This document shows positions 1 to 64,000 of a stretch of DNA of 64,000 bases, one piece after another. Position 1 is the stretch's first letter; each line of letters starts with the position of its first letter. This DNA comes from Candidatus Wirthbacteria bacterium. Lineage in GTDB: Bacteria; Patescibacteriota; CG2-30-54-11. The translations under genes and the position numbers were made by a program. The stretch covers positions 6,160 to 70,159 of the forward strand of contig CAISZI010000058.1 in NCBI GenBank assembly GCA_903889905.1. The letters run 5' to 3'. Below the pieces are notes generated by a model that worked only from the letters and a program-made list of their open reading frames with translations, was not told the origin of the DNA and ran no database searches.

Positions 1-400
1 GCGTAGATTTCTTTCGCTCTGCAGCAAACAAACCATCGGCCGCAAGCAGCGCTTTGAGCCGCTCAAACGCAATCTTGAGCGCGCCCTCGCCAAACGGTTC
101 GATCGCGGTGATCTGCAAGCTGAATTTGCCATAGGGCGCGTACAGATTAGGCACGCCCGTCACGATTACCTGCATGCCCTGCTGCACCAGATCGATACCA
201 CGAATGTTGGGTTTGTAATTGCCTAAGTTCAGAATCGCCGCTTCGGTCGTATCTTTGAGGGTGATAAACACGCCGCCTTTGCCACTCAGGCGCAGTTCGG
301 TAATTTCACCCACGACCTGAAACTCGCCCATGTCTTCGAACAGAGTGTTCATCAAGGTGGCAAACTGAGCTACCGAAAGCAGTGGCAGATGATCAGGCAT
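1..400 (-). CDS. xseA: Exodeoxyribonuclease VII large subunit, N-terminal part (gene runs off window start)
   Basis: Reverse-strand translation from ATG at 398-400: MPDHLPLLSVAQFATLMNTLFEDMGEFQVVGEITELRLSGKGGVFITLKDTTEAAILNLGNYKPNIRGIDLVQQGMQVIVTGVPNLYAPYGKFSLQITAIEPFGEGALKIAFERLKALLAADGLF. This matches the XseA OB-fold N-terminus pattern (SGHWYFTLKD...VSLYEPRG.YQL....EP.G.GAL..FE.LK.KL..EGLF). Not in the ORF track because it has no stop codon in the window. Confidence 0.6.
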   Translation of the reverse strand, partial: MPDHLPLLSVAQFATLMNTLFEDMGEFQVVGEITELRLSGKGGVFITLKDTTEAAILNLGNYKPNIRGIDLVQQGMQVIVTGVPNLYAPYGKFSLQITAIEPFGEGALKIAFERLKALLAADGLFAAERKKST

Positions 401-421
401 CGGGTTTTTAGCGTGCAGATA

Positions 422-2593
422 TTATTTAATTTCCAGCGTTTTGACTTCTTTCCAGGTGCTTTCATCGAGCGCGACCACTTTGCTGCTGCTGACCACATAC
501 AGTGTGTTACCGATATAAACAGCCCGGCTGGAAGCGGTGTCACTAATTGTTTTCACAGTGCTCAAACTGCTCCCGGCATAACTGACGACAAACGCCTTGT
601 CGCCGGCTGGCACAAAAACCACCTGATGGTCGCTGTCCTGGAGCAACGCGTGGTAATCATTCTGCACATCCGACCAGTAGGCATCGAGGCTGACTTTGCT
701 GACTTCCCTAGGTGCGGATGGGACACTCACATCAAAGAGCGAGACTTTCACTTTTTGATCATCCATGCCAACGCCCATAATATGAGTGGCGTCAATGGGG
801 TGCAGATACGAGGAATAACCAGGAATTTTGAGCTCGCCAACCTGCTGTGGGTTGCCGGGATTGCTCAGATCCAGGACGTAAAACGGATCGGTCTGGCGAT
901 AAGTCACCACATAGCCCATGTCGCCGACAAAACGCACCGCATAGATCGACTCGCCTTTGCCCAGGTCCTGAACTTTGCCCACAACTTTCAAACTGCTGTT
1001 CAGCACATACACGTCATTGACACTGGAACTGCTGGTCCACCAGTTGTTGATGGTCGAAGCCAAGCGAAGATTACCCTGGTATTCATCCATGGAAAACTGG
1101 TTCTGCAAATAGCCCGGGAATTCACCTGTTTCAGCCACTTTCAAACCATTCAAGTCAACTTTGACCACCGCACTTAGCTGATATTTGCGTCCATTCTGGT
1201 CATAAAAAGCTTTCAATTTGGCTTCATTGTCTTTTTGGTATTTCTCCATCTGTGCCGTGGTCAGTGTTTGCAAGTAACTGCTTTCAATCACGTTCATTTC
1301 CGTTTCTTTGGCCTGGTCGGAAATATCATACGTGCTCAATCTGTCCAGTTTGTCCATAATGGTCTGAGGAAACAAGCCGGAGCCACTATCGTGCAGAAAA
1401 TCCAGCATCATTTTTAGATTGTTCACAGGTTGTTGATAAGCCAGGTATATCGCCTCCGGAAAGACGGAGACAACCGTCGCCGAACTATTGCCCACAAAGC
1501 TGGTTTTGTCCAAATTGTTGCCCGTCGCTGGGTCAATTGCCAGAATAGTGAAGGTATTGCTCACGGTGGTCGGTACGATCGGGTGATAAATCATGGCACA
1601 CGGCACTGAAATAGCAACGCTGTCTTTGAGCATAGGTTCGATTGGACAGGGGGACGAATAATTCAAGCCGGACTGCACCACCACGTACAGTTTTCCGCCA
1701 AGTAGTCGCGCCGTCTGCAGGCTGGCGTTGTTGTCATAAGTATAATGCCACAACTGTTTGGGCTTGGCTGGATCGGATATGTCATAACCGTAAATGCCGG
1801 GCGTGGTTGCCGCACCATTGCGATAATAATCAGTAGAAAAAACCATCAGCACATTACCACTTAGCAGCAGATCACCGCTCAAATCAATGCTGCCAACTTT
1901 GGCCAGGGACTGAGCCGGAACTGCACCAATTACCTGAACTTTAGGCGCATCCATCTGGATGGGCGGCATAATCGGGCTCGGGGCAATCATCTTGGTCGCT
2001 GAGGTGGCATCCAACAATGTTGGCACAACAGGTTCTGATGCCGGGGCTGCTTCGCCGACAACAAGATTGGTGCTCATCAAAGTTGGCACCGCAGCACCAG
2101 CGGACCCGGAACTGCTGCCACTGCTGGAAGCGGAAGGAAGGCTGTAAGCCTTGGGCATGATATCGTTGTAGTAAATCGGATAATTGTTTGAACTGCCGTA
2201 AAAAATCTGCTGGCCATTGGTCTTGATACTGTCCGGCTCGTCGATGCCCAGAACTTGGACATTGGTGGTGGAATAGCGGCCCGCATCCGAGACCAATCCC
2301 GTTGCCGAAATTGAATCTTTGGCCAAGGTGTCCAGCCCGGTTTTGGTTGCTGTCGGTGCAATGGCCGCGTTATTGGCAAGTTGTCTGAGTCCAGAGTCAT
2401 TAGTGCTGGTGCTGGCCTGGGCTAAATAATTTTTGAAATCGTCACTGGATTTAAAGGTATCGAGTTTGAAACCTGTTGGCGCTTTCGTTTCACCGGCAAA
2501 CATGAGCTGATTGGTTTTGCGCAGGTAAATCAATCCCACCAGTCCGATGATAACAACGGCGCTGATCACGATTTGAGTGACTTTCTTGTTCAT
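422..2593 (-). CDS. Secreted or membrane-anchored protein with C-terminal beta-propeller domain (COG4880-like)
   Basis: N-terminal TM helix (IVISAVVIIGLVGLIYL). C-terminal region has the IYAVRFVGDMGYVVTYRQTDPFYVLDLSNPGNPQQVGELKIPGYSSYLHP...KVSLFDVSVPSAPREV motif typical of the COG4880 beta-propeller family (common in archaea and CPR). Confidence 0.6.
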   Translation of the reverse strand: MNKKVTQIVISAVVIIGLVGLIYLRKTNQLMFAGETKAPTGFKLDTFKSSDDFKNYLAQASTSTNDSGLRQLANNAAIAPTATKTGLDTLAKDSISATGLVSDAGRYSTTNVQVLGIDEPDSIKTNGQQIFYGSSNNYPIYYNDIMPKAYSLPSASSSGSSSGSAGAAVPTLMSTNLVVGEAAPASEPVVPTLLDATSATKMIAPSPIMPPIQMDAPKVQVIGAVPAQSLAKVGSIDLSGDLLLSGNVLMVFSTDYYRNGAATTPGIYGYDISDPAKPKQLWHYTYDNNASLQTARLLGGKLYVVVQSGLNYSSPCPIEPMLKDSVAISVPCAMIYHPIVPTTVSNTFTILAIDPATGNNLDKTSFVGNSSATVVSVFPEAIYLAYQQPVNNLKMMLDFLHDSGSGLFPQTIMDKLDRLSTYDISDQAKETEMNVIESSYLQTLTTAQMEKYQKDNEAKLKAFYDQNGRKYQLSAVVKVDLNGLKVAETGEFPGYLQNQFSMDEYQGNLRLASTINNWWTSSSSVNDVYVLNSSLKVVGKVQDLGKGESIYAVRFVGDMGYVVTYRQTDPFYVLDLSNPGNPQQVGELKIPGYSSYLHPIDATHIMGVGMDDQKVKVSLFDVSVPSAPREVSKVSLDAYWSDVQNDYHALLQDSDHQVVFVPAGDKAFVVSYAGSSLSTVKTISDTASSRAVYIGNTLYVVSSSKVVALDESTWKEVKTLEIK

Positions 2594-2610
2594 GTTTTTG
2601 ACTCCTTTGG

Positions 2611-3897
2611 TTAGGTTATGGTTTGACTTGCCGCACTGTGACCCGCGACATAGCCGGTCGAAAACGCGGCCTGTAAATTGTAGCCACCAGTATCCCCCTG
2701 AATGTCCAGCACTTCACCGGCAAAGTATAGCCCGCTGACCAGCTTGGACTCAAGCGTTTTGGGATCCACTTCCTTGAGCTTGATGCCACCAGCCGTCACC
2801 ACCGCTTCTTCCCAGGGGCGAAGTCCAGTCAAAGTAAGAGGTAAGGCCGTAAGCAGTGTTTGCAGCTGTGTGCGCTCTGCTGCCGAAATTTGATGACCGA
2901 CTTTATCCTCGGCCATGCCACTGAGTTTGAGAAAAACAGGAATCAGGCTGCTGGGTAATAATGTTTTGAGGATATTGCCCAAATTTTTCTTGCCATTTTG
3001 GTCAAATTCACGTTGCAGCCGGTCACGTATTTGCGTCGCACTCAAGGCTGGTTTCAGATTTAATTCTGCCGTCATGCCCAGATTCCAGTGCTGAAAATCC
3101 CGATGCCCGCTGTCCCACATTTGACGTAAAATGGGTACCAGACACTGGCTCAGCTCCAACACGATCGGGCCACTAACACCAAAGTGCGTAAACAATAATT
3201 CACCAAAGGCCACAGCCAGTTGCTTACCGTTATGAAAAAGCGATAGTTCAACGTTTTTGAGCGCCAGTCCGCTGAGTTCTTTTACCCAGCTCTCACTCAC
3301 CTCAAACGGCACCAGACTCGGAACTGGCGTTACAATGACATGTTTTGCATGTCTGGCCAATTCGTAACCGCTGCCAACTGATCCTGTGAGCGGATAACTT
3401 TTGCCACCCGTAGCCACGATCACGGCATCCGCTTCGGTCAATTTGCCCGCCACCAAAACGCCTTTGCACACTCCACCCTCGATCACCAGTTGTTCCACTT
3501 TCTGGCCAAGCCGCAGCTCGACGCCGGCGGCTGTGCACATATTGAGGAGAGCATCGCGCACATCTTTGGATTTCTGGCTGGCCGGATAAAGTCGTCCGCC
3601 GCGTTCCTCGACCGTGTCAACGCCCAACGTCTTGAGCAATTTGAGCAGATCCGGGCTGAAAAACTGGTTAAAAACGCCATAAAGAAATTTTCCGCCCGCG
3701 CCAAAAGCTTTGATAAAGTCTTCACGGCTGGCGGAATTCGTTACATTGCAACGTCCACTACCGGTAATCAGCAGTTTGCGGCCAGTGTAAGTTTGGCCGT
3801 CAATACCAATGACATGGGCACCAGCTGCGGCTGCCGTGCCTGCAGCCATCAGGCCAGAAGCACCAAGACCAACAACGATAATTATTTTTTGAGGCAT
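2611..3897 (-). CDS. NAD(P)/FAD-dependent oxidoreductase, HI0933/YhiN (BaiN-like) family
   Basis: Rossmann GXGXXG at the N-terminus (IIIVVGLGASGLMAAGTAA) and TGSGRCNVTN motif characteristic of HI0933-like flavoproteins. Start trimmed to MPQKIIIVVG. Confidence 0.7.
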   Translation of the reverse strand: MPQKIIIVVGLGASGLMAAGTAAAAGAHVIGIDGQTYTGRKLLITGSGRCNVTNSASREDFIKAFGAGGKFLYGVFNQFFSPDLLKLLKTLGVDTVEERGGRLYPASQKSKDVRDALLNMCTAAGVELRLGQKVEQLVIEGGVCKGVLVAGKLTEADAVIVATGGKSYPLTGSVGSGYELARHAKHVIVTPVPSLVPFEVSESWVKELSGLALKNVELSLFHNGKQLAVAFGELLFTHFGVSGPIVLELSQCLVPILRQMWDSGHRDFQHWNLGMTAELNLKPALSATQIRDRLQREFDQNGKKNLGNILKTLLPSSLIPVFLKLSGMAEDKVGHQISAAERTQLQTLLTALPLTLTGLRPWEEAVVTAGGIKLKEVDPKTLESKLVSGLYFAGEVLDIQGDTGGYNLQAAFSTGYVAGHSAASQTIT

Positions 3898-4019
3898 GTC
3901 CAGATTGTACCGGCTTTGGGGAGGCGAGGCAATCAAAGACCACCCTCAGGTTAATTACTAAGCAGCCAACGAAACAAGCTTCAGGGGAAGCTGTTTCGTA
4001 TAGTCATTTTAAGTAGCGT

Positions 4020-4568
4020 TCACTCCCGACAGCAGTCCACGGCCTTTTTGACCACCTGGCCGAGCTTGGCAAACAGGCTGGAGCTACCTTTGTCCACCGG
4101 TTTGGCGTCTTCGGAGATGAAGTGCGCTTTGTCGTCGTCCACGTGTTTGACGTCCTCGGTTTTGACAATGCCCAGGTTAAGGCCCCAGAAAAGGCTGTAA
4201 AGGTTGTAGGCTTTTTTGAACAAATCGCGCGCGTCGGCTTCACTGCCTTTGCCCAGCATTTTGGTGCCGACTTCCATCAAGCGCATCGAGCTGGCGAGCA
4301 GGTGCTTGGAAATACACCAGACTTCGCCCTCGTAGTCCTTGATAATGCGCTTCAGGAGCGATTTGCGCATATCGCGCACTTCTTTGAGCACTTCATAGTA
4401 AGCGGGATTGCCCGTTTTTTCGGCGCTGAAAAACAGGTGTTCTTCGATACTGATCAGGTTCATGATACCAATCGAAAGGTCCTCATCGGAACTCAAATCG
4501 AGCTTTTCGCCTTTTTCCATCTTTTTGACTTTATCCAAAAAAGCCTGAACGTCCTTGTCTTCAGCCAT
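4020..4568 (-). CDS. Hypothetical cytoplasmic protein
   Basis: 182-aa ORF with coding-like composition. No recognisable motif. Confidence 0.4.
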   Translation of the reverse strand: MAEDKDVQAFLDKVKKMEKGEKLDLSSDEDLSIGIMNLISIEEHLFFSAEKTGNPAYYEVLKEVRDMRKSLLKRIIKDYEGEVWCISKHLLASSMRLMEVGTKMLGKGSEADARDLFKKAYNLYSLFWGLNLGIVKTEDVKHVDDDKAHFISEDAKPVDKGSSSLFAKLGQVVKKAVDCCRE

Positions 4569-4577
4569 GGATTGCCT

Positions 4578-5090
4578 TTATTTCAAAGTGATAAAGTAAA
4601 AAAACACGCTGGCCAGGATGAGTGGAGTCACTGGCAAAATGACTTTTTGATAAGGAAAATGCGCCTTGCCGTCTTCACGTTGCATACGCAAAATACGGTC
4701 GCCATAAAACCCCAACAAGAACAAAACGGTACCGACCAGTATACCCACCAGCAATTTGTCGATGCCCCACAAGCGGTTAAGTGGATGGCCTGCAAAATTA
4801 AAAATATAAAGCCATGGAACAGTGAGTAACCAGTAAATCGTGATACAAATGTAATCCGTGAGCGCCGGCGACCAATCTTTCCAGCGCTTGCGCAGCCACT
4901 TCGACGTCCAGAATCCCATGAGCAGCAACGCGGCGCCAACCCACAGTCCCGTTACCGTATCATCAATCCCCAGCCATCGCGATAACCCCAAACCGCCCAC
5001 CACCGCCACGGTACAAACCGGACATTGGGCATGGGCTGCGGCCGGCAATAAAAGCAAAACGACCGCTGTCAAAACAAACAAAAAAAACAT
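4578..5090 (-). CDS. Hypothetical integral membrane protein (about 4 TM)
   Basis: Start trimmed to MFFLFVLTAVVLLLL. Several hydrophobic helices and a CPVC motif. The longer ORF-track start would read through the intergenic palindromic repeat. Confidence 0.4.
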   Translation of the reverse strand: MFFLFVLTAVVLLLLPAAAHAQCPVCTVAVVGGLGLSRWLGIDDTVTGLWVGAALLLMGFWTSKWLRKRWKDWSPALTDYICITIYWLLTVPWLYIFNFAGHPLNRLWGIDKLLVGILVGTVLFLLGFYGDRILRMQREDGKAHFPYQKVILPVTPLILASVFFYFITLK

Positions 5091-5134
5091 ACAAAATCCT
5101 CGATTATCAAACTGTGGGTATATTAGCATAGAAG

Positions 5135-5190
5135 AGGAGAGGGGGGAAAGAGAACTCACCCTACCCTCTCTTAGGTAAAGAGAGGGTTTA
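5135..5190. repeat. GC-rich palindromic repeat (AGGAGAGGG...CCCTCTCTTaggtaaAGAGAGGG) upstream of DUF559 gene
   Basis: The hairpin ccctctctt/agagaggg is seen directly. The aggagagggggg core is homologous to aggagagggcagggtgaggta found at 61821 and 62276. Confidence 0.5.
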
Positions 5191-5266
5191 GAACAAACAA
5201 CCCTGATTAACACACCTTTGGTTTGATATACTTCAAAAAATTTCCAAACACTATTACAATTGAAGC

Positions 5267-5647
5267 ATGACGATTCTTCATAATAAACTTTCATTCAAAG
5301 AACGGCGACGTGAGCTGCGTCATAATCAAACTGACGCTGAGAATGTTTTATGGCAACGAATACGGGGACGCCAAATTCTTAACTTCAAATTCTACCGCCA
5401 ATTTAGCGTCGGCGCATATATCATGGATTTCTATGCCCCACAAGCTAAACTTGGCATTGAACTTGACGGAGGACAGCACGCAGAGGCAAATCAAGAAGAA
5501 TACGATCAAATTCGAACAGATTATTTAACTTCTATTGGAATCCGAATCCTGAGATTTTGGAATTACGAGGTGATGAACGACTTGGTTACTGTAACAGAAA
5601 CAATTAACAACCATTTGTCGAATCTAATCCTACCCCCTTCCCTTTAA
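5267..5647 (+). CDS. DUF559 endonuclease-domain protein (Vsr-like)
   Basis: ENVLWQRIRGRQILNFKFYRQFSVGAYIMDFYAPQAKLGIELDGGQHAE...RILRFWNYEV is the DUF559 signature. About 55% identical to the paralog at 61852-62244. Confidence 0.65.
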   Translation: MTILHNKLSFKERRRELRHNQTDAENVLWQRIRGRQILNFKFYRQFSVGAYIMDFYAPQAKLGIELDGGQHAEANQEEYDQIRTDYLTSIGIRILRFWNYEVMNDLVTVTETINNHLSNLILPPSL

Positions 5648-5668
5648 TAAAGGGAAGGGCTGGGGATG
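5629..5668. repeat. Palindromic repeat cccttcccttt-aataa-agggaaggg overlapping the 3' end of the DUF559 gene
   Basis: Perfect 10-bp stem seen directly. Same CTTCCCTT...AAGGGAAG motif family as at 8872-8893 and 60406-60470. Confidence 0.5.
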
Positions 5669-5675
5669 AGTTCTC

Positions 5676-7808
5676 TTATTCTTTCATACTCAGCTGTATC
5701 CGCTTCCTCTCCTTATCAATCGTCATCACTCTGACCTGCACGTGCTGCTGCAGTTTGACCACTTCGCTCGGGTCTTTGATAAAGCGATCGGCCATCTCGC
5801 TGATGTGCACCAGACCGTCCTGATGCACGCCAATATCAACAAACGCCCCAAAAGCCGTGACGTTGGTGACAATGCCAGGCAGACTCATGCCTTCCTTGAG
5901 GTCGGCCAAGGTATGCACACCTTTGGCAAACGCGAAAACCGTGAGCTGTTCACGCGGGTCACGGCCGGGCTTGGCCAGTTCCGCCAGAATGTCGTTAAGC
6001 GTTGGTAAACCAACGGTTTCATTCACATATTTGCGCAAATCAATTTTTCCGCGCCGACTGTCATCGGTCAACAAATCCCCCACTTTGGCATTCAAATCCG
6101 TGGCCATGGCCGCAACGATGTGATAGCTCTCGGGGTGGACAGCGGAATTGTCGAGTGGATTGGTGGCGCCATGAATGCGCAAAAACCCGGCACATTGTTC
6201 AAAAGCTTTGGCACCCAGTCGCGTCACTTTTTTGAGCTCGCTGCGTGATTTAAACGCACCGTTTTCGGCACGGTAATCAACAATATTCTGCGCCAGCACC
6301 GGCCCCAGGCCGGAAACATACATCAGGAGATGTTTGCTCGCAGTATTCACATTCACGCCCACCGCATTGACGCAACTTTCGACCACCATATCCAAGGAGT
6401 GTTTGAGCTTGGTCTGGTCGACATCATGCTGATACTGCCCCACGCCAATCGATTTGGGGTCGATTTTGACCAGTTCAGCGAGTGGATCCATCAGCCGCCG
6501 GCCAATCGAGATCGAGCCGCGTACCGTGACATCCTGATTGGGAAATTCTTCTCGGGCTGCTTCCGAGGCTGAGTAGATCGAAGCGCCACTTTCGTTCACC
6601 ACATAAATCGGGATATCTTTGCCGAATTTCAATCCGCGGACAAACGCCTCAGTCTCACGACTCGCGGTACCATTACCAATTGAGATTGCCTCAATATCAT
6701 ATTTGTCCACCAACCCGCGCAGTTTCACGGCCGCCAGTGCGGTATCTTCCTGTGGCGGGTGTGGATAAATCGTGTCGTTAATGATGAAGTTACCCTGAGC
6801 GTCGAGGATAACCACTTTGACGCCGGAGCGAAAACCCGGGTCAAGCGCTAACACCTGTTTTTGGCCCAACGGCGGCGACATCAGCAGTTGCCGAGTATTG
6901 TCGGCAAAGACGCGGATCGCTTCCTCGTCAGCGCGTTCTTTGGCACTGCTGGCGAATTCCGTCTCAATTGACGGCGACATCAGCCGGCTGTAACCGTCTT
7001 CGATGCTCATCATCACCTGCTCACAACAACTGGGTTCACCGCCCCGGCGCAAGAACAGTCGTTTCAAGGTGTCAGTACATTTGTCCTGTGGCGGCTCGAT
7101 GATGAAACGCAAATAGCCCTCGGCTTCGCCGCGGAAAATCGCCAGGATCCGGTGCGAGGGGCATTTGTACAAAAGTTCAAAAAAGTTGAAATAATCACGA
7201 AATTTGGCGCCCTGTTCTTCCATGCCTTCCACGACAACCGCACGCAGCAGCGCTTCACGTTCAAAAATACGACGAATGGCGTTACGCGCATCAATGTCCT
7301 CACTCACCCACTCGGCCATGATGTCGCGCGCACCCTCCAGCGCTTCCTCGACATTGTAAATCAAATCGACGACATACTTCCCGGCTTCAGTCTGCAAATC
7401 AGTACCAGGTTCCTGCATGAAAATCATGGCCGCCAGCGGTTCCAACCCTTTTTCGCGTGCCGCCTGTGCTCTCGTCTTACGTTTGGGTTTATAAGGCAGA
7501 TACAAATCCTCAAGCTCAACCAGCGTCGTTGCCGCGTCAATACCGGCTTGGAGCGCATCCGTGAGTTTGCCCTGTTTCTCAATCGACCCCAAGATGTAAA
7601 CGCGGCGTTCGTCCAGTTCTTTGAGCTTGGTCATTTCGAGCAAAATGTTGCCAATCTGCACTTCGTCCAAACTGCCAGTTGCTTCTTTGCGGTAACGCGA
7701 AATAAACGGTACAGTACCGCCTTCGGCCAACAATTCCATGGTGTTCCGAACCTGCTCCGGCGAGATCGAAAGTCGAACAACGATGATACCGACGTGTTTA
7801 TGATTCAT
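5676..7808 (-). CDS. tex: Transcription accessory protein Tex (YqgF/HhH/S1 domains)
   Basis: N-terminal EGGTVPFISRYRKEATGSLDEV (Tex signature), central HhH region, and C-terminal S1 domain (GIVTNVTAFGAFVDIGVHQDGLVHISE). 710 aa. Confidence 0.85.
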   Translation of the reverse strand: MNHKHVGIIVVRLSISPEQVRNTMELLAEGGTVPFISRYRKEATGSLDEVQIGNILLEMTKLKELDERRVYILGSIEKQGKLTDALQAGIDAATTLVELEDLYLPYKPKRKTRAQAAREKGLEPLAAMIFMQEPGTDLQTEAGKYVVDLIYNVEEALEGARDIMAEWVSEDIDARNAIRRIFEREALLRAVVVEGMEEQGAKFRDYFNFFELLYKCPSHRILAIFRGEAEGYLRFIIEPPQDKCTDTLKRLFLRRGGEPSCCEQVMMSIEDGYSRLMSPSIETEFASSAKERADEEAIRVFADNTRQLLMSPPLGQKQVLALDPGFRSGVKVVILDAQGNFIINDTIYPHPPQEDTALAAVKLRGLVDKYDIEAISIGNGTASRETEAFVRGLKFGKDIPIYVVNESGASIYSASEAAREEFPNQDVTVRGSISIGRRLMDPLAELVKIDPKSIGVGQYQHDVDQTKLKHSLDMVVESCVNAVGVNVNTASKHLLMYVSGLGPVLAQNIVDYRAENGAFKSRSELKKVTRLGAKAFEQCAGFLRIHGATNPLDNSAVHPESYHIVAAMATDLNAKVGDLLTDDSRRGKIDLRKYVNETVGLPTLNDILAELAKPGRDPREQLTVFAFAKGVHTLADLKEGMSLPGIVTNVTAFGAFVDIGVHQDGLVHISEMADRFIKDPSEVVKLQQHVQVRVMTIDKERKRIQLSMKE

Positions 7809-7871
7809 GCTCTTATATCCTCAATCATTAAGCCAAAATTCTCGTCGGGGCGCCCCTTGCGGTCGCCCTCT

Positions 7872-8785
7872 CTATTTCTTCCCCCTCAGATGCACCCACC
7901 AATACGGCAATGCCACCAAACCAGCACCACCCACAACATTACCCAGTGTTGACCAAACCAAATTAACGCCAATTTTCCCCATGGTCAGTGCCGTGAGCTG
8001 TCCTCCCGATGCCAGGAACCCCGCCGGCAGCATAAACATGTTGGCCACCGAATGCTCAAACCCCATGGCCACAAATGCTGACACGCCAATCACAATCACG
8101 GCCACGCGGCTGATCCCGTCCTGTACCGACAGCGCCATATACACAGCCAGACAAACCAACGCGTTGGCCAGAATGCCGCGCACAAAAATTTCCAATGGCG
8201 CGAGCGCCACTTTGGTGACAGCAATGTTAACGCTGGTGATCCCGATTGTTGCTATGCCGGGCAAGTCTTTGACCGTCTGCACCGACTTGAGCGCAGCAGC
8301 CCCATAAACAACGTGGCCCAAAAGTCCCGTGAGATAAACCAGGTTGGCCAAACCCAGCGAACCGACAAAGTTAAAACATACACAATCACCCAACTGCGCA
8401 GCATAGCTTTGAGGCCAAATTTGCCACTCAGCCAACCCATGGGCATCAGGCAATTGCCAGTAAAAAGTTCGGCGCCGGCAAAGTAGACCAAAATTAACCC
8501 GAGGCTAAACGCCATCGCCGCGAGCAATTTGAGCAAACCAAGCGGAAAACCCTCAGGTTGAAAAGCCATTACACTGGTATACAGCTGCGCCCCAAGTCCA
8601 ATGTAAACGCCAGCTAAAGTCCCGAGTATCGCCAGACTGCCAAACGATTTTTTAACTTTTTGTGCTTGCCCTTCAGCCAGGTAAACCGCCGTTTCCGCCG
8701 AGGTACGAATGCTGTCTGCCATGTGTTTGCCTCTCAAAAATAAACACGCCAGGGAATATACCACAACACGATTATTGATTGCCAA
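7872..8785 (-). pseudogene. Formate/nitrite transporter (FNT) family gene split by a frameshift
   Basis: Two overlapping reverse ORFs (8252-8785 and 7872-8453) in different frames. Together they give a complete FNT protein (N-terminal part ...AGAELFTGN..., C-terminal part with the FEHSVANMF signature). A single indel lies near 8390-8420. Confidence 0.6.
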
Positions 8786-8804
8786 TGCATTGGACAGAAA
8801 AGAG

Positions 8805-8900
8805 TAACCCCTCTTAATCTCCCCTTACATTAAGGGGAGATATCGGATTCTCCATTTACCATTTTCATGTACCTTCCCTTAAAGTAAGGGAAGGCTAGGA
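8805..8900. repeat. Intergenic palindromic repeat pair (tctccccttacattaaggggaga; ccttcccttaaagtaagggaagg)
   Basis: Hairpins at 8818-8840 and 8872-8893. Near-identical hairpin tctccccttaaagtaaggggaga at 60448-60470. Confidence 0.55.
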
Positions 8901-10145
8901 AGGGTTATCTTTCCCCCTCATCACAAAAAACTTGTCCCCCGCCCTCACCTGAGCATCCACCTTGAACGTGACTTTACTCCCTTGTTTCGCCACTTCCAGG
9001 ACAGTTTGTTCATCTTTCATCTCCTTCAACACTCCCCGCACCAGTCCCGTCGTTTTGCCCGTAATCAGAAATTCCTCGCCGGTCTTGATCTCCGTCTTGG
9101 CCAACACTTCCACATACGCCACATGCGCGCGGGGGTAGTAATTGAGCACATTGCCAATCAGCACCTTGGTTTTGGTTGCCTGGCTGTCATCGAAGCGTGC
9201 CCACTCGTCCCATTTTCGGCCCAGGTAAAAACCCTGCGAAAAGCTGCGGTTAAACACGGTTTTGAGCCGTTTATTCCAGTCATCGACTTTGTCGGCGGTA
9301 AATTTACCATTTTGAGCTGCGCTGATTGCTTCGCGGTAGCACCGGATCACCGTGTCCACATATTCTGGCGGCCGGCCGCGACCTTCGATTTTGAGCGAGG
9401 CGATGCCGGCTGCCACTAGCTGTGGAATCAGTCCAATTGTGCACAAATCCGCGGGACTCATGACATAATTCCCGTCGACAACCAGTTCTCGGTTGGTTTC
9501 CAAATCCGTTACCTTGTACGGACGCCGACATATCTGCGTACAACGACCACGATTAGCCGAACTATTGTATTCAAACAAGCTCATGTCACACCGGCCGCTC
9601 ACCGCCACGCAAAGTGCGCCATGGGCAAAAACTTCCACCCTTACCAATTCCCCACTTGGTCCCACGATATTGTCCAAACGCACCCGATCGATGATTTCCC
9701 TGATCTGTTCAAGTGTCAGTTCACGCGCCAGCACCACACAGTCGGCAAATTGCGCATAAAATTTCAAACTTTCAAAATTCGAAATCGACAGCTGCGTCGA
9801 GATATGCACTTCCACGCCAATGCTGCGTGCATACAAGATCGCCGCCATGTCCGACGCTATGATCGCGTCCGCCGCGCTCGCTTTGACCAGGTCGATAATC
9901 TCTTGCATTTGCGCCAGTTCCTGGTTGTAGATGATCGTGTTGACGGTGACGTATACGCGCAGCTTGTGCTCATGGATAAGCGCGACCACTTCCTGGAGTT
10001 CTTCCTTTTGGAAATTGACCGCTGCCGTGGCCCGCATGTTGAAGTTGGCAATACCCAGATAGACCGCATCTGCACCCGCCGCGATCGCTGCCCGCAAGGC
10101 TTCCCACGACCCGGCTGGAGATAACAATTCAATTTGACGCATCAC
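8895..10145 (-). CDS. Peptidase U32 family (collagenase-like; YhbU/PrtC)
   Basis: Conserved U32 motifs (AGADAVYLG, cysteine-containing E..HGALCVA.SGRC) and full-length similarity pattern. 416 aa. Confidence 0.8.
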   Translation of the reverse strand: MMRQIELLSPAGSWEALRAAIAAGADAVYLGIANFNMRATAAVNFQKEELQEVVALIHEHKLRVYVTVNTIIYNQELAQMQEIIDLVKASAADAIIASDMAAILYARSIGVEVHISTQLSISNFESLKFYAQFADCVVLARELTLEQIREIIDRVRLDNIVGPSGELVRVEVFAHGALCVAVSGRCDMSLFEYNSSANRGRCTQICRRPYKVTDLETNRELVVDGNYVMSPADLCTIGLIPQLVAAGIASLKIEGRGRPPEYVDTVIRCYREAISAAQNGKFTADKVDDWNKRLKTVFNRSFSQGFYLGRKWDEWARFDDSQATKTKVLIGNVLNYYPRAHVAYVEVLAKTEIKTGEEFLITGKTTGLVRGVLKEMKDEQTVLEVAKQGSKVTFKVDAQVRAGDKFFVMRGKDNPS

Positions 10146-10285
10146 ATTTCCCTCAGAACTTGTTTGAGCCTGATCACTGTACCAAAAACCCTCGCGTTTG
10201 TCCTGGTTTGAGAACGCTCAAACCCCTTCCGTTAGCTGTTCATATTTAGTACACTCAGCTGGAGCGTTTTCCAAAAATTAAACAC

Positions 10286-13200
10286 TTGAGGCCATCTATG
10301 CCCCAGTTTGCTGTCAAACTTCCCTCGCGCGTCCGCATCCACAAAGGGAAACTGCTTGCCCGTGTGCTCAAACTGCTGGGAATAAGCTTGGTCATAATGT
10401 TAATGGGTGGCATGAGTGTGGCGAATGTGGGATATGCCACAATTATTGCTAATTGCGATACGAACTATCAGCATGTTACAGGCAAAGTGGTCGATGCTAG
10501 CGGCGCCCTACTCAAAGGTTACATTCTTCAAATCTCCGACCTTGACGCGAGCAAATTTATGATGGAATTCACCTCCGAAAGTGATGGTTCATTGACACCT
10601 GTTCCTTCACCCAATCAACTGCAAAACCTGCGCTGGACCCATAACTATTCGTTTAAGCTAATTGATTTTAATCACAATCCACATCATTTCAAACTGAAGG
10701 ATTATACCCCTATTAATAACGTTGCTTTTTTTGTTGAAGGTACTGACAGCACCACAGCCAACCCGATTTACATCATTAATCCAAATCTTCAGTCCGGGAT
10801 TTGTGACCCCGTCATTACTTCTGGTAAAGCACCGTCCACTAACCATTCAATTAATCTACAGCTGCTCGATGCTCCTGCCGTGACACCAGAACAACCCGCT
10901 AATCCGGCACCTACTCCCGCTGTCGGTTCAGATGCCGATTGCCCCGCGACGTCCATGCAACTCTCGATCACGGATGCAAACAAAGACCCTAAATACGGCT
11001 ACACCGTCAATATTCAATCAGGTTCCAACTCTGTGCAGCAATTTTCATATGCAGGAAATGGACTGATAACTAATATTCCAATGCCAAAACTAACTGACTT
11101 GCCGGGTTCATCCATCTGGGTAACCGACGACCATGCCAATGTCATTCCAGTTCTCTTCGAAGGTCAAGAGGACAACATACAATCTAATACTTCTATTATT
11201 TTTTATAATCCCAAAAATCCCGATAATCATTCAACCTTTGGTTCAATGGATTTCTGTGAAACTGGGACTTTCTTTGATAAGAGCCAGAAGCAGATCAAGA
11301 TGTCACTGGTTTTACCGACCCTGACGCCCAAAGTAATCATTAACAATAAAGACGACGAAGCAATTCCAGGGACAATCAGAGTCTTCGACGACCCAAACAA
11401 ACTGCCCATTGCAACAGGCAACACCGGGGATGATGCCCAACCTTTGTACATATTCAAAAATGCTCCGCTATATTATGCGGACTTTTGGTCCGAGGGTTCA
11501 AACTATCCTCTTACCCAATCAGCTGATTCAACCAAATTCGACAATGGTTCCTTCGCCAACTGCCTGTCGACTTGCAGGATAACCAAAGACGAACTCACAA
11601 AATTATCAGCTCCAAATCATACGATGAAATTACAACTTGATACGACGGTACCCCTTAGCTTGATTCAGTTGAGTGTCAATGTGAGCAGTAGCGATAAAAA
11701 GTTAGCTAGCACTATAACTGGTCAAGTAATGGTCCTCGCAGGTACACAGCCGGTGGCCAAAGGCACCCTCACACCAGCTACGGAAAATGCACCCACTTCC
11801 ACCAAATTAAACCCATTCAATATCAACACCAATTCATCCAACTCTTACATAGTACAAATAGCGACGTCACCCGATCAAACCAATGGCAACTGCTACCAAA
11901 TCACCAACATCAATATCAAAAATGTCGACCAAAGCCAGGCGGCACCTTTTGTCATCAAAAGCAGCGCCGAGCTCTTTGCCGCCAATAACACGACCATCGG
12001 CATTACCGTCGATCCCAATGTCCGCAAAGCCTGCCTGCCCGTCGACAGCGTCACCATCTTTGCTACACCCGCACCAGGTGGTGCGGGAGGACTTGGTGGC
12101 ACTGGTCCTGGAGGCACGAGCTTTCCTGCGGGAACCACTTCCTGTGATGCTGGCGGTTGCTCTGCCGGCGAAGCCGTCACTGCCTGCGTGATCGTTACCA
12201 ATAATCTCAGCACTCCTGTAATTTTCTGGGTAGACAAATCCTGGGCATCCTGCATGGAAGGCTGCGGCGATTATGGCGGCGGCGGCCCCAGCAAATGCGG
12301 TGGCCTGAGCGCCTGTGGCAATGTCAAAAATACTGGCAAGACACAACTGGTCTGGGACCATAAACTGCAAACTCTGAAAGGCAAGACAAGTGCCCAATTC
12401 GACATCACTGCCTACACCCAGGGCCTCAAATGCGGCTCCGCTGACCCCAATGTCTCGGTCGAGAAAAAGCTGGGCCTGACCTTTTCTAACTGTGGCACCC
12501 CTGGATCCAGTGCCATAGCTGACAACCATACCGAATATAGCCTGGCGTGGGCCTATACGGATTCCGGCAAAAACAATGACTGTACTGTGGCCTGCAACAC
12601 GGCAGAAAAATCCTGTGGAGGGCCTGCTGCTCCTCCTGATGCGTTTGGTATCTCGAGCTGCGTACAACCAGCCGGCAGAGGGGCGCCACGCATCGCGGTG
12701 ATTGGGGATTCTTTATCTTCCGATGGCAGTTGGGCGACAAATACGGATTTACAGTTAGGCCTCAACATTGTTACATTTGCCGAAAAAAGCGCACAAACAC
12801 TTAACGGCTCAACCATTCGCAGCATCATGACTCAACTAACTGACGAAGTATCAAACCAAGAATATGACGATGTGGTCATATTGGGCGGTATTAACGACTT
12901 TACCAGTCTCAACGCCACCTCTCAAAATGTAATCGACAATCTCACTGCAATCTATCGTAAGGCCAGGGAAAAGGACCCAAATATTCGGATTGTTGCACTC
13001 ACCATTCCTCCCTGGAGTTGCGACACCCCTCAGACGGCCAAAAATGTTGAAGAAGTTAATGCCTGGATTAAATCGCTGGTAAGCCCTTTGGTTGATATGG
13101 TTGTTGATACCAATGCCATCATTGCAAATAATTTAGCAACAAATCAATACCCGGACTGTCATCCTACAGCCGCCGGCTACAAGGCCATGGCCAATGAAGT

Positions 13201-16200
13201 GATGGCCAAAGCATTCCAGGGCGAAATGGGTCAAAGTGGTGGCAGAGTCTGCGCACCTGCCAATTCCACCGTACCAGGGACTATGAACAATACAGTTTGT
13301 TTCTACGCGGCCAAAGCCAACATTGGCGGACAAGGCATTGCTAGCAAGCTTGTTTTGTTTGGCGATTCGATTACCGCTGATCATCAAAATAATGAAACCT
13401 GGCCAACCCCGCTAATCGCCGCTGCCAAGTTGACTGGTGGTGCTTCGGCGATCACAAACCTTGCCGTAGGTGGATCTGGGACCAGTACCGAAACTGTAGC
13501 CAAAGGTCCAAAACCGAATGATAACTGCGACACCGCTATCCCAGGCATGATCCAACAATTCACTGACTATGCCAAAACCACCAACACCGACACTGACGCA
13601 GTTTTCTTTGGTGGTATCAATACCATCAACAATATCAACTGTTACGGTGCTTCCAATATTACTGAGGCAATTGCCAGAGCTGAGTCTGACCTGACGAAAT
13701 TATATCAGTCTGCTAAAGCGAAAAAATTGCGTGTGATCGCAGTTTCTGTATTGCCTTGTAATGGCTGCAATTATCCTGCTGCTATTCCGGTTCTCAACGA
13801 ATGGATTGCCAGGCAGGCTTTAACCACTCCGCCGCTGGTGGACGTCTATGTAAATGCCTACACCTATTTGCTCGGGCATCCTGAATATTTTGACATTGAT
13901 GGCCTTCACCCCAATGTCAAAGGTGCCTTTGTTATCGCCAAGTTAATGCAAATCGCGTTACAGTCAAACGCACCGGAAATCATGAAAGGTGGATCTATCT
14001 GTTATCAAAGCGACACCACTGCGGCTGCAGCTGGAAGTTCAGCCTCATCTGGCGGCAGTAGCCACGGAGCGGCAAACATCTCTGGCAAAATAACTGGACT
14101 CACCAAGGCACAAATTGACAATATCTCAGCGTCCGCTGCCGGACTTCCAGTTAGCCCCGATGGCTATGGTGTGCAACTTTTCCCCTCCCATCAAATCGCC
14201 TTCAATGCCTGGCACCTCCCAACCAGTACGATCCTGACCGTCGCCAGTCAGCCGCCCGCCTCCAACTGGGCTACCATCGGGCAACTTCCACCCACCACCA
14301 GCATCACCAAAAAAGTAATGGTCATTGCCTACAACCCGATGCTAGCCTCCAAACAAACGCTCAGCAGCTACTTCCAGACGTCGTCAACAGCCATGACACA
14401 GGAATTTACCAGCTGGTTGCGTCAAGTCACCGACCAATCCGTCAAATATCTCGTCAGCGGCGCCGTAGTTGACAGCAGTGCTTTCCCACCCACGGCAGCG
14501 GGTACCGGCTACACTTCCACCACCTACAGTGCCTGCCTCGCCGATATCACTGCCTGTTCCAACAACCGGGACAAAACCAGCAGCTTCGATCAGTGTGTAC
14601 AAACAGCCAACCATTGCCAGGCGGCAACCACAGCCAATGTCGACTTTGCCAAAATCGCTGCGGACAACCAGGTCTGCGCCGCCATTGCCGCTACCGATGT
14701 GGCTACCCATGTCGATGACATCTGGATTTTTGGTGGACCGAATTTTGGCTTCACCGATGCCAGCCATGCCCCTGCCATTACCTGCAATGGCAAAACTATC
14801 CCCATCCTCACATTCAACTACCAGGATGGCGTCGCCGGTATGATTTACAATTACGGGCAACGCGCGACCGCAACGCTCAACCAGGTATTTGGTACGCCAC
14901 CGTCCAATGCGACCTCTGCCTGGGCTCAGTTCACCCAAACCTCCTCTGCCGCCAAAGGCTGCGGCAGCATGATAACACCACCAAACACCTTGACCGCCAA
15001 TGATAATGCCAACGCCACCTTGGTTGATAGTTATTGTGAATCCTTTAATGACTACCCAACCGTTAATCCCGCTGCCACTGACAAAATTAACTGCACGGCC
15101 TGGAATTGCACGAATTACGCTTCACAGAGTGGTGGCGGATTTTACAGTTACTGGTTCAAACACCTTCCCCACGCCACTGGACAAAACAACAGCACGTCCA
15201 ACAACTGGTGGCAATACATCACGGATCCGTCGACCTATGCACCAGCCGCTGCCTATTTGCCTTACCCGCATGTTCTGCTTTCCAATTTCTCGGCCGCGAC
15301 GCCCGCTTTGCCTTCGAGTTTGCTCAATTCGCTGATCCAACCGGCGTTTGCCAGCAGTGCTCAGGTCAACGGCGGATACGATTCTTCCTGGGGCATCTCG
15401 ACGGATGGCGGGATTTTTCTCCAGCCCACCAATACCCAAAGCATCGTGCTTGATATCCAGCAAAAGAAATCCCCCCTGGTCGGCATGGACTTTGATTATC
15501 GCTATTTGACCGCCGCCAAAACGGGTTCGCCGATCGATTTCCAGGTCCTGCTCATTGCCAATCATCAAAGCTATCTCCTCTATACCCCCAATACCAATCC
15601 CGTCACAGATGGCACCCCCTGGACCAGTGCGCTCACTACAACCGGGACAACTGCTGCCAACTTTGGCAACGATGGCCACCTCGACCTCTCCCGCTTTGAG
15701 GGACAGGACATCACCATCCGTTTTGCCGCCAAATTCCCTGCTGGAACTTATGCCTCCAACACCGGCGCCCAGTCTGACGCCCTCTTTCTCCGTCATATTG
15801 TGCTGCATTCGAGCAACACCAATACCGGCATTGGCTACCGCTACCCATCCGGTGCAGGCGGGACCAGCGTCATCAGCCTCTGGGACACCGATTTCGTCAG
15901 TACTTATCTCAGTGACGATCCAACCAAAACCGACAATAGCGCCAAGTCGACTGCGTTGGTTCCCATGAGTCCTTACAATGGCAAACAAGATCCCGCCAAT
16001 CCCGCCGCCGGCGTTCATCACGGTCAAGCCAGCTTTTACCGCTCGCTGTATGTTGGCGATTTTACGCGCTCCAGCGTCTGGGCGTTAACACCAGACACAC
16101 CCTCATCCCCAACTTATGTAGACTTTGATTATACCCAAAATGGCGGGTCTAACCTCGACAGCATCTCATTCCTGGCTGGTAATGGAACAACGACCAGTAC

Positions 16201-16558
16201 GTCCGTCAAAGTGCTGGCTCTCATTGCCGATCCATTTGGGCAGATTGACGCACAAAACCCCATGGTACTATGGTCTCAGGCCAACATTGATGCCTGGGAA
16301 AGCAATGAAATTGACCTGACACCCCTCAAAGGCAAAAAATTCATCCTCCGCCTGCAAGCCGAAAGCCAGGCCACTTCGCCCGCTCCTGCCTACTTTGCCA
16401 ATGTGTTAATTGAGCATGACAACAACACAGCCATTGTCGCGTCTGCCCTCCCGGCCGTCAGCGTCTTCGTTTTTGTGCTACCGGCCATCCTGGGCACGCT
16501 CTGCATTGGCACTGGTGTCGCTATCCTCACCGTCCGCAAAAAGAAAAAAATCGTCTAA
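10286..16558 (+). CDS. Giant (2090 aa) cell-surface protein with two SGNH/GDSL hydrolase domains, N-terminal signal anchor and C-terminal TM anchor
   Basis: N-terminal hydrophobic segment. GDSL blocks RIAVIGDSLSSDG (with GGINDF) and KLVLFGDSITADH (with GGINT...DGLHPN). Gly/Thr/Pro-rich low-complexity linkers. C-terminus VSVFVFVLPAILGTLCIGTGVAILTVRKKKKIV is a TM plus basic tail. Confidence 0.7.
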   Translation: MRPSMPQFAVKLPSRVRIHKGKLLARVLKLLGISLVIMLMGGMSVANVGYATIIANCDTNYQHVTGKVVDASGALLKGYILQISDLDASKFMMEFTSESDGSLTPVPSPNQLQNLRWTHNYSFKLIDFNHNPHHFKLKDYTPINNVAFFVEGTDSTTANPIYIINPNLQSGICDPVITSGKAPSTNHSINLQLLDAPAVTPEQPANPAPTPAVGSDADCPATSMQLSITDANKDPKYGYTVNIQSGSNSVQQFSYAGNGLITNIPMPKLTDLPGSSIWVTDDHANVIPVLFEGQEDNIQSNTSIIFYNPKNPDNHSTFGSMDFCETGTFFDKSQKQIKMSLVLPTLTPKVIINNKDDEAIPGTIRVFDDPNKLPIATGNTGDDAQPLYIFKNAPLYYADFWSEGSNYPLTQSADSTKFDNGSFANCLSTCRITKDELTKLSAPNHTMKLQLDTTVPLSLIQLSVNVSSSDKKLASTITGQVMVLAGTQPVAKGTLTPATENAPTSTKLNPFNINTNSSNSYIVQIATSPDQTNGNCYQITNINIKNVDQSQAAPFVIKSSAELFAANNTTIGITVDPNVRKACLPVDSVTIFATPAPGGAGGLGGTGPGGTSFPAGTTSCDAGGCSAGEAVTACVIVTNNLSTPVIFWVDKSWASCMEGCGDYGGGGPSKCGGLSACGNVKNTGKTQLVWDHKLQTLKGKTSAQFDITAYTQGLKCGSADPNVSVEKKLGLTFSNCGTPGSSAIADNHTEYSLAWAYTDSGKNNDCTVACNTAEKSCGGPAAPPDAFGISSCVQPAGRGAPRIAVIGDSLSSDGSWATNTDLQLGLNIVTFAEKSAQTLNGSTIRSIMTQLTDEVSNQEYDDVVILGGINDFTSLNATSQNVIDNLTAIYRKAREKDPNIRIVALTIPPWSCDTPQTAKNVEEVNAWIKSLVSPLVDMVVDTNAIIANNLATNQYPDCHPTAAGYKAMANEVMAKAFQGEMGQSGGRVCAPANSTVPGTMNNTVCFYAAKANIGGQGIASKLVLFGDSITADHQNNETWPTPLIAAAKLTGGASAITNLAVGGSGTSTETVAKGPKPNDNCDTAIPGMIQQFTDYAKTTNTDTDAVFFGGINTINNINCYGASNITEAIARAESDLTKLYQSAKAKKLRVIAVSVLPCNGCNYPAAIPVLNEWIARQALTTPPLVDVYVNAYTYLLGHPEYFDIDGLHPNVKGAFVIAKLMQIALQSNAPEIMKGGSICYQSDTTAAAAGSSASSGGSSHGAANISGKITGLTKAQIDNISASAAGLPVSPDGYGVQLFPSHQIAFNAWHLPTSTILTVASQPPASNWATIGQLPPTTSITKKVMVIAYNPMLASKQTLSSYFQTSSTAMTQEFTSWLRQVTDQSVKYLVSGAVVDSSAFPPTAAGTGYTSTTYSACLADITACSNNRDKTSSFDQCVQTANHCQAATTANVDFAKIAADNQVCAAIAATDVATHVDDIWIFGGPNFGFTDASHAPAITCNGKTIPILTFNYQDGVAGMIYNYGQRATATLNQVFGTPPSNATSAWAQFTQTSSAAKGCGSMITPPNTLTANDNANATLVDSYCESFNDYPTVNPAATDKINCTAWNCTNYASQSGGGFYSYWFKHLPHATGQNNSTSNNWWQYITDPSTYAPAAAYLPYPHVLLSNFSAATPALPSSLLNSLIQPAFASSAQVNGGYDSSWGISTDGGIFLQPTNTQSIVLDIQQKKSPLVGMDFDYRYLTAAKTGSPIDFQVLLIANHQSYLLYTPNTNPVTDGTPWTSALTTTGTTAANFGNDGHLDLSRFEGQDITIRFAAKFPAGTYASNTGAQSDALFLRHIVLHSSNTNTGIGYRYPSGAGGTSVISLWDTDFVSTYLSDDPTKTDNSAKSTALVPMSPYNGKQDPANPAAGVHHGQASFYRSLYVGDFTRSSVWALTPDTPSSPTYVDFDYTQNGGSNLDSISFLAGNGTTTSTSVKVLALIADPFGQIDAQNPMVLWSQANIDAWESNEIDLTPLKGKKFILRLQAESQATSPAPAYFANVLIEHDNNTAIVASALPAVSVFVFVLPAILGTLCIGTGVAILTVRKKKKIV

Positions 16559-16565
16559 TCATTGA

Positions 16566-17936
16566 GTGCCCCAATCAGCCTCTTCACAAAGTGAAATCTT
16601 GACCAATACAGTCCTTAATTGGCTGCGTCGACATCGCCAGGACATTGTGCTCCAATCTGAAACCATTCCCTTTGCCGCCTCGCGCGAATGGGAATTTTCA
16701 CCGGATGGCGCTGTTTTGCGGCACAAAACAGGCCGTTTTTTCAGTATTTGCGGAGTCACGTTTACGTCAACGCCGACAGAACACAAGGCAATGGAACTGA
16801 CGCTGATCGATCAGCAGGAAATCGGAATTCTCGGATTCATCGTCGCCAAAAGTGGCGGCCAGCTCGCCTTTTTATGCCAGGCAAAGGCGGAACCAGGCAA
16901 TATCGAACTTGTCCAACTGGCCCCGACATTGCAGGCGACGGCCAGTAACTATCAGCAAATCCATGGCGGTCTGGCGCAGCCATTTCTTGACCTTTTCCTT
17001 CATCCGTCCACACCTGTTTTGCATGACAGTCACCAAACCGAGCAAGGCTGGCGTTTTTGGCACAAAGCCAATCGCAACATGGTGGTCTCAATGCAGACCC
17101 GCATTGAGCCGTCTGACCATTACCAATGGATTGAACTTGATGACATACTCAAGTTACTGCAGCATGATTATGTCATCAACAGTGACGCCCGCTCTGTGCT
17201 GGTTTGTTTATTGCTTTGCGATGGCTTGGAATACCTGCCAGCGCGTCCCAACAGTCCCGTACTGGAAGCGCTCCTGGCTTCGCTGGCCACCACAACAGCA
17301 ACGGAGCTGCAATGGAGTGCATGGTTAAACCACTTTGTTACCCACAACCCATTTTTCGTCAAAACCACGCGACTTTGTGACCTGAAATCGTGGGCACTGC
17401 TGCCGGAGTCAATCCGCTGCCTGACGGCAAGTCGCCATACCATTCGACAAATCTCGGTCACGGCAAATTGCCGTGAGGTGGAACACTGGGATCAACCGAT
17501 TATTGCGTCGCCACAACCCCAGGAAATCCTATTGATCGGACAATTGTTCGATCATGTTATTCATTTTTTGGTCAAACTGGAGCAGGCGCCGGGATTGCTT
17601 AAACCGGCCGGCCTCCAAGCCACTCTGATCCTCCAGGGGGACAGCTCCGATCCATTCGATGTTATCTTGCGATCGTTTGTTGCTGACCATGCCGGTGAGG
17701 CGTTGCGCAGGGTCTCCGTGCACAATTCCGAAGAAGGCGGCCGCTTTGATCACGATGCCAACACCCATTCCCTGTACCTTTTTGATGAAAACTGTCTCAA
17801 CCTCGACTTGCCTGAGCATTTTCGCTGGTTAACGCTGGCCGACCTCAAACACTTTTTGCACCTTGAAAACATTCTGACCAATGAATTACGCAGTGTCTTG
17901 TCCCTGGTTTTTTTTAGTATCTTTAGTCCTGCATAA
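16566..17936 (+). CDS. Putative NDP-hexose 2,3-dehydratase (EvaA/TylX3-like)
   Basis: 456 aa. Motif block FLCQAKAEPGNIELVQLAPTLQATASNYQQIHGG resembles the Hexose_dehydrat family as recalled (QAK.EPGN...PT.Q.T.SNY). Assignment is from memory, not a search. Confidence 0.5.
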   Translation: MPQSASSQSEILTNTVLNWLRRHRQDIVLQSETIPFAASREWEFSPDGAVLRHKTGRFFSICGVTFTSTPTEHKAMELTLIDQQEIGILGFIVAKSGGQLAFLCQAKAEPGNIELVQLAPTLQATASNYQQIHGGLAQPFLDLFLHPSTPVLHDSHQTEQGWRFWHKANRNMVVSMQTRIEPSDHYQWIELDDILKLLQHDYVINSDARSVLVCLLLCDGLEYLPARPNSPVLEALLASLATTTATELQWSAWLNHFVTHNPFFVKTTRLCDLKSWALLPESIRCLTASRHTIRQISVTANCREVEHWDQPIIASPQPQEILLIGQLFDHVIHFLVKLEQAPGLLKPAGLQATLILQGDSSDPFDVILRSFVADHAGEALRRVSVHNSEEGGRFDHDANTHSLYLFDENCLNLDLPEHFRWLTLADLKHFLHLENILTNELRSVLSLVFFSIFSPA

Positions 17937-17973
17937 GTCCCAGCTTGGATCTATTCATTACCCACTACCTGTC

Positions 17974-18984
17974 ATGCCAGTCACTGCTTCAATCCTGATT
18001 CCAACGTTCAACCACGGCCCCACGCTGCGGTTTGCCTTGCAAAGTATCCTGGCGCAGACGGTACAGGATTTTGAAATTTTCGTGGTTGGTGATGGCGTGC
18101 CCGACGAACTCAAACCAGAAGTTCAGCGCCTTTGCCAAACAGACCCGCGCATTCAATTCTGTGACTACCCCAAAAGTTCGCACCGCGGCGAAATCTACCG
18201 CGACCAGATCATCCGTGAGCGTGCCTCCGGCACTCAAATTTTTTACCTTTCCGATGATGATCTCTGGCTCCCCCATCACCTGGAAGTCCTTGGCAAGGCG
18301 CTTTTGAACCATGATTTTGTCCATAGTTTGCACGTCAATGTGTTTCCAGGCGACTACCTCTCGACGCAAGTGACGGATCTCGCACTGCCTTCGCATCGAA
18401 CATGGCTGCTGAACAAACCGGATTTTGGTTTCGACACGACATTTGGGGCTCATACACGTTCATTTTACCTCGCGCTGGCCCATGGCTGGCGCCCGACGCC
18501 CGCAGGAGTCAACACCGACGTCTACATGTGGCGTCAATTTGTTGCAGCCCCCCGCTGCCGTCTTACCAGTATCCAAAAGCCGACCGGGTTTCACTTTGCC
18601 AGTCCCCTGCGCACAAACTGGACTCTCCAGCAACGCGTTGACGAACTGGCGCGCTGGAACCAAATGTTGGCAAGTCCGACCACTGTCAGCAACCTGATCG
18701 ACAGCATTTTCAACCAAACCATCACCGCCGCCGCCAAAGTTCAGGTGGACAACCAAAAAGAAATAAGCCAGTTAACATCACAATTGCAAAACACTTCAAC
18801 CGCTGCAACCCTGTTACAAACAGAACTAACTGCGATTCAACATGGCTTGCAACTAACCAAGCAGTCCCTGTCCCAGCTCCAAAACGAATCCCAATCGCTG
18901 CGCCAGCGTCTGGCAGCGATTGAATCTTCCCTCACCTGGCGACTCGGCTCCCGCCTCGCCCGCCTCTTCAAACCCTTCCACTGA
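17974..18984 (+). CDS. Family 2 glycosyltransferase with C-terminal coiled-coil
   Basis: SILIPTFNHGPTLRFALQSILAQT...FEIFVVGDG and a DDD motif typical of GT2. Start trimmed to MPVTAS. The C-terminal 80 aa is a heptad-like Q/L/S-rich coiled coil. Confidence 0.7.
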   Translation: MPVTASILIPTFNHGPTLRFALQSILAQTVQDFEIFVVGDGVPDELKPEVQRLCQTDPRIQFCDYPKSSHRGEIYRDQIIRERASGTQIFYLSDDDLWLPHHLEVLGKALLNHDFVHSLHVNVFPGDYLSTQVTDLALPSHRTWLLNKPDFGFDTTFGAHTRSFYLALAHGWRPTPAGVNTDVYMWRQFVAAPRCRLTSIQKPTGFHFASPLRTNWTLQQRVDELARWNQMLASPTTVSNLIDSIFNQTITAAAKVQVDNQKEISQLTSQLQNTSTAATLLQTELTAIQHGLQLTKQSLSQLQNESQSLRQRLAAIESSLTWRLGSRLARLFKPFH

Positions 18985-19052
18985 TTCTCCCCTCCGCTTA
19001 GGTTTTTCTATCCCAACGACTTGAAAAACCCATCCCCTCCCCCTATCCGAAT

Positions 19053-19095
19053 AAAAAAGTACCATTTCCGCAGAGCCGTCTCAAGGAAATGGTAC
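19053..19095 (-). terminator. Rho-independent terminator (probably bidirectional) between GT2 gene and tRNA-Lys region
   Basis: 11-bp stem gtaccatttcc...ggaaatggtac, with the A-tract 19053-19058 on the plus strand (U-tract on the minus transcript). A T-rich run also follows on the plus strand. A second hairpin ctacttttctt...agaaaagtag lies at 19114-19140. Confidence 0.5.
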
Positions 19096-19147
19096 ACAAA
19101 TTTGTTCTTTTGCCTACTTTTCTTACTCAAAGAAAAGTAGAATTCTT

Positions 19148-19166
19148 TGGTGAGTCGGGTGGGATT
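19148..19166 (-). repeat. 19-nt exact duplicate of the tRNA-Lys 3' end (T-arm 3' half + acceptor 3' half + CCA)
   Basis: tggtgagtcgggtgggatt at 19148-19166 equals 19278-19296 (seen directly). A 13-nt copy of the tRNA 5' end (gagctaccgaccc) lies at 19416-19428. Confidence 0.6.
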
Positions 19167-19238
19167 TCCCCCTTCGCCTAGAGGCTTCGGAGGACCTTGC
19201 TTCTCATCCCACCCTCGATACAGTTCTTTGTGGCGTAG

Positions 19239-19280
19239 CCAACCGTAGCTTGCCTGCTGGCAAGCAGGCTTCCCGAAGCG
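19239..19280 (-). other. Conserved hairpin CCAACCTTCGC...GCTACGGTTGG immediately 3' of tRNA-Lys (shares its CCA). Same arms occur 3' of tRNA-Leu at 22594-22627
   Basis: Arms ccaacc...gcgaaggttgg and internal palindrome gcttgcctgctggcaagcaggc. Second instance is ccaaccgtagctcatgctgctgagcgaaggttgg. Confidence 0.45.
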
Positions 19281-19353
19281 AAGGTTGGTGAGTCGGGTGG
19301 GATTCGAACCCACGACCAATACCTTAAAAGGGTACTGCTCTACCAGCTGAGCT
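19278..19353 (-). tRNA. tRNA-Lys (anticodon UUU), CCA encoded
   Basis: Reverse complement GGGTCGGTAGCTCAGCTGGTAGAGCAGTACCCTTTTAAGGTATTGGTCGTGGGTTCGAATCCCACCCGACTCACCA folds as a cloverleaf. Anticodon loop CTTTTAA. Confidence 0.85.
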
Positions 19354-19459
19354 ACCGACCCATGAACGCTTCCTAGCGGGAGTGGCTGTCGTAGCTACAT
19401 CCCGTCTTGCGGGGTGAGCTACCGACCCCCAAAGGGTCACAACGATGAAACATGTTAGC

Positions 19460-19960
19460 TTATTTGAAGCGTTTTAGCAAGCTAGAGAATGCCAAAGTAA
19501 TAGGAAAAGGGATGATCAGCCACATGCGCTTGGATGTCAACAAATTCACCACTCGGGCTTTGTTCAAAATCGTGGCCTGATCTGCAGCACCCATGTAACC
19601 AATCACCACCACAAACAGGATAGCACCAGCCACAGCGCCCCACACAGCCCCCTGGATGCTCTCCATGAGTGGATTGTCCCCATCATCGGCTGGTGAAATA
19701 TGTCGGCCTTCGATAAACAACAAAAAGGCAATAAAACAAAAAATGGCCGTTTTGACAATAAATTGTGACCAGGTAATACCGCCCACTTCGCTTTTATTCA
19801 AAAAGCGGTACATCTCGAGCCCGACTTCATTGGTGACGGCTAACGCAATGTAAATACCAATGAGCAACGGAAAGATTTTGGATTTACGCATGACAAACCC
19901 AACCAGGCAGAAAACGACTATCACAAAGATGAGCATCGAGTCCCAGCTGGGTGTAAACAT
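19460..19960 (-). CDS. Hypothetical integral membrane protein (4-5 TM)
   Basis: 166-aa ORF with multiple hydrophobic helices. No motif recognised. Confidence 0.4.
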   Translation of the reverse strand: MFTPSWDSMLIFVIVVFCLVGFVMRKSKIFPLLIGIYIALAVTNEVGLEMYRFLNKSEVGGITWSQFIVKTAIFCFIAFLLFIEGRHISPADDGDNPLMESIQGAVWGAVAGAILFVVVIGYMGAADQATILNKARVVNLLTSKRMWLIIPFPITLAFSSLLKRFK

Positions 19961-20033
19961 ACGTTTTCGCTTTTAATATTTGATTTGCTCTTCGTCAATA
20001 CTACAACGCGCTCACGACTAAGGCAAGAAACAA

Positions 20034-21158
20034 CTAGAGGCCCAGGCCATCCTTGATTTTGTCCATAATACCATCGGCATGAACTTTCAGATCAAGACCA
20101 CGGGCGCGTGCAATTTTGACAAGCAGATCACGCTCTTCGGGCGAAATCTTTTTGGGAATGTCGACTTCGATTTGGACGAGCTGATCACCGACTTTCGTGC
20201 CCTTGATGGATGGCACACCTTTGCTGCTGAGACGAAAAACTTTGGTCGCAGGAGTGCCTGCCGGAATTTTCAATGCTTCATCACCATAAACAGTCGGCAC
20301 CGTAATTGTATCGCCCAGGGTAAGCTGGATGTAGTCCACTTTGAGTCGGTAGTAGATATCCAGGCCATTACGTTCAAAAATGGGATCGGCTTTGACTCGA
20401 AATTGCACATACAAATCGCCCGTTGGTCCTCCCTGATCACCGGCTTCACCTTCGCCGCTGAGACGCATGCGACTGCCCTCATCCACGCCAGGTGGAATAT
20501 GGATTTTGAGCTTGGTGGAGACTTCTTCCCTGCCACGACCACCACAACGTGTACAAGCTTTGGTATAGGTCTTGCCACGGCCATGACACGTAGGACAGAC
20601 GTGTACCTGCATCATCTGGCCAAACAGGGACTGCTGCATGCGCCGCACTTCACCGCTGCCCTGGCAGGTGGCACAAGATGAAGTTTTGGCCTCCGGATCG
20701 CCGCCGCTGCCCTGGCAATGGGTGCATGTCTGGACACGGTTAAACGTGATCTGTTTTTCACCACCAAAAATCGCTTCTTTGAATTCCAGTGTCAGCGTGT
20801 ATTCCAAATCATTGCCGCGCGTGGCCCGGGAGCGAGAAGATGAACCGCCCCGGTTGCCGCCAAAAAACATATCAAAGATATCGCCAAATCCTTCGCCGCT
20901 GAAGTCAAATCCGCCTGCGTTCTGTCCAAACCCACCCTGGGGATTTACACCGGCATGGCCAAATTGATCATATGTGGAGCGTTTCTGGGGATCAGAAAGT
21001 ACTTCATAGGCTTCGCCAATTTCTTTGAATTTTTCGTGATCACCGCCGGATTTGTCGGGATGGTGTTGCAGCGCCAGCGCGCGGAATGCTTTTTTGATTT
21101 CCGCCGCCGATGCATTACGTGACACCCCCAAGATTTCGTAATAATCCCGTTTAGCCAT
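20034..21158 (-). CDS. dnaJ: Molecular chaperone DnaJ
   Basis: J-domain (YYEILGV...HPDK), G/F-rich linker, four CxxCxGxG zinc-finger repeats, C-terminal domains. Start at MAKRDYY. Confidence 0.9.
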
Positions 21159-21178
21159 AGCGCACAAAACCTTTTTGC

Positions 21179-21934
21179 CTATTTACCAAAACGCCGCTGC
21201 CGCTGCTGGTATTCAGAAACTGCCATCAGGAAATCGGTTTCGGTAAAGTCAGGAAATAATTTGTCGGAAAAAAACCATTCACTGTAATCCGAATGCCAAA
21301 GCAAAAAACCACTCGTGCGGCATTCCCCACCGGTGCGGATAACCAGGTCTGGATCTGGGGTGCTAAAGTACATTTTTTGGGTAAGCAGTGCCGCGTCGAT
21401 ATTCTCCAGGGTAATTTTGCCGGCTTTTACCTCGGCAGCAATTTCACGTACCGAATCGACGATTTCCTGTTGCCCGCCATAGGCGATACAACCCTGCAAA
21501 CGCATGGCAGTACAGCCCTTGGTCTTGTCTTCGAGCTCATGTGCCAGATTCTGAATATCTGCTGGCATCCAGTCAATGCGGCCAATGGCTTTAAATTCGA
21601 TATTATTGTTGACCAAAAAATCATTTTTGAGATAGCGGCTCAAATATTCCCGAAACAGATCCATGATAAAACTTTTTTGATCGTCATCCCGGTTAAAATT
21701 CTCGGTTGACCACGCCCACAGGCTGAGTACTTTGATGCCCAATCCCATTGCCCAGTGGCAAAGATCATCGGCCTGCTCCGCCCCTGAACTGTAACCTTTC
21801 AACAAAGACAGCATGTGTTTCTGGGCCCAACGACGGTTGCCGTCCATGATTACCCCCACATGCTGCGGAATACGTTCGCGGCTATTGATAATGTCATTTT
21901 TTAACTGCGCTATTTCGCTCATGAAATGTACCAC
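21179..21934 (-). CDS. uppS: Isoprenyl transferase (undecaprenyl diphosphate synthase)
   Basis: [38 protein letters not shown] and C-terminal RRFG are UppS signatures. Confidence 0.85.
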
Positions 21935-21960
21935 CTTCGGTTACAAAACAAACCCATAGT

Positions 21961-22494
21961 CTACTTTGCGTCAGTGGTTTCTTCCGTTTTGGTTTTACTT
22001 TTCGTTTTCTTGGCTTTTTTGTGTGTTTCGTCCTTGACGATGGTTTCGCCTTCAACTGTCACTTTGATGCTGCCGGTGATGCCATGTCCGAATTCAACCT
22101 TGACGACGTAATCACCCACAGTCTTGATGGCGGATTCGATGACAATGCTTTCTTTGAGCACTTCAATCTTGGCCTGGTCCAGAAGTGCGTCGGCAACCTG
22201 CGCCGTGGTGATGGAACCATACAATTTACCGTTTTCACCAACTTTGGCAAAAACCTTGACCCCAACCTGGGAGAGCTGGGTGGCAGCAGTCTGCAAATCA
22301 GCGATGAATTTCTGTTCACGTTTTTCGTGGGCAACAACTTGTTCCCTCACCATTTTTTCCATGGCAGGCGTGGCAAACACAGCCAACGACTGGGGAAACA
22401 GAAAATTGCGGGCAAATCCGTCTTTGACGTTTTTGAGTTCTCCCCGTTTGCCGATTTTGGGGACATCCTGCTGCAGAATAACTTTGATCATCAA
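21961..22494 (-). CDS. rplI: 50S ribosomal protein L9 with Lys-rich C-terminal extension
   Basis: [34 protein letters not shown] is the canonical L9 N-terminus. Confidence 0.85.
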
Positions 22495-22624
22495 AACTCC
22501 TTTGAACCGTTTATAAACTTTAGATACTTTCCCTCACTGACTGATGATCTGCCAAAAGGAATCAATCAAACTAACTTCCTTTTTGATGGTCTGCCAACCG
22601 TAGCTCATGCTGCTGAGCGAAGGT

Positions 22625-22711
22625 TGGTACCGAGGGAGGGACTTGAACCCTCACTGAGTTTCCCCAACGGGATTTTGAGTCCCGCGCGTCTACCAGTTCC
22701 GCCACCTCGGC
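22625..22711 (-). tRNA. tRNA-Leu (anticodon CAA), long variable arm, CCA encoded
   Basis: Reverse complement GCCGAGGTGGCGGAACTGGTAGACGCGCGGGACTCAAAATCCCGTTGGGGAAACTCAGTGAGGGTTCAAGTCCCTCCCTCGGTACCA. Anticodon loop CTCAAAA. Confidence 0.85.
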
Positions 22712-22753
22712 AAAGCTGCGCCTGCTACGCACAGGCACAGACAAGCAAACATT

Positions 22754-23467
22754 TTATGATTTTTCGCCAACTAACGCAAATACTTTTTTAGACAGCTTGA
22801 TTCCGGCCTTGGCAGATTGTGCCGCAAAGCCTCTCGCCACGGCCTGAATCGCCACATACGAGACAGTGATACCAACCCCGAGGAGCAAACGTTCGGCAGC
22901 GACAACCGGGATCAATGACTTCCAATAACCGGCTGTAAAGCCAAAGGCATACAAAAATGCAACCCCACCCACCGCATGCTGGGTAAACGTGGCGCCCAGC
23001 GCGGAGAGAAAGACGTTTTTACGACCCAGCAAGGTAGTAAACAACGGAATCAACCAGTAAAGACTGTAATACCACGCTTGTCGACCGATTGGATGAGCGA
23101 TGAAAAGTACCATGCACACCAAACCGATGATCGGCGAAGCCTTGCTGCGACGGCCAAAATACCAGGCAGCAAACAACACCGGAAAAAGGCGGATAATCGG
23201 TACGATAGAGAAACTGCCATGCAGTACGAAATTGATCAGGTTGACGGCGAGAACAGAGGTCAGCCCGATCGTCATTCCCCACAAAGCAGCAAAGGTCGGT
23301 GCGATGAAATCAAACAAGGTAAAATTGGAGCCCGTCCCCAGGATATGGGTAAACGGAATCTGCAGTGAGACAACACCTACCAGCAGAGACAGACCAAATG
23401 GAAGCAGATTTTTCTGCAGTCCGCGACGCGCTGCAAAACCCTTCTTGAGCAGGTTTTCCATGATCAC
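22754..23467 (-). CDS. Hypothetical polytopic membrane protein (possibly ECF-type transporter S component)
   Basis: About 6 TM helices. No diagnostic motif. The transporter guess is weak inference. Confidence 0.35.
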   Translation of the reverse strand: MIMENLLKKGFAARRGLQKNLLPFGLSLLVGVVSLQIPFTHILGTGSNFTLFDFIAPTFAALWGMTIGLTSVLAVNLINFVLHGSFSIVPIIRLFPVLFAAWYFGRRSKASPIIGLVCMVLFIAHPIGRQAWYYSLYWLIPLFTTLLGRKNVFLSALGATFTQHAVGGVAFLYAFGFTAGYWKSLIPVVAAERLLLGVGITVSYVAIQAVARGFAAQSAKAGIKLSKKVFALVGEKS

Positions 23468-23482
23468 CCAGCCACTAAAAAA

Positions 23483-24037
23483 TTAATTCTTGCCTTCGGT
23501 TGCCCCGGTCTGCCCCTGGTAACGGCTACCGAGACTTTTGTCCCCATAACCAATCGAGGCCGGCTCGGTGAGCATCAAAAATGAAATCTGGCAAATAGCC
23601 ATATTATAATACAGCTTGACCGGCAGTTTGCCAACGTTACTCAACTCCAACGTGAGTTGACCATCCCAGCCCGGATTGACATGCCCAGCCGTCGCATGCA
23701 CGATCACGCCTACGCGCCCCAGCGAACTTTTGCCATCGAGGCGACCAACCAGATCGAGTGGAATTTTGACTCGTTCCAGCGTCGTTCCCAACGTGAAGTT
23801 GCCGGGATGAAGAATGAAACATTTGCCTTCTTCCAGCACGATTTCCCGTGTGTAGACCGTGATTTTGTCCAGCGGATCAATGCAGGTTTCACGCGAATAC
23901 TCAAACACCCTGAAACTATTGCCTAAGTGCAAATCAATGCTGGCCGGCTGCATGGCACCAGCCATCAGCGGGTCAATCCCCAGGTCACCCTGCTTTAACC
24001 GTTTATGCATGGTCGTGTCACTTAATATCATGCTCAC
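23483..24037 (-). CDS. dcd: dCTP deaminase
   Basis: SIDLHLG, GRLDGKSSLGRVGVIVHATAGHVNPGWDGQLTLELSN are Dcd family motifs. Confidence 0.8.
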   Translation of the reverse strand: MSMILSDTTMHKRLKQGDLGIDPLMAGAMQPASIDLHLGNSFRVFEYSRETCIDPLDKITVYTREIVLEEGKCFILHPGNFTLGTTLERVKIPLDLVGRLDGKSSLGRVGVIVHATAGHVNPGWDGQLTLELSNVGKLPVKLYYNMAICQISFLMLTEPASIGYGDKSLGSRYQGQTGATEGKN

Positions 24038-24049
24038 TCTCCCAAAAAA

Positions 24050-24490
24050 TTAATGAGTCCCGGTACTGCCAAAACCGCCTGTGCCGCGTTCGCTGCCGGC
24101 AAGCTCATCGACAACGGTAACGGTTGGTGAAAGATAAGGAGTCAAAATAACTTGTGCGATCTTTTCACCTTTTTCGATTTGTGCCATTTCCTGGCCAACG
24201 TTGAGCAAGACAATTTTCCATTCGCCACGGTAGCCACTGTCAATCACGCCAGAAAGTTTGGTCAGGCCTTTTTTGGTGGCCACGGAACTGCGGTCCCAGA
24301 CCAAGGCAACATAGCCGGCAGGAAATTCTGAACTTATCCCAGTGCTCACGGCTTTGCGCTCACCGGGCGCAATCGTGACCGTTTCATAAGCAAAAACGTC
24401 GAGTCCAGCGTCGCCGGGTTTGGCATAGCTGGGGATTTTGGCATCGGCAAAAAGTGGTTTTATTTTGAGCTCAATCATACAGTCTATCAT
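24050..24490 (-). CDS. dut: dUTP diphosphatase
   Basis: GDAGLDV, VWDRSSVA, GVIDSGYRGEW, IAQVIL and SERGTGGFGSTG are the five dUTPase motifs. Confidence 0.85.
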   Translation of the reverse strand: MIDCMIELKIKPLFADAKIPSYAKPGDAGLDVFAYETVTIAPGERKAVSTGISSEFPAGYVALVWDRSSVATKKGLTKLSGVIDSGYRGEWKIVLLNVGQEMAQIEKGEKIAQVILTPYLSPTVTVVDELAGSERGTGGFGSTGTH

Positions 24491-24576
24491 TAATGGCTTA
24501 AGCTATGTCGAAATTTACTAAACAAGCGCCATGATAGTATACTTCGCCTGCCAACTCAATCATTATCCGGACGCCC

Positions 24577-26745
24577 ATGCTCGCTGAAATCGCCGTTGCC
24601 ACCTTTACCCAGAAATACCGGGAGCTATATACCTATCAAGTTCCGATCGAGATGGAAAGCAGCCTCCAGATTGGCATGGGGGTACTTGTCCGCTTCGGAC
24701 CACGTGTGCTCGACGGCATTGTCTTCAAACTGAATCATGAAACAAGTACGCGCAAACTCAATCCCATCCTGCGCCTCGTCAAACCTCAGCCGGTATTGTC
24801 CTCATGGCAAATCGCCCTGGTCGACTTTATCAGTTCCTACTATGCCGCCTCGCTGCACGCCGCCATCCAGACGGTCAGTCCCTTTGCGTTCAAGGATTTG
24901 CCGACCCCCAAACCCGAACGCGTCATCAGTTTCAAAGCGGCGGCCACGCCCGACAATAAACTCGGCCCCAAAGCCAAACAATTGCTGGAACTGCTCGCGC
25001 GACTTCAGTCAATCCCCTACCATGAACTCACTCAAACCCATGCCTTTGGCGCTGCTACGATCAAAAGCCTGGTCACCGCCGGACTGGCTGCCGCAAGCGA
25101 ACAACTCTCAACCAGAGCAAAGCTAACACTGCCTGCAGCGGAACCACCCTTTGTGCTCACCGCGGGCCAGCAACAGATTTTTGACCAGATCAAAGTGGAT
25201 ATGCAGCGTCAACCTTCCAAATTCCTGCTGATGGGCGTCACCAACAGTGGCAAGACCGAAATTTACCTGCAAACCATCGCCACGCTCATCCAACAAGGCG
25301 GTTCTGCCATCATGCTGGTCCCGGAAATCGCACTGACGCCCCAAACCGTGGGTCGCTTTGAGCGCAGATTCCCCGGTCAGGTCGCGCTCTGGCACAGCCT
25401 GCTAACCCCCACCCAACGAGCCAGGACCTACCGCCAGATACAAAACGGTGAAATCAAGGTCGTGATCGGTTCCCGCAGCGCTTTGTTCTCACCACTTCCA
25501 GACCTCAAACTGATCGTCATTGACGAAGAGCACGAAATCAGTTACAAACAGGAACAAAATCCACGCTATCACGCCCGACTGGTGGCCGAAAAAATCAGTT
25601 CCCTGCGAGGTGCCAGCTTGATCCTGGGAAGCGCGACACCCGCTGTCGAAAGTTACGCCAAGGCCCAAAATGGTGAATATACGTTGCTGGAATTACCCCT
25701 GACCATTAATCAACAAACGATCGCCTCTACCGTCTCAACCGTGGATCTGCGCGATGAGCTCATGGCCAATAATCGCACCACACTTTCCAAAGCACTGCAA
25801 ACCGCGATTGCGGACAATTTGTCCAAGGGGGAACAAACCATTTTGTTTTTGAACCGTCGTGGCAAATCAACCTGTGTCCTCTGCCGCGAATGTGGATTTG
25901 TCTACAAATGCCCGCACTGCGACCTGCCCCTCACCCTGCACGCCGACGGCAACCATGCCGAACTGATTTGCCATCACTGTGGTTTTAAACAGCAGCCGGA
26001 TTCTGCCTGCCCACGCTGCGGCGGTAACAAAATCCGCTACCTTGGCGCTGGCACGCAGAAAGTTGTCGAGGATCTGGCCAGACAGTTTCCCTCCGCTCGT
26101 GTGATGCGACTGGATGCAGATTCGATCAATGCCGAATTTACATACGACCAAGTCTATGCCCAGCTTTTGCATCACGAAGTGGACATTGTCATTGGCACTC
26201 AAGTGATTGCCAAAGGCTGGGATTTGCCCAAAGTCAGCCTGGTGGGGGTGCTGCTTGCCGACCAAAGCCTGTATTTCCCGGATTTCAGTGCCGGCGAACG
26301 CACTTACGCGCTCCTCACCCAGGTCATTGGCCGTGCCGGCCGTGGCGATCTGCCCGGACGCGTCATTATCCAGACGTACAACCCCGAAGATGTCTATCTG
26401 CAGTTGACGCTCAAACGCAATCCCGTGGAATTTTACCAGTTTGAACTGGCGCAACGCGCCAAACATGGTTTCCCGCCATTTAGTCATATCATCAAGCTGG
26501 AAAAAGCCTTCCCGACCTATACCAAAGGCCAAACCGAAGCGACACAGCTGGCAACAAAACTAAAAACTGCGATCGCAGCCATACCGGTTAAAATGGATGT
26601 GCTTGGCCCCATGCCGTCATTCATCCAAAAACGACAGGCCGAATACTACTGGCAAATCGTGCTCCAGGGCGACAATTTTGCACCACTGATGGCTCAACTC
26701 CCGGTGGAATGGAGCATCGACGTTGACCCGCTCGACTTGCTCTAG
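24577..26745 (+). CDS. priA: Primosomal protein N' (replication restart helicase PriA)
   Basis: Walker A GVTNSGKTEIY, DEEH box, Cys4 zinc-binding region (CRECGF...CPHCD...CHHCG...CPRCG), helicase C motifs. Confidence 0.85.
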   Translation: MLAEIAVATFTQKYRELYTYQVPIEMESSLQIGMGVLVRFGPRVLDGIVFKLNHETSTRKLNPILRLVKPQPVLSSWQIALVDFISSYYAASLHAAIQTVSPFAFKDLPTPKPERVISFKAAATPDNKLGPKAKQLLELLARLQSIPYHELTQTHAFGAATIKSLVTAGLAAASEQLSTRAKLTLPAAEPPFVLTAGQQQIFDQIKVDMQRQPSKFLLMGVTNSGKTEIYLQTIATLIQQGGSAIMLVPEIALTPQTVGRFERRFPGQVALWHSLLTPTQRARTYRQIQNGEIKVVIGSRSALFSPLPDLKLIVIDEEHEISYKQEQNPRYHARLVAEKISSLRGASLILGSATPAVESYAKAQNGEYTLLELPLTINQQTIASTVSTVDLRDELMANNRTTLSKALQTAIADNLSKGEQTILFLNRRGKSTCVLCRECGFVYKCPHCDLPLTLHADGNHAELICHHCGFKQQPDSACPRCGGNKIRYLGAGTQKVVEDLARQFPSARVMRLDADSINAEFTYDQVYAQLLHHEVDIVIGTQVIAKGWDLPKVSLVGVLLADQSLYFPDFSAGERTYALLTQVIGRAGRGDLPGRVIIQTYNPEDVYLQLTLKRNPVEFYQFELAQRAKHGFPPFSHIIKLEKAFPTYTKGQTEATQLATKLKTAIAAIPVKMDVLGPMPSFIQKRQAEYYWQIVLQGDNFAPLMAQLPVEWSIDVDPLDLL

Positions 26746-26801
26746 ATGGGTGAAACCCGTAGAATACATACACGACCAATCATTCAACAGTAGAAATATT
26801 T

Positions 26802-27332
26802 ATGGCTATTCTACCCGTTCTGACGCAGGAAGATGAAATTTTACGCAAGCAGTGCGAGCCGATTACGACCATTACTCCGGCCATCCGTAAACTCGCCAAG
26901 GATATGGTGGGAACCATGCGCGCAGCCAAAGGCGTTGGTCTTGCTGCCCCGCAAATTGGCCAGGCGATTCAGCTGATCGTGCTCGAAAGCCCGCCCGCCG
27001 AAGACGATGACGACAATCCCGAATTTCCCCTGCAAGTCGTTGTCAATCCCAGCTTCTCCGCCGAATCCACCAAACAAATCGAAGGCATGGAAGGCTGCCT
27101 CTCTATACCGCAATGGTACGGCCCGGTGATGCGCTACCAAAAAATCCGCGTCAGTGGCCTCAATCTGGATGGCAAACCTTATGAAAAAGTCGTTGATGGT
27201 TTCATGTCCAGGGTTTTCCAACACGAAATCGACCACCTGCGCGGCGTGCTGTTCACCGACTACATTGACGATCCGACCAAATTACGCAAAATCATCCCCG
27301 GCAAGGAGCCCGATGAAGACTACCTGGATTAA
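26802..27332 (+). CDS. def: Peptide deformylase
   Basis: GVGLAAPQIG, EGCLSIP, HEIDHL are the three Def motifs. Confidence 0.85.
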   Translation: MAILPVLTQEDEILRKQCEPITTITPAIRKLAKDMVGTMRAAKGVGLAAPQIGQAIQLIVLESPPAEDDDDNPEFPLQVVVNPSFSAESTKQIEGMEGCLSIPQWYGPVMRYQKIRVSGLNLDGKPYEKVVDGFMSRVFQHEIDHLRGVLFTDYIDDPTKLRKIIPGKEPDEDYLD

Positions 27333-27732
27333 ACAGGCCAAAACGGATTTGGATTTGCACCCTGATTTTGCCTCACTGCTCAAACTGGCACATTTTCTGC
27401 GTTCTGACCAAGGCTGCCCCTGGGATCGCAAACAGACGCTTGCCAGTACAGCCAAAGATGTAAGCGAAGAAGCCACGGAGATCCAGGCTGCAGTGGAAAA
27501 CAAAGACAATGCCAACCTCCAGGAAGAAATCGGCGACGTCCTGTTTACACTGGCCCAACTTATTGCCCAGGCCGAAGCACAAAACCTGTTTGCTGCCAGT
27601 GCCGTCATGGACGGCGTCCTGACCAAAATGATCAGCCGTCACACGTGGGTATTTGGGGATGACAAAGCATCCACCGAGGATGAAGCACTCAGACAGTGGA
27701 ACAAAAACAAACAAATGGAACAAAAGTCCTGA
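27313..27732 (+). CDS. MazG-like nucleotide pyrophosphohydrolase domain protein
   Basis: Start trimmed to MKTTWIK (4-bp overlap with the def stop). The EE..E...E..DVLF helical-pair motif (EEATEIQAAV...EEIGDVLFTLAQL) is typical of small MazG/all-alpha NTP-PPases. Confidence 0.5.
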   Translation: MKTTWIKQAKTDLDLHPDFASLLKLAHFLRSDQGCPWDRKQTLASTAKDVSEEATEIQAAVENKDNANLQEEIGDVLFTLAQLIAQAEAQNLFAASAVMDGVLTKMISRHTWVFGDDKASTEDEALRQWNKNKQMEQKS

Positions 27733-27792
27733 TTTTTTCAAAAATTTGGCTTTCCGTTTGGCCCTTAGAATTTAATTATTAGATATTACCGT

Positions 27793-28758
27793 ATGCCCAT
27801 CAACATTCTTTTCTGTGGTTCCGGCGAATTCTGCATCAAACCTTTCATGGCTTTGCGTGCCATGTGTTCGCAGTCCGAAAGCTGCCACATTGCCGCCATC
27901 CTCAGCCAGGCAGCTAAACCCGCCGGCCGTGGCCAACAACTGCTGGAACCTCCTCTGTTGCAACATTTTCAAACCTCGGGCAATCCGGAAAACATACGCA
28001 TCTTCCAACCCGCCAAGCTTAGCCAGGGGGCAAATGAAATCATGACAGCGATCAATCCTGATTTGATCGTGGTGGTGGATTATGGTGAATTTATTCCGGA
28101 CCTGATGTTGCAACAACCTCGTTTTGGCGCCATCAATATTCATCCTTCGCTGCTGCCACGCTGGCGTGGCGCCATCCCTATTCAGGCAACCATTTTGGCT
28201 GGCGACAGCATGACCGGCGTCACCATTCAACAAATGGCCGCCAAAATGGATGCCGGGCCGATCTTGCGTCAGCAATCCCTGGAGATATCCCCCACGGCAA
28301 CAGCCTTTAGGTTGAGTGCGGAACTCTCCACCCTGGCGGCCACCATGTTGCCCGACACGATTAACGCCATGCTGGCTGGCGCAACCGATCCCCAGACGCA
28401 AAACGAAACCTTGGCTACCTATTGCTACCAGGACGACCTGACCAAGGACAAAGCCCACATCAACTGGGACGCACCCACCCTACAAATCCTCAACCAGATT
28501 CGCGCTTATATCCCCTACCCCATTGCCTGGAGTCTATTTCGCGGCAGTCGTTTGCTCATCCACCAGGCCTCAGCCTCAACTCAAGCAAGCGGTCCTGAGC
28601 TGCCTGGCGAACTTGTCCACGCGAACAACCAAGTCTTCGTGCGCGCCCAGGATGGCTGGCTGCAACTGCAAATCGTGCAAATGGCCGGCAAAAAACAAAT
28701 AAGCGGTCAACAATTTGTTGCCGGTTACCAGCTGCAAGCCAAAGAATTTTTGAGTTAA
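27793..28758 (+). CDS. fmt: Methionyl-tRNA formyltransferase
   Basis: N-terminal formyltransferase fold with IVVVDYGEFIP, NIHPSLLPRWRGAIPIQ (SLLP/HxSLLPxxRG motif), and C-terminal Fmt domain. Classic def-fmt pairing. Confidence 0.85.
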   Translation: MPINILFCGSGEFCIKPFMALRAMCSQSESCHIAAILSQAAKPAGRGQQLLEPPLLQHFQTSGNPENIRIFQPAKLSQGANEIMTAINPDLIVVVDYGEFIPDLMLQQPRFGAINIHPSLLPRWRGAIPIQATILAGDSMTGVTIQQMAAKMDAGPILRQQSLEISPTATAFRLSAELSTLAATMLPDTINAMLAGATDPQTQNETLATYCYQDDLTKDKAHINWDAPTLQILNQIRAYIPYPIAWSLFRGSRLLIHQASASTQASGPELPGELVHANNQVFVRAQDGWLQLQIVQMAGKKQISGQQFVAGYQLQAKEFLS

Positions 28759-29747
28759 CGGTGCAGCATCCTGCGGACAATCACTTCCAGGCGATAGCGA
28801 TGCACCAGAAAACGCAGTCCCAAAAACACCACAAAAAAGATAACAGTTAGAGCGCTCAGCAAGCGCCACGGGAATACCCAAAAAGTATCTTCCGCCACCA
28901 AAGCCGTTTGCCTGGCGCCATACCACATCGTCAGCTTGGCATGGTACATACCAAAAGCCAAAGGTTGACTCATGGGGATTTTAAATCCTGCAACATTGAC
29001 CAGATTGGTACGGCTGCCTAAACCCAGCACAAATTTACGGACACTTTTGGGCAGGACATACCCTTCACCGCTGATCGGTACAGATTGCACCAATGTACCG
29101 AATTCATTAAAAATTTCTAGCACTCCATCAGGTGCCAAATGTGTATTACCCGTATTATTCAGTCGCAAGGTAAATTGCCAGGGTGCTGTTTCATAAATAT
29201 CCTGCTGACCATAAAACTCAGCCACTGCCATTTTCTCGTTGAGCTGGCCACTGACCGTAACCAGGAAAATGGAGGCCACCTGCAAATTGATTTGACTCCC
29301 CTGGAGCCCGGAAGCAGCGTCCCGCGGCGCATTCGCAAACATCACTGCCCCATAGTGCCCGCCCGGCGCAGCATTTGCCGGCACCCGAATTGTTACTGGA
29401 ACGCTGATAAAAACGTTGGGTTGAGCCACCTGACTGTTTTGCGAAAGTTCCATCCACCGGCTCAAGGATCCAGGATCATCGGACTTGGGCAGATAAAATT
29501 TCGGCGCACCAGCCTCATCACCCGTAGCTGTAAAATCCATGGCTTTGGCTGATACCTGAATGGGTGAGGACACATCAAAGGCAATCTTAATCACGCCTGA
29601 CCAGATTTGCCCTGGTTCAAGATGCAGCTCTGTTTTGGACGGTTCCACATCCACGCCGCGCCGATTTTCCTGCGCACAGGCAACCTGAGGAAGCCAAAGG
29701 CAAAGGCTCAACGTAACTGGCAAACCCCACTTTAGAAGACGCGGCAT
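28755..29747 (-). CDS. Surface protein with signal peptide and C-terminal TM anchor; CscA/DUF916-DUF3324-like topology (paralog 1)
   Basis: Signal peptide ending LPQVACAQE. Conserved blocks PGGHYGAVMF...IFLVTVSGQ...LNNTGNTHLAPDG shared with the next gene. C-terminal TM (ALTVIFFVVFLGL) plus Arg-rich tail. Family assignment is inference. Confidence 0.4.
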   Translation of the reverse strand: MPRLLKWGLPVTLSLCLWLPQVACAQENRRGVDVEPSKTELHLEPGQIWSGVIKIAFDVSSPIQVSAKAMDFTATGDEAGAPKFYLPKSDDPGSLSRWMELSQNSQVAQPNVFISVPVTIRVPANAAPGGHYGAVMFANAPRDAASGLQGSQINLQVASIFLVTVSGQLNEKMAVAEFYGQQDIYETAPWQFTLRLNNTGNTHLAPDGVLEIFNEFGTLVQSVPISGEGYVLPKSVRKFVLGLGSRTNLVNVAGFKIPMSQPLAFGMYHAKLTMWYGARQTALVAEDTFWVFPWRLLSALTVIFFVVFLGLRFLVHRYRLEVIVRRMLHR

Positions 29748-29768
29748 AGCAAACTCACAAAAACGATA

Positions 29769-31133
29769 TTACTTGTCGTCTGATTCCCACTTCAAGCGGT
29801 CAGGGTCATCGAATGCCGTTGATTTCCGGTCACCTGGTTGAGGTTCAGACTGCGTGCCAGTCGCAGGCTCCGTTTTGTCTGATTTACCACCAAAGCCACG
29901 CCGGATGCGTTGAATACTGGATCTGAGGCGACTGCGACGTTCGGCACGTTTTTTCTTTTTCTCCAAACGTTTACGAACTTCATCGGCAACTTTGCGTTGC
30001 TCAACTTCCTGTGTTTTTTCGTATTTGCGAATCAGTCTGCGGTTATATAATTTGAGGAAAAACCGAATCAGCATGGTCAGGATCAGAATGCCCCCCACAA
30101 TACCCAAAATCAGTTTCCAGGGAATGACCCAGAAATAGGTGGAAGCCACCAATTGGCGTTCCTGCTGGTTGGCGTCGTCATAGACAACAATCGCTTTGGC
30201 GCTATAACGCCCAAGGCGAAAGATATTCCAGTTTTTCCAGTTGATTTGTAACTGCGTTTTTTTCTGACCCTTCGCATCCGTCTGGGCCACACCGTTGGCA
30301 TCCACCAAAACCATACTCGTAATAAACGAATCCATCCAGTAGGATTGGTATTTGCGGATACTGCCCGGCAGGACAACACCTGCCTGTTCATTCATGTTGA
30401 AATTGCCAACGTTTTTGTCTTGCCAGTCATAGACAAAAATTGTCCCCGAAGGGGCAAAGTGAACGTTACCGGAATTTTGCATACGGACATAAAAATCCAC
30501 TGGCAGATATTCGTAAAGCTTTTTGCCTGTATAGAATTCCAGAATATTGCCTTCTACTTTGACATCACCCGAAACCGTAACCAGAATCAAACTGCCAAGT
30601 TGCCCCTGAAATCCCAGCGTCGTCGTGCCTGTAGTCGAACTGCCCTGCACCACATAAAAAATGCCGTAGTGTCCACCGGGCTCGGCATCGGATGGAACAT
30701 TGATCACATATTCAATATTGATGGAACCATTGGGTTCAATATCGTGCGGAGTTTTGTCAAACTCCATCCATTCTGCCAAATGATAACGGTAGGAATTGTC
30801 CATGGTATCCAGAATTTTGGGGTCGCCATTTTCCTGGTCATTGGCGGTAAAATTTTTGGTCGCCGGCGCTACCCCTTTGATGCCAATCTCCCCGTCGTTG
30901 CGGACTTTGATGGATCCGCGAATCTTCTGCCCGGGACTCGCGAAGTACTCTTTTTTGTTAGGGATAATAATCAGGTCAAATGGAGACTGGGCACTCGCCA
31001 GCTGCGGGAATGCCGCCAGCACAAACCCAAAACAACATGCAGCGGAAATCAGCGACAATAAAAACAGCGCCGCTCGTGTCTGTGGCTTTCCGGAGGTGAT
31101 TTGTTCTTTCATTTTTGTCCAGTTTGAAATCAT
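29769..31133 (-). CDS. Surface protein with signal peptide and C-terminal TM anchor; CscA/DUF916-DUF3324-like topology (paralog 2)
   Basis: Blocks EPGGHYGIFYVV...LILVTVSGDV...MQNSGNVHFAPSG align with the previous gene. C-terminal TM (LILGIVGGILILTMLI) followed by a long K/R/E-rich tail. Confidence 0.4.
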   Translation of the reverse strand: MISNWTKMKEQITSGKPQTRAALFLLSLISAACCFGFVLAAFPQLASAQSPFDLIIIPNKKEYFASPGQKIRGSIKVRNDGEIGIKGVAPATKNFTANDQENGDPKILDTMDNSYRYHLAEWMEFDKTPHDIEPNGSINIEYVINVPSDAEPGGHYGIFYVVQGSSTTGTTTLGFQGQLGSLILVTVSGDVKVEGNILEFYTGKKLYEYLPVDFYVRMQNSGNVHFAPSGTIFVYDWQDKNVGNFNMNEQAGVVLPGSIRKYQSYWMDSFITSMVLVDANGVAQTDAKGQKKTQLQINWKNWNIFRLGRYSAKAIVVYDDANQQERQLVASTYFWVIPWKLILGIVGGILILTMLIRFFLKLYNRRLIRKYEKTQEVEQRKVADEVRKRLEKKKKRAERRSRLRSSIQRIRRGFGGKSDKTEPATGTQSEPQPGDRKSTAFDDPDRLKWESDDK

Positions 31134-31188
31134 AACGTGTCAAATTTAGCACTAAGACTGGGCAAAGTCTACCTATTATTTTATCACC

Positions 31189-31226
31189 AAAACAAAATCC
31201 CCCCGGCCATATTTCTGGCCGGGGGG
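31189..31226 (-). terminator. Rho-independent terminator downstream of the 1642-aa surface-protein gene
   Basis: 11-bp GC stem ccccccggcca/tggccgggggg, with a U-run on the minus transcript (plus-strand aaaacaaaa 31189-31197). Confidence 0.6.
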
Positions 31227-31254
31227 ACTTGTGACTGAGATCGAAACTTCAATC

Positions 31255-34200
31255 CTAATACTGGGCGCTTAACATCAGGTCGAGTGTATCCTGGTAGTTG
31301 CCAGAGGTCTGGTCAGCATTGATACGGATCATGTATTCGAGCGAGATGTTGTCACGAGCAGTAGAGACGTCATCACGAGCCAGGGTCTGGAACTGAGTGG
31401 ACAAAGGACCGGGGTCTTTGTTGTTGGGCTCGCCACCCTGGAAGGATGGAGCGACGAGGGTTGCGCCATTGACACCACCTGCGGTGTTACCGGCATTGCC
31501 CCAACGGGTACTTTGGCTGTAGGCATAGATACCGAAGCCCAAGTCAGAGGTATCTACCCAAGCGCGGAAGGGACTCGTATTATCAACAGTTTCGTCACGG
31601 ATCTGCAGGGTATAGCCATCCGCAGCGTTGGTATTGATCTTGATATTGTGGCCGCGGAAGTCGCTGACGCCTGAGAGGTCTGTCTGATAACCAGCTGGAT
31701 CAATTCTCCAGGTGGTCTGGTTGTCTTTGAAGAAGTAGGAATTGACGCCAGGGGTCACGCTGGTTGTAATGTCAGTGTTGCCAATGGTATCGGTATGGTC
31801 GGTAATCGTGAATTGGGTATCCAAACCTTCAGCGGTGGACAATACCCACAATGTCGAGTTGGAAGCGCGGTCGATATTGGCGCGAACGTTTACGTCAGTA
31901 GAGTTGATGGCACGATACAGGTTCGTCAGCAGTTTGGCAGCACGTTGATCCTGTGTGGTACCCGTGATGGAGGCGTAAACGTTGTTGGAAGCAAGCGCGG
32001 CATCAGCAGCAACACGTTTGAAGTAGTAGTTGACGCCACGGATGGTGACATAGTCGCCGGTAGCAGGAATACAAGCTTCATTGGCACCTGGGCCGCAGTT
32101 CATCTTGATGGTGATTTTGCCGTATTCGGTTTTGGCACCACCCAGGCGATAGAAAGCGTTAGGTTCGAGTGCCCCGAAGTCGACGCCGAGTGTGTCACGG
32201 TCACCTTCAACCTTGGAGAAGGCAAGACCGCCGTTGATTTCGATTGCGAGGTTGGGGTCGACACCGGCCGAAACCGTGATCTGGTCGTTATCAACGATGT
32301 AGACGGAGGTATAAGCCGTATCAAGCTGTTTGACGGTTGAACTGATATCCGAATCATTGACAACGGTAACCGTTGTTGCAGTGTAATCAGCGAGATAACC
32401 CAGGGTAAAGGCAGCGGTGGAATCAGTCCAGGTCCAGTAGAAGGTAGGACGGTCACCCGCTGCGGCAGTCGCAGCAATTTCAAATTTACCTGATGTCGGA
32501 GTGTCATAGGCCACCGCGTAGTTCGCGGCCGGGGCAGTTTTGGGGAATTTGGCCAGCTTGAGTTCAGCCGTCAATTGGGTGGCAACGTTAGCACCAGACG
32601 TTGCAGTGTTACTCACAATGCCACCAGCTGAATCACCGATCATGTCAAGCAGATAGGTACCAGCAACAATATCTGAAGTCCAGAGACCATTGGTGTACAA
32701 ATCATGCTTGTTTTCGGTAACGCCTAAGGTGCGAGCAGCTGTGGAGTTGGCGGCATCAGCAAAGTTGATGCCGGCGTCAGCAGTACCCGTTGCTTTGGCT
32801 ATTGTGAATTTGTTCGTAGTTGCATTATAAGCGACATTATATGTGTCCGCAGCTGCGGTTGGAGAAGCACTAAACATCCAGCGGGCGCCCTTGGTATGAG
32901 CGACACCTACACCCAATGCAATGTTAATGTTATTGCTCAATGGTTGAGCTGCACCCGAAATCACTGTGCCAGGATACTGCCAGGTAGTACCACCGTCAAT
33001 GGACCAGTGGAAGGTTCCAGGCGTACCAGTGCCATCAATTTCAACCAGGTATTTAATGGTGGTTGTACCGGTGTAAGTGTTCGAAGGGCCCGGTGTAGTG
33101 ATAGTAAGGCCAGCCACGCCGCCCGAACCAGTCCCTGTGAACGTTTTGGTAATAGTACCGCCGGTTGAAATAGTTTCTGTGTCATTGCAATTACTTAATG
33201 CAGTTGCAATGCCTGTTGCTGCTGCAGCACCAGCCAGCTCCGTCCCATTCACAATGCCACCACCACTATTGCTGACCAGGTCGCAGTTGGCATACGTACC
33301 GTCACCATTTAAGTCAACTGAGAGCAGGGCATTGATTTGTCCAGGTTGATCCGTAGTTGTACCTGTAACGGCATCATTGTTGGGTACAACATGGTCCGAG
33401 GTAAAGCCCAGATATGCGGCTGCCGTTGACGCTGTATCGCTGCTACCTGTGGCAATGAATGTGGCCGTGCCCCCAGCGTTGGTATCTTTGATCGTAAACA
33501 AGTTAGTGGTTGCGCTATAGGTAACGGTATAGGTATTTACACCAATGGCATTAAAAGTTGTTTGCAATGACGTAGCAACTGCCGCGCCAGTAATGAATGT
33601 ACCGGAGACAATGCCATTAGCGATAATGTTGAGACTTGTGTCGGCAGGGCCAACACCAGCCAATTTGTAACGTAAGGTATCATTGATGCCCGTCACGAAT
33701 TTGAATTGATCGTTAAAGACGAAGCGGCCAGCACCATTGGGGTTCCAGACAATACCAGAGTTACTGCCGACAGAGAAATCCCAGTAGTCACCGATCGTCC
33801 CGGTAAATGTCCAGCGGTCACCCACCTGATGAAGGGTTGTCGTTGTGTTAAAAGTAATTTTAACGCCTTCAGACAGAGGCAATTCATTCGTACTCAGAAT
33901 TGGTTGAGCCTGCTGAACCCAGGTGGTCCCACCGTCTTTGGACCAGCGGTAATTGTCGTAAGCAGTACCATTCTGTCCGCCGACGCCAGCAACACCACCG
34001 GAAAGGGATTCAATTTCAACACGGTAGTTGTTATTGGATGTACCCAAATAGGTACCAGAGGTGGTCAGGGTACCGGTGCCTGTTATTACGGGGGTTGAAG
34101 CGCTGATCGTTGGCCCAGCGTGTCCTGTCGTCGCGGCAAAAGTCACCGTGATGCCATTGGAAAGTTTCTGGGCGGCGCCCGTCATGGGCACATAATTGGC

Positions 34201-36183
34201 ATTCCAGTTGACACCAGCATCATCAGACCAGCGGATAGTATCAGTCGTACCAGCACTGTCAACTTGTACACGATAATTCATATTGGTTGCGTTGGTCGCG
34301 GTAGCACTCGTTGTGATGTCGCTCAAACCAGCACCTGTATGCACGGGAGAGGTTGGCGCTGAACGGGCAAAAGTCAGTTGTGAAGAAGAAAACGTTCCTG
34401 CAGCAATCTGGTACATGCCGGTCGTGGCAGGATTATAAATTTGTTGTTTACCGGTCTGAAGAGGAGAAGTTCCTTCATTGGTATTGCGGCCAATTTTGAC
34501 CTGCACATATTGTCCAGCGGCGATGCCAGTAGCATCCAGGTGAAAAAGGATGGAGTTGGCAGGAGTGGGATTGTGGGGATTGCAATACACGTTGACACCG
34601 TCAACACCGCTTAGGGTACGCAGAGTAAGGGTGTTGAAAGTGCCGTCTGTGCTGACAGCAAAGTCAACGTCTGTGAAAACCAAGTCGGTAGGAATCACAA
34701 ATCCGCTTGGGAATGTGATGACAACCTGACCAAAAGCGGGCACGGCCTGGGCGGTTTTGAAGCTAAGGGTATGGTCAGCAGCCACTAGCACGGCAGTTGT
34801 ACGTCCGTCTTTGGGTACGTTGTTGACCATGTCGATCGTGGGCAAGAAGTCCTGACCAGGAAAAGATGCCATGTGAACATAGGATTCTGTACCCGTTACA
34901 CCGCTGGAAACAACGGTGAACTTATTGGCACTACCCAAACCAAGTGATGTGACCGCGACATTGGCAGCGTTGTAGTCAACAGAAGCAGTTGCCGGATTGG
35001 TAGGAATATAACCTGCCCACAGGGACGAGATGTTTCTTTCGAGCATGCCATCAAGTCCGGGAGGAGTGGCGTTCCAAGCTCCGTGACCGATATAGTTACC
35101 AGCTGTAACCGTAATGGTTTCCGAACCGTTGGAGCTCTGTCCATCAAGGTCAAGGGTAAATTTATCATTGACACCCGTAATGATCGTGAACTGGGTTTCG
35201 TTGGGGCTGATGGCAGCCGTCGAGCGAACCGCGACAGTGTTAGCGGCGATGAAACCAAGCGTCGAAGTAGCCGTGCTGGTTGCGTCAGCCCAATAGATCG
35301 TGGGATTAATGGCGTTACCACCATCACCACGGATATTGAAGCGGTTGATATAGTCACCTGGTTCAGCAGAAGTGACGCCCGTTCCGTTGTTGGGCACATC
35401 TAAAGTAGAGGTAAAACCCAAATACAGGGCAGCGGTAGATAACGCGTCACCACTACCTGCAATATCAATACCGTTGACCCATAAGTTTTTGACAATCTTA
35501 AATTTCTGTGTTGCAGGGATGTAACTAACGGTATAAGTTTCACCACCGGCGTCCTTGGCAATCAAGGCCGTCTGGAGAGCAGCGGCAACATTCTGACCCG
35601 TGTAAGCAACGTGTGCCGTGAGGCCACCATCAGTGATCAGGCTTAAGGAAGCGTTCGCACCCGCTAAAGCGGCTGTATTGTAACGGAGGGTGTCATTGAC
35701 GCCCAGGGAAAACACATAGCTGTTGGTAGCAGAGTCAGCATAGGAGACCGTATAGGAATCGGACGCATGTCCGCCAATACCAGCTTGCAAAGCGGTTGCG
35801 ACTGCTTTGGCGACGTCCTGGCCCGAATAGGGCAACCCAGAGCTCAGGCCACCATTGGCGTGAGGCAAACCGCCATGCAATGCAGTGGTCAAATAGACAA
35901 TCGAATCACCACCTGTGGTGCAGTTCCCCGGAGTATGTGCACCAACGCCATCGTTGACGCAAATCTGGTCGTGCGCGTTATCGAATACGAATTTGGAACG
36001 GATCGGCGCATTACTTTCTGCATACCCGTTGGTAGCCGAACCAGTACCAGAACGTTTGATACGTGAAAGGCTGTCCTGGAATTCAGTCAGACGCCCATCG
36101 GCGCTACTGATTGACAGTGTCAGGTTGGACAATGTCATGGCGGCAATCACCAGCACCGCGAATTTTCTAAATACTTTTTTCAT
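31255..36183 (-). CDS. Giant (1642 aa) secreted surface protein with WxL-like C-terminal domain (candidate)
   Basis: Signal peptide MKKVFRKFAVLVIAAMTLSNLTLS. Highly repetitive T/G/S/N-rich beta-type sequence. No C-terminal TM. The last ~170 aa align with the C-terminus of the 36599-39646 protein (IKINTNAADGYTLQIRDET / LTISTNVGQGYMVTVEHDG; SLEYMIRINADQTSGNYQDTLDLMLSAQY / YVLYKIEISPSLLPGLYQNQITYFATATY). Confidence 0.5.
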   Translation of the reverse strand: MKKVFRKFAVLVIAAMTLSNLTLSISSADGRLTEFQDSLSRIKRSGTGSATNGYAESNAPIRSKFVFDNAHDQICVNDGVGAHTPGNCTTGGDSIVYLTTALHGGLPHANGGLSSGLPYSGQDVAKAVATALQAGIGGHASDSYTVSYADSATNSYVFSLGVNDTLRYNTAALAGANASLSLITDGGLTAHVAYTGQNVAAALQTALIAKDAGGETYTVSYIPATQKFKIVKNLWVNGIDIAGSGDALSTAALYLGFTSTLDVPNNGTGVTSAEPGDYINRFNIRGDGGNAINPTIYWADATSTATSTLGFIAANTVAVRSTAAISPNETQFTIITGVNDKFTLDLDGQSSNGSETITVTAGNYIGHGAWNATPPGLDGMLERNISSLWAGYIPTNPATASVDYNAANVAVTSLGLGSANKFTVVSSGVTGTESYVHMASFPGQDFLPTIDMVNNVPKDGRTTAVLVAADHTLSFKTAQAVPAFGQVVITFPSGFVIPTDLVFTDVDFAVSTDGTFNTLTLRTLSGVDGVNVYCNPHNPTPANSILFHLDATGIAAGQYVQVKIGRNTNEGTSPLQTGKQQIYNPATTGMYQIAAGTFSSSQLTFARSAPTSPVHTGAGLSDITTSATATNATNMNYRVQVDSAGTTDTIRWSDDAGVNWNANYVPMTGAAQKLSNGITVTFAATTGHAGPTISASTPVITGTGTLTTSGTYLGTSNNNYRVEIESLSGGVAGVGGQNGTAYDNYRWSKDGGTTWVQQAQPILSTNELPLSEGVKITFNTTTTLHQVGDRWTFTGTIGDYWDFSVGSNSGIVWNPNGAGRFVFNDQFKFVTGINDTLRYKLAGVGPADTSLNIIANGIVSGTFITGAAVATSLQTTFNAIGVNTYTVTYSATTNLFTIKDTNAGGTATFIATGSSDTASTAAAYLGFTSDHVVPNNDAVTGTTTDQPGQINALLSVDLNGDGTYANCDLVSNSGGGIVNGTELAGAAAATGIATALSNCNDTETISTGGTITKTFTGTGSGGVAGLTITTPGPSNTYTGTTTIKYLVEIDGTGTPGTFHWSIDGGTTWQYPGTVISGAAQPLSNNINIALGVGVAHTKGARWMFSASPTAAADTYNVAYNATTNKFTIAKATGTADAGINFADAANSTAARTLGVTENKHDLYTNGLWTSDIVAGTYLLDMIGDSAGGIVSNTATSGANVATQLTAELKLAKFPKTAPAANYAVAYDTPTSGKFEIAATAAAGDRPTFYWTWTDSTAAFTLGYLADYTATTVTVVNDSDISSTVKQLDTAYTSVYIVDNDQITVSAGVDPNLAIEINGGLAFSKVEGDRDTLGVDFGALEPNAFYRLGGAKTEYGKITIKMNCGPGANEACIPATGDYVTIRGVNYYFKRVAADAALASNNVYASITGTTQDQRAAKLLTNLYRAINSTDVNVRANIDRASNSTLWVLSTAEGLDTQFTITDHTDTIGNTDITTSVTPGVNSYFFKDNQTTWRIDPAGYQTDLSGVSDFRGHNIKINTNAADGYTLQIRDETVDNTSPFRAWVDTSDLGFGIYAYSQSTRWGNAGNTAGGVNGATLVAPSFQGGEPNNKDPGPLSTQFQTLARDDVSTARDNISLEYMIRINADQTSGNYQDTLDLMLSAQY

Positions 36184-36231
36184 TTTTTGTCTCCTTTTGT
36201 TTTTTTGACTGATTTATGATTTATGTGAAGG

Positions 36232-36402
36232 TTATTTGACAAACCGTTCTTCCCTAAACGACAGTACCCGCTCGACCAGCGGGATAGGGATAAATTGCAA
36301 CTGCGCTTCCCTGGGGCGTAACAACTCTTTGTAGTTCTCGATCAGCCACTGCAATTTGCGTTGCTTTTTTGCTTTGGTATTTGTTTTTTTGGTAGCTGCC
36401 AT
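36232..36402 (-). CDS. Possible small basic protein (56 aa) between the two giant surface-protein genes
   Basis: ATG preceded by GGAG. Translation is MAATKKTNTKAKKQRKLQWLIENYKELLRPREAQLQFIPIPLVERVLSFREERFVK. Below the ORF-track size cut-off. No homology recognised. Confidence 0.25.
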   Translation of the reverse strand: MAATKKTNTKAKKQRKLQWLIENYKELLRPREAQLQFIPIPLVERVLSFREERFVK

Positions 36403-36598
36403 CGCGGCTCCTGTTTATGACTAATCATTTAATTGTATCGCCCTTCATCTTCTCCGTCAATGCCTATATGGAGGATTTGTGGAGAGCTGGATACACATGG
36501 GTATTCGTTTAATTATACCAAAAAAAGCCCCCTTGTGAAGAGGGAGCTTGAATTATGGTTACTTTCAACCTTTTATGACCTTTGCCCTTGTGACTTAT

Positions 36599-39500
36599 TT
36601 AATACGTTGCAGTCGCAAAATAAGTAATTTGATTTTGATAAAGCCCGGGCAAAAGCGATGGACTTATTTCAATTTTGTACAGCACGTAGGCTTTGTCTTC
36701 AAAAACTGCTGTGCCACTATACATAATTTCCTCAGGCAATGTGCTCAATCCGGCATATTTATTGGCAAATCCCCGGAAGCGCGCCGGGCCGTTGCCAACG
36801 TCGTGCAATGTCACAAAATCAGTGTGGTACCCGATTACCCCACCCGTTGTTGAAGCCCAATATGTCGGAGTGCTGTTGGGGGCACTAAACGGATCGATGG
36901 TATCCTGATTTTGCAGAACAGTTCTCATTGGGCCGTCATGTTCAACGGTAACCATATATCCCTGCCCCACATTGGTGCTGATCGTCAACTTGTGGGCACC
37001 AATTTTGGGAGTATGAATGCTTAATATGCCGAAATCAACGGTATCACTGTCTGTACTGATGTCGGTCGTTTCCTTTTCCAAAAGGCCAGACCCGAGATTG
37101 AGTGTTCCTGCAGGAACACCCTCGATATAAAAATTAAGCGAGGTAATGACCAGCACACTGGTGATCGGGCCCCAAGCCCCTTCATTTCCAACCTTATCGC
37201 GAACTCGTAGCTGAAGATAGTACATTCCTGCCCGCTGAAATCGCAAATCCTGAGTCCAGGTGGTCACGTTACCCAGCCAGCGCTTGGCTATAAAATCATC
37301 ACCATTTACGGAGGTACCGATACGGATATAATATCCGTCCACTCCACTGCGATCATAAACGCCAGCCCATTGCCAGGTCGGGGTGACATCAGTCGTTGCT
37401 TGTGGGCCAATGATCACCGGGCCATCAGGAGCATCGCGGTCGTCATACTGGTAACCATCAAACAGTTGATAATTGGTCGAGGCAAGCGCCGAGCTCGCAA
37501 CCTGTCCCAACGAATCGCAAATCTGATAGCTGGGAGAACTTTTGCATGGACCTGTCGTATTGATCAAGCCGCCATGAATATAGGAATCACTCGCAAGATA
37601 CCAATCTGTGCCCTGGGAGTCAGACGCGGCTCCCTGGAGAGAACCGACAAACAGGTATTCCCGGCCGGCAGAATGAATCGCTGCTACAGCTGTAACATCA
37701 TTGCTGCGCAAAGGCGGGACACTGGCAGTCGTATAATTATTAATATTGCTGTCGGCACTCTGGACATCAATATTGGACTGGGTTACATAATTCCCAACCA
37801 TCCCCAGTTTAATCACGGAAACAGCCCCGCCACCGACATTGTCATTCGTTCCAACCCACATGATTCGTCCATCACGCGTCACATTTAAATCAGCAACTTC
37901 ATTGGTTGTCCCGCTGAGCAGTTTCGGGTACGGGCTGATGCGGGCGGCATTGGATTTGGAATAAATGGCCCAGGCATTCTGCGGTGTTAAGGCAGCGCCC
38001 GTCACCATCAACTCGTCCAACCCGCCATTGAAATACTCGGCGCCGCTGTGATCGCGTCCGATATTGAGCACAGCATTGGTGCCACTGATTGATCCAGAAG
38101 TCACCAGACCTGAGTTGTGGGCGGCTTCAATGCCATTGACATACAACGTCAAGGCTGACCCCGGCGCCCAAACCAGAGCAAATTGAGTCCAGTTATTATT
38201 ATCGACCGAACTGATGGATTGGACGGTATCCCAGTTTGATCCGTCATCTGAGACACGGCCGCCCAGCTTCCCGGCAGTATCGATATAGAGCTGGTAACCA
38301 ATTCTAATGCCGTCTGTCCGGTCAATTATTTTGACCTGGCCACCGGCAGTTGATCCCTGTTTAAACCAACCAGTAATCGAAAAACAACCTGTTCCGAAAT
38401 CAAAATTGGCATTGTAATTTTGCGACAGATATTGTGAGGACGACGAAGTAAATGAAATTCCATATCCGCGGACTCCTGACGCTGACCGGTTAATACCGCT
38501 GTTCACACTTAAATTATTGCCCTTGCCACTTTTATCAAGAAAATTTCCAGCTGCTTCTTCAAATGTCCACGTCCCCCTGACACTTCCAGGCATCTCTTCG
38601 GTGATATAATCTTTGGTGAAATACTTGACTGAACCTGTATTTTCACTACCAATCGGGCCTTCATTGATCACGGCTACCCCTTTGCTGCTGCCAACGTAAA
38701 TCGTATTGCGTGCAGGACCAATGGTACTGGTATTGACGGTTGCCTTGAGCGGATAGACAGTCGCATTGACGTTTTCCTGCAAGGCCGGCAAGGAAGAAGT
38801 AGAATATTTTGCCGCCGGTGTGCCTTGGTCGCTGCTATCACCCTGAATATTGTAAAAAACATCAATTTCACCCGTTGTCTGATTACTGAAATACAGGGAT
38901 CCGTCACTGTTCAATGCCACTTTGTTGATATTGTCGCTAGATGAGGCGGAATAATAATTGTGAACCTGATCCGTTGCTTCATTGATCACACTCACACCTG
39001 TCGCAGTGGCCAGTGCAAGATAATTCAAACCGGCGATCGTCGCGATACTGACGTCATGCACGTCGTTGCTGGCAATCTGTGAGACAGCCTCCGGGGTCCA
39101 GCTTGCGTTGCGATTACGCCCTTCGATGGCGGTCTTGGAGGAAAATTTATTCACCGTGCTGTAGTAAAATGCCTTGTCCAGAACAAAATCCAAGACGGTG
39201 AGTCTTGATGTGGAAGTGACGAAAATCTTGCCATCATGCGCGACAACTCCCGTGATTGTGCTGCTGTCCAGCATATTGTTGGCCGCTTTGTTAAAACGCA
39301 TCCAGAACATATGGCTTTCGGCATTAATAATGTCCAGGCTGGCATCGGTCACGACCAAGTAGGCATAACGCGGGAAATCGGTTTCTTTGCCACGTGTACA
39401 GGGTTGGGCACACGTTTCGCCAAACCAGCTGGTCTTCTGTGCATGCAAATCCTTGCGCCAGGCTCCCTGATCGGCATCAAGATCGGCATTATAAACATAA

Positions 39501-39646
39501 GCATGGCGTACGTTATTATCCCCCAATGTATAATTCCCTTGACTGTCGGGAAGTGAGGTATCATAGGTAAAAGCCTCTGCATTTGTTAAGGGAAGCAGAG
39601 TGAATAGAAGAAAAACACAAGCAAAGTAATAAATTTTGTTACGCAC
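36599..39646 (-). CDS. Large (1015 aa) secreted protein with LamG/concanavalin-like domain and WxL-like C-terminal domain (candidate)
   Basis: Signal peptide. Central LamG-like block (FDFGTGCFSITGWFKQ...LTLYVNGIEAAHNSG...NIGRDHSGAEYFNGGLDELMV). C-terminal ~170 aa homologous to the C-terminus of the 31255-36183 protein. No TM anchor. Confidence 0.5.
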   Translation of the reverse strand: MRNKIYYFACVFLLFTLLPLTNAEAFTYDTSLPDSQGNYTLGDNNVRHAYVYNADLDADQGAWRKDLHAQKTSWFGETCAQPCTRGKETDFPRYAYLVVTDASLDIINAESHMFWMRFNKAANNMLDSSTITGVVAHDGKIFVTSTSRLTVLDFVLDKAFYYSTVNKFSSKTAIEGRNRNASWTPEAVSQIASNDVHDVSIATIAGLNYLALATATGVSVINEATDQVHNYYSASSSDNINKVALNSDGSLYFSNQTTGEIDVFYNIQGDSSDQGTPAAKYSTSSLPALQENVNATVYPLKATVNTSTIGPARNTIYVGSSKGVAVINEGPIGSENTGSVKYFTKDYITEEMPGSVRGTWTFEEAAGNFLDKSGKGNNLSVNSGINRSASGVRGYGISFTSSSSQYLSQNYNANFDFGTGCFSITGWFKQGSTAGGQVKIIDRTDGIRIGYQLYIDTAGKLGGRVSDDGSNWDTVQSISSVDNNNWTQFALVWAPGSALTLYVNGIEAAHNSGLVTSGSISGTNAVLNIGRDHSGAEYFNGGLDELMVTGAALTPQNAWAIYSKSNAARISPYPKLLSGTTNEVADLNVTRDGRIMWVGTNDNVGGGAVSVIKLGMVGNYVTQSNIDVQSADSNINNYTTASVPPLRSNDVTAVAAIHSAGREYLFVGSLQGAASDSQGTDWYLASDSYIHGGLINTTGPCKSSPSYQICDSLGQVASSALASTNYQLFDGYQYDDRDAPDGPVIIGPQATTDVTPTWQWAGVYDRSGVDGYYIRIGTSVNGDDFIAKRWLGNVTTWTQDLRFQRAGMYYLQLRVRDKVGNEGAWGPITSVLVITSLNFYIEGVPAGTLNLGSGLLEKETTDISTDSDTVDFGILSIHTPKIGAHKLTISTNVGQGYMVTVEHDGPMRTVLQNQDTIDPFSAPNSTPTYWASTTGGVIGYHTDFVTLHDVGNGPARFRGFANKYAGLSTLPEEIMYSGTAVFEDKAYVLYKIEISPSLLPGLYQNQITYFATATY

Positions 39647-39690
39647 GATAGGTGAAACTTTGCTGAAAAATTAAAGGCACGTCGAATATT

Positions 39691-40770
39691 TTACCAAATC
39701 AGACACGCATCCCCAAATGAAAAAAACCGGTATTTTTGCAAAACCGCTTCCTGGTAGGCCGCAAGCAGTTTTTCCCGCCCAACAAAAGCCGAAACCAGCA
39801 TCACCAGGCTTGATCGGGGCACATGAAAATTGGTAATCATGCCATCGATCAGCTTGAATTCGTGGCCAGGTTTGATAAACAAAGCAATCGGCCCTTGGTA
39901 TCCCTTGAGAGCGCCCTGGTCGTCCATGGCGGCTATGCCTTCAAGGGTGCGCACAGATGTTGTTCCAACGGCAATAATCTTTTTGCCAGCGGCCTTGGCA
40001 TGGTTTAGTCTCATGGCAACATCCTCCGGCAAATTCACCCACTCGGAATGGACTTTGACCGCGTCGACTTCCGTCGCTTTCATGATGGGGAAAGCTGTAT
40101 CGCGCGCCACATGCAATGTCAGGAATTCCATCTGCAGACCACGCTCCCGCAGTCGTTGCAGCAATCCTTCGGTAAAATGTAATCCGGCAGTGGGTGCTGC
40201 AATCGATCCGGATGACTTGGCATAGACTGTCTGGTACATCTGACTGTCGCCATGATAGTCGTGAATATAGGGTGGAATCGGCAGAACGCCAACCTGGTCC
40301 CAATGCTCCCGCAAAGGCGCGTCAAAACCAATCCAGCGCGTTCCTTCCTCCGTCGCCCCAAAAACCATGGCCTGCAAAAACTGATTCCCCTGCTGAAACA
40401 ATACTTTCTGCCCCGGACTTAATCCCGGATGCACCAGACATTCCCATGTGTCAGCATATACCTGCAATAAAGACTGCATCCCAGGAGTAAGCGACGCTGC
40501 CTCCATACGACACGGTTCCAAAGCCATCACTTCCACGCTACCGCCAGTCGGGTCTTTGTGCCCCAGCAACCGGCGTGGCTCAACTTTGGTTTGATTAAAA
40601 ACCAGCACCACATCATCCCCCAGCAGTTGATCCAACTCATGAAACACATGATGGCTCACCTCTCCGGTGACGCGGTTCAATTGCAGCAATTTTGCGCTGT
40701 CACGCGGATCTGCAGGTGTTTGGGCAATCAGCTCGCGTGGCAAATTAAAATCAAAATCAGCAGCGAGCAA
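39691..40770 (-). CDS. queA: S-adenosylmethionine:tRNA ribosyltransferase-isomerase
   Basis: LPRELIAQ, IPPYI, YQTVYA...GSIAAPTAGLHFT, HVPRSSLVMLVSAF, KYRFFSFGDA match QueA along the full length. Confidence 0.85.
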   Translation of the reverse strand: MLAADFDFNLPRELIAQTPADPRDSAKLLQLNRVTGEVSHHVFHELDQLLGDDVVLVFNQTKVEPRRLLGHKDPTGGSVEVMALEPCRMEAASLTPGMQSLLQVYADTWECLVHPGLSPGQKVLFQQGNQFLQAMVFGATEEGTRWIGFDAPLREHWDQVGVLPIPPYIHDYHGDSQMYQTVYAKSSGSIAAPTAGLHFTEGLLQRLRERGLQMEFLTLHVARDTAFPIMKATEVDAVKVHSEWVNLPEDVAMRLNHAKAAGKKIIAVGTTSVRTLEGIAAMDDQGALKGYQGPIALFIKPGHEFKLIDGMITNFHVPRSSLVMLVSAFVGREKLLAAYQEAVLQKYRFFSFGDACLIW

Positions 40771-40787
40771 ATGTCATCCTCGACAAT

Positions 40788-41921
40788 TTATAAACTGGTC
40801 AAGACAACGAACTGGCTGGTAGTACTTGTATAATATTCCAGCTCGGCGCGCAGCGTCCACGCGTTCCCGTCTGACTGGTACAAATAACCTGTGCGCTTTT
40901 CCGTGTCGGCCAGATTGGGATCGTGCGGCAACCTGGTCAGATATACAGGTACCAGTGCACTGGACAGAGCAAAAACATCCGCTTCGCTGTGACTTGGCGG
41001 AAAAGCCTGGTGAACAACAAAATAATCCGCCAGCGCGCGCTGGATAGCGGCCAAATCATCCCGTCGTTGATTGTCCCTGGCCTTTTTGGCAGTATCGGCC
41101 ACAATTTCATCCAGGTTGGCGTCAACGCTCTGGCTGACCACCTGCAAGTCGGTGATGCTGCCAGGCCCGAACTCCCAGAGTACGTCCACGGGCAAGACCT
41201 TGCCCTGAAAAGTCGTCAGTCCCGCCTTAAAAATAACCTGATAGATCACCTGTGGGTCCCAGTGGTTGAGCGCCAGCACAAGCTGCACAGTGTGGCTGGA
41301 AACCGCATAATTCACCTGTTTGACCAGATTGACAGGGGAAGCACGTATCTGGACCACGAAATGCACGGCGTCGGCGGTTTGTTTGTCCAGCGCGCTGCTT
41401 AAATTCAAACTGATCTGTGGTGCGGCACCAAGCAAAGTGGCGCTTAAAGGTTGTCCGGCCGACGGCAGCGAAGACTGCAGCGTCAAGGGCATATCCGAAA
41501 TTTTGAAACTGTCCGCCAGTGGTTCGGTGCGACGATATAGCATGGCTTTGAGCTGGGCTTTTTCTCCCGCCGCCACCTGCAGCTCCGCACTCCAGGGATA
41601 GGTGTTGTCTGATTCCAGACGTACCGCATAAGTGCCCGGTTCGAGGTTGGCAAAAACAAAAGGGGTGGTATGACCAGTATCTTTGAGGTCAAATAAAATT
41701 CTGACGCCGGTTGGCTCCGACGCAACCACCAGCTCGCCCTTGCTGGAAGTTGTTGTCTTGTCAGTTTGCGTGGGCGAGAAATCCTGTGCAGTATTGGCCG
41801 TATTGGCGTTGTTTGGTGCCGGCGTCTGCTGCAGTGACCAGACAGTCAGCGCCACGCCCCCCAATAACATCACCAGGATCAAACTGCCGATAATTTTTCT
41901 CATGTCGTTGGACCAACCCAT
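40788..41921 (-). CDS. Membrane-anchored PEGA-domain protein with C-terminal pilin-like (GspG/pseudopilin-type) domain
   Basis: N-terminal TM. PEGA-like block LVVASEPTGVRILFDLKDTGHTTPFVFANLEPGTYAVRL. C-terminal ARDNQRRDDLAAIQRALADYF...FPP motif resembles the pseudopilin core (RD..R..DL..I..AL..Y). Confidence 0.5.
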   Translation of the reverse strand: MGWSNDMRKIIGSLILVMLLGGVALTVWSLQQTPAPNNANTANTAQDFSPTQTDKTTTSSKGELVVASEPTGVRILFDLKDTGHTTPFVFANLEPGTYAVRLESDNTYPWSAELQVAAGEKAQLKAMLYRRTEPLADSFKISDMPLTLQSSLPSAGQPLSATLLGAAPQISLNLSSALDKQTADAVHFVVQIRASPVNLVKQVNYAVSSHTVQLVLALNHWDPQVIYQVIFKAGLTTFQGKVLPVDVLWEFGPGSITDLQVVSQSVDANLDEIVADTAKKARDNQRRDDLAAIQRALADYFVVHQAFPPSHSEADVFALSSALVPVYLTRLPHDPNLADTEKRTGYLYQSDGNAWTLRAELEYYTSTTSQFVVLTSL

Positions 41922-41930
41922 GCTCTAAAA

Positions 41931-43082
41931 CTATTCATTGCCAATGACTTCCAGGTTCCAGCGTGGAATTTTCTGCTCACCGCCCTGCTCCAGCTGTACC
42001 AGCACCAAATCCACGCCCGGGCCCAGGAGCGGGTCATCATTCGAGAGTTCCGGTAAAACGACGCGACCGGTTTTGCCAAAATTGATGCCAGCAATGACGC
42101 GGACCATTTGCTGCCTGGTCAAATTGACCCAAAACGAATTGGCAGTCTCAAATCCGGAAATCGGGCTCGAAAGCGAATCTGAGGGAAAGACGACACCGGG
42201 TTTGTTTTCATCGAGTTTGTCGAGAATGACCAGCTCGCCGCGTAGCGTTGACAAAAAATCCCAGAATTTGCGGTGCATCCGCAGCCGTCCAAACCCTTCG
42301 GTCAAAATCACAGCCGTGGCCTTGATATTGGCGTTGCTTTCATTGCCATCAAATTCCTGACTCAAATATTCCTGGTAATCACGGGCTGCTATGCTGGACG
42401 CCACAATGCCGCGCACACCCATGGCCATGGCGCGTTTCAAGACATCATAATCAACAGGCCCGCCGCTTAGAATAATTTTGTCGCAACAGCCAGCATCGAT
42501 GTGACGCGCCTGCAGGGGATCTTCATATTCGGTCACTGTATCAATCGTGCCCATGGTCGGCAGTCCAATGCCCAGCAGTCCACGCATAATACTGGAACGC
42601 AAGGTAATGTCAATTGCCCTGTCGCCTTCGATATTGGTGACAACGCCTTCAAAGCCAGCCTCCAGGCTAAAAGCAATCGAGGTCCTCTGGATCTGAATTT
42701 CACCTGTGTGGGTATTAAAATTTGTCAAAATTCCATCGACTGGGGAGCGAAAAACGCGGCGGCCAAAACCGTGCCTTTTTTCGGCGAGCACTTCACTGGC
42801 TTTGACCGGTTCGCCGGGTTTGCGGTGCAAATGCCGATGAATAGATCGTGGTGAAGCGCCCAAAATGGAAGCCAGGTTGAAACGCTCAGACTCTCCGGGC
42901 ATATCACACTGACCAATCACCTGCGCTGCCGTGACCTTTTCGCCGCGCGCGACCAGAATCTGGCCCTTGACCGGAAGTTCACGACGCAGGGTGTATTCGA
43001 CATGATGCATGATTTTGCTACGGCTATCTCTGACCCACACGGCGTTAGACCCTCCCGTCAAAGTAAAATCCCTTGACGCCAA
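41931..43082 (-). CDS. Hypothetical protein (383 aa), translationally coupled to the upstream ASKHA ATPase gene
   Basis: Coding-like ORF with 38-bp overlap with the 43045-44679 gene. No motif recognised. Confidence 0.35.
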   Translation of the reverse strand: MASRDFTLTGGSNAVWVRDSRSKIMHHVEYTLRRELPVKGQILVARGEKVTAAQVIGQCDMPGESERFNLASILGASPRSIHRHLHRKPGEPVKASEVLAEKRHGFGRRVFRSPVDGILTNFNTHTGEIQIQRTSIAFSLEAGFEGVVTNIEGDRAIDITLRSSIMRGLLGIGLPTMGTIDTVTEYEDPLQARHIDAGCCDKIILSGGPVDYDVLKRAMAMGVRGIVASSIAARDYQEYLSQEFDGNESNANIKATAVILTEGFGRLRMHRKFWDFLSTLRGELVILDKLDENKPGVVFPSDSLSSPISGFETANSFWVNLTRQQMVRVIAGINFGKTGRVVLPELSNDDPLLGPGVDLVLVQLEQGGEQKIPRWNLEVIGNE

Positions 43083-44679
43083 CTTTCACCCGGATGACGA
43101 CTTCTTCAGCCATGGCAAAGCCACTCACCTTCGCTTTGGATTCAGGCTTGATGCGAAGGATGGCGCTTTTGCCAACAGGCGCGCCCACGGCATGAATTTC
43201 TCCCATTTTCACATCAAACGCTTCCACGTCGGGGTTGTTGGTGTCAATTGTTACCCGACCCAAAACACCTTTGTGACGGGGTTTTCCGGCAAATCGCACA
43301 AAATCCAGCACGCGCACCAGATACTGTTCCACATCCAGTTCTTCCACCGAATGAGGATGAGCCTTCAGCAGCAACCCCAGGAGCGGCAGGACCGCGGCTT
43401 TGTTCATCCATAAGGTGGCCGTAAACGGCAAATTGCTCGGCAGCAAGGCATCATCAATTAACGTCTCGAGGCGAGTGCCCAGACCAAAAAAAGAACCACT
43501 CAGGACAATATGTTTGGGTTGAAAATCCGGCGGGATGGACTGCCAGGCGTGCCCCAGAATTGTTTTGACGATCATGGTTTGCCACTTCAAGTCGGCGGCA
43601 TCCGGCACTGTGTCCGGGTAAAGCCGGTGATTGAGAATACGGTCGCGGAATTGCTGGCCTTCATTCTCTGGCCAAAGGGAAACCATTTGTTTGAGTCCGG
43701 CATCATCCAGGTACAATTCCATCGGCGACGACAATCCCATCTGCGGCAGCACTTTCATACCAAACAGCTGTTTGTGCCCGTGCTGCTCATCTTCTTTGGC
43801 GTAAATCGACTCGGCTTCTGCCCAAATTGGAATGTTATAACCATCAATGTAACGCGCCCACAGAAGTCGCGTTTCCGTAGCCCCGATATCCACCAGCAGC
43901 ACATTTTCGTGCCAGTGCTCGATCAGTAATGAAAGTGAAGCCAGCAATGAAGAATAATTGGATTCAACTTCAGCGTGAATTTTGGGTAATAATAAATCCT
44001 GGGTCTGGGCACGGTGTAATAAAATCTGCTGCAATTCGACAAACAGCTGCATATAGTTTTTGTGGCGTTTGCCAGGCCACAGGTCAGGCACCAGGTACAC
44101 CTTGTGCTGCTCGGCAAAAATACCACTTAAGGGTGTGAGAAGTTCTTCGCAGCCAACAAAGAAAATCGGCAGCGTAAATGGCACCTTCGCCACAGTTGCC
44201 GCCAGATTTTGTGCCACATGCAGCACCTGCCTCGATTTGTGACGTTCAAAACCACCCACCATCAGCACCGCGTCCAGGTCTTTGTTTAGATCCTGATTGG
44301 ATTTGTGCCAGAATGTCTGTTTGGGCGTGCAGATACCCATGACTTCGATGCCCAGCGTCTGGCAAAAACGCAACGCATCGTCAATATCATCGTTGGCAAA
44401 ACCACCAATCATCACCCTGAGCTGCGGCAAACGGCTGGTGGATGCCAGTACCGTGGGTGGCGCTTCGTCCCCGACCAACAACCTGGACAAATCCCAGGTA
44501 GCCTGCGCGTTGCCGATGGGCGGATCGACAAAAAGCCCGCTGGAATTGCTGGGCAGGATTTCAAACGCGCGCCACTCGAGGTGATTGTCATTTTTGACAA
44601 AAACCCCAACTTTGGTAAACACATTACCAACGTCCACCGCGAGCCATTTATTGGTTTTTGACTTTTGCGTTTTAATCAT
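43045..44679 (-). CDS. Actin/Hsp70-fold (ASKHA superfamily) ATPase with C-terminal beta-rich domain
   Basis: Phosphate-1 like LAVDVGNVFTKVGVF, phosphate-2 like VLLVDIGATETRLLWA, adenosine-like HIVLSGSFFGLG. Cannot discriminate Hsp70-like from FtsA/PilM/EutA-like. Confidence 0.4.
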   Translation of the reverse strand: MIKTQKSKTNKWLAVDVGNVFTKVGVFVKNDNHLEWRAFEILPSNSSGLFVDPPIGNAQATWDLSRLLVGDEAPPTVLASTSRLPQLRVMIGGFANDDIDDALRFCQTLGIEVMGICTPKQTFWHKSNQDLNKDLDAVLMVGGFERHKSRQVLHVAQNLAATVAKVPFTLPIFFVGCEELLTPLSGIFAEQHKVYLVPDLWPGKRHKNYMQLFVELQQILLHRAQTQDLLLPKIHAEVESNYSSLLASLSLLIEHWHENVLLVDIGATETRLLWARYIDGYNIPIWAEAESIYAKEDEQHGHKQLFGMKVLPQMGLSSPMELYLDDAGLKQMVSLWPENEGQQFRDRILNHRLYPDTVPDAADLKWQTMIVKTILGHAWQSIPPDFQPKHIVLSGSFFGLGTRLETLIDDALLPSNLPFTATLWMNKAAVLPLLGLLLKAHPHSVEELDVEQYLVRVLDFVRFAGKPRHKGVLGRVTIDTNNPDVEAFDVKMGEIHAVGAPVGKSAILRIKPESKAKVSGFAMAEEVVIRVKVGVKGFYFDGRV

Positions 44680-44746
44680 CCTGGCACACTAATAACAATA
44701 TGCCGTCATCATAAATCAACCGCCATGAGAGGGCAAGTGCATAGAT

Positions 44747-47494
44747 TTATAAATCCTGTTCGCGAATGATCAGGGTATCCCCGCGGCGCACATCACCGCG
44801 CAGGACTTTGCCGGCAATCGGATCTTCGATCTTGGACTGGATGACACGACGCAGTGGCCGGGCACCATTGAGGGGGTCAAAGCCCAGTTCAGAGAGTTTT
44901 TTGACCGCTTCTTTGGTGATTTTGAAATTGATGTCCTGTTCCTTGAGCTTTTCCTGGATGCCACGCAGCATGCGTTCGGCAATCGTATAAATTTCATCCT
45001 GCCCAAGGGGTTTGAAGACAATAATGCCGTCAAACCGGTTGAGCAGCTCCGGGCGATAGTACTGAGGCAAAACATTGTGCAGCAAATCCTGCTTGATCTC
45101 TTCGCTGTTACGGCCACTTTCGACACCATCCTGAATCATTTTGGCGCCAGCATTCGAGGTGGCGATGATGATGGTGTTGGAAAAATCGACAAGTCGGCCG
45201 GTGGAATCCGTCAGTCTGCCATCGTCAAACACCTGCAGAAACAGGTTGTGTACATCGGCATTGGCTTTTTCAAATTCATCCAGCAGCACCAGACAAAACG
45301 GCCGATGCCGGACGGCTTCGGTAAGTTGCCCAAACCCGGCATCCGAGCTGGATTCACCCGGTGGCGCGCCAATCAGGCGATAAATACTTTCCTTGGTGAC
45401 AAATTCCGACATATCAAAATGCACCATCAGTTTTTCGTGACCAAAATAAACCTCGGCCAGCGTCTTGGCCAGTTCCGTTTTGCCCACGCCGGTTGAGCCA
45501 ACAAAGAGAAAATTGGCAATCGGTTTGTGTTGGTCGCGTAAACCGACACGCGAACGGCGTACGGCATTGGCCACCATACTCACCGCTTCGTCCTGGCCCA
45601 CCAGCCGTTCGTGCATGATGCTTTCCAGTTTGAGCAGGCGGTCGGTCTCGTCCACGGTAATGTCGTTTACCGGTATTTTTGTTTTGTTGGAAACCACGGC
45701 GGCAATATCTTCGGCCAGCACATATTTGCGTTTGGACTGTTTGCCAACCAGCACGGCCGCTTCGTCAAGCAAATCAATGGCCTTGTCCGGCTGCACATTG
45801 TCGTGGATATATTTGTTGCCAAACGTGATCGCCGCCTTGATCGCCTGATAGGTCACGATGACTTTTTGTTTTTGTTCAAATTGCAAGACCACCGTTTCCA
45901 GGATTTTAACGAGATCATCAAATTCCGGTTCCTTGACTTCCAGAGTGGAAAAACAACGGGCAAAGGATTCATTGGTTTCGACAAAACGGGAATATTCTTT
46001 CATGGTCGTTGTCCCAACGCACTGGAATTCACTACGGGTAAGTGCGGGCTCAAAAATGGAAAATGCGTCGAGACCACTTCCAGCTCCGGCACCGGCGCCT
46101 TTGAGCGTGTGAATATTGTCAATGGCGAGAATGACGTTATGCGAACGACTCGCTTCTTCGAGCACGCGACTTGCTACCTGGGAAAATTGATTGCCATTAT
46201 CGCTCGCCCCCACCAGACTGCCCACATTCAGTTCCACCACCCTTTTGTTGCGCAGCGCGCCCACGACATTGCCTTCGACGATGCGCTGCGCCAGGCCTTC
46301 GACCAGGCTGGTTTTACCCACGCCCGGATCGCCAATAAGAAGCACGCTGCTTTTGGAGGAACGCCCGAGGATGCGCGCCAGATCGCTGATTTCTTCGGTG
46401 CGGCCGATGACTTCCCTGAGCCTGCCTTTGCGCGCGGCCTTGGTCAGGTCTTTGCTGTATTTGTCCAGGGTTACAGTCCAGCCCGACGACCAGCCCAGAT
46501 CCATTTTGCCGGAACGTTTAAAACTTTTGATGTCGAGCTGCGTCCACCATTTGTCTTTTTCTTCCTGCCGGTCCAGCCAGTAAGTGACATTGCGCACATC
46601 AGACAGATAAATACGCTGGTCACGAAAATATGCCAGAGTCCGTTCATCGCCTTTGACAAAACTGAGCACCAGATCGCGCTGGCGGATCGAGGCGTGCCCA
46701 AGCAACCAGGATTCTTCAAACGCGTCAATCAGCACGTCCTTAAGCCGTGCCGAGATGATGATGTCGTCATCGGCACGCAAATCCACTTCGCCCAGCAAAT
46801 TCTGCACAAAAGTCTGCATCGCCTGCAAGTCCAGATTGAGCCGCACAGCGAGTGTTGTAATTTCGTCGCCCTGCGTGAGCCGCCGCAACAGCTGATAGGG
46901 ACGCAGCACGCGTCGCTTTTTGACACGGGCTTCCTCCAGCACGTCATCAAACACCTGGCGACCGTGCAGGCTCAAAAGACTGGTCAGCTCAACAAACGAC
47001 CGCGAGGATTGCTTTTGTTTGATGTCATGCCAGTGCACCATATCCGTGTCAGCCATGGCAATCCAGGCAGAATTCGCCTTGGCCGGAACCCTGGCCAGAG
47101 GATGCCGACCGCGCGTCATCCAGTAAAAATATGTCAGCCAGAACCAGATTAAGCCAAAGAACGCAGCGCTCCAGATCCCCAGCGCAAAAAATCGGTCATA
47201 GGATAAAGTCAGCTGGTTATCCAAAGCGAGCAGGTTCCGCAGCCCAACCAGCAGGCAGAGGATGCCACCCGCGAGCAATAACCAACGCAGACAAAGCGCA
47301 AAGGTATGTTGCAATTGATAGTGCAAATCAGTGACCACAACTTTGGGCAATGTCGCATACACAATCCAGCCTTCGTATTCCGCCCATACACCCACGCCAT
47401 CGCACTCAGGGCAGGAACGACCTTCTAAAATGCCTTTGCCGGCGCAGGCTGGACAGTGGAATTTGTGTAATTTTGATTGGCGTTCTTCGCTCAC
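44747..47494 (-). CDS. ClpA/ClpB-family AAA+ ATPase with N-terminal zinc ribbon and two TM helices (membrane-anchored)
   Basis: CPACAGKG...CPECDG zinc ribbon. Two hydrophobic helices (FALCLRWLLLAGGILCLLVGL; ALGIWSAAFFGLIWFWLTYFYW). Clp N-domain-like repeats. D1 Walker A GDPGVGKTS. D2 Walker A GSTGVGKTE with sensor-2 GARPLRR. Confidence 0.8.
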   Translation of the reverse strand: MSEERQSKLHKFHCPACAGKGILEGRSCPECDGVGVWAEYEGWIVYATLPKVVVTDLHYQLQHTFALCLRWLLLAGGILCLLVGLRNLLALDNQLTLSYDRFFALGIWSAAFFGLIWFWLTYFYWMTRGRHPLARVPAKANSAWIAMADTDMVHWHDIKQKQSSRSFVELTSLLSLHGRQVFDDVLEEARVKKRRVLRPYQLLRRLTQGDEITTLAVRLNLDLQAMQTFVQNLLGEVDLRADDDIIISARLKDVLIDAFEESWLLGHASIRQRDLVLSFVKGDERTLAYFRDQRIYLSDVRNVTYWLDRQEEKDKWWTQLDIKSFKRSGKMDLGWSSGWTVTLDKYSKDLTKAARKGRLREVIGRTEEISDLARILGRSSKSSVLLIGDPGVGKTSLVEGLAQRIVEGNVVGALRNKRVVELNVGSLVGASDNGNQFSQVASRVLEEASRSHNVILAIDNIHTLKGAGAGAGSGLDAFSIFEPALTRSEFQCVGTTTMKEYSRFVETNESFARCFSTLEVKEPEFDDLVKILETVVLQFEQKQKVIVTYQAIKAAITFGNKYIHDNVQPDKAIDLLDEAAVLVGKQSKRKYVLAEDIAAVVSNKTKIPVNDITVDETDRLLKLESIMHERLVGQDEAVSMVANAVRRSRVGLRDQHKPIANFLFVGSTGVGKTELAKTLAEVYFGHEKLMVHFDMSEFVTKESIYRLIGAPPGESSSDAGFGQLTEAVRHRPFCLVLLDEFEKANADVHNLFLQVFDDGRLTDSTGRLVDFSNTIIIATSNAGAKMIQDGVESGRNSEEIKQDLLHNVLPQYYRPELLNRFDGIIVFKPLGQDEIYTIAERMLRGIQEKLKEQDINFKITKEAVKKLSELGFDPLNGARPLRRVIQSKIEDPIAGKVLRGDVRRGDTLIIREQDL

Positions 47495-47856
47495 ACGATG
47501 ACCAGACTAGTGAATAAAGCCAACAGCAGCAGCGGCGGAATAAGCATCCACCCAACCAAAAGTAACGCATCCACGATCAGTACCATGAGCAGACAGGTCA
47601 AACCAACCGCAATCCAACCCAGACGAATGACCACACCAATGCCGCGTCCAACCACGGCATAATCCTGGTGTAGTGGCTGCAGTGTCACCAGTTGCTTGAG
47701 CATGACCAGAAACTGAAACGTGTCCTCAACCAAGGCAATCAGAAACAACGAAAAAAAGAATAAAATCGACAGCATTTCGCCATACCACCACCGCAGCCAA
47801 TAGACAGGCTGGAGATAAACAGGGCGGCAGGGTTTGAATAATACGCGTTCAAACAT
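47491..47856 (-). CDS. Small hydrophobic membrane protein (121 aa) overlapping the Clp-like gene start by 4 bp
   Basis: Three predicted TM helices. ATGA overlap suggests translational coupling with the downstream AAA+ gene. Confidence 0.35.
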   Translation of the reverse strand: MFERVLFKPCRPVYLQPVYWLRWWYGEMLSILFFFSLFLIALVEDTFQFLVMLKQLVTLQPLHQDYAVVGRGIGVVIRLGWIAVGLTCLLMVLIVDALLLVGWMLIPPLLLLALFTSLVIV

Positions 47857-47942
47857 CAGGGGAGTTCCCTTGACGACAATTAATCATTTTAGTATAACAC
47901 ACGGTCGGCAAAACGAGGAGTACGGCAACTCAAGCAGAGGAA

Positions 47943-49073
47943 TTAATAAGTGAGCCGGTCTTCATTGGCCGGAACCACTTCTACCCAGATTTTGCCACTG
48001 TCCAGCACAATCGGCTGGCCGGCGCTGTCGGTCAGGATGGTGCGGCTGTCCATGGTTGCTTTGCTCCAGCGGGCTTTGATTGCCAGCCCATCGCGGAAAA
48101 TAACTGCATCACCCGTGCCTTCCACCTGCATGTCTTTGCGGCCTTTTTCGTCGCCGGACCGCTGCCAGACCTTGAGCTCGAGAGCAATCACGTTTTTGGC
48201 ACTGATCTGCAGACCATTTTCGGCGTCCTTGTGCGCTACCCCACCATAAGCGTGCAGGTACGTATTGGTCGTCGGATCGTAGGTCCAGGTGGAGGTATAG
48301 GCAGCCGTGCTGTAATTGATTTTGATTGACTGGCTCGCGGGTCTGGCGGCCAGCATGGGCTCATCGTCCTTGAAACTCCAAGACGTAAAGGTAGCCTGTG
48401 TGCCCCAGCCTTTGGAATCCATGGCATCACGCAGTTTGACAATGGAGGTGTAAGCCCGATGCTCCACAGCGCGGCCAGTTGAGGGAGGATCCCATTTGGC
48501 GCCAAAGTCGCTGAGGTCGTTGATACCTTTAGGCCGGAGCAACGAGAGTACCGCCGGATCCTGGCCAATGTGGGCAAACACACCATTGTATTCTTTGATA
48601 AAATCCAGCATGTAGACACGGGCACTGCGTTCGGGACCAATTTTGGCGGGTTCATTTTGTTGAAAAATAGCCAGGAAACGCGTGATGCCACCCTCTACCG
48701 GAAGTTCATAGACTATGTCCGCTTCGCTCAAACCAGTGGGTGGACGCGAGTCCTGGTGATTTTCAACGGAAACAATCACCGGTCGCCTTTTGGCGACATC
48801 AGGGGGCACTAAAACGCCATTCAAGTAACTCGGTACGCGCACATCCACCGGCGGCACGACCACGGGCGTCGACGCGACAGGTGCCGAAAGTGGCGTGGAA
48901 AGAGGCCGTCCCAGTGCCACGGAAGCATGATTTTGGCTCATCACCCAGGCACCCGTGGCAGTCCCCAGCACCAGCAGAGCGGCAATCGCGCCCAGGACAA
49001 TATTGCGGCGGCGTTTGTTTTGGCTCTCGCCCGTAAAATCAACGTGGCCAATGCCGTGTGTTTCTAATCCCAT
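47943..49073 (-). CDS. DUF3048-family secreted/anchored protein (YerB-like)
   Basis: N-terminal TM or signal. VIVSVENHQDSRPPTGLSEADIVYELPVEGGITRFLAIF pattern recalled for DUF3048 N-domain proteins. From memory, moderate. Confidence 0.5.
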   Translation of the reverse strand: MGLETHGIGHVDFTGESQNKRRRNIVLGAIAALLVLGTATGAWVMSQNHASVALGRPLSTPLSAPVASTPVVVPPVDVRVPSYLNGVLVPPDVAKRRPVIVSVENHQDSRPPTGLSEADIVYELPVEGGITRFLAIFQQNEPAKIGPERSARVYMLDFIKEYNGVFAHIGQDPAVLSLLRPKGINDLSDFGAKWDPPSTGRAVEHRAYTSIVKLRDAMDSKGWGTQATFTSWSFKDDEPMLAARPASQSIKINYSTAAYTSTWTYDPTTNTYLHAYGGVAHKDAENGLQISAKNVIALELKVWQRSGDEKGRKDMQVEGTGDAVIFRDGLAIKARWSKATMDSRTILTDSAGQPIVLDSGKIWVEVVPANEDRLTY

Positions 49074-49088
49074 AAATTGCTCCGGATA

Positions 49089-50183
49089 TTATCTGAATTT
49101 CAATTCTGCGTCCTGAATGAGTGGCTGCACTCGAGGAAAACGGTCGATCACTTCCTGCACCTGCGCCAGTTTTCCCAAGCCTGTCTGTGCGCCAAATTCC
49201 TGCACCACACGTGAGGCATTGGCATTGGCCATTTTGAGCGCATCAACCACATTTTTATTCATGATCTGGGCAGCGACAAAAGTAGCAGCAAAGGCATCGC
49301 CCGCACCCAAGGTGTCTACCGTGTTGGAAGGATACGGCGGCATCCAGTAAAACTGCTTGCCATCATAAACCTGGGAACCTTTGAGACCTTCGGTAATGAC
49401 CACGGTTTTGGGGCCATGTTCGGCGATCATTTTCATCAAATCGCGGACGTCGCTGATCCAGGGCTCACCTCTCAGCGTATCGGCAGCGGCAACATTATCC
49501 ACAAAGCGATGCTTAGCCTGTCGCCCGGTCAGGCGTTCCGCTTCACGATTGTTCATGATGATGATGTCAGTGATCTCGAGTAACGGGTGTAATCCACCCA
49601 GGCCTAATTTGAGCTGCGACGGTCCGGGATTGCAGGCGATGCGGATATTGTTTTGCTTGGCTGATTCAAACATACAGGCCATACTTTTATGGGTCTCATT
49701 GTTGATCGAAGGCAGATAAAACCATTTGGCGCGGTTTAAGTCAGTGGCCAGCTGCGGCGTAATACAAATCGCATCATTGGAACCGCGGAAGCTGAATACC
49801 GTACGGTCGCCTTCAAAGCTGTTGATGATCACCGACATGCCGGTTTTTTTGCCCGTGACACGTTGCATATAGTCAGTCCGTACACCTTCGGACTTAAGGT
49901 TCATCATGATGTGCCGGCCTTCTTCGTCCTGGCCGACACAACCGACAAACGCCGCCTGTAACCCAAGCCGGGCAAAAGCCACCGCGGTATTGTTGCCACC
50001 ACCACCGGGAAGATAAAGCATGTCGTCAAGGTAAACTTTTTTACCATATTCAAAAGCCAGATATTCCATGTCGTAATCGCGTTCGCGAATCGAAATAATA
50101 CGGCTGTCATCAGTACGGATAAACACATCCCACGCTGCCCCGCCAATGGTAATCACATCCAGATCAAACGTTTTGTTTTCCAT
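49089..50183 (-). CDS. PfkB-family carbohydrate kinase (ribokinase-like)
   Basis: N-terminal GG motif (VITIGGAAWD) and C-terminal anion-hole DTLGAGDAFAATFVAA (the PfkB signature). Confidence 0.7.
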   Translation of the reverse strand: MENKTFDLDVITIGGAAWDVFIRTDDSRIISIRERDYDMEYLAFEYGKKVYLDDMLYLPGGGGNNTAVAFARLGLQAAFVGCVGQDEEGRHIMMNLKSEGVRTDYMQRVTGKKTGMSVIINSFEGDRTVFSFRGSNDAICITPQLATDLNRAKWFYLPSINNETHKSMACMFESAKQNNIRIACNPGPSQLKLGLGGLHPLLEITDIIIMNNREAERLTGRQAKHRFVDNVAAADTLRGEPWISDVRDLMKMIAEHGPKTVVITEGLKGSQVYDGKQFYWMPPYPSNTVDTLGAGDAFAATFVAAQIMNKNVVDALKMANANASRVVQEFGAQTGLGKLAQVQEVIDRFPRVQPLIQDAELKFR

Positions 50184-50191
50184 AAAAACTC

Positions 50192-50536
50192 CTAATGGCT
50201 AACCGCTGCGGAGATCCAATCGAGATAGTCTTGCTTGCCGACCGCAATTTCCCAGGCAATGATATCCGGCAGCGCATACGGGTGCATAGCCACGATGGCT
50301 TGTTCCACGTTGGTAAAGAGACGCGCTTCGGTTTTGGCCAACACCAGATATTCACGAGCGCATTGCACTTTCTCCTCCCACCAGTAAAAAGAAGTGAGCC
50401 GCGGGATCACCTGCGCGCACGCAACCAGTTTCTGGCGCACCAGTTGTTTGGCAATGTGTTTGGCTACCTTGCTCGAATCCACCGCCGTTTGCACGACAAT
50501 GTATTGGCTTGATTTCACTGTTTTTATTTCTGGCAT
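50192..50536 (-). CDS. cutA: Divalent-cation tolerance protein CutA
   Basis: 114 aa. KLVACAQV...SFYWWEEKV...E..L..KT family pattern for CutA1. Confidence 0.75.
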   Translation of the reverse strand: MPEIKTVKSSQYIVVQTAVDSSKVAKHIAKQLVRQKLVACAQVIPRLTSFYWWEEKVQCAREYLVLAKTEARLFTNVEQAIVAMHPYALPDIIAWEIAVGKQDYLDWISAAVSH

Positions 50537-50549
50537 GTTTAGGGTTGAC

Positions 50550-51164
50550 CTATTCTTCGACTTTAAGCCAAGTCATCACTGGTAATTCAGGGATATCGCG
50601 ATTGGTCAATTTGAGTTGATCCACTTCCTGCTGATTTGCCATACCGACCAGTTTACCAAAGGCTTCGTGGTCAATGGTTCCTTCCAACGGAAGCAAAGGT
50701 AAGAGTACTTTGGGTTTGAGTTTGCGGATCCAGTCAGCGGTGCATTTCTGCCTGTCGGCATCCATTGAGATTTGCACACTCAGCACATCCACAGGCAGAA
50801 TTTGCTCCAGCAGTTCTTCCTCAATGGCGCAGTCGACTGGCCCGAGGTGACCCACCACGATTTCATCCATGTTGAGCGTATAAAACGTCGTGTGCCGCGA
50901 AGCAGCTTCGGTAACCGGAGTAACCAGGTCAAAGCCATGGATAAAGGTACCACTCACCTCATACTCGCCGGGATGGGCAAAATACCTGCCCGTCTGATTG
51001 TCCATGGCCTGCAGCAACGAGGCATCATTTTGCTGGCTGACCAGGATGACATCAGCTTCCCAGCCTTTTTTGGACTTCTTCCCACTCAAATATGGATCCA
51101 GCACAATGTTCACGCTGCGATTTTTGAGGCGCAGGGCTCCCCCGCCCAAATTTTGAATTTGCAT
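50550..51164 (-). CDS. MBL-fold metallo-hydrolase-like protein
   Basis: 204 aa. Beta-lactamase-fold-like layout without a fully canonical HxHxDH. Assignment is tentative. Confidence 0.45.
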   Translation of the reverse strand: MQIQNLGGGALRLKNRSVNIVLDPYLSGKKSKKGWEADVILVSQQNDASLLQAMDNQTGRYFAHPGEYEVSGTFIHGFDLVTPVTEAASRHTTFYTLNMDEIVVGHLGPVDCAIEEELLEQILPVDVLSVQISMDADRQKCTADWIRKLKPKVLLPLLPLEGTIDHEAFGKLVGMANQQEVDQLKLTNRDIPELPVMTWLKVEE

Positions 51165-51320
51165 CTTGACCTTTGCTAATGCATAAAAACACTCACCGCA
51201 AATTTACCCAAAACCGCTCCTAAACACAAGCGCTAACATAAACAACCGTTTCCTTGCGAGCACAAACCGCTATCCCAAGCCAAAGTCTGGCCAATTGAAT
51301 TCCCCTTCACTACTTTAGCT

Positions 51321-51349
51321 TTGACGCTGCCAAAAATCACTGTTATAAT
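51321..51349 (+). promoter_or_regulatory. Near-consensus sigma70 promoter (TTGACG-17 nt-TATAAT) for the ORF at 51399
   Basis: TTGACG at 51321-51326, 17-nt spacer, TATAAT at 51344-51349. RBS aaaggaaatag precedes the ATG at 51399. Confidence 0.5.
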
Positions 51350-51398
51350 TAAACATCACACCGCAACCAAAACAAAAATCACAACCCAAAGGAAATAG

Positions 51399-51782
51399 AT
51401 GCACGTTGCCAAAACACTTCGGGACATCAGGATCAGCGCCCCTAATCGACAGACTGCCGCGTCTCAAAAACTGCATTACACGAGCTTTGTGATTAATGAA
51501 ATCAAATCACCGCAGGATATTAAAATCGACCGTCAACTGCAGGCAATCTTTAACCGCCTGAACCAGAGCTATTCCACCTCCATCAATACGCCACACACAG
51601 CCTTCCTCAAACAGCAGATTGATGACTTTTTGCACCTCAGCCAGACGGTTTTCCTCTATACCAAGCCCGAAGGTGAAGCCAAAACGCGCCTCAAACACCC
51701 ATACGAAGACGAAGCGACCTTTGCCCTCTCACCCGAGGATGTCAAAGTGTCCATTCCGATCAACATTACACCGCACTCATGA
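51399..51782 (+). CDS. Hypothetical protein (127 aa)
   Basis: Only plus-strand ORF within a 31-kb run of minus-strand genes. Has its own strong promoter and RBS. No motif recognised. Confidence 0.4.
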   Translation: MHVAKTLRDIRISAPNRQTAASQKLHYTSFVINEIKSPQDIKIDRQLQAIFNRLNQSYSTSINTPHTAFLKQQIDDFLHLSQTVFLYTKPEGEAKTRLKHPYEDEATFALSPEDVKVSIPINITPHS

Positions 51783-51814
51783 ATCATCAAAAAAGTCTCC
51801 CTGAGGAGACTTTT

Positions 51815-52873
51815 TTAGTCGGTTTCAAATCGCAGGATTGGTTTGAGTGGCTGGCGCTCTGGCCGGTCATAGGCTGTTTCTCTAACTGGCATCTGCTCGA
51901 TCTGCTTGATCGTGACGGGTGCCGGGGTGATATTGGTACCACCTAAGGCAAGGGGTTTGTTGATGGGGACGGTTTTGCTTTGCGGCGGCGCAAAGCCCAA
52001 GGCTTCAATCTGAATCACTTTGTGTGGGGAAACGATGTTGTTGCTGACTTCCTTGATGCGGATATGCCGCGTGGCTGGGCTGTTGGATGAGGTATAAGCA
52101 GGCATGTGCAGAGCTGATTTACCTGCCATCTGGCCAAGAACGGAACCAATCGACGCAAATGGAGTACGAATGTCCACTCGCTCCGGACGTCGCGATTTGT
52201 CAATTTTGAGTACGCGGCGGGCGCGTTCGGCTGGAGATTCTGAGGCCGGTGGTTCCTGATAATCAATGAAAGGTATCATTTCCTCGGCCAGGACATCTTC
52301 GGACACAGGCAAATGAAACGCTTTGTGTTCGGGAACAGGCATAATTTTGGGCGCAAATACCGCTTTGGGAATTGCGGGAGTGTCCACGCGGACGGCTAAT
52401 GGCATAACAGGTTGTGTGGCCAGAACGTCAAGCAACGGTTCATCAAAAGCAATGCCAGAATCCGGGGTAAAAGTTGCCGTCCCCTCCATCACAGAGGTGT
52501 CTGTATCAGCCACTGCCGGTGCATCCATTGTTGTGAGTTCTGACATCTCCGCTCCACACACCGAACAAAAACGGCTACCGGGTTCATTGGCAGACTGGCA
52601 ATACGAACAACGCAAAATATCAGTCAGCCTGACAGGAGCAGTCGAAAAAACCGCTGGCTCGCTCAACTGCGGAGCGCTCTCCCCCTGCTTGGGTGTCTCA
52701 GATTGAAAAAACGGACGACAAAGTTCACTCAGTTCGACATCCGCAATCTGTCCGCCCTCATACAATTCAAAAACACGATCCGCAATCGCGTCTTTCAGTT
52801 CACCAAATGATATCCGCTCAGCTGCGGGAATGTTGATGTCTTTTTTGATGCCAAAAAACTTATTCAAAAACAT
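51815..52873 (-). CDS. Hypothetical protein with internal zinc-ribbon (CSYCQ...CSVCG)
   Basis: 352-aa ORF. Pro/Ala-rich. Single C4 zinc ribbon. Confidence 0.4.
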   Translation of the reverse strand: MFLNKFFGIKKDINIPAAERISFGELKDAIADRVFELYEGGQIADVELSELCRPFFQSETPKQGESAPQLSEPAVFSTAPVRLTDILRCSYCQSANEPGSRFCSVCGAEMSELTTMDAPAVADTDTSVMEGTATFTPDSGIAFDEPLLDVLATQPVMPLAVRVDTPAIPKAVFAPKIMPVPEHKAFHLPVSEDVLAEEMIPFIDYQEPPASESPAERARRVLKIDKSRRPERVDIRTPFASIGSVLGQMAGKSALHMPAYTSSNSPATRHIRIKEVSNNIVSPHKVIQIEALGFAPPQSKTVPINKPLALGGTNITPAPVTIKQIEQMPVRETAYDRPERQPLKPILRFETD

Positions 52874-53095
52874 GGTTTTGCTTCCATTTTTAAAACTCCT
52901 CCCATACCGTGTCAGGAAGACCCGTTGATCCCTAATATCTAGGTGGGAACCCGCACTACTCCGCCACGGCGGGGCAGGATATAAGGCAATCCCAAGATCA
53001 ATGGTGTTGGAAAAAACGAATTCCTAGATCACGCGTATAAAAGGAGCAGCGACACTATAGCACAGGGTAATTAGGCAGGCAATTACTTTCCCAGC

Positions 53096-53716
53096 CTAAA
53101 AACCCACGACAATTTTCCAAAACCAATTGAGGACAAAGTTGGCAATATACGGGAACACAAACAACGCAATCACATACATCACAATCATCTGACTTTGGAT
53201 GTTGCTGCGGGCCAGATTGAAGGCAGTTTTGGAAGGCAAAAAACCCATGGCAATTTTAAACCCATCGAGCGGGCCAAAGGGAAGCAAATTAAAAACCATC
53301 AAGCCTACATTAAGACTGACAAAAACCAAAGCCAAGTCTGGAAACAAAGAATTGGCCGGGAATAATCTAAAACGCAACAGCAGACCAAAAAAAATCGCCA
53401 ACAGGAAATTGGAGGCAGGCCCAGCCAGACTGACCCAGGCAACACCCCGACGCCCACCCTTGATTTGCGTGGGATTGATAGGGACCGGTTTACCCCAACC
53501 AAACCCAGTCAGCAGCAACAAAATCGATCCAACCGGATCCAGATGCGCAGCAGGATTAATGGTTAGTCGTCCCAGCATGCGTGGCGTTGGGTCGCCCAGA
53601 CGCGTTGCTACCAGGGCATGCGCAAATTCGTGGATACTGAGAGAAACAATCAGTGCCACTAAACCAAACACAAATTCAATCTGTGTTATGTTTCCCTGTA
53701 AAAACTGCAGCAGCAC
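53096..53716 (-). CDS. Site-2 protease family (M50) zinc metalloprotease
   Basis: HEFAHAL zinc-binding motif within a TM helix and LDPVGSI-type second motif. Polytopic. Confidence 0.7.
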   Translation of the reverse strand: MLLQFLQGNITQIEFVFGLVALIVSLSIHEFAHALVATRLGDPTPRMLGRLTINPAAHLDPVGSILLLLTGFGWGKPVPINPTQIKGGRRGVAWVSLAGPASNFLLAIFFGLLLRFRLFPANSLFPDLALVFVSLNVGLMVFNLLPFGPLDGFKIAMGFLPSKTAFNLARSNIQSQMIVMYVIALFVFPYIANFVLNWFWKIVVGF

Positions 53717-53737
53717 ATGTGCCTCGCCCTTAAGAAA

Positions 53738-53911
53738 CTAAAGGGATTTGAGGCAGGAGGTGCAGACTTTAATGCGTTGTTTGGTGCCGCCGATCATGAC
53801 GGTTTTGGACTGCAGGTTGGGCATGCAGACTTTCTTGGTTTTATGTTTGCTGTGGGGGACATTCAACCCGACTTGTTTGCCCTTGCCGCAGACATCACAG
53901 ACTCTCGACAT
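53738..53911 (-). CDS. rpmB: 50S ribosomal protein L28
   Basis: 57-aa translation [64 protein letters not shown] 7 nt upstream. Missed by the ORF track (<60 aa). Confidence 0.75.
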
Positions 53912-53956
53912 CGGATGCTCCTAAATAACCAGTTTGATACAATTTGAGATATTACC

Positions 53957-55240
53957 CTAAAATCCAAATTTTTGCCAGAACGAATCTAACATTGACCGAA
54001 ATTCCCTGCCCCATTCCAGGTCCACCGGGGTCAGGAGTGAAGCATGTGAAGCAGGTTTGCGACCTCGCAGTTCGTTTTCCCACTGGTCGCGGATTGCCGC
54101 AATGGCGGGATGAATGCCAAATTGAACGACCGTTTCGACAACTTCACCTGTGCCATCAACTCCAGGTTTGACAATATCGAGCTGGCCGATCGGAGCCACG
54201 CGGGCGGCATTCCCCGCATAAGCCAAGCCTACCACTTTACCGGCGCGCAAATCAGCCAGGGTGATGTCCGCTTCCAGGGTTTTGAGGCCCAAGGCCGGAG
54301 CAAGATGATCGATCAAATACTGCAACACGGTTCCACCCAGACGATTGACACGCATGGGTGGGTAAACCAGTGTTTCACCATCGCTGAGAATGCCAAAGAT
54401 TTCCTCACCAGGCCCGTCAGCCAAGACGCCATCACGGATCAAATCATCAAAATCTGACAGTCCGTAAACCACTTCCCCATCGCGGATGCCATAAGGAGCG
54501 AGATAAACCAATTCGTCATAATGTAATTGGTGCGCCACGTTGCCATCAAACGCTGCATTGCCATAGTTGGAGGCATGCTTGCCACGTACTGCAAACATGC
54601 GTTGCACACCGGTAATGGCACAGCGGGCGCCACTGCCAGAATAAACGCGGTCGACGTCCGGCAGGTAATGTCCCCAGCGAAAGATGATCGTGCTGGCTTC
54701 GACACGGTGCCCGGCGCTGTGTGCTACCCCCCATTTACCGACACCAGGGCCGGCAGCAGGACGGATATAGGCACGCGTTGCCGAGCCATCATCAGCCGTG
54801 ACAACATCAAGGCCGTGTAAAGCCGTGATGTCCAAAATCGCCTGGCCAAACTGTTCCAGCGGCACAGGCAGGTCAAAGTTGCGCGCCTGCATGGAACGAC
54901 GGAACCGTTTGAGACGAGGCTCCTGCAGGACGACGTTAACACCCGTTATTTTGCCATTGCCATCAACAGTGGGTTCGGCACTGCTGCCTTCAAAAATGCC
55001 AGTCGCGTAATCGCCACGATGCTGCTGGTTGGGTGCCATATTGAGCAGTGACGTGGGTGGACAAACCACCATCTGCGCCGGGTCCAAAGGATTGAGACGC
55101 GCCACATAACGGGCACGATCCCAGCCGGTGGTAATGATTTGACGAAACGTCTGCTGAACTTGACTGGTTGTCTCACTCCAGCTGTTCAAACCATTTAAGT
55201 ATTGCGCACGCCAATCTTGCAGTTGCGTTGGATCAGACAT
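53957..55240 (-). CDS. Class IV aminotransferase, branched-chain amino acid aminotransferase-like
   Basis: AYIRPAAGPGVGKWGV (IRP...G.G), KHASNYGNAAFDGNVAHQLHYDELVYLAPYGIRDG (K.GNY...E-GfDE..fLd) and AYAGNAARVAPIG (GTAA.V.PI) match IlvE/DAAT-fold motifs. About 100-aa N-terminal extension. Confidence 0.55.
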   Translation of the reverse strand: MSDPTQLQDWRAQYLNGLNSWSETTSQVQQTFRQIITTGWDRARYVARLNPLDPAQMVVCPPTSLLNMAPNQQHRGDYATGIFEGSSAEPTVDGNGKITGVNVVLQEPRLKRFRRSMQARNFDLPVPLEQFGQAILDITALHGLDVVTADDGSATRAYIRPAAGPGVGKWGVAHSAGHRVEASTIIFRWGHYLPDVDRVYSGSGARCAITGVQRMFAVRGKHASNYGNAAFDGNVAHQLHYDELVYLAPYGIRDGEVVYGLSDFDDLIRDGVLADGPGEEIFGILSDGETLVYPPMRVNRLGGTVLQYLIDHLAPALGLKTLEADITLADLRAGKVVGLAYAGNAARVAPIGQLDIVKPGVDGTGEVVETVVQFGIHPAIAAIRDQWENELRGRKPASHASLLTPVDLEWGREFRSMLDSFWQKFGF

Positions 55241-55292
55241 GGAATCTCCTCATAATTTGACCGCTTCAGTCTAGGGACAATACTTACACTCG

Positions 55293-56036
55293 TCAAGGAA
55301 TTTGTCGTTTAACCAACCTGACGGCAAGCAGACGCGGGATATGGTTAACCTGTTGATAACCGGGCATTTGCTGCAGCAGAGCATCAGGATAACTTGGTTC
55401 GCGCAGTTCCTGCAATTGAAAACCCGCGGCACCAAAACTGGTCAGATAATCAGCCAACGTCCGGTGGTAAATGGTTTCCGTGGCTTGTCCACGCATAATC
55501 TTCTGTTGGATGGCTACCCGATCAAAGTAGCTCGCTGTCGCGACAAATGGGCCTGTCGAACTCGCTTCACCGGGGCGATGGAAGTACGCTTCATAAAACG
55601 GATGCTGCCAAGCCAACACGGCAGTACCATCAGGCTTGAGCACACGGGCAAACTCACGCAGACAACTATCCAAGGAGGGTAAATATTGCAGTACAAGACT
55701 CGACAAAATCCGATCAAAACTGCTGTCAGCGAAAGGAAGAGATAGCGACAAGTCGGCCTGCACAAAACGAATGTGGCCGGGATTGACTTGAGCGGCAGCA
55801 ATGCCAATTAAGGTAGCGCTGGCATCCATTGCTACGACCTGTTTGGCTGTCAAAGCCAGTCGCCTGCTCCAATAGCCATTGCCGCAGCCAGCATCAAGCA
55901 GCGCTAAGCCCTGATAATCACCCAGCAGTTCCTGTAAACAGGGATCCACCACAAACTGCCGCAACGCGTCGCCGCTTTCGCCCTCAAAATCGTGGTAAAG
56001 CTGAGCGATTGCGTCCCAGGGATTGACCGTTTCCAT
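55293..56036 (-). CDS. Class I SAM-dependent methyltransferase
   Basis: Motif I LDAGCGNGYWS, post-I acidic D (VVAMDAS), motif LKPDG. Start trimmed to METVNPWD. Confidence 0.7.
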   Translation of the reverse strand: METVNPWDAIAQLYHDFEGESGDALRQFVVDPCLQELLGDYQGLALLDAGCGNGYWSRRLALTAKQVVAMDASATLIGIAAAQVNPGHIRFVQADLSLSLPFADSSFDRILSSLVLQYLPSLDSCLREFARVLKPDGTAVLAWQHPFYEAYFHRPGEASSTGPFVATASYFDRVAIQQKIMRGQATETIYHRTLADYLTSFGAAGFQLQELREPSYPDALLQQMPGYQQVNHIPRLLAVRLVKRQIP

Positions 56037-56056
56037 TTGATGAATCCTGATAAAGA

Positions 56057-56617
56057 TCACCCGACTTTGACAAAAAAATACAGCTCGGTATCGCCATACT
56101 GTTTGCGTTCCCACAGTGTGAGGTTGGCATAGACGGGTTGCTCGACACGCATAAACTTGTCCTTTTCGGCTACCAGCGTGGCATTGGTCGCAAGCAGTGG
56201 CACGAACAGCGGCAAAAAATCCCAGTCAAAATTCCGATAGGGCGGTGTATAAAAAGCCAGTTGATAGTCAGGCGCACCTTTGGCAACCAATTCTGACTCG
56301 CGCCGCACAAATTTTCCGGCATCTTCACTATAAATTTTGGCGCGCTCGATTAATCCGAGTAAGCCAAGATTTTGGCGGATCAAAGCCGTTGCCCGCGAAC
56401 TCAAATCGACAAAGCTGGCGTGACTCGCACCACGGCTGAGCGCTTCAATGCCGACCGCACCCGTACCGGCAAAGCAGTCCAGAACCTTCGCCCCTTCGAC
56501 TTCAGCTCCGAGTATGTCAAACGTCGCGCCACGGGCCTTGTCAGTCATCGGACGCGTGCCTTCGAAATCGGGGGTTTTGAGCTGCCGGCCTTTGAATTCA
56601 CCACTGATGATACGCAT
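56057..56617 (-). CDS. rsmD: 16S rRNA (guanine966-N2)-methyltransferase
   Basis: RIISGEFKGRQL, TRPMTDKARGATFDIL, LDCFAGTGAVGIEALSRGA, and the PPY (DPPY-like) catalytic motif. Confidence 0.8.
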   Translation of the reverse strand: MRIISGEFKGRQLKTPDFEGTRPMTDKARGATFDILGAEVEGAKVLDCFAGTGAVGIEALSRGASHASFVDLSSRATALIRQNLGLLGLIERAKIYSEDAGKFVRRESELVAKGAPDYQLAFYTPPYRNFDWDFLPLFVPLLATNATLVAEKDKFMRVEQPVYANLTLWERKQYGDTELYFFVKVG

Positions 56618-56677
56618 GTCCTGTTTCCCTCAAAACGTCGGGGCTCCCCGCGAGGTCAAAATCAATTCACTGGCTGA

Positions 56678-57976
56678 TTACGGTAGATACAACATCGGAT
56701 CAACCAGCGTATAACTGCTGGCTGTCACTTCACGAATCTCAAAATGCAAGTGCGGTCCGGTACAGAAGCCGGAACAACCCATCAGTCCGATTTGCTGCCC
56801 CTGCGCCACATGCTGCCCCATGCTGACACTGATTTCACTCATATGCCCATAAACCGTGACCGCGCCGTCGCCATGGTCGATCATGGCCATGTTGCCATAG
56901 CTGTATTTGCCATAATGCTGGATATTGACCACCGTGCCGGATTTTGGCGCCAGAATCGGAGTGCCGATGCTATTGGCAATATCAATACCAGTATGATAGC
57001 GGTTGTTACCAATTTTCAAAAAAGGATAGGCATTGATCATCCAGTCGGGATAGCTTTGCCAGAAACGCATGGTGATTGTGCCTTTGGTGGGCCAGATGTA
57101 GCCTTTGCGACTGGGGGTGACAGAAGTTGAGGGTGTTTTGCCTGCAGCAATCTGGGCTTGTCGGGCAGCTTCCTGTTTGGCACGGATATCAGCGGCAATT
57201 TTGTCCATGGTGGCATTGATCTGGGCCTGGTCGGATTGCTCGGCCTGAAGGTTGTCCTGCAGCAAGGATTGGTATTTATTTTCCAGTCCCTGAGTTTCGG
57301 CCAGCATGCTTTGTTTGGTGTTTTTCTGGAATTGCAGCTGGAATTCTTTTTGCTGGATATCGGCCTGTAGTTGTTCGACGTTCTTTTTCTTGTCTTCGAG
57401 GGCGGTTTTCTGGTCAAGCAATGTCTGCTTCAGTGTCTGGATGCTGGTCAGGATTTCCTGGTTCTGGTCGTCCACAATCTGGTTGTATTCCAGACGTTTA
57501 ACCATGTCTGACATGCTCTGTGTCTCGGCAATGACGTCAAAGAAACTGGTCTGGCTCATGATATAGGATTCGTTGATGTTGTCTTTGAACATCAGCACCT
57601 GTGCATCGAGTTTGGTCTGGGTGTCGGCAATCTGTTTGGTGACGTCAGCGATGTCGCTATTGACCTGGTCGAGTTGAACCTGCGCCAGATTCATTTCCTG
57701 CTGCGTGTCCGTCATTTCGGCATCGAGCAGATTGGCCTGGTCCTTAAGCGTCTTGGCCTGTGACTGCAACTGCTTGATTTTGAGCTTTTGGTCAGCAATC
57801 TGACTTTGCAGCAGCAGGATTTCTTTTTTCTTGTTGTTGATCGTCTGGTTACTGTTGATCGCATCCGTGATCTCATCCGCCTTGGCCGGACCCAAATTGG
57901 TCATCAAAGCGGTGGCAATGATGACGAGTCCCAGCAGACGCAAAAAGCTGAATTTGATTTTAGGTTTACGGATCAA
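56678..57976 (-). CDS. M23 family peptidoglycan endopeptidase with long N-terminal coiled-coil (EnvC-like)
   Basis: Signal/TM, about 250 aa heptad-like Q/L/K-rich coiled coil, C-terminal M23 domain (HTGIDIA...HGDGAVTVYGH...GCSGFCTGPHLHFEI). Confidence 0.8.
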   Translation of the reverse strand: MIRKPKIKFSFLRLLGLVIIATALMTNLGPAKADEITDAINSNQTINNKKKEILLLQSQIADQKLKIKQLQSQAKTLKDQANLLDAEMTDTQQEMNLAQVQLDQVNSDIADVTKQIADTQTKLDAQVLMFKDNINESYIMSQTSFFDVIAETQSMSDMVKRLEYNQIVDDQNQEILTSIQTLKQTLLDQKTALEDKKKNVEQLQADIQQKEFQLQFQKNTKQSMLAETQGLENKYQSLLQDNLQAEQSDQAQINATMDKIAADIRAKQEAARQAQIAAGKTPSTSVTPSRKGYIWPTKGTITMRFWQSYPDWMINAYPFLKIGNNRYHTGIDIANSIGTPILAPKSGTVVNIQHYGKYSYGNMAMIDHGDGAVTVYGHMSEISVSMGQHVAQGQQIGLMGCSGFCTGPHLHFEIREVTASSYTLVDPMLYLP

Positions 57977-58026
57977 AGTATCCCTTTTATCATGGTCAAC
58001 TCAAGTATAACACAGCCATATGGAGA

Positions 58027-58917
58027 CTACTTGCCGATGTGCTGGCGGATCGCCACCCAGGCACTGACGGCGCCCAGCGCGGCACCCAGTACGATTTGAT
58101 ACAATCCGGACCGGATCGCCGCAAACAGACCGAAGTCGGGTTTGGGAATTTTAAAGAGGTAGCTCAAATCGATCAGTTGCGTGGAAAAATGGGCAAAGAC
58201 AAAGTAAAGCACCACGGTGGACAAAATCGCCGCAATGGCGCCATCATAAACCGCTTCGATGATAAACGGCCCGCGCACAAACCAGTCTGTGGCCCCTACC
58301 AGCTGCATAATTTCAATTTCATGCCGGCGCGTATAAATCGCCAGCCGCACGGTGTTGAGCACGACCAGAAACGCGATGATGGCGAGGAAAACCAGCAGTG
58401 TCATGCCCACTTGTTGCAGCAGTTGTGTGCCGCGATTAATCGCATCCACGGTTTGTTTGGAGTATTTTATTTTCTTCACCAGCGGATTGTTTTCCACCGA
58501 ATGGGCGACGCTGTCGAGTGAGGCTGGCGTGCTGGTTTTGATATCCAGACTGGCACTAAAGGGGTTGCCGTAATCCTGCAACGTGGCTTTGGTGCCAGGC
58601 TTTTGCTGGTCGTAGATCTCAAGCGCCTGTTCCTTGGACGTGTAGGCCGTGTCTTTGACCAGAGCATTGTGCGTCAACGTATCGCGAAATTGCAGAATCT
58701 GGTCTTCGGGCGCGTCGGATTTGAAGAAGATGGTGAAATCCACTTTGTCGCCAATTGATTGGATGGCGCTATTAAAACTGGTCCCAAAGATGATAAACAC
58801 GTTCATCGTCAAAAAAACCAGAAACATGACCGAAATGGCCGTAATCGTCAGCCATCCGTTGCGCCACATGCTGGTGAGTGACATTTTGAGTACCCGCCAC
58901 AGACTCGTCCAAAGCAT
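58027..58917 (-). CDS. ftsX: Cell division permease-like protein FtsX
   Basis: One N-terminal TM, periplasmic domain, three C-terminal TMs. Immediately downstream of ftsE. Start choice (MLWTSLWRVLK) is uncertain by about 10 codons. Confidence 0.8.
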   Translation of the reverse strand: MLWTSLWRVLKMSLTSMWRNGWLTITAISVMFLVFLTMNVFIIFGTSFNSAIQSIGDKVDFTIFFKSDAPEDQILQFRDTLTHNALVKDTAYTSKEQALEIYDQQKPGTKATLQDYGNPFSASLDIKTSTPASLDSVAHSVENNPLVKKIKYSKQTVDAINRGTQLLQQVGMTLLVFLAIIAFLVVLNTVRLAIYTRRHEIEIMQLVGATDWFVRGPFIIEAVYDGAIAAILSTVVLYFVFAHFSTQLIDLSYLFKIPKPDFGLFAAIRSGLYQIVLGAALGAVSAWVAIRQHIGK

Positions 58918-59083
58918 AGTATTCCTCAAGTGAATTGCAATTAGGTTGTCATGCTGAACGGAGAGAAGCATCCTTACTACTACCCACACAAACCTGTTAA
59001 CCCACCAACCATTTCATCTGTAGTAAGGATTCTTCGGCTTCTGCCTCAGAATGACGGATCGGGCGATGCGTCAGTCGCCCCTA

Positions 59084-59761
59084 CTAACTGATATATCTCC
59101 CCGCATACTGATCCCGCACGACAATGCCATTCTCCAATGCCACCACGCGGCGGCGGATGGCGTTGACGATATTCTGATCGTGGGTCGCCATGATCACCGT
59201 CGTGCCAAAGTTATTGATGCGTTGCAGCAATTGAATAATTTCCCAGCCGGTATAGCTGTCCAGATTTCCAGTGGGTTCATCAGCGAGCAAAATTTTGGGC
59301 TGGTGCACCAGGGCACGGGCAATGGCGACACGCTGTTGTTCGCCACCCGAAAGCTCGTTGGGGAAATGGTTGGCTTTGTCCTCGAGTCCCACCAGTGCCA
59401 GCACTTTGGGCACGATATCCTTGATCTGTCTGTAACTGCGGCCCGACACCTCCAGCGCAAAAGCGACATTTTCAAAGGCGTTTTTGTTGCGCAGCAGTTT
59501 GAAGTCCTGAAACACCGTACCGATTTTGCGCCGGTACTGCGCGACACGACCACGGGGAATGTATTCAATGTCCTCGCCGTCGACAAACACTTTGCCAATG
59601 TTACATTTTTCTTCTTTGATCAAGAGGCGCATCAACGATGATTTGCCGACACCGCTCGGCCCGATCAGCGAGACAAAGTCCCCCGCCGCAATGTTGAGAT
59701 TGATGTTGCGCAGGACGAATTTGTTGCCGTATTTCTTGCTCACGCCTTGGATCAGGATCAT
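59084..59761 (-). CDS. ftsE: Cell division ABC ATPase FtsE
   Basis: Walker [11 protein letters not shown]-loop, ABC signature [15 protein letters not shown], Walker [11 protein letters not shown]-loop. 225 aa. Confidence 0.9.
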
Positions 59762-59799
59762 GATTTTTTGTTTGATAGTCTAAACGTATGACTATTATA

Positions 59800-60020
59800 C
59801 ACGGCGTTTTTGGGTTGGCAAGGAGGGGAGAGTACCTCCCACCTTCGCATGGCTTCGGTGGGCAGGCCCCAACCCCACCTAAATTAGGTGGGGTAAGAGT
59901 TCTCCTTCCTTTTCCCTCCTAAGTCAAGCGCTTCGTCGTCCCTTGGGGACTGGAGTCTGCGACGTGCTGTGCATAGGAGGGAATAAAAAGGGAGGTATTT
60001 CCCCTCTTATTCCCAACTCT
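59800..60020. repeat. Cluster of GC-rich palindromic repeats (ccccacctaaattaggtgggg; ccctcctaagtcaagcgcttcg...tgcataggaggg; gggaataa...ttattccc)
   Basis: Hairpins seen directly. The 59913-60014 unit recurs at 62309-62384 (with a 28-bp indel). ctggagtctgcgacgt at 59951-59966 recurs at 61784-61799. Confidence 0.55.
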
Positions 60021-60399
60021 TCCTCGATAATCACAATAATACTTGCAATTATCTAAAATTATGCTATATTATATTTACAAATACATCAACTAAGCACATT
60101 AATATCATCAATATCGTCAATTTTCCTCCCCTCAGGCCCAAAGCCGTCGGGGAGGGTTACCAAAAACAATCCCGGGTACTCAGAAGAGGCCCTGATGATC
60201 TGATTGTTGGGTCAACTCTTGCCATCATCGCCGGTGCCTCGCATCGGCCCAGGTGGTGCATGCCTCCTCCGCCTCCCCGCCCGAATGCCGGGCGCTCAGG
60301 CCACCGGATGCTTGCCTCCGCCCCAAGTGCTGGCAAGTAAAACCCAACAACCAGAGAGAGCAAAAGCAAATCTGGTTAATTCGAAGATTCGTAACCCTT

Positions 60400-60550
60400 C
60401 CTAACCTTCCCTTACCCTAAGGGCAGGCATAAGAAGTTCCCATCCCCTCTCCCCTTAAAGTAAGGGGAGATAAAGAGGGGTTATTCCCCATCCCCCCGGT
60501 CCCGACCGCAGAACACCGCCAACACTGACCTGTTGTTGGTGCTCTGCGGT
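60400..60550. repeat. Palindromic repeats (ccttcccttaccctaagggcagg; tctccccttaaagtaaggggaga; gaccgcagaacacc...ggtgctctgcggtc)
   Basis: 60448-60470 is near-identical to 8818-8840. A 14-bp inverted repeat lies at 60498-60549. Confidence 0.5.
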
Positions 60551-60551
60551 C

Positions 60552-60602
60552 AAACATTTCGCACTCGTTGGCATGTGCCAACTTGTGTAACAGAAATGTT
60601 TA
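60552..60602. promoter_or_regulatory. Nested palindrome upstream of the ORF at 60622: aaacatttc...TTGGCATGTGCCAA...gaaatgttt (candidate operator)
   Basis: Perfect 14-bp palindrome at 60568-60581 inside a 9-bp inverted repeat (60552-60560 and 60594-60602). gaggagg RBS follows at 60608-60614. Confidence 0.35.
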
Positions 60603-60621
60603 GGCCGAGGAGGTTTTAATC

Positions 60622-61614
60622 ATGTCTAAAATGTACTCTCCCAGTTCTATGATCGTTCGGCATTCTTCCTTCCCGCATCGGCGGGACACTCGAAATGCAT
60701 TGGCAGCCGCACAGGCAGCCGCGAAAGCGGCACGGGCCGCTCAGCGAGCCGCTGAACGAGCTGAGCGGGCAGCGATGGCCGGGAAAAATGCCGTAAACAG
60801 CCTACGCCCGAGCGTAATCGGGACGGAAATCAATCAGACAATCATCAGCCTCAAATTCGAGGCTGAAGAAAATCTGAACATCGCGATCCTCTTTGCAGAG
60901 GAACGCGATGCCGCCCGAGAAGCTCTCGAGGCCGAGAAGGCGATGACAGCAGCTCTCAAGGCTGCCCCGCCACCGGCTGATCCGGCATTCGTTGATACTC
61001 CCCCCGCGGCCATGGAGCCCATCTCCTCCCCGAGCCAGTTGCAAATATGGAGATTCCGCGCTCAGGGCATTTTCCTCGCCCTAGTGGCCGTGTTGCTGGC
61101 GTTGCTCATTCTCGCCCTCTTGGGCGCAAGAATCTGTAGCCCATCATGGGTTACAGCGCCGGGATTCATCATCCCGACGGCAACGGTTGCGCCAGCAGCC
61201 CAACCGACCAACGGCACCCCCGCCGTTGGGTCGAGTGCAGCGAACTCGCTGCACATACTTATCACCTCGACCACACAAATCTCGCCGTCAGTCCCCACGA
61301 CGGTTTCAGTGACCACGGTCGTCTCTCAGACGGCCGCCCCCACGGTCACCGCGGCGTCCACCTCTACGGACGCCACAAATTATTTCACGATTACTCTCGG
61401 CAGTTTCACTAGTGCTGGTCAACTGGCAGTTCACTACTGCCCGTACCTGATCAACGCTAGTGTTTCGATTACTCGCTCAGTCTTCGGTCTTACAGGGACC
61501 TTGACTGACGATCAGTCGGTAGCCGGTTTAATCATGCGGGCCAACCCCAAATTCCCCTGGGGTAAGGGGCTTTCGACCGACGCACTCAACATCCCCGTTG
61601 AGTGCAGTTGGTGA
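60622..61614 (+). CDS. Hypothetical Ala-rich/Thr-rich single-pass membrane protein
   Basis: Strong RBS. N-terminal A/R/E-rich helical segment (AAAQAAAKAARAAQRAAERAERAA), one TM (IFLALVAVLLALLILALLGA), Thr/Ser/Val-rich C-terminal region. GC noticeably higher than surrounding genes. Confidence 0.45.
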   Translation: MSKMYSPSSMIVRHSSFPHRRDTRNALAAAQAAAKAARAAQRAAERAERAAMAGKNAVNSLRPSVIGTEINQTIISLKFEAEENLNIAILFAEERDAAREALEAEKAMTAALKAAPPPADPAFVDTPPAAMEPISSPSQLQIWRFRAQGIFLALVAVLLALLILALLGARICSPSWVTAPGFIIPTATVAPAAQPTNGTPAVGSSAANSLHILITSTTQISPSVPTTVSVTTVVSQTAAPTVTAASTSTDATNYFTITLGSFTSAGQLAVHYCPYLINASVSITRSVFGLTGTLTDDQSVAGLIMRANPKFPWGKGLSTDALNIPVECSW

Positions 61615-61619
61615 AAACC

Positions 61620-61850
61620 GTAGAACAACCAGATTGAGCTCCCCGCTCTCTCTGGTTGTTCTACCTTGTGCCCTTGAGCTTTGGCTCGAGGGTAGAAGGA
61701 AGAGTACCGCCTCCTACCTCCTCCTACTCTAGGAGGAGGTAAGACAATGATTTCTCCAAAGCAATTCTTACCCTCTCCTAATGCTGGAGTCTGCGACGTC
61801 CCAACGTCCGCAGTTGGGATAGGAGAGGGCAGGGTGAGGTATAATTCAGC
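61620..61850. repeat. Palindromic repeat cluster upstream of second DUF559 gene (tagaacaacca...tggttgttcta; cctcctac...taggagg; aggagagggcagggtgaggta)
   Basis: 11-bp-stem hairpin at 61624-61667. The 21-mer aggagagggcagggtgaggta at 61821-61841 is repeated at 62276-62296 flanking the DUF559 CDS. Confidence 0.5.
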
Positions 61851-61851
61851 C

Positions 61852-62244
61852 ATGTCCTACCTCTACAACAAACCCCCATTACAACCCAATCGTACGTCCC
61901 TGCGTCAAAACTCAACTGATGCCGAGAACGCTTTGTGGTATCACTTACGTAACAAACAGTTTCTTGGCCTTAAATTTCGCAGACAATACAGCGTCGATGC
62001 CTATGTGCTGGATTTCTATTGTCCATCGCTCCGCCTCGCCATCGAACTGGATGGCGGGCAACATGCGGAAGCCGATCAAATGGATTATGACCAAATTCGC
62101 ACTGAATTCCTTGCATCACAAGATATTCATGTGATCAGATTTTGGAATAATGATGCATTACAGAATATGGATGGTCTTTTGGAAAGACTGCAAATTGAAA
62201 TTGATAGACTAAGAGTACCACCCCCTAACCCCCGCCTACTCTAG
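61852..62244 (+). CDS. DUF559 endonuclease-domain protein (Vsr-like), second copy
   Basis: ENALWYHLRNKQFLGLKFRRQYSVDAYVLDFYCPSLRLAIELDGGQHAE...HVIRFWNND matches the copy at 5267-5647. Start chosen at MSYLYN. The ORF-track N-terminal extension reads through repeats. Confidence 0.6.
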   Translation: MSYLYNKPPLQPNRTSLRQNSTDAENALWYHLRNKQFLGLKFRRQYSVDAYVLDFYCPSLRLAIELDGGQHAEADQMDYDQIRTEFLASQDIHVIRFWNNDALQNMDGLLERLQIEIDRLRVPPPNPRLL

Positions 62245-62390
62245 GCGGGGGCAAGCTCTTACCCTCTCCTAGAGTAGGAGAGGGCAGGGTGAGGTACTCT
62301 GCTCATTTTCCCTCCTAAATCAAGCGCTTCGCAGTGCTGTGCATAGGAGGGAAATAGGGAGGTATTCCCCTCCCTATTTCCCGCTCAGCA
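62215..62390. repeat. Palindromic repeat cluster downstream of the second DUF559 gene (cccccgcctactctaggcggggg; ccctctcctagagtaggagaggg; 76-bp unit shared with 59913-60014)
   Basis: Hairpins and shared units seen directly in sequence. Confidence 0.55.
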
Positions 62391-63375
62391 TATTCATCAC
62401 CACCTTGACCAAAACGTCTTTTTGACTGGGTTTACTCTCGGCTATGAGCAGCGCCAACGCGACGAGGGCATTGTCATTGATGCGTTTCTCGCCATCACGA
62501 CGGTAAAGCTTGCGATTCTGCGCGAGCAGCACGATGAACAGGAACGATGCAATCCGCTTGTTGCCATCCACAAAGGGGTGGTCTTTGATGATGAAGTACA
62601 GTAAGTGCGCCGCTTTTTCCTCCAGCGTGGCATACAGCTCGTCGCCACCAAAGGTTTGATAAAGCGTACCCATCACCGCCTCAAACTGGTGGTTACGTTC
62701 CTGGCCAAACAGTTCTCCGGCTTCCTGTTTCCTGACCAGTTCCTGCTTGAGCTGATCCACCGCACGCAGGGCATAAGGGTAATCCAGCTTGCGGCGCATT
62801 TTGGTACCTGCCACCTCATCCAGGCGCTCTTCATCATACTTTTGCAACAATACCCAGGTATTGGCATAAGTGGTGATCACCTCCAGCAAACCCGTGGTCT
62901 CGCCACTGCTGAGCTGTTTGGCGTGGACCACCTGCTTGATCAGCCCAACTGCCTGTTCAAATTCGGCCAGACCTGTTTCGTCAAGCCGCTTTGGCCTAAT
63001 CGTAAAGCCCTTAAGGAGATGGTCGCGCAAGACAGACGTTGCCCAGATGCGGAATTGGGTCCCACGCAATGATTTAACCCGATAACCGACTGAAATGATG
63101 ACATCGAGATTGTAAAAATCCATCTGATAAGTCTTGCCGTCCGCTGCAGTTGTTGCAAAATTTGCAACAACTGCTTCCCGACTCAGCTCCCCATCACGAA
63201 ACACGTTATGGATATGCCTGGAAACAACCGAATTGTCACGATCAAACAACGCGGATAGCTGATCCAAACTCAGCCAGACGGTCTCGTCCTGTAATTTCAC
63301 TTCCAACGACGCTTTGCCATCTTTGGCTTGATAAATCACGATCTCGCCAGTTTTAGCTGCCGTCATTTTGTTCAT
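62374..63375 (-). CDS. RhuM-like N-terminal domain fused to Fic/Doc domain protein
   Basis: N-terminus IVIYQAKDGKASLEVKLQDETVWLSLDQLSALFDRDNSVVSRHIHNV is a RhuM-family hallmark. C-terminal HPFVDGNKRIASFL is the Fic motif HPFx[DE]GNKR. Confidence 0.7.
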   Translation of the reverse strand: MNKMTAAKTGEIVIYQAKDGKASLEVKLQDETVWLSLDQLSALFDRDNSVVSRHIHNVFRDGELSREAVVANFATTAADGKTYQMDFYNLDVIISVGYRVKSLRGTQFRIWATSVLRDHLLKGFTIRPKRLDETGLAEFEQAVGLIKQVVHAKQLSSGETTGLLEVITTYANTWVLLQKYDEERLDEVAGTKMRRKLDYPYALRAVDQLKQELVRKQEAGELFGQERNHQFEAVMGTLYQTFGGDELYATLEEKAAHLLYFIIKDHPFVDGNKRIASFLFIVLLAQNRKLYRRDGEKRINDNALVALALLIAESKPSQKDVLVKVVMNMLSGK

Positions 63376-63428
63376 AATTTGACTTTCTGACTTAAAAATA
63401 CAAAATAGCTTCCTCCCCTTTAGTTCCC

Positions 63429-63692
63429 CTACATCCCCGCATACACATCTTTGCGATGCCCAATCTTGACTGCCAACACCACGACTTCAAGTTCAATTAT
63501 CTGATAAATAATCCGATATCTTCCCTGCCTTAGTCGCCGCAATCCTTTGAACTGCCCTTTGAGTTGCTCACCCTGATGCGGGTCGCGACCAAGTTCCTGG
63601 TCGATCACATCGAGTAATAGCCGCTGCGTTTCCTTGGGCAGCTTACGCAAATCCTTGGCAACCGACCGCTTAAATTGAATACTATAGACCAA
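63429..63692 (-). CDS. Type II toxin-antitoxin system RelE/ParE-family toxin
   Basis: 87 aa. Ends ...RRLRQGRYRIIYQI..EVVVLAVKIGHRKDVY, typical of RelE/ParE toxins. 11-bp overlap with the upstream antitoxin. Confidence 0.75.
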   Translation of the reverse strand: MVYSIQFKRSVAKDLRKLPKETQRLLLDVIDQELGRDPHQGEQLKGQFKGLRRLRQGRYRIIYQIIELEVVVLAVKIGHRKDVYAGM

Positions 63693-63903
63693 GACTCGTC
63701 CTCAGCTGGGCCGATGAAATCGTCTTGTCTTTGGCATCATTGGCGCGTGTAAGTGCTTCCACCAAATCCTCCTGATCCTGCAAATATGACACCACAGCTT
63801 GCGAAAGCAGCCACGACCTTGGCCGGTCGGCTTCAGCGGCAAGCAAATCAATCTGCTTTACCAAGTCTGCTTCCAAAGTAATAGAAATAGCTGATTTGGC
63901 CAT
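63682..63903 (-). CDS. Ribbon-helix-helix (CopG/ParD-like) antitoxin
   Basis: 73 aa. N-terminal beta-strand ISITLEADLVKQID followed by helices. Overlaps the toxin gene. Confidence 0.6.
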   Translation of the reverse strand: MAKSAISITLEADLVKQIDLLAAEADRPRSWLLSQAVVSYLQDQEDLVEALTRANDAKDKTISSAQLRTSLGL

Positions 63904-63934
63904 CACTGCCTCGGCTAATATTTATATGATAAAT

Positions 63935-63952
63935 AGTATAGAAAGTATAGAA
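63935..63952. promoter_or_regulatory. Tandem 9-bp direct repeat agtatagaa-agtatagaa in the TA promoter region (candidate RHH operator)
   Basis: Perfect tandem repeat about 30 bp upstream of the antitoxin start in an AT-rich region. Confidence 0.3.
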
Positions 63953-64000
63953 TGGAAACAAAATAAATACAAGAGAACTCCCCCCTCCTACGCTCGGAAG

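Follow-up and report, generated by a model that had tools for sequence, protein, structure and literature searches.

The locus comprises four consecutive open reading frames on the minus strand, at positions 28755-39646 of the 64-kb stretch of Candidatus Wirthbacteria DNA under analysis (64,000 nucleotides; here called the window). All four were present at the coordinates proposed by the first-pass annotation and all have predicted signal segments, so that the earlier description of a run of same-strand secreted proteins holds. The first gene of the block is D (36599-39646, 1015 aa), followed by C (31255-36183, 1642 aa), B (29769-31133, 454 aa) and A (28755-29747, 330 aa). Gene order and genomic position are kept in Ca. 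Wirthbacteria CG2_30_54_11 and in two more genomes, at 37-67% protein identity and within the conserved neighbourhood fmt-MazG-def-priA-dut-dcd; conservation of both order and position across genomes argues that the block is more than a chance arrangement. By consensus scan alone, a terminator-like hairpin (36512..36549, minus strand) lies directly 3' of D and is overlapped by a sigma-70-like promoter (11/12 matches) ahead of C, and a strong terminator-like hairpin with a 15-bp stem containing 10 GC pairs (31195..31230, minus strand) lies between C and B.

Judged by their sequences, A and B are paralogs, as had been claimed: BLASTP aligns them with 30% identity (E 2e-37) over the whole ectodomain and the TM segment. 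Hydropathy analysis of each revealed an N-terminal hydrophobic signal segment and a single C-terminal TM-like segment. The AF2 model of A (pLDDT 88.5) contains two beta-sandwich domains and a helix at residues 294-329; the predicted TM helix spans about aa 294-318 (nt 28794-28868, minus strand) and is followed by a basic tail. The topology assigned to the pair at first reading, a signal peptide, a beta-rich ectodomain and a C-terminal TM helix, is therefore what hydropathy of both proteins and the model of A indicate. B is of a long type, with a signal peptide, two predicted beta-sandwich domains that carry an insertion of ~30 aa in alignment A1, a TM segment placed by hydropathy at about aa 335-360 (nt 30054-30131, minus strand) and a charged cytoplasmic tail of about 90 aa; it is 50% identical to a 412-aa Wirthbacteria ortholog.

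The A ectodomain contains a putative donor hairpin at aa 129-165 (29253..29363, minus strand), formed by a conserved strand PGGHYGAV.F, a flexible loop and a second conserved strand VASIFLVTVSG, in which hydrophobic residues alternate. Both strands rank among the most conserved blocks of alignment A1, and the pLDDT of the model falls to 62 at residues 141-150, between two confident strands. By analogy with the WxLIP-WxL complex (PMC10599100) and with the Pam preprint (10.64898/2026.03.03.709456), on which this assignment leans, the segment is a candidate equivalent of the F1-G1 hairpin of chaperone-usher (CU) chaperones and of the hairpin that WxLIP inserts into WxL.

Csc/WxL clusters of Bacillota encode a WxLIP (CscA, PF06030 + PF11797 + TM), small and large WxL proteins (CscB/CscC, PF13731) and an LPXTG protein, CscD (Hassan, Chaudhuri & Williamson 2023, PMC10599100); the structures cited for this system are PDB 9i1y and 9i25, the latter being the solved complex of WxLIP with a long WxL protein. 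The Pam pilus, reported as exclusive to CPR bacteria, consists of PamA/B/E pilins, a PamT tip, the membrane-anchored chaperones PamC/PamD and the RbmA-like membrane anchor PamR (Troman et al., bioRxiv 10.64898/2026.03.03.709456), and is represented by the NCBIfam models NF058578, NF058579 and NF058581. In canonical Pam pilins, the N-terminal part is a beta-sandwich of nine strands, and each subunit donates a linker strand to the next one (10.64898/2026.03.03.709456).

The CscA (DUF916/DUF3324) likeness first suggested for A and B is upheld by profile and fold comparisons of their family. A Pfam search of A and B themselves gave no match at E<=1, and so neither PF06030 nor PF11797. PF06030 was matched by 18 of 26 family relatives (best E 4.9e-12), and two chaperones of Patescibacteria-type loci, P0021 (46.4 bits) and P0014 (28.2 bits), exceed the Pfam gathering cut-off for it; the P0021 gene immediately follows that of a Pam-CTD pilin. 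None of the chaperone-family searches reported PF11797. The A/B family profile recovered the PDB structure of E. faecium WxLIP1 (EfmWxLIP1) over both domains (E 7e-6), and the family HMM matched five Firmicute (plasmid) WxLIPs over HMM positions 10-312 (E 4e-16 to 8e-7). Aligned by hhalign to Firmicute WxLIP/CscA proteins (DUF916+DUF3324), the family scored a probability of 98.3% (E 2e-14, 257 columns), with reversed controls at 1.1% or less. The top Foldseek match of the A model was 9i25_C, 'WxLIP bound to long WxL' (E 5.8e-11), alongside the CU chaperones CfaA, CsuC, Caf1M, SafB and EcpB (E 6e-11 to 1e-6); the best PDB fold for A is thus the E. faecium WxLIP, tied with chaperone-usher chaperones. 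For the Pam side we used P0009, which occupies the chaperone slot in a canonical CPR pam operon, and not the M. amalyticus PamC/D sequences: A and P0009 are 32% identical (E 5e-33). P0009 lies between two Pam pilins and PamR, and the PamT and PamR of that operon exceed the NCBIfam equivalog cut-offs. These comparisons place A and B in the same superfamily as CscA/WxLIP (DUF916+DUF3324+TM), an assignment at superfamily level without direct Pfam assignment. Gene A is accordingly predicted, by sequence and model, to encode a membrane-anchored PapD-like chaperone with two Ig-like domains, of a family that would unite PamC/D with WxLIP. The link between Pam chaperones and WxLIP is well supported here, and the homology appears to be previously unreported.

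C and D have an N-terminal hydrophobic segment only; neither a C-terminal TM segment nor a C-terminal LPXTG motif was found, in agreement with the claim that they carry signal peptides and lack membrane or LPXTG anchors. D is composed of the signal peptide, beta-propeller-like regions (weak Pfam matches), a LamG domain, an Ig/FN3-like region and a Pam-type C-terminal domain (CTD). The LamG-like, or concanavalin-A-like, lectin domain noticed earlier is clear, Pfam Laminin_G_3 (PF13385) matching aa 415-556 (37979..38404, minus strand) with 77 bits against a cut-off of 27.6 (E 1.8e-21). D is 50% identical to its Wirthbacteria ortholog over the full length. In C, the signal peptide precedes a long beta-type region that is rich in Thr, Gly and Ala and includes three Asp-box-like repeats (SxDxGxTW); the conserved C-terminal module of 532 aa ends in a Pam-type CTD. 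Compared with its Wirthbacteria ortholog, C is 67.5% identical in these C-terminal 532 aa and 45% in the N-terminal 600 aa; the middle ~500 aa are specific to this genome.

The CTD of D spans aa 864-1015 (36602..37057, minus strand), matches NF058581 over model positions 2-148 (36.1 bits, E 6e-9) and ends in TATY; that of C spans aa 1505-1642 (31258..31671, minus strand), matches positions 22-148 (23.2 bits, E 6e-5) and ends in SAQY. Both scores lie under the curated cut-off of 55 bits, canonical pilins scoring 131-146 bits; NF058581 was nevertheless the only or best NCBIfam match for the C-termini of both proteins, aligned through the last residue. The C domain is divergent, its match beginning at about model position 21, and its first strand was not identified. 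The D domain is also weakly like PamT (E 0.0018). A direct BLASTP comparison of C with D yields 27% identity over 140 aa at E 0.17; the shared domain is invisible at this level and is established by profiles. In hhalign, the CTDs of C, D and their orthologs align with canonical Pam CTDs at 95.6% probability (E 1.3e-8, 138 columns; reversed control 0.3%). An HMM of 83 canonical pilins of 330-420 aa, from which the window sequences were left out, recovered D at E 1.3e-15, C only with a domain E of 0.0018 and the ortholog of C at E 2.5e-7. The same full-length pilin HMM aligns solely to the CTD of C, D and other giant CTD proteins, and the nine-strand N-terminal domain (NTD) and linker of canonical pilins find no match anywhere in C or D; hence no donor strand was identified in either protein. 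For the region upstream of the D CTD, the model stays under pLDDT 50. A partial AF2 model of the CTD, of low confidence, is closest in fold to the PapG pilin domain, CsuA/B, FimG, CfaB, TasA-like fibres and cannulae, which all are donor-strand fibres. By sequence homology, C and D end in a Pam-pilin CTD, an incomplete Ig-like pilin fold that is only partly modelled. The ~170-aa domain originally proposed as common to the two is thus indeed shared, although about 135-150 aa long.

The CTD is a widespread C-terminal module, which supports the idea of a general C-terminal domain implied by the first-pass annotation. A phmmer search with the D CTD returned 515 representative matches; among the best 150 of these, the match sits at the C-terminus in 148, and hundreds of other proteins end in this domain. 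Chaperone + CTD loci are common in Patescibacteria. Across Patescibacteria and Wirthbacteria, 66 of the 68 loci having both genes place the CTD gene at most 500 bp upstream of the chaperone gene on the same strand, and behind each giant CTD protein come two chaperone genes, one of them of the longer type. The expectation that no such locus exists outside Bacilli/Lactobacillales is outdated: a 2026 preprint described this type of locus as the Pam pilus, and NCBIfam has models for it.

C and D had been read as WxL proteins. In a Firmicute-type Csc/WxL complex, their CTDs would be highly divergent WxL domains that bind peptidoglycan non-covalently and are stabilised by the WxLIP-like A and B. This explanation draws on the homology of A and B to WxLIP over both domains and on their shared topology, and on a cluster of the same kind, with a membrane-anchored two-Ig-domain protein beside two secreted proteins that have a C-terminal domain in common and of which one is very large and has N-terminal binding domains. 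The predicted mechanism, in which a hairpin strand completes an incomplete beta-sandwich, is likewise common to both. Alignments of the CTD with WxL domains run end-to-end and collinearly, FG being followed by GYxV against GWxL and then by TLTY against TLTW, and score 21-27 in hhalign, consistently above the reversed controls (10-16). The CTD residues at the WxL motif positions are GYxV and TxTY, not WxL; Y replaces W in some genuine WxL domains. However, the hhalign probability against WxL alignments of 7 and 14 sequences is just 3-16% (P 0.0016-0.017), Pfam WxL (PF13731) is matched neither by full-length C and D (E<=1) nor by the CTDs even at E<=10, the iterated CTD profile never recruited annotated WxL proteins, and the 50-60 best fold matches of the CTD model, which is poor, include no WxL chain. 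In further contrast to Csc/WxL clusters, the locus has no small single-domain WxL protein and no LPXTG CscD-like partner (no LPXTG occurs near any C-terminus), A and B miss PF06030 and PF11797 as Pfam assignments, the phylum is different and peptidoglycan binding is not indicated. We therefore regard a Csc/WxL complex in the strict sense as unlikely; the weak collinear similarity only suggests a remote homology between CTD and WxL. Of the divergent Csc-like system proposed in the first-pass annotation, the WxLIP/CscA homology of A and B stands, whereas C and D are not recognisable WxL proteins and have a CTD of Pam-pilin type. That annotation had named, as the outcome that would speak against it, a lack of WxL/DUF916 similarity together with absence of the CTD elsewhere in the genome; DUF916 similarity was found and the CTD is widespread, WxL-domain similarity itself not being established.

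A true polymeric Pam pilus, in which C and/or D would be the major pilins, joined head-to-tail into long filaments through donor-strand exchange, and A and B would serve solely as transient assembly chaperones, would fit the homology of the CTDs to those of PamA/B, pilins proven by cryo-EM, and the position of the CTD genes ahead of the chaperone, which is the gene order of canonical operons; the terminator-like hairpins after D and C would permit excess expression of the structural genes. Yet C and D are 3-5 times the size of Pam pilins, with lectin, propeller and repeat regions in 1015 and 1642 aa where canonical CTD proteins have 340-520 aa and a nine-strand NTD, and the NTD and linker that would supply the donor strand are undetectable by the pilin HMM. 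PamT and PamR were not found in the 64-kb window (best phmmer E for a PamR query against the window ORFs, 0.05), the CTD within the window is carried by C and D only, and the window has no small CTD-bearing ORF (at least 100 aa). Giant CTD proteins, moreover, form a separate architecture class that always occurs with two chaperones, here in tandem and one with a long cytoplasmic tail. On this balance long filaments of C or D appear quite improbable. Least credible of all is that the genes are unrelated neighbours, the CTD acting as a tag for sorting or secretion, or as an S-layer-type anchor, served by machinery elsewhere and A and B independent Ig-domain membrane proteins. The position of the CTD at the extreme C-terminus, with F or Y as last residue in 141 of the best 150 relatives, does have the look of a sorting signal, and the hairpins after D and C point to separate transcription units; set against this are the tight linkage of CTD and chaperone genes across Patescibacteria and Wirthbacteria, the fold matches of the chaperone to CU chaperones and WxLIP, the solved WxLIP-WxL complex (9i25) and the fold matches of the CTD to donor-strand pilins.

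We consider it probable that the locus represents a divergent giant-adhesin version of the Pam chaperone-assisted donor-strand surface-fibre system, with chaperones homologous to WxLIP/CscA. Within the 64-kb window, this variant has two chaperones and is without PamT, PamR or small pilins. With Pam it shares the homologous C-terminal pilin domain, the homologous chaperones of signal peptide, PapD-like ectodomain and C-terminal TM helix, the lack of an usher among the neighbouring genes scanned and the monoderm cell type of an ultra-small-bacteria lineage. Against this reading, the CTD scores fall under the NCBIfam cut-off, no donor strand was identified in C or D, and fmt, def, priA and queA flank the locus in place of the ATP synthase genes that usually accompany pam operons; the host, too, belongs to the Wirthbacteria lineage instead of CPR. 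The most likely mode of action of the locus is donor-strand complementation, a principle common to chaperone-usher pili (Pap/Fim, CFA/I, archaic Csu, CupE). The A model has the two-domain fold of CU chaperones and the low-confidence CTD model best fits pilin domains of such pili; unlike in those systems, there is no outer membrane, no usher-like gene was found among the neighbouring genes scanned, the chaperone is predicted to be TM-tethered and not soluble in the periplasm, the subunits are giant and sequence similarity is not detectable.

As judged from their signal peptides, all four proteins would be exported by Sec. A and B would then be held in the cytoplasmic membrane by the C-terminal helix, with the PapD-like two-domain ectodomain outside, as the model and homology indicate. 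Strand insertion into the pilin CTD has been predicted for PamC/D (10.64898/2026.03.03.709456); following the Pam and WxLIP-WxL models, the hairpin strand of the first chaperone domain would complete the presumably incomplete Ig-like domain at the end of C and D, which may keep the giant proteins folded and held at the cell surface. Each adhesin might remain docked on its own membrane-anchored chaperone. Alternatively, a short fibre may be built via donor-strand exchange, with D, which bears the LamG lectin and propeller and, as first gene of the block, holds the slot of the tip subunit PamT in canonical pam operons, as the distal tip, C as the stalk and one of the two chaperones as a membrane anchor that replaces the missing PamR, a role perhaps taken by the long-tailed B. 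The function that we propose for either arrangement is adhesion to a partner cell or a polysaccharide surface.

The Wirthbacteria lineage is a proposed sister of CPR, and the locus would extend the Pam system beyond CPR to it. Such loci would be prime candidates for the host-attachment organelles of uncultured episymbionts, and the Pam CTD would serve more generally to mount giant surface proteins. The WxL/Csc clusters of enterococci, listeriae and lactobacilli are poorly understood and have been linked to adhesion and virulence. With Pam chaperones as DUF916/WxLIP homologs, two separately studied systems are joined, and donor-strand complementation by a membrane-tethered PapD-like chaperone becomes a frame for the WxL/Csc clusters as well.

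More tentatively, and with somewhat more doubt than confidence, we suggest that the Pam pili of CPR and the Csc/WxL complexes of Firmicutes are two branches of one ancient usher-less monoderm system that works by membrane-anchored chaperones and donor-strand complementation, WxL and Pam CTD being homologous acceptor domains and the Wirthbacteria locus a third, adhesin-display branch. If so, WxLIP would act as a pilus-type chaperone or anchor and not bind peptidoglycan and host, and short fibres may be built from WxL proteins. In the adhesin-display branch, the CTD would mount proteins of up to several thousand residues on the cell; among the best 150 CTD representatives, 50 have at least 1000 aa and the largest has 5845 aa.

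The four open reading frames all lie on the minus strand, with boundaries that agree exactly with those of the first-pass annotation. Transcription runs from D (36599-39646; 1015 aa) through C (31255-36183; 1642 aa) and B (29769-31133; 454 aa) to A (28755-29747; 330 aa). All four proteins carry export signals, seen in hydropathy profiles as an N-terminal signal-type segment; a single C-terminal transmembrane segment is found among them only in A and B. The large secreted proteins C and D have neither a C-terminal LPXTG motif nor a C-terminal transmembrane segment, and a reading as sortase substrates was dropped for want of the LPXTG motif. D further contains a Laminin_G_3 domain (Pfam, E = 1.8e-21).

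An exact-sequence look-up found no record of A, which has its closest relative in Candidatus Wirthbacteria bacterium CG2_30_54_11. A contig of this bacterium carries the same block, consisting of a 1015/1021-aa LamG protein and proteins of 1182, 412 and 335 aa, and then the same neighbours as in the window (fmt, MazG, def, priA, dut and dcd). Identities to the Wirthbacteria orthologs are 37% for A, 50% for B, 50% for D over its full length, and, for C, 45% over the N-terminal 600 aa and 67.5% over the C-terminal 532 aa; the housekeeping proteins are 39-60% identical between the window and Wirthbacteria. The shared block and both sets of identities identify the window genome as a distant member of the Wirthbacteria lineage, which NCBI taxonomy treats as a phylum outside Patescibacteria. 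The arrangement is common to two further genomes. The locus is real and conserved, and the four-gene block is old and maintained. Membership in a type IV pilus cluster was dropped because the neighbours are housekeeping genes.

A and B are paralogs (30% identity, E = 2e-37; BLASTP). Direct Pfam and NCBIfam scans yielded no match for either protein, and their wider relationship came to light through family profiles only. In A1, a 26-sequence alignment of the A/B family, 18 of the 26 members match PF06030 (WxLIP_PGBD, formerly DUF916). Searched against the PDB, the A1 profile matched the E. faecium WxLIP1 chains over both domains (E = 7e-6 and 1e-5), and it also matched plasmid-encoded WxLIPs of Enterococcus, Lactococcus, Bacillus and Latilactobacillus (E = 4e-16 to 8e-7). 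Comparison of A1 with four Firmicute WxLIPs by hhalign gave 98.3% (E = 2e-14) over 257 columns, and reversed controls gave at most 1.1%. AF2 modelled A (pLDDT 88.5) as a pair of beta-sandwich domains with a long helix at the C-terminus. In the PDB, this model is matched best by 9i25_C, described as 'WxLIP from E. faecium locus A bound to long WxL', and by the chaperone-usher chaperones CfaA, CsuC, Caf1M, SafB and EcpB. A and B are membrane-anchored proteins with a PapD/WxLIP-like fold.

The sole NCBIfam match of D, 'CPR_Pam_pilin_C', pointed to a preprint on the Pam pilus. In the CPR bacterium Ca. Mycosynbacter amalyticus, cryo-EM showed the filaments to consist of the pilins PamA and PamB; the pam operon further encodes PamT (tip), PamE and PamR (anchor) as well as PamC and PamD, two PapD/FimC-like chaperones with a C-terminal transmembrane helix (bioRxiv 10.64898/2026.03.03.709456). 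P0009, a relative of A (32% identity, E = 5e-33), is encoded inside a textbook pam operon adjoining ATP synthase genes, in which PamT scores 277 bits (cut-off 240), PamR 347 bits (cut-off 300) and the C-terminal domains of two pilins 131-133 bits. The kinship of P0009 to A and its canonical operon place A and B in the PamC/D chaperone family. Chaperones of canonical CPR operons match PF06030 across the entire domain, and two exceed the Pfam gathering cut-off; the gene for one of the two, P0021, lies directly downstream of a pilin gene with a Pam C-terminal domain. The locus exposes a homology between the Pam chaperones and the Firmicute WxLIP proteins that is apparently unreported; the preprint mentions neither WxL nor DUF916 nor DUF3324 (bioRxiv 10.64898/2026.03.03.709456), and the literature searched held no paper connecting the Pam and WxL systems.

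The C-terminal domain (CTD) shared by C and D was not significant in a direct comparison of the two proteins (BLASTP, E = 0.17) and is established, at the sequence level, through profiles. The C-terminus of D matches NF058581, the Pam-pilin type family, with 36 bits (E = 6e-9, model positions 2-148), and that of C with 23 bits (E = 6e-5, model positions 22-148), in both cases up to the last residue and below the curated cut-off of 55 bits. An alignment of C, D and their Wirthbacteria orthologs compared with one of 23 canonical Pam CTDs gave 95.6% (hhalign; E = 1.3e-8, 138 columns; control 0.3%), and because the two alignments are disjoint this support is non-circular. An HMM built from 83 canonical pilins at full length matched the D CTD (E = 1.3e-15) and the ortholog of C (E = 2.5e-7) in the CTD region only, with no alignment to the N-terminal domain or linker of the pilins. 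The CTDs of C and D are homologous to the Pam domain that in the solved filaments forms an open beta-barrel closed by a strand of the neighbour. A profile search of the PDB with the CTD alignment returned a chance match alone (6lci, E = 0.59); Pam pilin chains are absent by sequence from the copy searched. Residues 721-1015 of D were modelled poorly by AF2 (pLDDT 53, from a PamT-rich input alignment), which makes fold searches with the CTD indicative only.

Two features of C lie outside the recognised CTD. A middle region of ~500 aa (aa 606-1110), missing from the Wirthbacteria ortholog, contains three ~70-aa repeats with an Asp-box-like SxDxGxTW motif. At aa 1331-1366 (LGVDFGALEPN...KITIKMNCGPG), ~150 aa upstream of the CTD, a segment resembles the first CTD strands; the resemblance is not significant by BLASTP, and this look-alike suggests that the CTD of C may be split or partly duplicated.

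Used as a single query in a word-indexed homolog search, the D CTD gave no matches, and finding its homologs required an alignment query and an exhaustive phmmer search. The latter retrieved 515 proteins at E <= 1e-3 among 1.84 billion representative proteins. Among the best 150 of these, the match came to within 5 residues of the C-terminal end in 148, and 141 had a terminal F or Y. The shortest of the 150 has 146 aa and the longest 5845 aa, and 50 are at least 1000 aa long. Within the window, C and D are the only carriers.

Gene linkage was assessed in 85 non-redundant loci with a chaperone homolog, most of them Patescibacteria loci obtained by a GTDB scan with an 8-sequence alignment and the motif P[ALE]NA[AE]PGG[HY]; the scan is biased to Patescibacteria-type chaperones, and the absence of Firmicutes from it is uninformative. 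A CTD gene was present in 68 of the 85 loci, and in 66 of these 68 it lay at most 500 bp upstream of a chaperone gene on the same strand. The CTD and chaperone components are tightly coupled genetically, which counters an assignment of the CTD as a T9SS-type CTD or S-layer anchor. Usually a PamT-like protein (~250 aa) is followed by one to five pilins (340-420 aa) and then a chaperone (~330 aa). In a minority layout, which is that of the window, the gene for a CTD protein of >1000 aa precedes a tandem pair of chaperone genes, one for a protein of ~330 aa and the other for a longer one (355-584 aa); the Wirthbacteria genomes share this layout, as do some Saccharibacteria, Paceibacteria and Parcubacteria (L041, L048, L084, L081, L065, L009). 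Chaperone or PamR genes at several canonical loci of Patescibacteria directly adjoin genes for giant proteins (1358 to >3600 aa) with NosD/beta-helix, Kelch/beta-propeller and fn3 domains, which do not score with the CTD profile (L004 12122-20990, L005 1-9169, L007 11034-20960, L003 11027-20993). Patescibacteria-type pam-like loci were also seen in GTDB genomes titled 'uncultured Gammaproteobacteria bacterium' (L015, L016, L052, L058, L070, L075, L083); these titles, L052 being an 886-kb chromosome (OZ246416.1), are probably mislabelled.

Pfam gave no WxL match in C or D, even at E <= 10. Against WxL alignments of 7 and 14 sequences, taken from annotated WxL clusters on Firmicute plasmids, the CTD reached 3-16% probability (hhalign, P = 0.0016-0.017), with scores always about twice those of reversed controls. 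The alignments are collinear and end-to-end: the FG strand is paired, GYxV falls on GWxL, and TLTY falls on TLTW. Some true WxL domains have Y for W at the motif positions. An iterated CTD profile run over all fetched loci recruited no Firmicute WxL protein. On these sequence comparisons, the CTD and the WxL domain may be remote homologs. Annotated WxL domains of Pediococcus inopinatus (L095 6164-6763) and Bacillus thuringiensis (L097 6148-6753) have GYTV as first or LTYSI as last motif in place of W-x-L, the Y-for-W pattern that is also seen in GYxV and TLTY, the motifs of the Pam CTD.

The first-pass annotation had read the locus as Firmicute Csc/WxL-like, with A and B as CscA-type and C and D as WxL-type proteins, and this reading is supported in part. 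The first assignment is correct at the superfamily level, as judged from the A1 profile, PF06030, hhalign and the fold matches to WxLIP, and the proposal that the C-terminal domain is a general module is borne out by the 515 carriers and its C-terminal position. Membership of C and D in the WxL family is not supported, given the lack of a Pfam match, the low hhalign probability and the failed recruitment, and the expected restriction to Bacilli/Lactobacillales is outdated in view of the Patescibacteria loci.

In the putative donor hairpin of A, which is conserved in A1, a flexible loop (pLDDT 62) separates PGGHYGAV.F from VASIFLVTVSG. By analogy, this hairpin would complete the CTDs of both large proteins; PamC and PamD are predicted to act likewise on pilins (bioRxiv 10.64898/2026.03.03.709456), and WxLIP is predicted to complete WxL in the same way (PMC10599100), a pair for which a crystal complex exists (9i25). 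We favour an arrangement in which the giant adhesins would be displayed on membrane-tethered chaperones. Alternatively, the proteins could form a short fibre with D as the tip, C as the stalk and the chaperone as the anchor. Display is preferred because no small pilin, PamT or PamR was found in the window and no donor strand was detected in C or D with the canonical-pilin HMM. D would be the natural distal adhesin, since its gene opens the block, its CTD is the more PamT-like and it combines a lectin with a propeller. A consensus scan placed strong terminator-like hairpins on the minus strand directly 3' of D (36512-36549, overlapped by an 11/12 sigma-70-like promoter) and directly 3' of C (31195-31230, with a 15-bp stem). 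These hairpins could set the subunit:chaperone ratio, and expression may differ between the units D, C and B-A. The locus is best described as a giant-adhesin variant of a Pam/WxLIP chaperone-assisted surface system, a kind of system known since 2026, of which the giant architecture and the host lineage are new.

Elsewhere in the window, a 377-aa membrane protein with a PEGA domain is encoded two genes upstream of D, past queA (40788-41921, minus strand). A 2090-aa open reading frame at 10286-18984 (plus strand) contains two GDSL lipase/acylhydrolase domains and no Pam CTD, and is followed 3' by genes for an NDP-hexose 2,3-dehydratase and a family-2 glycosyltransferase; it represents a giant secreted protein beside sugar-modification genes and is unrelated to the four-gene block. 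The methionyl-tRNA formyltransferase at 27793-28758 (plus strand) has 321 aa, and those of three related Wirthbacteria-type genomes (L001 11330-12988, L008 2484-4148, L009 5909-7576) have 552-555 aa, with an additional region of ~230 aa.

What the first reader, a model, noticed from the sequence alone, without database searches (positions are those of the whole stretch)
31255..31800. Shared anchor-less C-terminal domain in two giant secreted proteins
The last ~170 residues of the 1642-aa and 1015-aa proteins align despite unrelated upstream regions:
- ...IKINTNAADGYTLQIRDET... aligns with ...LTISTNVGQGYMVTVEHDG...
- ...SLEYMIRINADQTSGNYQDTLDLMLSAQY* aligns with ...YVLYKIEISPSLLPGLYQNQITYFATATY*

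Both end in an aromatic residue without a hydrophobic anchor. A conserved C-terminal module on otherwise divergent surface proteins is the hallmark of a sorting or cell-wall-binding domain (WxL, SLH and CWB-type domains behave this way).
Basis: seen in the sequence. Interest (0 to 1): 0.6.

Follow-up and report, generated by a model that had tools for sequence, protein, structure and literature searches.

The report
Pilin-type tail domain on giant adhesins
Two giant secreted proteins of a Wirthbacteria-like bacterium end in the same pilin-type domain and sit next to two membrane-anchored chaperone-like proteins, which points to strand-insertion attachment of large adhesins, as in the recently described Pam pili and the WxL clusters of Gram-positive bacteria.

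Summary
The last ~135-150 residues of the 1642-aa (A) and 1015-aa (B) proteins are homologous. Their upstream regions are unrelated, and the domain occurs once per protein, at the extreme C-terminus.

It is not an SLH, CWB or recognisable WxL domain. Both tails match NCBIfam NF058581, 'CPR Pam pilus pilin C-terminal domain', significantly but below its cutoff. A two-sequence profile finds 312 relatives, and 144 of 149 carry the domain at the C-terminus, nearly always ending in F or Y. An AlphaFold model of B's tail (pLDDT 95) resembles donor-strand-complemented pilins such as CfaB, PapA, FimA and TasA.

The two genes downstream (C1, C2) are paralogues with a signal peptide, two beta-sandwich domains and a C-terminal membrane helix. 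Their family is homologous to WxLIP (DUF916/DUF3324). The C2 model best matches solved E. faecium WxLIP, then chaperone-usher chaperones. In 27 of 39 evaluable loci fetched through C1/C2 alone, a gene with this tail domain sits immediately upstream.

Best reading: a Pam-like, usher-less system in which beta-strand insertion tethers or polymerises giant adhesins. It is a new variant of a very recently described kind. The link between Pam chaperones and WxLIP was not found in the literature searched.

The parts
31255..36183 (-). Gene A: 1642-aa secreted giant protein. It has a signal peptide and a T/G/S/A-rich N-terminal region with three Asp-box-like modules, and ends in the shared tail domain.
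   Evidence: ORF and translation. Only weak BNR hits in Pfam. The identical protein is in public collections, unnamed.
31258..31659 (-). Tail domain (CTD) of A, residues ~1509-1642, ending ...LDLMLSAQY. Relative to the family model its first hairpin is shortened: the match starts at HMM position 21.
   Evidence: NF058581: 23.2 bits, E 6e-5. Family HMM: 73.9-88.6 bits. Aligned to B.
36599..39646 (-). Gene B: 1015-aa secreted protein with a signal peptide, propeller-like regions, a Laminin_G_3 domain (residues 415-556), an Ig/FnIII-like domain, then the tail domain.
   Evidence: Laminin_G_3, E 1.8e-21.
36602..37051 (-). Tail domain (CTD) of B, residues 866-1015, ending ...ITYFATATY. It has a pilin-like all-beta fold.
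   Evidence: NF058581: 36.1 bits, E 6e-9, full profile length. AF2 model: pLDDT 95.4, pTM 0.90. Foldseek top hits are CfaB, TasA, PapA, the PapG pilin domain, EcpA, FimA and CsuA/B.
37118..37138 (-). Candidate linker/donor beta-strand of B (LNFYIEG, residues 837-843), just upstream of the tail domain. It matches the family consensus 'L.F.v.gV' that precedes the domain in pilin-sized relatives.
   Evidence: DSSP assigns a strand at model residues 7-13 with pLDDT >90, so in the model it is hydrogen-bonded to the domain. Family alignment. A donor role is inferred from the Pam pilus structures.
29769..31133 (-). C1: 454-aa WxLIP/PamC-D-like protein with a signal peptide, two beta-sandwich domains (PGGHYG and LVTVSG motifs), the FWVIPW motif, a membrane helix and an ~85-aa highly charged cytoplasmic tail.
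   Evidence: Translation. Paralogue of C2, E 1e-37. Family-level WxLIP_PGBD hits. 53% identical to the Wirthbacteria orthologue.
28755..29747 (-). C2: 330-aa paralogue of C1 with a signal peptide, two beta-sandwich domains, a membrane helix and a short basic tail.
   Evidence: AF2 model of residues 25-297: pLDDT 80.7, pTM 0.77. Foldseek top hits: WxLIP 9i1y (3.5e-12) and 9i25 (5.3e-12), then the CU chaperones CfaA, CsuC, Caf1M and FimC.
31195..31230 (-). Terminator-like hairpin (15-bp stem plus T-run) 25 nt after the stop codon of A and before C1.
   Evidence: Consensus scan only; function is inferred.
36512..36549 (-). Terminator-like hairpin directly after the stop codon of B, overlapping a sigma-70-like promoter (TTCACA-16-TATAAT, 11 of 12 matches) upstream of A.
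   Evidence: Consensus scan only; function is inferred.

Best explanation
The shared tail is a pilin-type, Ig-like C-terminal domain of the family that includes the C-terminal domain of Pam pilins of CPR bacteria. Proposed mechanism, with each step marked as shown or inferred:

1. A and B are exported by Sec. Signal peptides are visible in the sequence (shown).
2. Each tail domain folds into a pilin-like beta-sandwich. This comes from a high-confidence model and fold matches.
3. That fold is completed by a beta-strand supplied in trans (inferred by analogy with the Pam pilus cryo-EM structures and the WxL-WxLIP complex).
4. The strand first comes from one of two dedicated, membrane-anchored, chaperone-fold proteins encoded immediately downstream, C1 and C2. 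Homology to WxLIP, structural similarity to chaperone-usher chaperones and conserved gene pairing are shown. Physical binding is inferred.
5. The giant protein then either stays tethered to the cell membrane through that partner (a one-subunit 'pilus', as proposed for WxL/WxLIP), or the strand is exchanged for the linker strand of another tail-bearing subunit, which would incorporate it into a Pam-like fibre.

I favour direct tethering or very short chains. The locus holds two clients and two partners, and no pilin-sized subunit. The unrelated N-terminal regions (lectin-like LamG plus propeller in B; Asp-box modules in A) would be the binding parts.
For: - Both tails hit NF058581 'CPR_Pam_pilin_C' (E 6e-9 and 6e-5). 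B also hits PamT weakly.
- A profile of the two tails finds 312 proteins at E<=1e-3 among 1.84 billion. 144 of 149 have the domain at the very C-terminus, and 137 of those end in F or Y.
- Host proteins fall into three size classes: 150-260 aa (tail only, PamT-like), 330-420 aa (PamA/B-like) and up to 5845 aa.
- 89 of 102 relatives match NF058581 and 10 match PamT.
- The AF2 model of B 831-1015 has pLDDT 95.4. Its upstream strand is modelled as part of the sheet. Foldseek top hits are almost all donor-strand pilins.
- C1 and C2 are paralogues with a signal peptide and a C-terminal membrane helix.
- 49 of 73 members of the C1/C2 family hit Pfam WxLIP_PGBD. The family HMM hits annotated Firmicutes WxLIPs at 1e-12 to 5e-24.
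- The C2 model best matches solved WxLIP (9i1y, and 9i25 'bound to long WxL'), then CU chaperones.
- In 27 of 39 evaluable loci retrieved through C1/C2 alone, a tail-domain gene lies directly upstream on the same strand, often alternating client-partner-client-partner.
- The same four-gene layout occurs in Ca. Wirthbacteria CG2_30_54_11.
- Descriptions of Pam pilins, the chaperones PamC/D with a membrane helix, and strand exchange: bioRxiv 10.64898/2026.03.03.709456. AF2-predicted strand insertion of DUF916 into WxL: PMC10599100.
Against: - The NF058581 scores (36 and 23 bits) are below the curated cutoff of 55.
- C1 and C2 themselves hit no Pfam or NCBIfam model. Their assignment rests on family-level hits and on a model built from 17 sequences (pLDDT 80.7).
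- Foldseek matches of the tail domain are marginal (E 4e-4 at best, TM 0.3-0.5).
- I had no coordinates, so neither an open groove nor the position of the upstream strand was inspected.
- No pilin-sized subunit, PamT or PamR equivalent lies in the 64-kb window.
- True Pam sequences could not be fetched for direct comparison, and no Pam entry is in the PDB copy.
- 12 of 39 evaluable loci show no detectable tail-domain gene upstream.
Confidence: 0.68

Rival explanations
1. The giant proteins are true polymerising subunits. Each donates its pre-domain linker strand to the tail domain of the next copy, which would build a Pam-like fibre made of, or decorated along its length by, 1000-1600-aa subunits. 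C1 and C2 would act only as transient chaperones.
For: - B keeps the conserved strand ahead of the domain (LNFYIEG), matching the family consensus. The AF2 model pairs it with the domain.
- In Pam pili this linker is the donated strand.
- Many relatives of 1000-5800 aa carry the same tail.
- Terminator-like hairpins after A and B, ahead of C1/C2, resemble the structural-subunit versus accessory expression ratio of pilus operons.
Against: - The equivalent strand in A is poorly conserved.
- Steric packing of very large N-terminal regions in a filament was not tested.
- The 1:1 pairing of client and partner genes, and the long cytoplasmic tail of C1, suggest stable dedicated partners.
Confidence: 0.25
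2. The tail is a non-covalent cell-wall (peptidoglycan) binding domain equivalent to WxL. C1 and C2 would stabilise it on the wall.
For: - C1 and C2 are WxLIP homologues, and the gene order matches WxL clusters.
- There is a colinear motif resemblance: FG..l, v.V.TN/D.RG..G[YW].[VL], G.Y..t[il]T[YW] near the C-terminus.
- hhalign aligns the C-terminal motif.
Against: - No Pfam WxL hit for the tails or for 102 relatives.
- hhalign P is only 0.04-0.18, and the HMMs do not cross-hit.
- The solved WxL chain 9i25_A is not among the top 50 fold matches of the tail.
- Both W-x-L motifs are absent.
- Peptidoglycan binding was not tested here.
Confidence: 0.15
3. The similarity reflects a generic Ig-like or adhesin stalk domain with no special targeting role, or it is a chance or compositional match.
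For: - The pairwise signal is modest: BLASTP E 2e-4, and phmmer is not significant.
- One internal window of B scored 63 against 75 for the true pair.
Against: - 0 of 2000 shuffles reached the observed score.
- The domain occurs once per protein and always at the C-terminus, in 144 of 149 relatives.
- It has a conserved terminal aromatic residue.
- It is tightly linked to one partner gene family.
Confidence: 0.03

Closest known systems
Pam pilus system of CPR bacteria (PamA/B/E/T pilins, PamC/D chaperones; Troman et al., bioRxiv 10.64898/2026.03.03.709456; NCBIfam NF058581, NF058579)
   Same: - A C-terminal pilin-like Ig domain that matches NF058581 over its full length.
- A conserved beta-strand just ahead of the domain.
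- Sec signal peptides.
- Adjacent chaperone-fold proteins that carry a C-terminal membrane helix.
- No usher.
- Relatives almost entirely in CPR/Patescibacteria MAGs.
   Different: - Scores are below the family cutoff.
- The carriers are 1015- and 1642-aa multidomain proteins, not 39-55-kDa pilins with a nine-strand N-terminal sandwich.
- No pilin-sized subunit, PamT or PamR lies in the locus.
- The host resembles Ca. Wirthbacteria, which NCBI lists outside the Patescibacteria group, whereas the preprint reports Pam pilins as exclusive to CPR.
- The ATP-synthase neighbourhood described for pam operons is absent here.
WxL clusters of Firmicutes (small and large WxL proteins plus WxLIP = DUF916-DUF3324-TM; PMC10599100; PDB 9i1y, 9i25)
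   Same: - System architecture: large secreted proteins with variable N-terminal binding domains and a shared ~150-aa C-terminal domain, encoded immediately upstream of a signal-peptide, two-Ig-domain, membrane-helix protein.
- The partner is demonstrably homologous: PF06030 hits in 49 of 73 family members, HMM cross-hits at 1e-12 to 5e-24, and top Foldseek hits to solved WxLIP.
   Different: - The client domain is not recognisable as WxL by Pfam, HMM or hhalign, and it lacks the W-x-L motifs.
- No small LPXTG protein or sortase is in the locus.
- The host is not a Firmicute.
Chaperone-usher pili of Gram-negative bacteria (Pap, Fim, CFA/I, Csu) and their two-domain tip adhesins (FimH, PapG)
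   Same: - The tail model resembles CU pilins and the PapG pilin domain.
- The partner model resembles CU chaperones.
- The concept of an adhesin built as a variable binding part plus a pilin domain.
   Different: - No usher and no outer-membrane platform.
- The chaperone-like protein is membrane-anchored.
- The candidate donor strand lies between domains, not at the N-terminus.
- Sequence identity is 6-15%.
TasA fibres of Bacillus subtilis (PDB 8aur)
   Same: Second-best fold match of the tail domain (E 6e-4). TasA is a donor-strand-exchange fibre of a single-membrane bacterium.
   Different: No sequence similarity. I recall TasA assembling without a dedicated membrane-anchored chaperone (my own knowledge, not tested here). 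TM-score is only 0.32-0.38.

Membership tests
Pam pilin C-terminal domain (NCBIfam NF058581) | HMM score at or above the curated cutoff (55 bits) | tested here: not met
   B scores 36.1 bits (E 6e-9, profile positions 2-148 of 148). A scores 23.2 bits (E 6e-5). Both are significant but sub-threshold. 89 of 102 relatives also match at E<=1e-3, best 5e-13.
Pam pilin C-terminal domain (NCBIfam NF058581) | Pilin-like (truncated Ig-like) fold resembling chaperone-usher pilins | tested here: met
   The AF2 model has pLDDT 95.4. Foldseek top hits are CfaB, TasA, PapA, the PapG pilin domain, EcpA, FimA/G/I and CsuA/B. The open groove itself could not be inspected because no coordinates were available.
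Pam pilus system | Linker beta-strand ahead of the C-terminal domain that is donated to the neighbouring subunit | tested here: inconclusive
   B has a conserved, confidently modelled strand (residues 837-843) that matches the family consensus. The equivalent in A is weak. Donation in trans cannot be tested here.
Pam pilus system | Nine-strand beta-sandwich N-terminal domain of PamA/B/E-type pilins | tested here: not met
   A and B have long, unrelated N-terminal regions: LamG and propeller-like in B, Asp-box-like modules in A.
Pam pilus system | Operon-encoded PapD/FimC-like chaperones with a C-terminal membrane helix | tested here: met
   C1 and C2 each have a signal peptide, two beta domains and a membrane helix. 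Foldseek matches WxLIP and CU chaperones. Direct comparison with the PamC/D sequences was not possible.
Pam pilus system | Tip pilin PamT and RbmA-like anchor PamR in the operon | tested here: not met
   No other tail-domain ORF lies in the 64-kb window. No NCBIfam Pam hit was found in neighbouring ORFs.
Pam pilus system | Assembly into extracellular filaments by donor-strand exchange | not testable with these tools
   This needs microscopy or biochemistry.
WxL domain (Pfam PF13731) | Pfam or profile match to the WxL domain | tested here: not met
   No Pfam hit for the tails at E<=10, and WxL is not among the 25 families listed for 102 relatives at E<=1. hhalign gives P 0.036-0.18. HMMs built here do not cross-hit.
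WxL domain (Pfam PF13731) | Two Trp-x-Leu motifs | tested here: not met
   Neither motif is present in the sequence. The colinear positions read GYMV/GYTL and TYFA/DLML.
WxL cluster (Hassan et al. 2023 definition) | Adjacent WxLIP (DUF916-DUF3324-TM) gene together with at least two client genes | tested here: met
   Two clients (A, B) and two WxLIP homologues (C1, C2) lie within 11 kb on one strand. Homology of the partner. The clients, however, are not recognisable WxL proteins.
WxL cluster | Peptidoglycan binding of the client domain | not testable with these tools
Chaperone-usher pili | Outer-membrane usher in the operon | tested here: not met
   No usher family appeared among the Pfam or NCBIfam hits for the 37 window ORFs scanned, which include all ORFs flanking the cluster.
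SLH / CWB-type cell-wall binding repeats | Pfam match to SLH or cell-wall-binding repeat families | tested here: not met
   No such hits at E<=1 for the whole proteins or at E<=10 for the tails.

The most novel reading that the evidence does not exclude
Pam pili of CPR bacteria, the WxL/WxLIP clusters of Firmicutes and the DUF916 loci seen here in Actinomycetota and Deinococcota would all be branches of one ancient, usher-less system. In it, a chaperone-fold protein that is usually membrane-anchored completes the C-terminal Ig-like domain of a client encoded just upstream by strand insertion. In Wirthbacteria-like and CPR lineages this system would carry giant adhesins (1000-5800 aa), which could be the missing host-binding components of Pam-type fibres.
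Probability: 0.45. Interest if true: 0.75.

Novelty: new variant of a known kind. Interest (0 to 1): 0.55.

Why it matters
CPR and related ultrasmall bacteria live attached to host cells. The first Pam pilus report states that it is unknown how these filaments recognise the host.

Giant lectin- and propeller-bearing proteins with the Pam-type pilin tail, each paired with a dedicated membrane-anchored chaperone-like protein, are concrete candidates for the binding components. The family includes hundreds of such proteins.

The homology between the partner proteins and WxLIP also links two bodies of literature that do not cite each other: CPR Pam pili and Gram-positive WxL virulence and adhesion clusters. 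It suggests that strand-complementation attachment is widespread in single-membrane bacteria. That idea can be tested with the solved WxLIP-WxL complex (9i25) as a template.

Finally, this family occurs in a genome resembling Ca. Wirthbacteria, which NCBI lists outside the Patescibacteria group. The preprint describes Pam pilins as exclusive to CPR.

Tried and rejected
- **Word-indexed homologue searches.** Searches with either tail alone found nothing. Only the exhaustive HMMER scan worked.
- **Exact look-ups.** Look-ups of B, A and Fmt in the encoding-contig index failed.
- **Fused tail + partner alignment.** I used one to get both families from the last homologue search. It returned mostly partners and B itself.
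- **PDB sequence searches.** Searches with tail profiles found no Pam or WxL chain.
- **'The tail is a WxL domain'.** Tested by Pfam, HMM and hhalign and not supported. Motif-level colinearity remains only a lead.
- **ATP-synthase neighbourhood.** I looked for the context reported for pam operons in a Saccharibacteria locus (L007) and found YidC and cohesin/dockerin-like genes instead.
- **NCBIfam on partners.** It has no model that hits the partner family, even for Saccharibacteria members.
- **The other giant ORF.** ORF 10286-16558 has no tail domain.
Full report
**Observation.** Both begin with signal-peptide-like sequences. Both end in Y with no hydrophobic segment or LPXTG.

The C-termini align by BLASTP at 27% identity over 140 columns, E 2e-4. 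A Smith-Waterman shuffle control gave 75 against 29-34 +/- 5, with 0 of 2000 shuffles reaching it and z = 7-9.6. One unrelated internal window of B reached 63, and phmmer did not find the pair significant. The pairwise signal alone is therefore real but modest.

The regions upstream of the tails are unrelated (best E 0.66). With a family HMM, the domain occurs once in each protein, at the very end, and in no other ORF of the window.

**What the domain is.** Pfam gives nothing for the tails, even at E<=10. NCBIfam gives one family for both: NF058581 'CPR_Pam_pilin_C'.
- B scores 36.1 bits, E 6e-9, across the whole 148-position profile.
- A scores 23.2 bits, E 6e-5.
- Both are below the curated cutoff of 55.
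- B also hits PamT weakly.

The family comes from a 2026 preprint (bioRxiv 10.64898/2026.03.03.709456). It reports cryo-EM structures of PamA/PamB filaments of Ca. Mycosynbacter amalyticus. [quoted passage not shown] The operon also encodes PapD/FimC-like chaperones (PamC/D) that, unusually, carry a C-terminal membrane helix.

**The wider family.** An exhaustive HMMER scan with a profile of the two tails found 312 proteins at E<=1e-3.
- In 144 of 149 of the best hits the domain ends within 5 residues of the C-terminus. The last residue is F (69) or Y (68).
- Host proteins are 150-260 aa (tail only), 330-420 aa (pilin-sized), or giant, up to 5845 aa.
- 89 of 102 of the smaller relatives match NF058581, and 10 match PamT.
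- Named members come from Patescibacteria MAGs.

**Fold of the tail.** An AlphaFold2 model of B residues 831-1015, built with 87 sequences, is all-beta with pLDDT 95.4 and pTM 0.90. The short strand LNFYIEG ahead of the domain is confidently modelled as a paired strand. It matches the conserved 'L.F.v.gV' strand that precedes the domain in pilin-sized relatives.

Foldseek against the PDB returned mostly donor-strand-complemented subunits: CfaB, TasA fibre, PapA, CS20, the PapG pilin domain with PapD, EcpA, FimA/G/I and CsuA/B. GH123-type glycosidases were interspersed among them. E-values were marginal (4e-4 and weaker) and TM-scores were 0.3-0.5.

**Surroundings.** Directly downstream on the same strand lie C1 (29769-31133, 454 aa) and C2 (28755-29747, 330 aa). 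They are 30% identical (E 1e-37). Each has a signal peptide, two beta-rich domains (PGGHYG and LVTVSG motifs), an FWV[IF]PW motif and a C-terminal membrane helix with a basic tail. C1 adds about 85 highly charged cytoplasmic residues. Neither hits any Pfam or NCBIfam model directly.

A genome scan using only C1/C2 returned 43 loci, nearly all CPR MAGs. The closest, at 50% identity, is Ca. Wirthbacteria CG2_30_54_11.
- My tail HMM finds a tail-bearing gene in 30 of the 43 loci. In 27 of the 39 evaluable loci it lies on the same strand as, and upstream of, the C1/C2 homologue, often in alternating client-partner order. This linkage is independent of how the tail family was found.
- The Wirthbacteria contig has the same layout: a 1029-aa client, a 1195-aa client and two partners, followed by fmt, def and priA in the same order. 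Identities are 36-67%. The window is therefore from a Wirthbacteria-like organism.
- NCBI lists Wirthbacteria as a phylum outside the Patescibacteria group.

**What the partners are.**
- 49 of 73 family members hit Pfam PF06030 (WxLIP_PGBD, formerly DUF916; best 1e-11), and 2 hit PapD_N weakly.
- An HMM of the CPR family hits annotated 'DUF916 and DUF3324' proteins over most or all of their length. Scores are L. plantarum 5e-24, B. cereus 1e-17, Enterococcus 1e-12 to 2e-16, Clavibacter 4e-44 and Deinococcus 7e-34.
- An AF2 model of the C2 ectodomain (pLDDT 80.7, pTM 0.77) best matches PDB 9i1y 'WxLIP from E. faecium' (3.5e-12) and 9i25 'WxLIP bound to long WxL' (5.3e-12). Next come the chaperone-usher chaperones CfaA, CsuC, Caf1M, SafB, FimC and EcpB, with target-normalised TM of 0.5-0.57. 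RbmA scores lower, TM about 0.3.

In Firmicutes, WxL clusters comprise small and large WxL proteins plus WxLIP. AF2 predicts that a DUF916 strand inserts into the WxL domain (PMC10599100). I confirmed the gene order, client immediately upstream of WxLIP, on four of the five plasmid loci inspected.

**Is the tail itself a WxL domain?** I built a 12-sequence WxL alignment from those plasmids. The motifs look colinear: FG..l, then v.V.TN/D.RG..G[YW].[VL], then G.Y..t[il]T[YW] near the end. However, the statistics do not support homology.
- hhalign gives only P 0.036-0.18.
- The HMMs do not cross-hit.
- No relative hits Pfam WxL among the families listed.
- The solved WxL chain is not in the top 50 fold matches.

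Membership is therefore not supported. A very distant relationship is neither shown nor excluded. The libraries that could have tested it structurally were unavailable.

**Mechanism.** What is shown:
- Both proteins share a Pam-family, pilin-fold C-terminal domain.
- Their conserved gene partner is a membrane-anchored protein with the WxLIP / chaperone-usher chaperone fold.

What is inferred from the Pam structures and the WxL-WxLIP complex:
- The tail's sheet is completed by a strand given in trans, first by C1 or C2.
- After that, either the giant protein stays tethered to the membrane anchor, or the strand is exchanged for another subunit's linker strand and the protein joins a fibre.

I favour tethering or very short chains. 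The locus has two clients and two partners, no pilin-sized subunit lies within 64 kb, and C1 has a long cytoplasmic tail. B's conserved linker strand keeps polymerisation open as the main rival. Terminator-like hairpins sit right after B and A, and a strong promoter-like site precedes A. This fits high expression of structural genes and lower expression of partner genes, but these are consensus matches only.

**Novelty.** The domain family and the pilus were described in 2026, so this is not categorically new. Three things are new relative to that description:
- The carriers are giant multidomain adhesin-like proteins, not pilins.
- The system occurs in a Wirthbacteria-like lineage.
- The Pam-type partners are demonstrably homologous to Firmicutes WxLIP.

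The preprint does not mention that link, and I found no paper in the held library that connects WxLIP with pilus chaperones. The preprint also says it is unknown how Pam filaments bind the host. Tail-bearing giant proteins are candidates for that role.

**Limits.**
- No model coordinates were available.
- No complex prediction could be run.
- True Pam sequences could not be compared directly.
- The NCBIfam hits are sub-threshold.
- The C2 model rests on 17 sequences.

Noticed in passing
window 7872-8785 (minus strand): Two overlapping ORFs (8252-8785 and 7872-8453) match the N-terminal and C-terminal halves of a formate/nitrite transporter. This looks like a frameshifted gene or an assembly error.
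   Followed up: no
window 10286-18984 (plus strand): A third giant ORF (2090 aa, TTG start) has no Pfam or NCBIfam hit and no tail domain. It is followed by a 456-aa ORF of unknown function and a family-2-like glycosyltransferase.
   Followed up: partly
window ~32884-34266 (minus strand; protein A residues ~640-1100): Protein A contains three repeated modules of the form 'NYRV.[IV][DE]...[RH]WS.D.G..W'. These resemble Asp-box (BNR) motifs; Pfam BNR hits only weakly at residues 747-755.
   Followed up: no
window 29769-30030 (minus strand; C-terminal ~85 residues of C1): After its membrane helix, C1 carries a long, extremely K/R/E-rich cytoplasmic tail that C2 lacks. The tail is also present in the Wirthbacteria orthologue. 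Its function is unknown.
   Followed up: no
window 40788-44679 (minus strand): Three genes upstream of queA: a membrane-anchored PEGA-domain protein, a protein with a KOW-like motif, and a MutL/actin-like ATPase (PF13941). The grouping is unexplained.
   Followed up: no
L050 3866-9551 (Deinococcus plasmid NZ_CP140100.1) and L051 4098-5912 (Clavibacter plasmid NZ_CP040796.1): WxLIP-like proteins occur outside Firmicutes and CPR (HMM E 7e-34 and 4e-44). Each is preceded by a small secreted protein. The Clavibacter one has a WxL-like 'VTDTR...GW' motif. The Deinococcus one ends in '...LTGTF'. The Deinococcus partner lacks a membrane helix and is followed by a 1090-aa carboxypeptidase-regulatory-like protein.
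   Followed up: partly
L007 4288-6406 and 11945-13243 (Saccharibacteria MAG contig CAZYMS010000001.1): Proteins with dockerin-, cohesin- and CHB_HEX_C-like domains flank a cluster of two tail-domain genes and three partner genes. The ATP-synthase neighbourhood reported for pam operons is not seen there.
   Followed up: partly
L003, L008, L019, L024, L026, L034, L041, L043 (record titles): Several loci with the client-partner pair are labelled as Gammaproteobacteria, Methylomirabilis, Actinomycetes or Bdellovibrionales MAGs. This is either mis-binning or mislabelling of CPR contigs, or a wider distribution than CPR.
   Followed up: no
L001 (CAYOQW010000081.1): This contig is labelled 'uncultured Candidatus Saccharibacteria'. 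It shares the C1-C2-fmt-def-priA order and similar identities with the window (40-54%) to those of the Wirthbacteria contig, so the label is probably wrong.
   Followed up: partly

Follow-up and report, generated by a model that had tools for sequence, protein, structure and literature searches.

A four-gene locus on the minus strand

ORF calling in the window (the whole 64-kb stretch of DNA analysed) recovers four genes, all on the minus strand and at the coordinates given in the earlier note. The motifs quoted there are all found: GDPGVGKTS, GSTGVGKTE and GARPLRR in a Clp ATPase, and LAVDVGNVFTKVG, DIGATETRLL and LSGSFFGLG in an ASKHA ATPase. From the 5' to the 3' end, the genes and their features are the following:

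47491-47856, minus strand: small polytopic membrane protein, 121 aa (ORF)
44747-47494, minus strand: Clp ATPase, 915 aa, atypical class-I Clp/Hsp100 (ORF, profile matches and alignments)
47390-47455, minus strand: zinc knuckle, Clp residues 14-35, CPACAGKG...CPECDGVG, a single C4 of the DnaJ/anti-TRAP type
47126-47308, minus strand: hydrophobic hairpin, Clp residues 63-123, two helices with a ~10-residue loop (hydropathy)
45746-46471, minus strand: D1 AAA+ module, Clp residues 342-583; Walker A GDPGVGKTS, Walker B IDN (not IDE), pore loop SDNGNQFS (not KYRGEFE)
44750-45730, minus strand: D2 AAA+ module and D2-small, Clp residues 589-915; pore loop GESSSDAGFG (not GYVGYEEGG)
44680-44746, minus strand: Clp-ASKHA spacer, 67 nt; weak sigma-70-like TTGCCC-17-TATGAT (consensus match only)
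43045-44679, minus strand: ASKHA ATPase, 544 aa (ORF and PF13941)
41931-43040, minus strand: partner protein, 369 aa; the mechanical ORF reaches 43082 (383 aa)

The small gene and the Clp gene overlap, as had been described, but the sequence reads GTGA, with a GTG start, and not ATGA; judging from this overlap, the two genes are translationally coupled. The Clp-ASKHA spacer may carry a promoter of its own for the ASKHA/partner pair, in view of its sigma-70-like element; such matches in the region do not exceed the number expected from shuffled sequence. The GTG at 43040 is the most likely start of the partner gene, since the deposited record (P0003) and the alignment of homologues agree on 369 rather than 383 residues. 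With this start, the ASKHA and partner genes are separated by 4 nt, and the previously assumed overlap of the ASKHA gene with a 383-aa gene disappears.

The 121-aa protein possesses about three hydrophobic segments, located by hydropathy within residues 23-53 and 68-121, in agreement with its earlier description as a small 3-TM protein. Its loop motif MLKQ(I/L)VTLQPLHQDYxxVGRGIGVVxRLGW is highly conserved. Its orthologues lie immediately 5' of the Clp gene in the related loci L001 and L090, with 35 invariant columns, and it belongs to no family of Pfam, NCBIfam or PADLOC. Screening for anti-phage defence with PADLOC gives no match for the small, ASKHA and partner proteins, and generic AAA+ matches only for the Clp ATPase. 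Elsewhere, at 20034-21167, the window encodes a canonical DnaJ, and an ordinary Hsp70 system is therefore probably present.

An atypical Clp ATPase

The assignment of the 915-aa protein to the double AAA+ Clp family, proposed at first reading, is far beyond chance, with Pfam matches to AAA_2 (8e-55) and ClpB_D2-small (1e-22) and NCBIfam matches to ClpB (7e-190) and ClpA (7.5e-172). It nonetheless attains only about half the score required by each NCBIfam equivalog cut-off: 633 bits versus 1232 and 547 versus 1417 for the ClpB models TIGR03346 and NF008118, and 573 versus 993 for the ClpA model TIGR02639. With ClpA, ClpC and ClpB it shares the two AAA+ modules, AAA_lid_9 and D2-small. The N-domain-D1-D2 order is that of ClpA, residues 179-910 being collinear with positions 6-732 of 734 of TIGR02639 in a single stretch, while the ClpB model matches in two. 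The D2 module resembles those of ClpB and ClpC about as much as these two resemble each other.

Alignment of the module motifs to ClpB (1qvr) and ClpC (3j3t) reveals an intact D2, with its Walker A, Walker B, Arg finger and sensor-2 GARPLRR, and a degenerate D1. The D1 Walker B is IDN in the window protein and IKN, IPY and IHN in the orthologues from L001, L090 and L002; that of L001 also carries a K to R change in the D1 Walker A (GVGRT). The two competent AAA+ modules of a ClpB are thus not found in this sequence. Both pore-loop tyrosines are replaced in the window protein and in the same three orthologues; the D2 loop of the window protein retains a Phe, and this loop is variable in length. 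The replacement of the tyrosines does not in itself prove that threading is lost.

The M-domain, a coiled coil inserted in D1-small that serves as the Hsp70-docking element of ClpB, is absent, which settles a point raised in the earlier note. No residues of the window protein align opposite T. thermophilus ClpB 392-511 or B. subtilis ClpC 402-468, and at this site the alignment with T. thermophilus ClpB passes from query residue 583 directly to 582-589. The protein also differs from ClpA and ClpC by the lack of a ClpP-docking loop: the [IVL]G[FL] tripeptide is not found in the D2 loop region NAGAKMIQDGVESGRNSEE, and 'dgvesgrns' occupies the position of the VGF loop of ClpC. Without M-domain and ClpP loop, the Clp ring would be coupled neither to Hsp70 nor to ClpP. 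These two absences, the replaced pore tyrosines and the degenerate D1 Walker B lead us to reject its identification as a ClpB-type disaggregase.

The N-terminal part also sets the protein apart from ClpA, ClpC and ClpB, as it combines a zinc knuckle with a predicted TM-hairpin anchor. The zinc ribbon reported earlier is borne out by C14, C17, C28 and C31, invariant in three orthologues. Its two motifs have the CxxCxGxG spacing of DnaJ and anti-TRAP; residues 13-36 match the NCBIfam anti-TRAP model NF058604, whereas PF15777 and PF00684 match with E values of ~7e-4, under their cut-offs. A C4 zinc module at the N-terminus of a Clp ATPase is also a feature of ClpX and ClpE. Compared with all of these, the window knuckle has one zinc centre only, reaches sub-cut-off Pfam scores and is followed by TM helices.

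Kyte-Doolittle hydropathy (19-residue window) delineates two segments, 63-92 and 102-123, with peaks of 2.3 and 1.9, the second being followed by the basic residues RGRHPLARVPAK. Equivalent segments exist in the orthologues, with helix 1 of L001 under the threshold used, in accordance with the two-helix membrane anchor suggested before. On this hydropathy profile, the protein is predicted to form a TM hairpin with the zinc knuckle and the AAA+ body both in the cytoplasm. The Clp-N-like domain that follows is weak. It is seen via the full-length ClpA model (aligned from residue 179), in the alignment to the ClpC N-domain (from residue 194) and in the Clp_N matches on record for the orthologues, but residues 128-350 alone yield no Pfam match at E<=1, and the earlier assignment of this domain holds to that extent.

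Two known AAA+ proteins offer points of comparison. FtsH uses two TM helices at its N-terminus to anchor a cytoplasmic AAA+ ring, whose entry face points to the membrane. The two-helix tether of the window protein, the topology of which is predicted, is similar, but FtsH differs in having one classical AAA module, with an aromatic pore loop, and a protease fused to it, as compared to a double Clp-type ring with neither protease domain nor docking loop. Torsin, a Clp-D2-like AAA+ protein of the ER and nuclear envelope, lacks aromatic pore-loop residues and acts at the membrane with transmembrane partners. The missing aromatic pore loop and a putative action at the membrane would be common to both by analogy, although Torsin is a lumenal single ring with no Arg finger of its own, whereas the D2 of the window protein retains Arg finger and sensor-2.

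To our knowledge, no bacterial class-I Hsp100 has been described as membrane-tethered, non-catalytic in D1 and devoid of both pore tyrosines, and a full-text literature search turned up no membrane-anchored Hsp100/ClpB. A protein of this kind probes the extent to which a Clp ring may stray from the threading paradigm, and it would be a bacterial counterpart of membrane-associated, pore-loop-poor AAA+ proteins such as Torsin.

The ASKHA ATPase and its BSH-KOW partner

The ASKHA-fold ATPase noticed directly 3' of the Clp gene is a divergent member of PF13941 (MutL/GlmL), in the hydantoinase-like branch. This family matches residues 13-373 with 32.4 bits (gathering cut-off 27) and is the sole Pfam match, with no Hsp70, FtsA, PilM or EutA model at E<=0.01; among the families proposed for this protein, MutL alone is therefore retained. 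A homologue in L018, encoded directly 5' of a partner gene, matches PF13941 over its full length with 431 bits. Residues D16, G18, G142, G143, G266 and G395 are conserved. The AF2 model (pLDDT 85, pTM 0.88) displays an extra C-terminal β domain of about 90 residues (~454-541), and the ASKHA proteins of the Wirthbacteria clade lack, by consensus, a C-terminal tail of ~50-60 residues found in other members.

Foldseek analysis of this model returns generic ASKHA matches only. The highest-ranking ones include P. aeruginosa PilM and T. maritima FtsA (E ~4e-8 to 2e-6, TMq 0.23-0.28), and Hsp70 nucleotide-binding domains are found at a TM of ~0.26. Given these low TM values and a rank level with Hsp70, NTPDase and hydantoinase, the PilM and FtsA matches reflect the shared ASKHA core only. 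A profile search of the family gave no relative of solved structure. An Hsp70/DnaK identity is rejected for lack of an HSP70 match and of a substrate-binding domain, the C-terminus being the small β domain; an FtsA/PilM identity is rejected on the missing family HMM match, the TMq values and the lack of division or pilus neighbours in any of the loci examined.

GlmL/MutL of the clostridial glutamate mutase operons belongs to the same Pfam family, which the window protein matches weakly and its cross-phylum homologues strongly. The window protein differs from it by the extra C-terminal β domain, by a conserved BSH-KOW neighbour and by its context: no B12 mutase gene occurs in the window or in the other annotated contexts of the pair. 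Relatives in this branch have been proposed, not demonstrated, to be ATP-driven reactivating chaperones, and we know of no PF13941 member paired with a BSH-KOW partner that has an experimental function.

The partner protein (structure model with pLDDT 88) has barrel-sandwich hybrid (BSH, lipoyl-like) domains at its N-terminus and a KOW/SH3-like domain at its C-terminus, in which P-R-x-N-x-E is invariant; the α/β domain between them, with an invariant TEGFG, falls into no assigned family. The KOW assignment is above its threshold (PF00467, 23.2 bits versus a cut-off of 22.3) and agrees with the family profile, which matches the Spt5 KOW (8e-5) and, weakly, GcvH and NqrA, and with Foldseek hits to the KOW domains of T. 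maritima NusG and of Spt5. The L018 orthologue matches RnfC_N and NQRA_N. The partner thus has domain folds in common with NusG/Spt5 (KOW) and RnfC/NqrA/GcvH (BSH), but neither the NGN domain, nor Fe-S or flavin modules, nor a lipoyl/biotinyl lysine. As the BSH fold is all that it shares with lipoyl/biotinyl carriers, and the alignments of 34 and 15 sequences contain no invariant or near-invariant Lys such as these carry at the hairpin tip for modification, a role as lipoyl/biotinyl carrier is rejected.

The ASKHA/partner pair is a widespread, uncharacterised two-gene pair, present in hundreds of species with no Clp nearby. At least 569 of 600 candidate stretches of GTDB species genomes (species representatives) contain the partner. 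Of the 63 loci that extend far enough upstream to be assessed, 36 have the ASKHA gene directly 5' of it and 7 more are partial cases; none of 80 partner loci has a Clp gene within 10 kb. The pair also occurs in Patescibacteria, where neither Clp nor DUF6754 is nearby, in bins labelled Planctomycetota and Bathyarchaeota, and in another lineage. Genes beside the pair in the other loci examined encode glycine-cleavage components, DUF6754 membrane proteins, ribosomal proteins or proteases. Sampled FCB-type candidate phyla (Eisenbacteria, Zixibacteria, Fermentibacteria and relatives) have genes for small membrane proteins 5' of the pair and a four-gene DUF6754 membrane cluster 3' of it; the window, L001 and L002 contain none of these flanking genes.

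Adjacency to Clp is thus confined to the Wirthbacteria-related clade, where the whole PfkB–DUF3048–…–QueA–LamG block is syntenic; the gene order put forward earlier holds in this clade, with no linkage outside it. The small, Clp, ASKHA and partner genes are contiguous in every clade locus with upstream DNA (the window, L001, L002/3, L088 and L090/91), while PEGA, RtcB and CTP synthase vary around them and ASKHA identity falls to ~35%. Within this clade, the Clp ATPase and the pair may be functionally linked.

Many proteins annotated as 'MutL protein' (PF13941) are hence one half of a conserved pair, the other half being a BSH-KOW protein; hundreds of uncultured species have this pair, reduced Patescibacteria among them. 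As it is widespread, has no solved family structure and comprises or adjoins families (PF13941, DUF6754) unmentioned in the literature searched, this pair is a well-defined target for functional discovery.

Two modules or one machine

These data are best explained, with a probability of about 0.6, by two separable modules lying side by side within a single co-directional array of genes: a membrane-tethered Clp variant with its small protein, and the ASKHA ATPase with its BSH-KOW partner. In the first module, the zinc knuckle and the TM hairpin would hold the Clp hexamer at the inner membrane face, its N-terminal entry side turned to the bilayer; D1 would be a non-catalytic structural ring, and ATP would be hydrolysed by D2 only. 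With neither canonical pore tyrosine retained and a D2 loop of variable length, the most likely activity of the ring is to remodel or extract a dedicated client close to the membrane, and not general disaggregation by threading. For this client, or for a partner, the best candidate is the co-translated 121-aa protein. In the second module, the GlmL/MutL-type ATPase would work with, or on, the BSH-KOW protein, by analogy probably as an ATP-dependent conformational switch or chaperone acting via the BSH and KOW domains.

Alternatively, the four genes might form a clade-specific machine, in which the ancestral pair has been captured by the tethered Clp and the small protein in replacement of the DUF6754-cluster membrane proteins, Clp then assembling, recycling or anchoring the ASKHA/partner complex. 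The genes stay contiguous throughout the clade even though the proteins share 35-50% identity and the neighbours vary; this contiguity, the absence of the FCB-type flanking membrane genes from the window, L001 and L002, and the missing C-terminal tail of the clade ASKHA proteins are consistent with this proposal. It is nevertheless unlikely: the contiguity is not specific, because clade synteny includes the clearly unrelated PfkB, DUF3048, QueA and LamG, and the Patescibacteria pair has neither Clp nor DUF6754 nearby. Just as doubtful is its extension to all lineages, according to which the ASKHA ATPase and its BSH-TEGFG-KOW partner are the soluble core of an undescribed ATP-driven membrane-associated system (at least 569 species), docking the DUF6754 four-protein cluster in the FCB-type phyla sampled and the Clp ring with the small protein in Wirthbacteria; the four window genes would then be one machine, with Clp as a non-threading assembly or recycling factor.

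The earlier note raised the possibility of a ClpB/DnaK-like unit at the membrane. In such a unit the ASKHA protein, in the Hsp70 role, would deliver its substrates, either aggregated proteins or proteins of the membrane, to a ClpB-like disaggregase. The analogy is tempting, since five related loci have the Clp and ASKHA genes side by side on one strand, Hsp70 nucleotide-binding domains are among the Foldseek matches and the Clp D2 is closest to that of ClpB. It is however a wrong one, not supported by the data and largely refuted, retaining a very low probability: the Clp ATPase has no M-domain, no pore tyrosines and a degenerate D1, the ASKHA protein has neither an HSP70 match nor a substrate-binding domain and resembles Hsp70 no better than PilM, NTPDase or hydantoinase, members of its family have no Clp beside them in any other sampled lineage, and the window encodes a canonical DnaJ.

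The name of the Pfam family would make the ASKHA protein a GlmL/MutL-type reactivase of a coenzyme-B12 mutase, a highly improbable function for a pair that persists in reduced Patescibacteria genomes and has no mutase or B12 gene beside it in any locus examined. Least probable of all is a cytoskeletal or pilus-type actin homologue with the downstream protein as its adaptor, along the FtsA/PilM line suggested earlier, as the top-ranking PilM and FtsA matches are not specific, pilN/O/P/Q and fts genes are absent from all pair contexts examined, and the only family model to score above its cut-off is PF13941.

Layout of the Clp-ASKHA locus

The four consecutive minus-strand genes at 41931-47856 are best explained as two juxtaposed modules. 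The first, a small membrane protein and a Clp-family ATPase, would constitute a membrane-tethered Hsp100 variant powered by the second of its two AAA+ modules (D1 and D2). The second, an ASKHA-fold ATPase and a partner carrying barrel-sandwich hybrid (BSH) and KOW domains, is a widespread unit. The observation itself is real and its features are unusual; the roles of both modules are those that we infer. The four ORFs, and every motif listed for them in the earlier note, are present in the window sequence:

47491-47856, minus strand, ORF of the small membrane protein (121 amino acids)
44747-47494, minus strand, ORF of the Clp protein (915 amino acids)
43045-44679, minus strand, ORF of the ASKHA ATPase (544 amino acids)
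41931-43082, minus strand, ORF of the partner (383 amino acids as ORF)

According to Pfam, they belong to a long co-directional array in the order PfkB kinase, DUF3048, small protein, Clp, ASKHA, partner, PEGA, QueA, and LamG-domain protein. The gene junctions differ from those described previously. The supposed ATGA overlap between the small gene and the Clp gene is in fact GTGA (...GTC ATC GTG TGA), the start codon of Clp being GTG. The partner most likely starts at a GTG at 43040, yielding a protein of 369 residues, in agreement with the deposited protein P0003 and with the N-termini of homologues. With this start, the stop codon of ASKHA is followed by a 4-nt spacer instead of the reported overlap with the partner.

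An extended -10-like element, TGtTATACT (47891-47899, minus strand), precedes the small membrane gene by ~35 nt, and the 67-nt Clp-ASKHA spacer contains a weak TTGCCC-17-TATGAT (44708-44736, minus strand). Both are consensus matches only, and the number of promoter-like matches in the region shows no excess over the shuffled expectation. Rfam and tRNA scans returned two tRNAs only, both far from the locus, and PADLOC did not assign the locus to a defence system.

The PEGA-domain protein, encoded between the partner gene and queA (40788-41921, minus strand), bears an N-terminal TM helix; its gene is found in the related locus L089 and is missing from L001, L002, and L090, making it a variable insertion in the array. 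Very large predicted surface proteins rich in Thr, Ser, and Gly are encoded at 31255-36183 (minus strand, 1642 residues), 36599-39646 (minus strand, 1015 residues with Laminin_G_3), and 10286-16558 (plus strand, a 2090-residue ORF), the Laminin_G_3 protein being kept beside QueA in relatives. The 454-residue protein of 29769-31133 (minus strand) carries a TM helix at its C-terminus and has a basic tail.

The Clp protein and its small membrane companion

The N-terminal zinc ribbon proposed for Clp is upheld, as C14, C17, C28, and C31 are invariant across three orthologues. In the window protein, the cysteines form two CxxCxGxG motifs, matching both anti-TRAP and the central domain of DnaJ. Hydropathy analysis likewise confirms the two hydrophobic segments, at residues 63-92 and 102-123, whose positions are kept in orthologues; the second segment is followed by a basic stretch. 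A hairpin of two helices is predicted to place both the zinc knuckle and the ATPase body on the same, cytoplasmic side. The Clp-N-like domain is reduced to a weak resemblance to Clp-N in the region between hairpin and D1. The 121-residue protein, whose gene also directly precedes that of Clp in L001 and L090, has some three hydrophobic segments and one loop of striking conservation. To our knowledge, no membrane-tethered bacterial Hsp100 of this kind has been described, and a full-text literature search for membrane-anchored Hsp100s yielded nothing relevant.

The Pfam domains of Clp are AAA (D1), AAA_lid_9, AAA_2 (D2), and ClpB_D2-small. Among the NCBIfam models, ClpA aligns as a single stretch (Clp residues 179-910 to model positions 6-732 of 734), ClpB, ClpK, ClpG, and ClpV as two stretches each, and every Clp score reaches only about half of its curated cut-off. 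Residue-level alignments with T. thermophilus ClpB and B. subtilis ClpC reveal no M-domain, nothing standing opposite ClpB 392-511 or ClpC 402-468, and no ClpP-docking tripeptide, ‘dgvesgrns’ facing the VGF of ClpC. The first absence closes the ClpB/Hsp70 route to this protein, and the second closes the ClpP route.

The D1 pore loop reads SDNGNQFS in place of KYRGEFE, that of D2 GESSSDAG in place of GYVGYEEG, and the D1 Walker B IDN in place of IDE. These losses are common to the orthologues of L001, L090, and L002 (a Ca. Wirthbacteria contig), whose D1 Walker B motifs are IKN, IPY, and IHN; the D1 Walker A of the L001 orthologue is GVGRT, and the D2 loops of the orthologues are GQAEG (a 4-residue deletion), GRAGSETG, and GQSGSEAG. 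The D2 Walker A, Walker B, Arg finger, and GARPL[RK]R sensor-2 are all intact in the orthologues. It follows from these losses that D1 is most likely a structural, non-hydrolysing ring, and that the canonical substrate-gripping tyrosines are missing from the Clp sequence. Such a protein may serve in dedicated remodelling or extraction at the inner face of the membrane, and the co-translated small protein could be its partner or its client.

The ASKHA ATPase and its BSH-KOW partner

PF13941 (MutL/GlmL) is the sole Pfam family matched by the ASKHA ATPase at E ≤ 0.01 (32.4 bits for a cut-off of 27), and neither NCBIfam nor PADLOC provides a match. Its AF2 model, based on 35 homologues (pLDDT 85, pTM 0.88), displays an ASKHA core followed by a C-terminal β domain. 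Foldseek against the PDB returned generic ASKHA matches only (TM ~0.22-0.36), namely N-methylhydantoinase, acetone carboxylase, PilM, Hsp70, NTPDase, and FtsA, and a family profile search found no solved relative. The Pfam and Foldseek results contradict the FtsA/PilM-like assignment envisaged in the earlier note. A B12-reactivase reading was also rejected, being contradicted by the features tested.

The ASKHA family is rare in sequence space. A word-indexed homologue search yielded two matches, while exhaustive HMMER with a two-sequence profile, run on 1.84 billion proteins, retrieved 99 representatives at E<1e-3, of which only seven are close relatives (E below 1e-30). A metagenome scan with a clade-level alignment added one locus only, L088.

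For the partner, a word-indexed search found 48 homologues in Wirthbacteria, Patescibacteria, and bins labelled Planctomycetota and Bathyarchaeota. Its AF2 model (pLDDT 88) starts with barrel-sandwich hybrid folds; the orthologue of locus L018 matches RnfC_N and NQRA_N, and the family profile weakly matches GcvH and NqrA. The central α/β domain harbors an invariant TEGFG and the C-terminal KOW barrel an invariant P-R-x-N-x-E. Homologue alignments show no conserved lysine in the family, so the partner is not a lipoyl or biotinyl carrier. A lipoyl carrier tied to neighbouring glycine-cleavage and LplA genes was thus discarded, this context also being missing in other phyla. By analogy only, the ASKHA protein might act through the binding domains of its partner as an ATP-dependent conformational switch or chaperone.

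Linkage of the two modules across genomes

Distant partner homologues lie directly 3' of a 600-670-residue PF13941 gene in unrelated contigs, with no Clp gene near those pairs. When one genome was scanned for each GTDB species with a partner-family alignment, at least 569 partner loci were detected, most of them in Eisenbacteria, Poribacteria, WOR-3, Zixibacteria, Fermentibacteria, Stahlbacteria, and relatives. Among the best 80 of these loci, upstream sequence reaches 2.2 kb or more in 63; in 36 of these 63, the partner gene directly follows the ASKHA gene, with seven further truncated cases in the best 80. None of the 80 has a Clp/Hsp100 homologue (phmmer E<1e-10) in the ±10 kb around it. 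Although conserved, the ASKHA/partner module is unstudied: full-text searches of the literature library used found no paper naming PF13941 or DUF6754, and nothing relevant on GlmL with glutamate mutase or on Wirthbacteria.

A Clp gene precedes the ASKHA gene only in Wirthbacteria-related loci (the window, L001, L002/3, L088, and L090/91), so that the lack of conserved linkage to Clp in relatives, which the earlier note named as a refutation, holds outside this clade. A clade-specific functional fusion, in which the four genes act as one, would fit the fact that they are never apart within the clade, and that membrane proteins (the DUF6754 cluster), missing from this locus, flank the pair in other phyla. 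The same loci also keep PfkB and DUF3048 on the upstream side and QueA and LamG on the downstream side, making the Clp-ASKHA order indistinguishable from phylogenetic inertia, and we consider such a fusion unlikely. The most exciting interpretation, a ClpB/DnaK-like membrane bi-chaperone, is not supported, being contradicted by, among others, the lack of an M-domain in Clp and the occurrence of the pair without Clp in other phyla.

A canonical type-I DnaJ (J domain, CxxCxGxG domain, C-terminal domain) is encoded at 20034-21167 (minus strand) of the window, with no DnaK-sized gene directly upstream; it suggests that this organism has a normal Hsp70 system.

The partner is found with no ASKHA gene within 10 kb in 26 of the 63 assessable loci, among them L019-L021, L025, L028, and L031-L033 (Poribacteria), and L024, L048, L050, and L053 (WOR-3, Stahlbacteria, and others). 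Its neighbours there are unrelated housekeeping genes, e.g., ABC-2 permeases, topoisomerase I, GyrA, and transketolase.

A long conserved array encloses the pair in Eisenbacteria, Zixibacteria, Fermentibacteria, and related MAGs (L018:252-15232; also L029, L063, L070, L083, and others). It comprises uvrA, gcvT, gcvH, gcvPA, gcvPB, a 156-residue protein with two TM helices, a 147-residue protein, and ASKHA, followed by the partner, DUF6754, three membrane proteins (5, 2, and 4 TM helices), and an LplA/LipB-like ligase. Some Zixibacteria-type loci (L051, ~11100-21000; L064, L086, and L037) carry two to three tandem repeats of the four-gene DUF6754 membrane cluster downstream of the pair, and in L004 and L006 the cluster is again near the pair, at differing relative positions; these repeats and varied positions suggest a real link between pair and cluster. 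Neither the cluster families nor the two small families encoded ahead of the pair have an HMM counterpart in the window, L001, or L002. In Patescibacteria (L092:6942-13262, L093, L095:130-5639), the ASKHA gene is shortened (237-384 residues) and the pair is flanked by rpsF-ssb-rpsR on one side and by two PDZ proteases (CtpB-like S41 and HtrA-like) on the other, an arrangement conserved in two distinct lineages.
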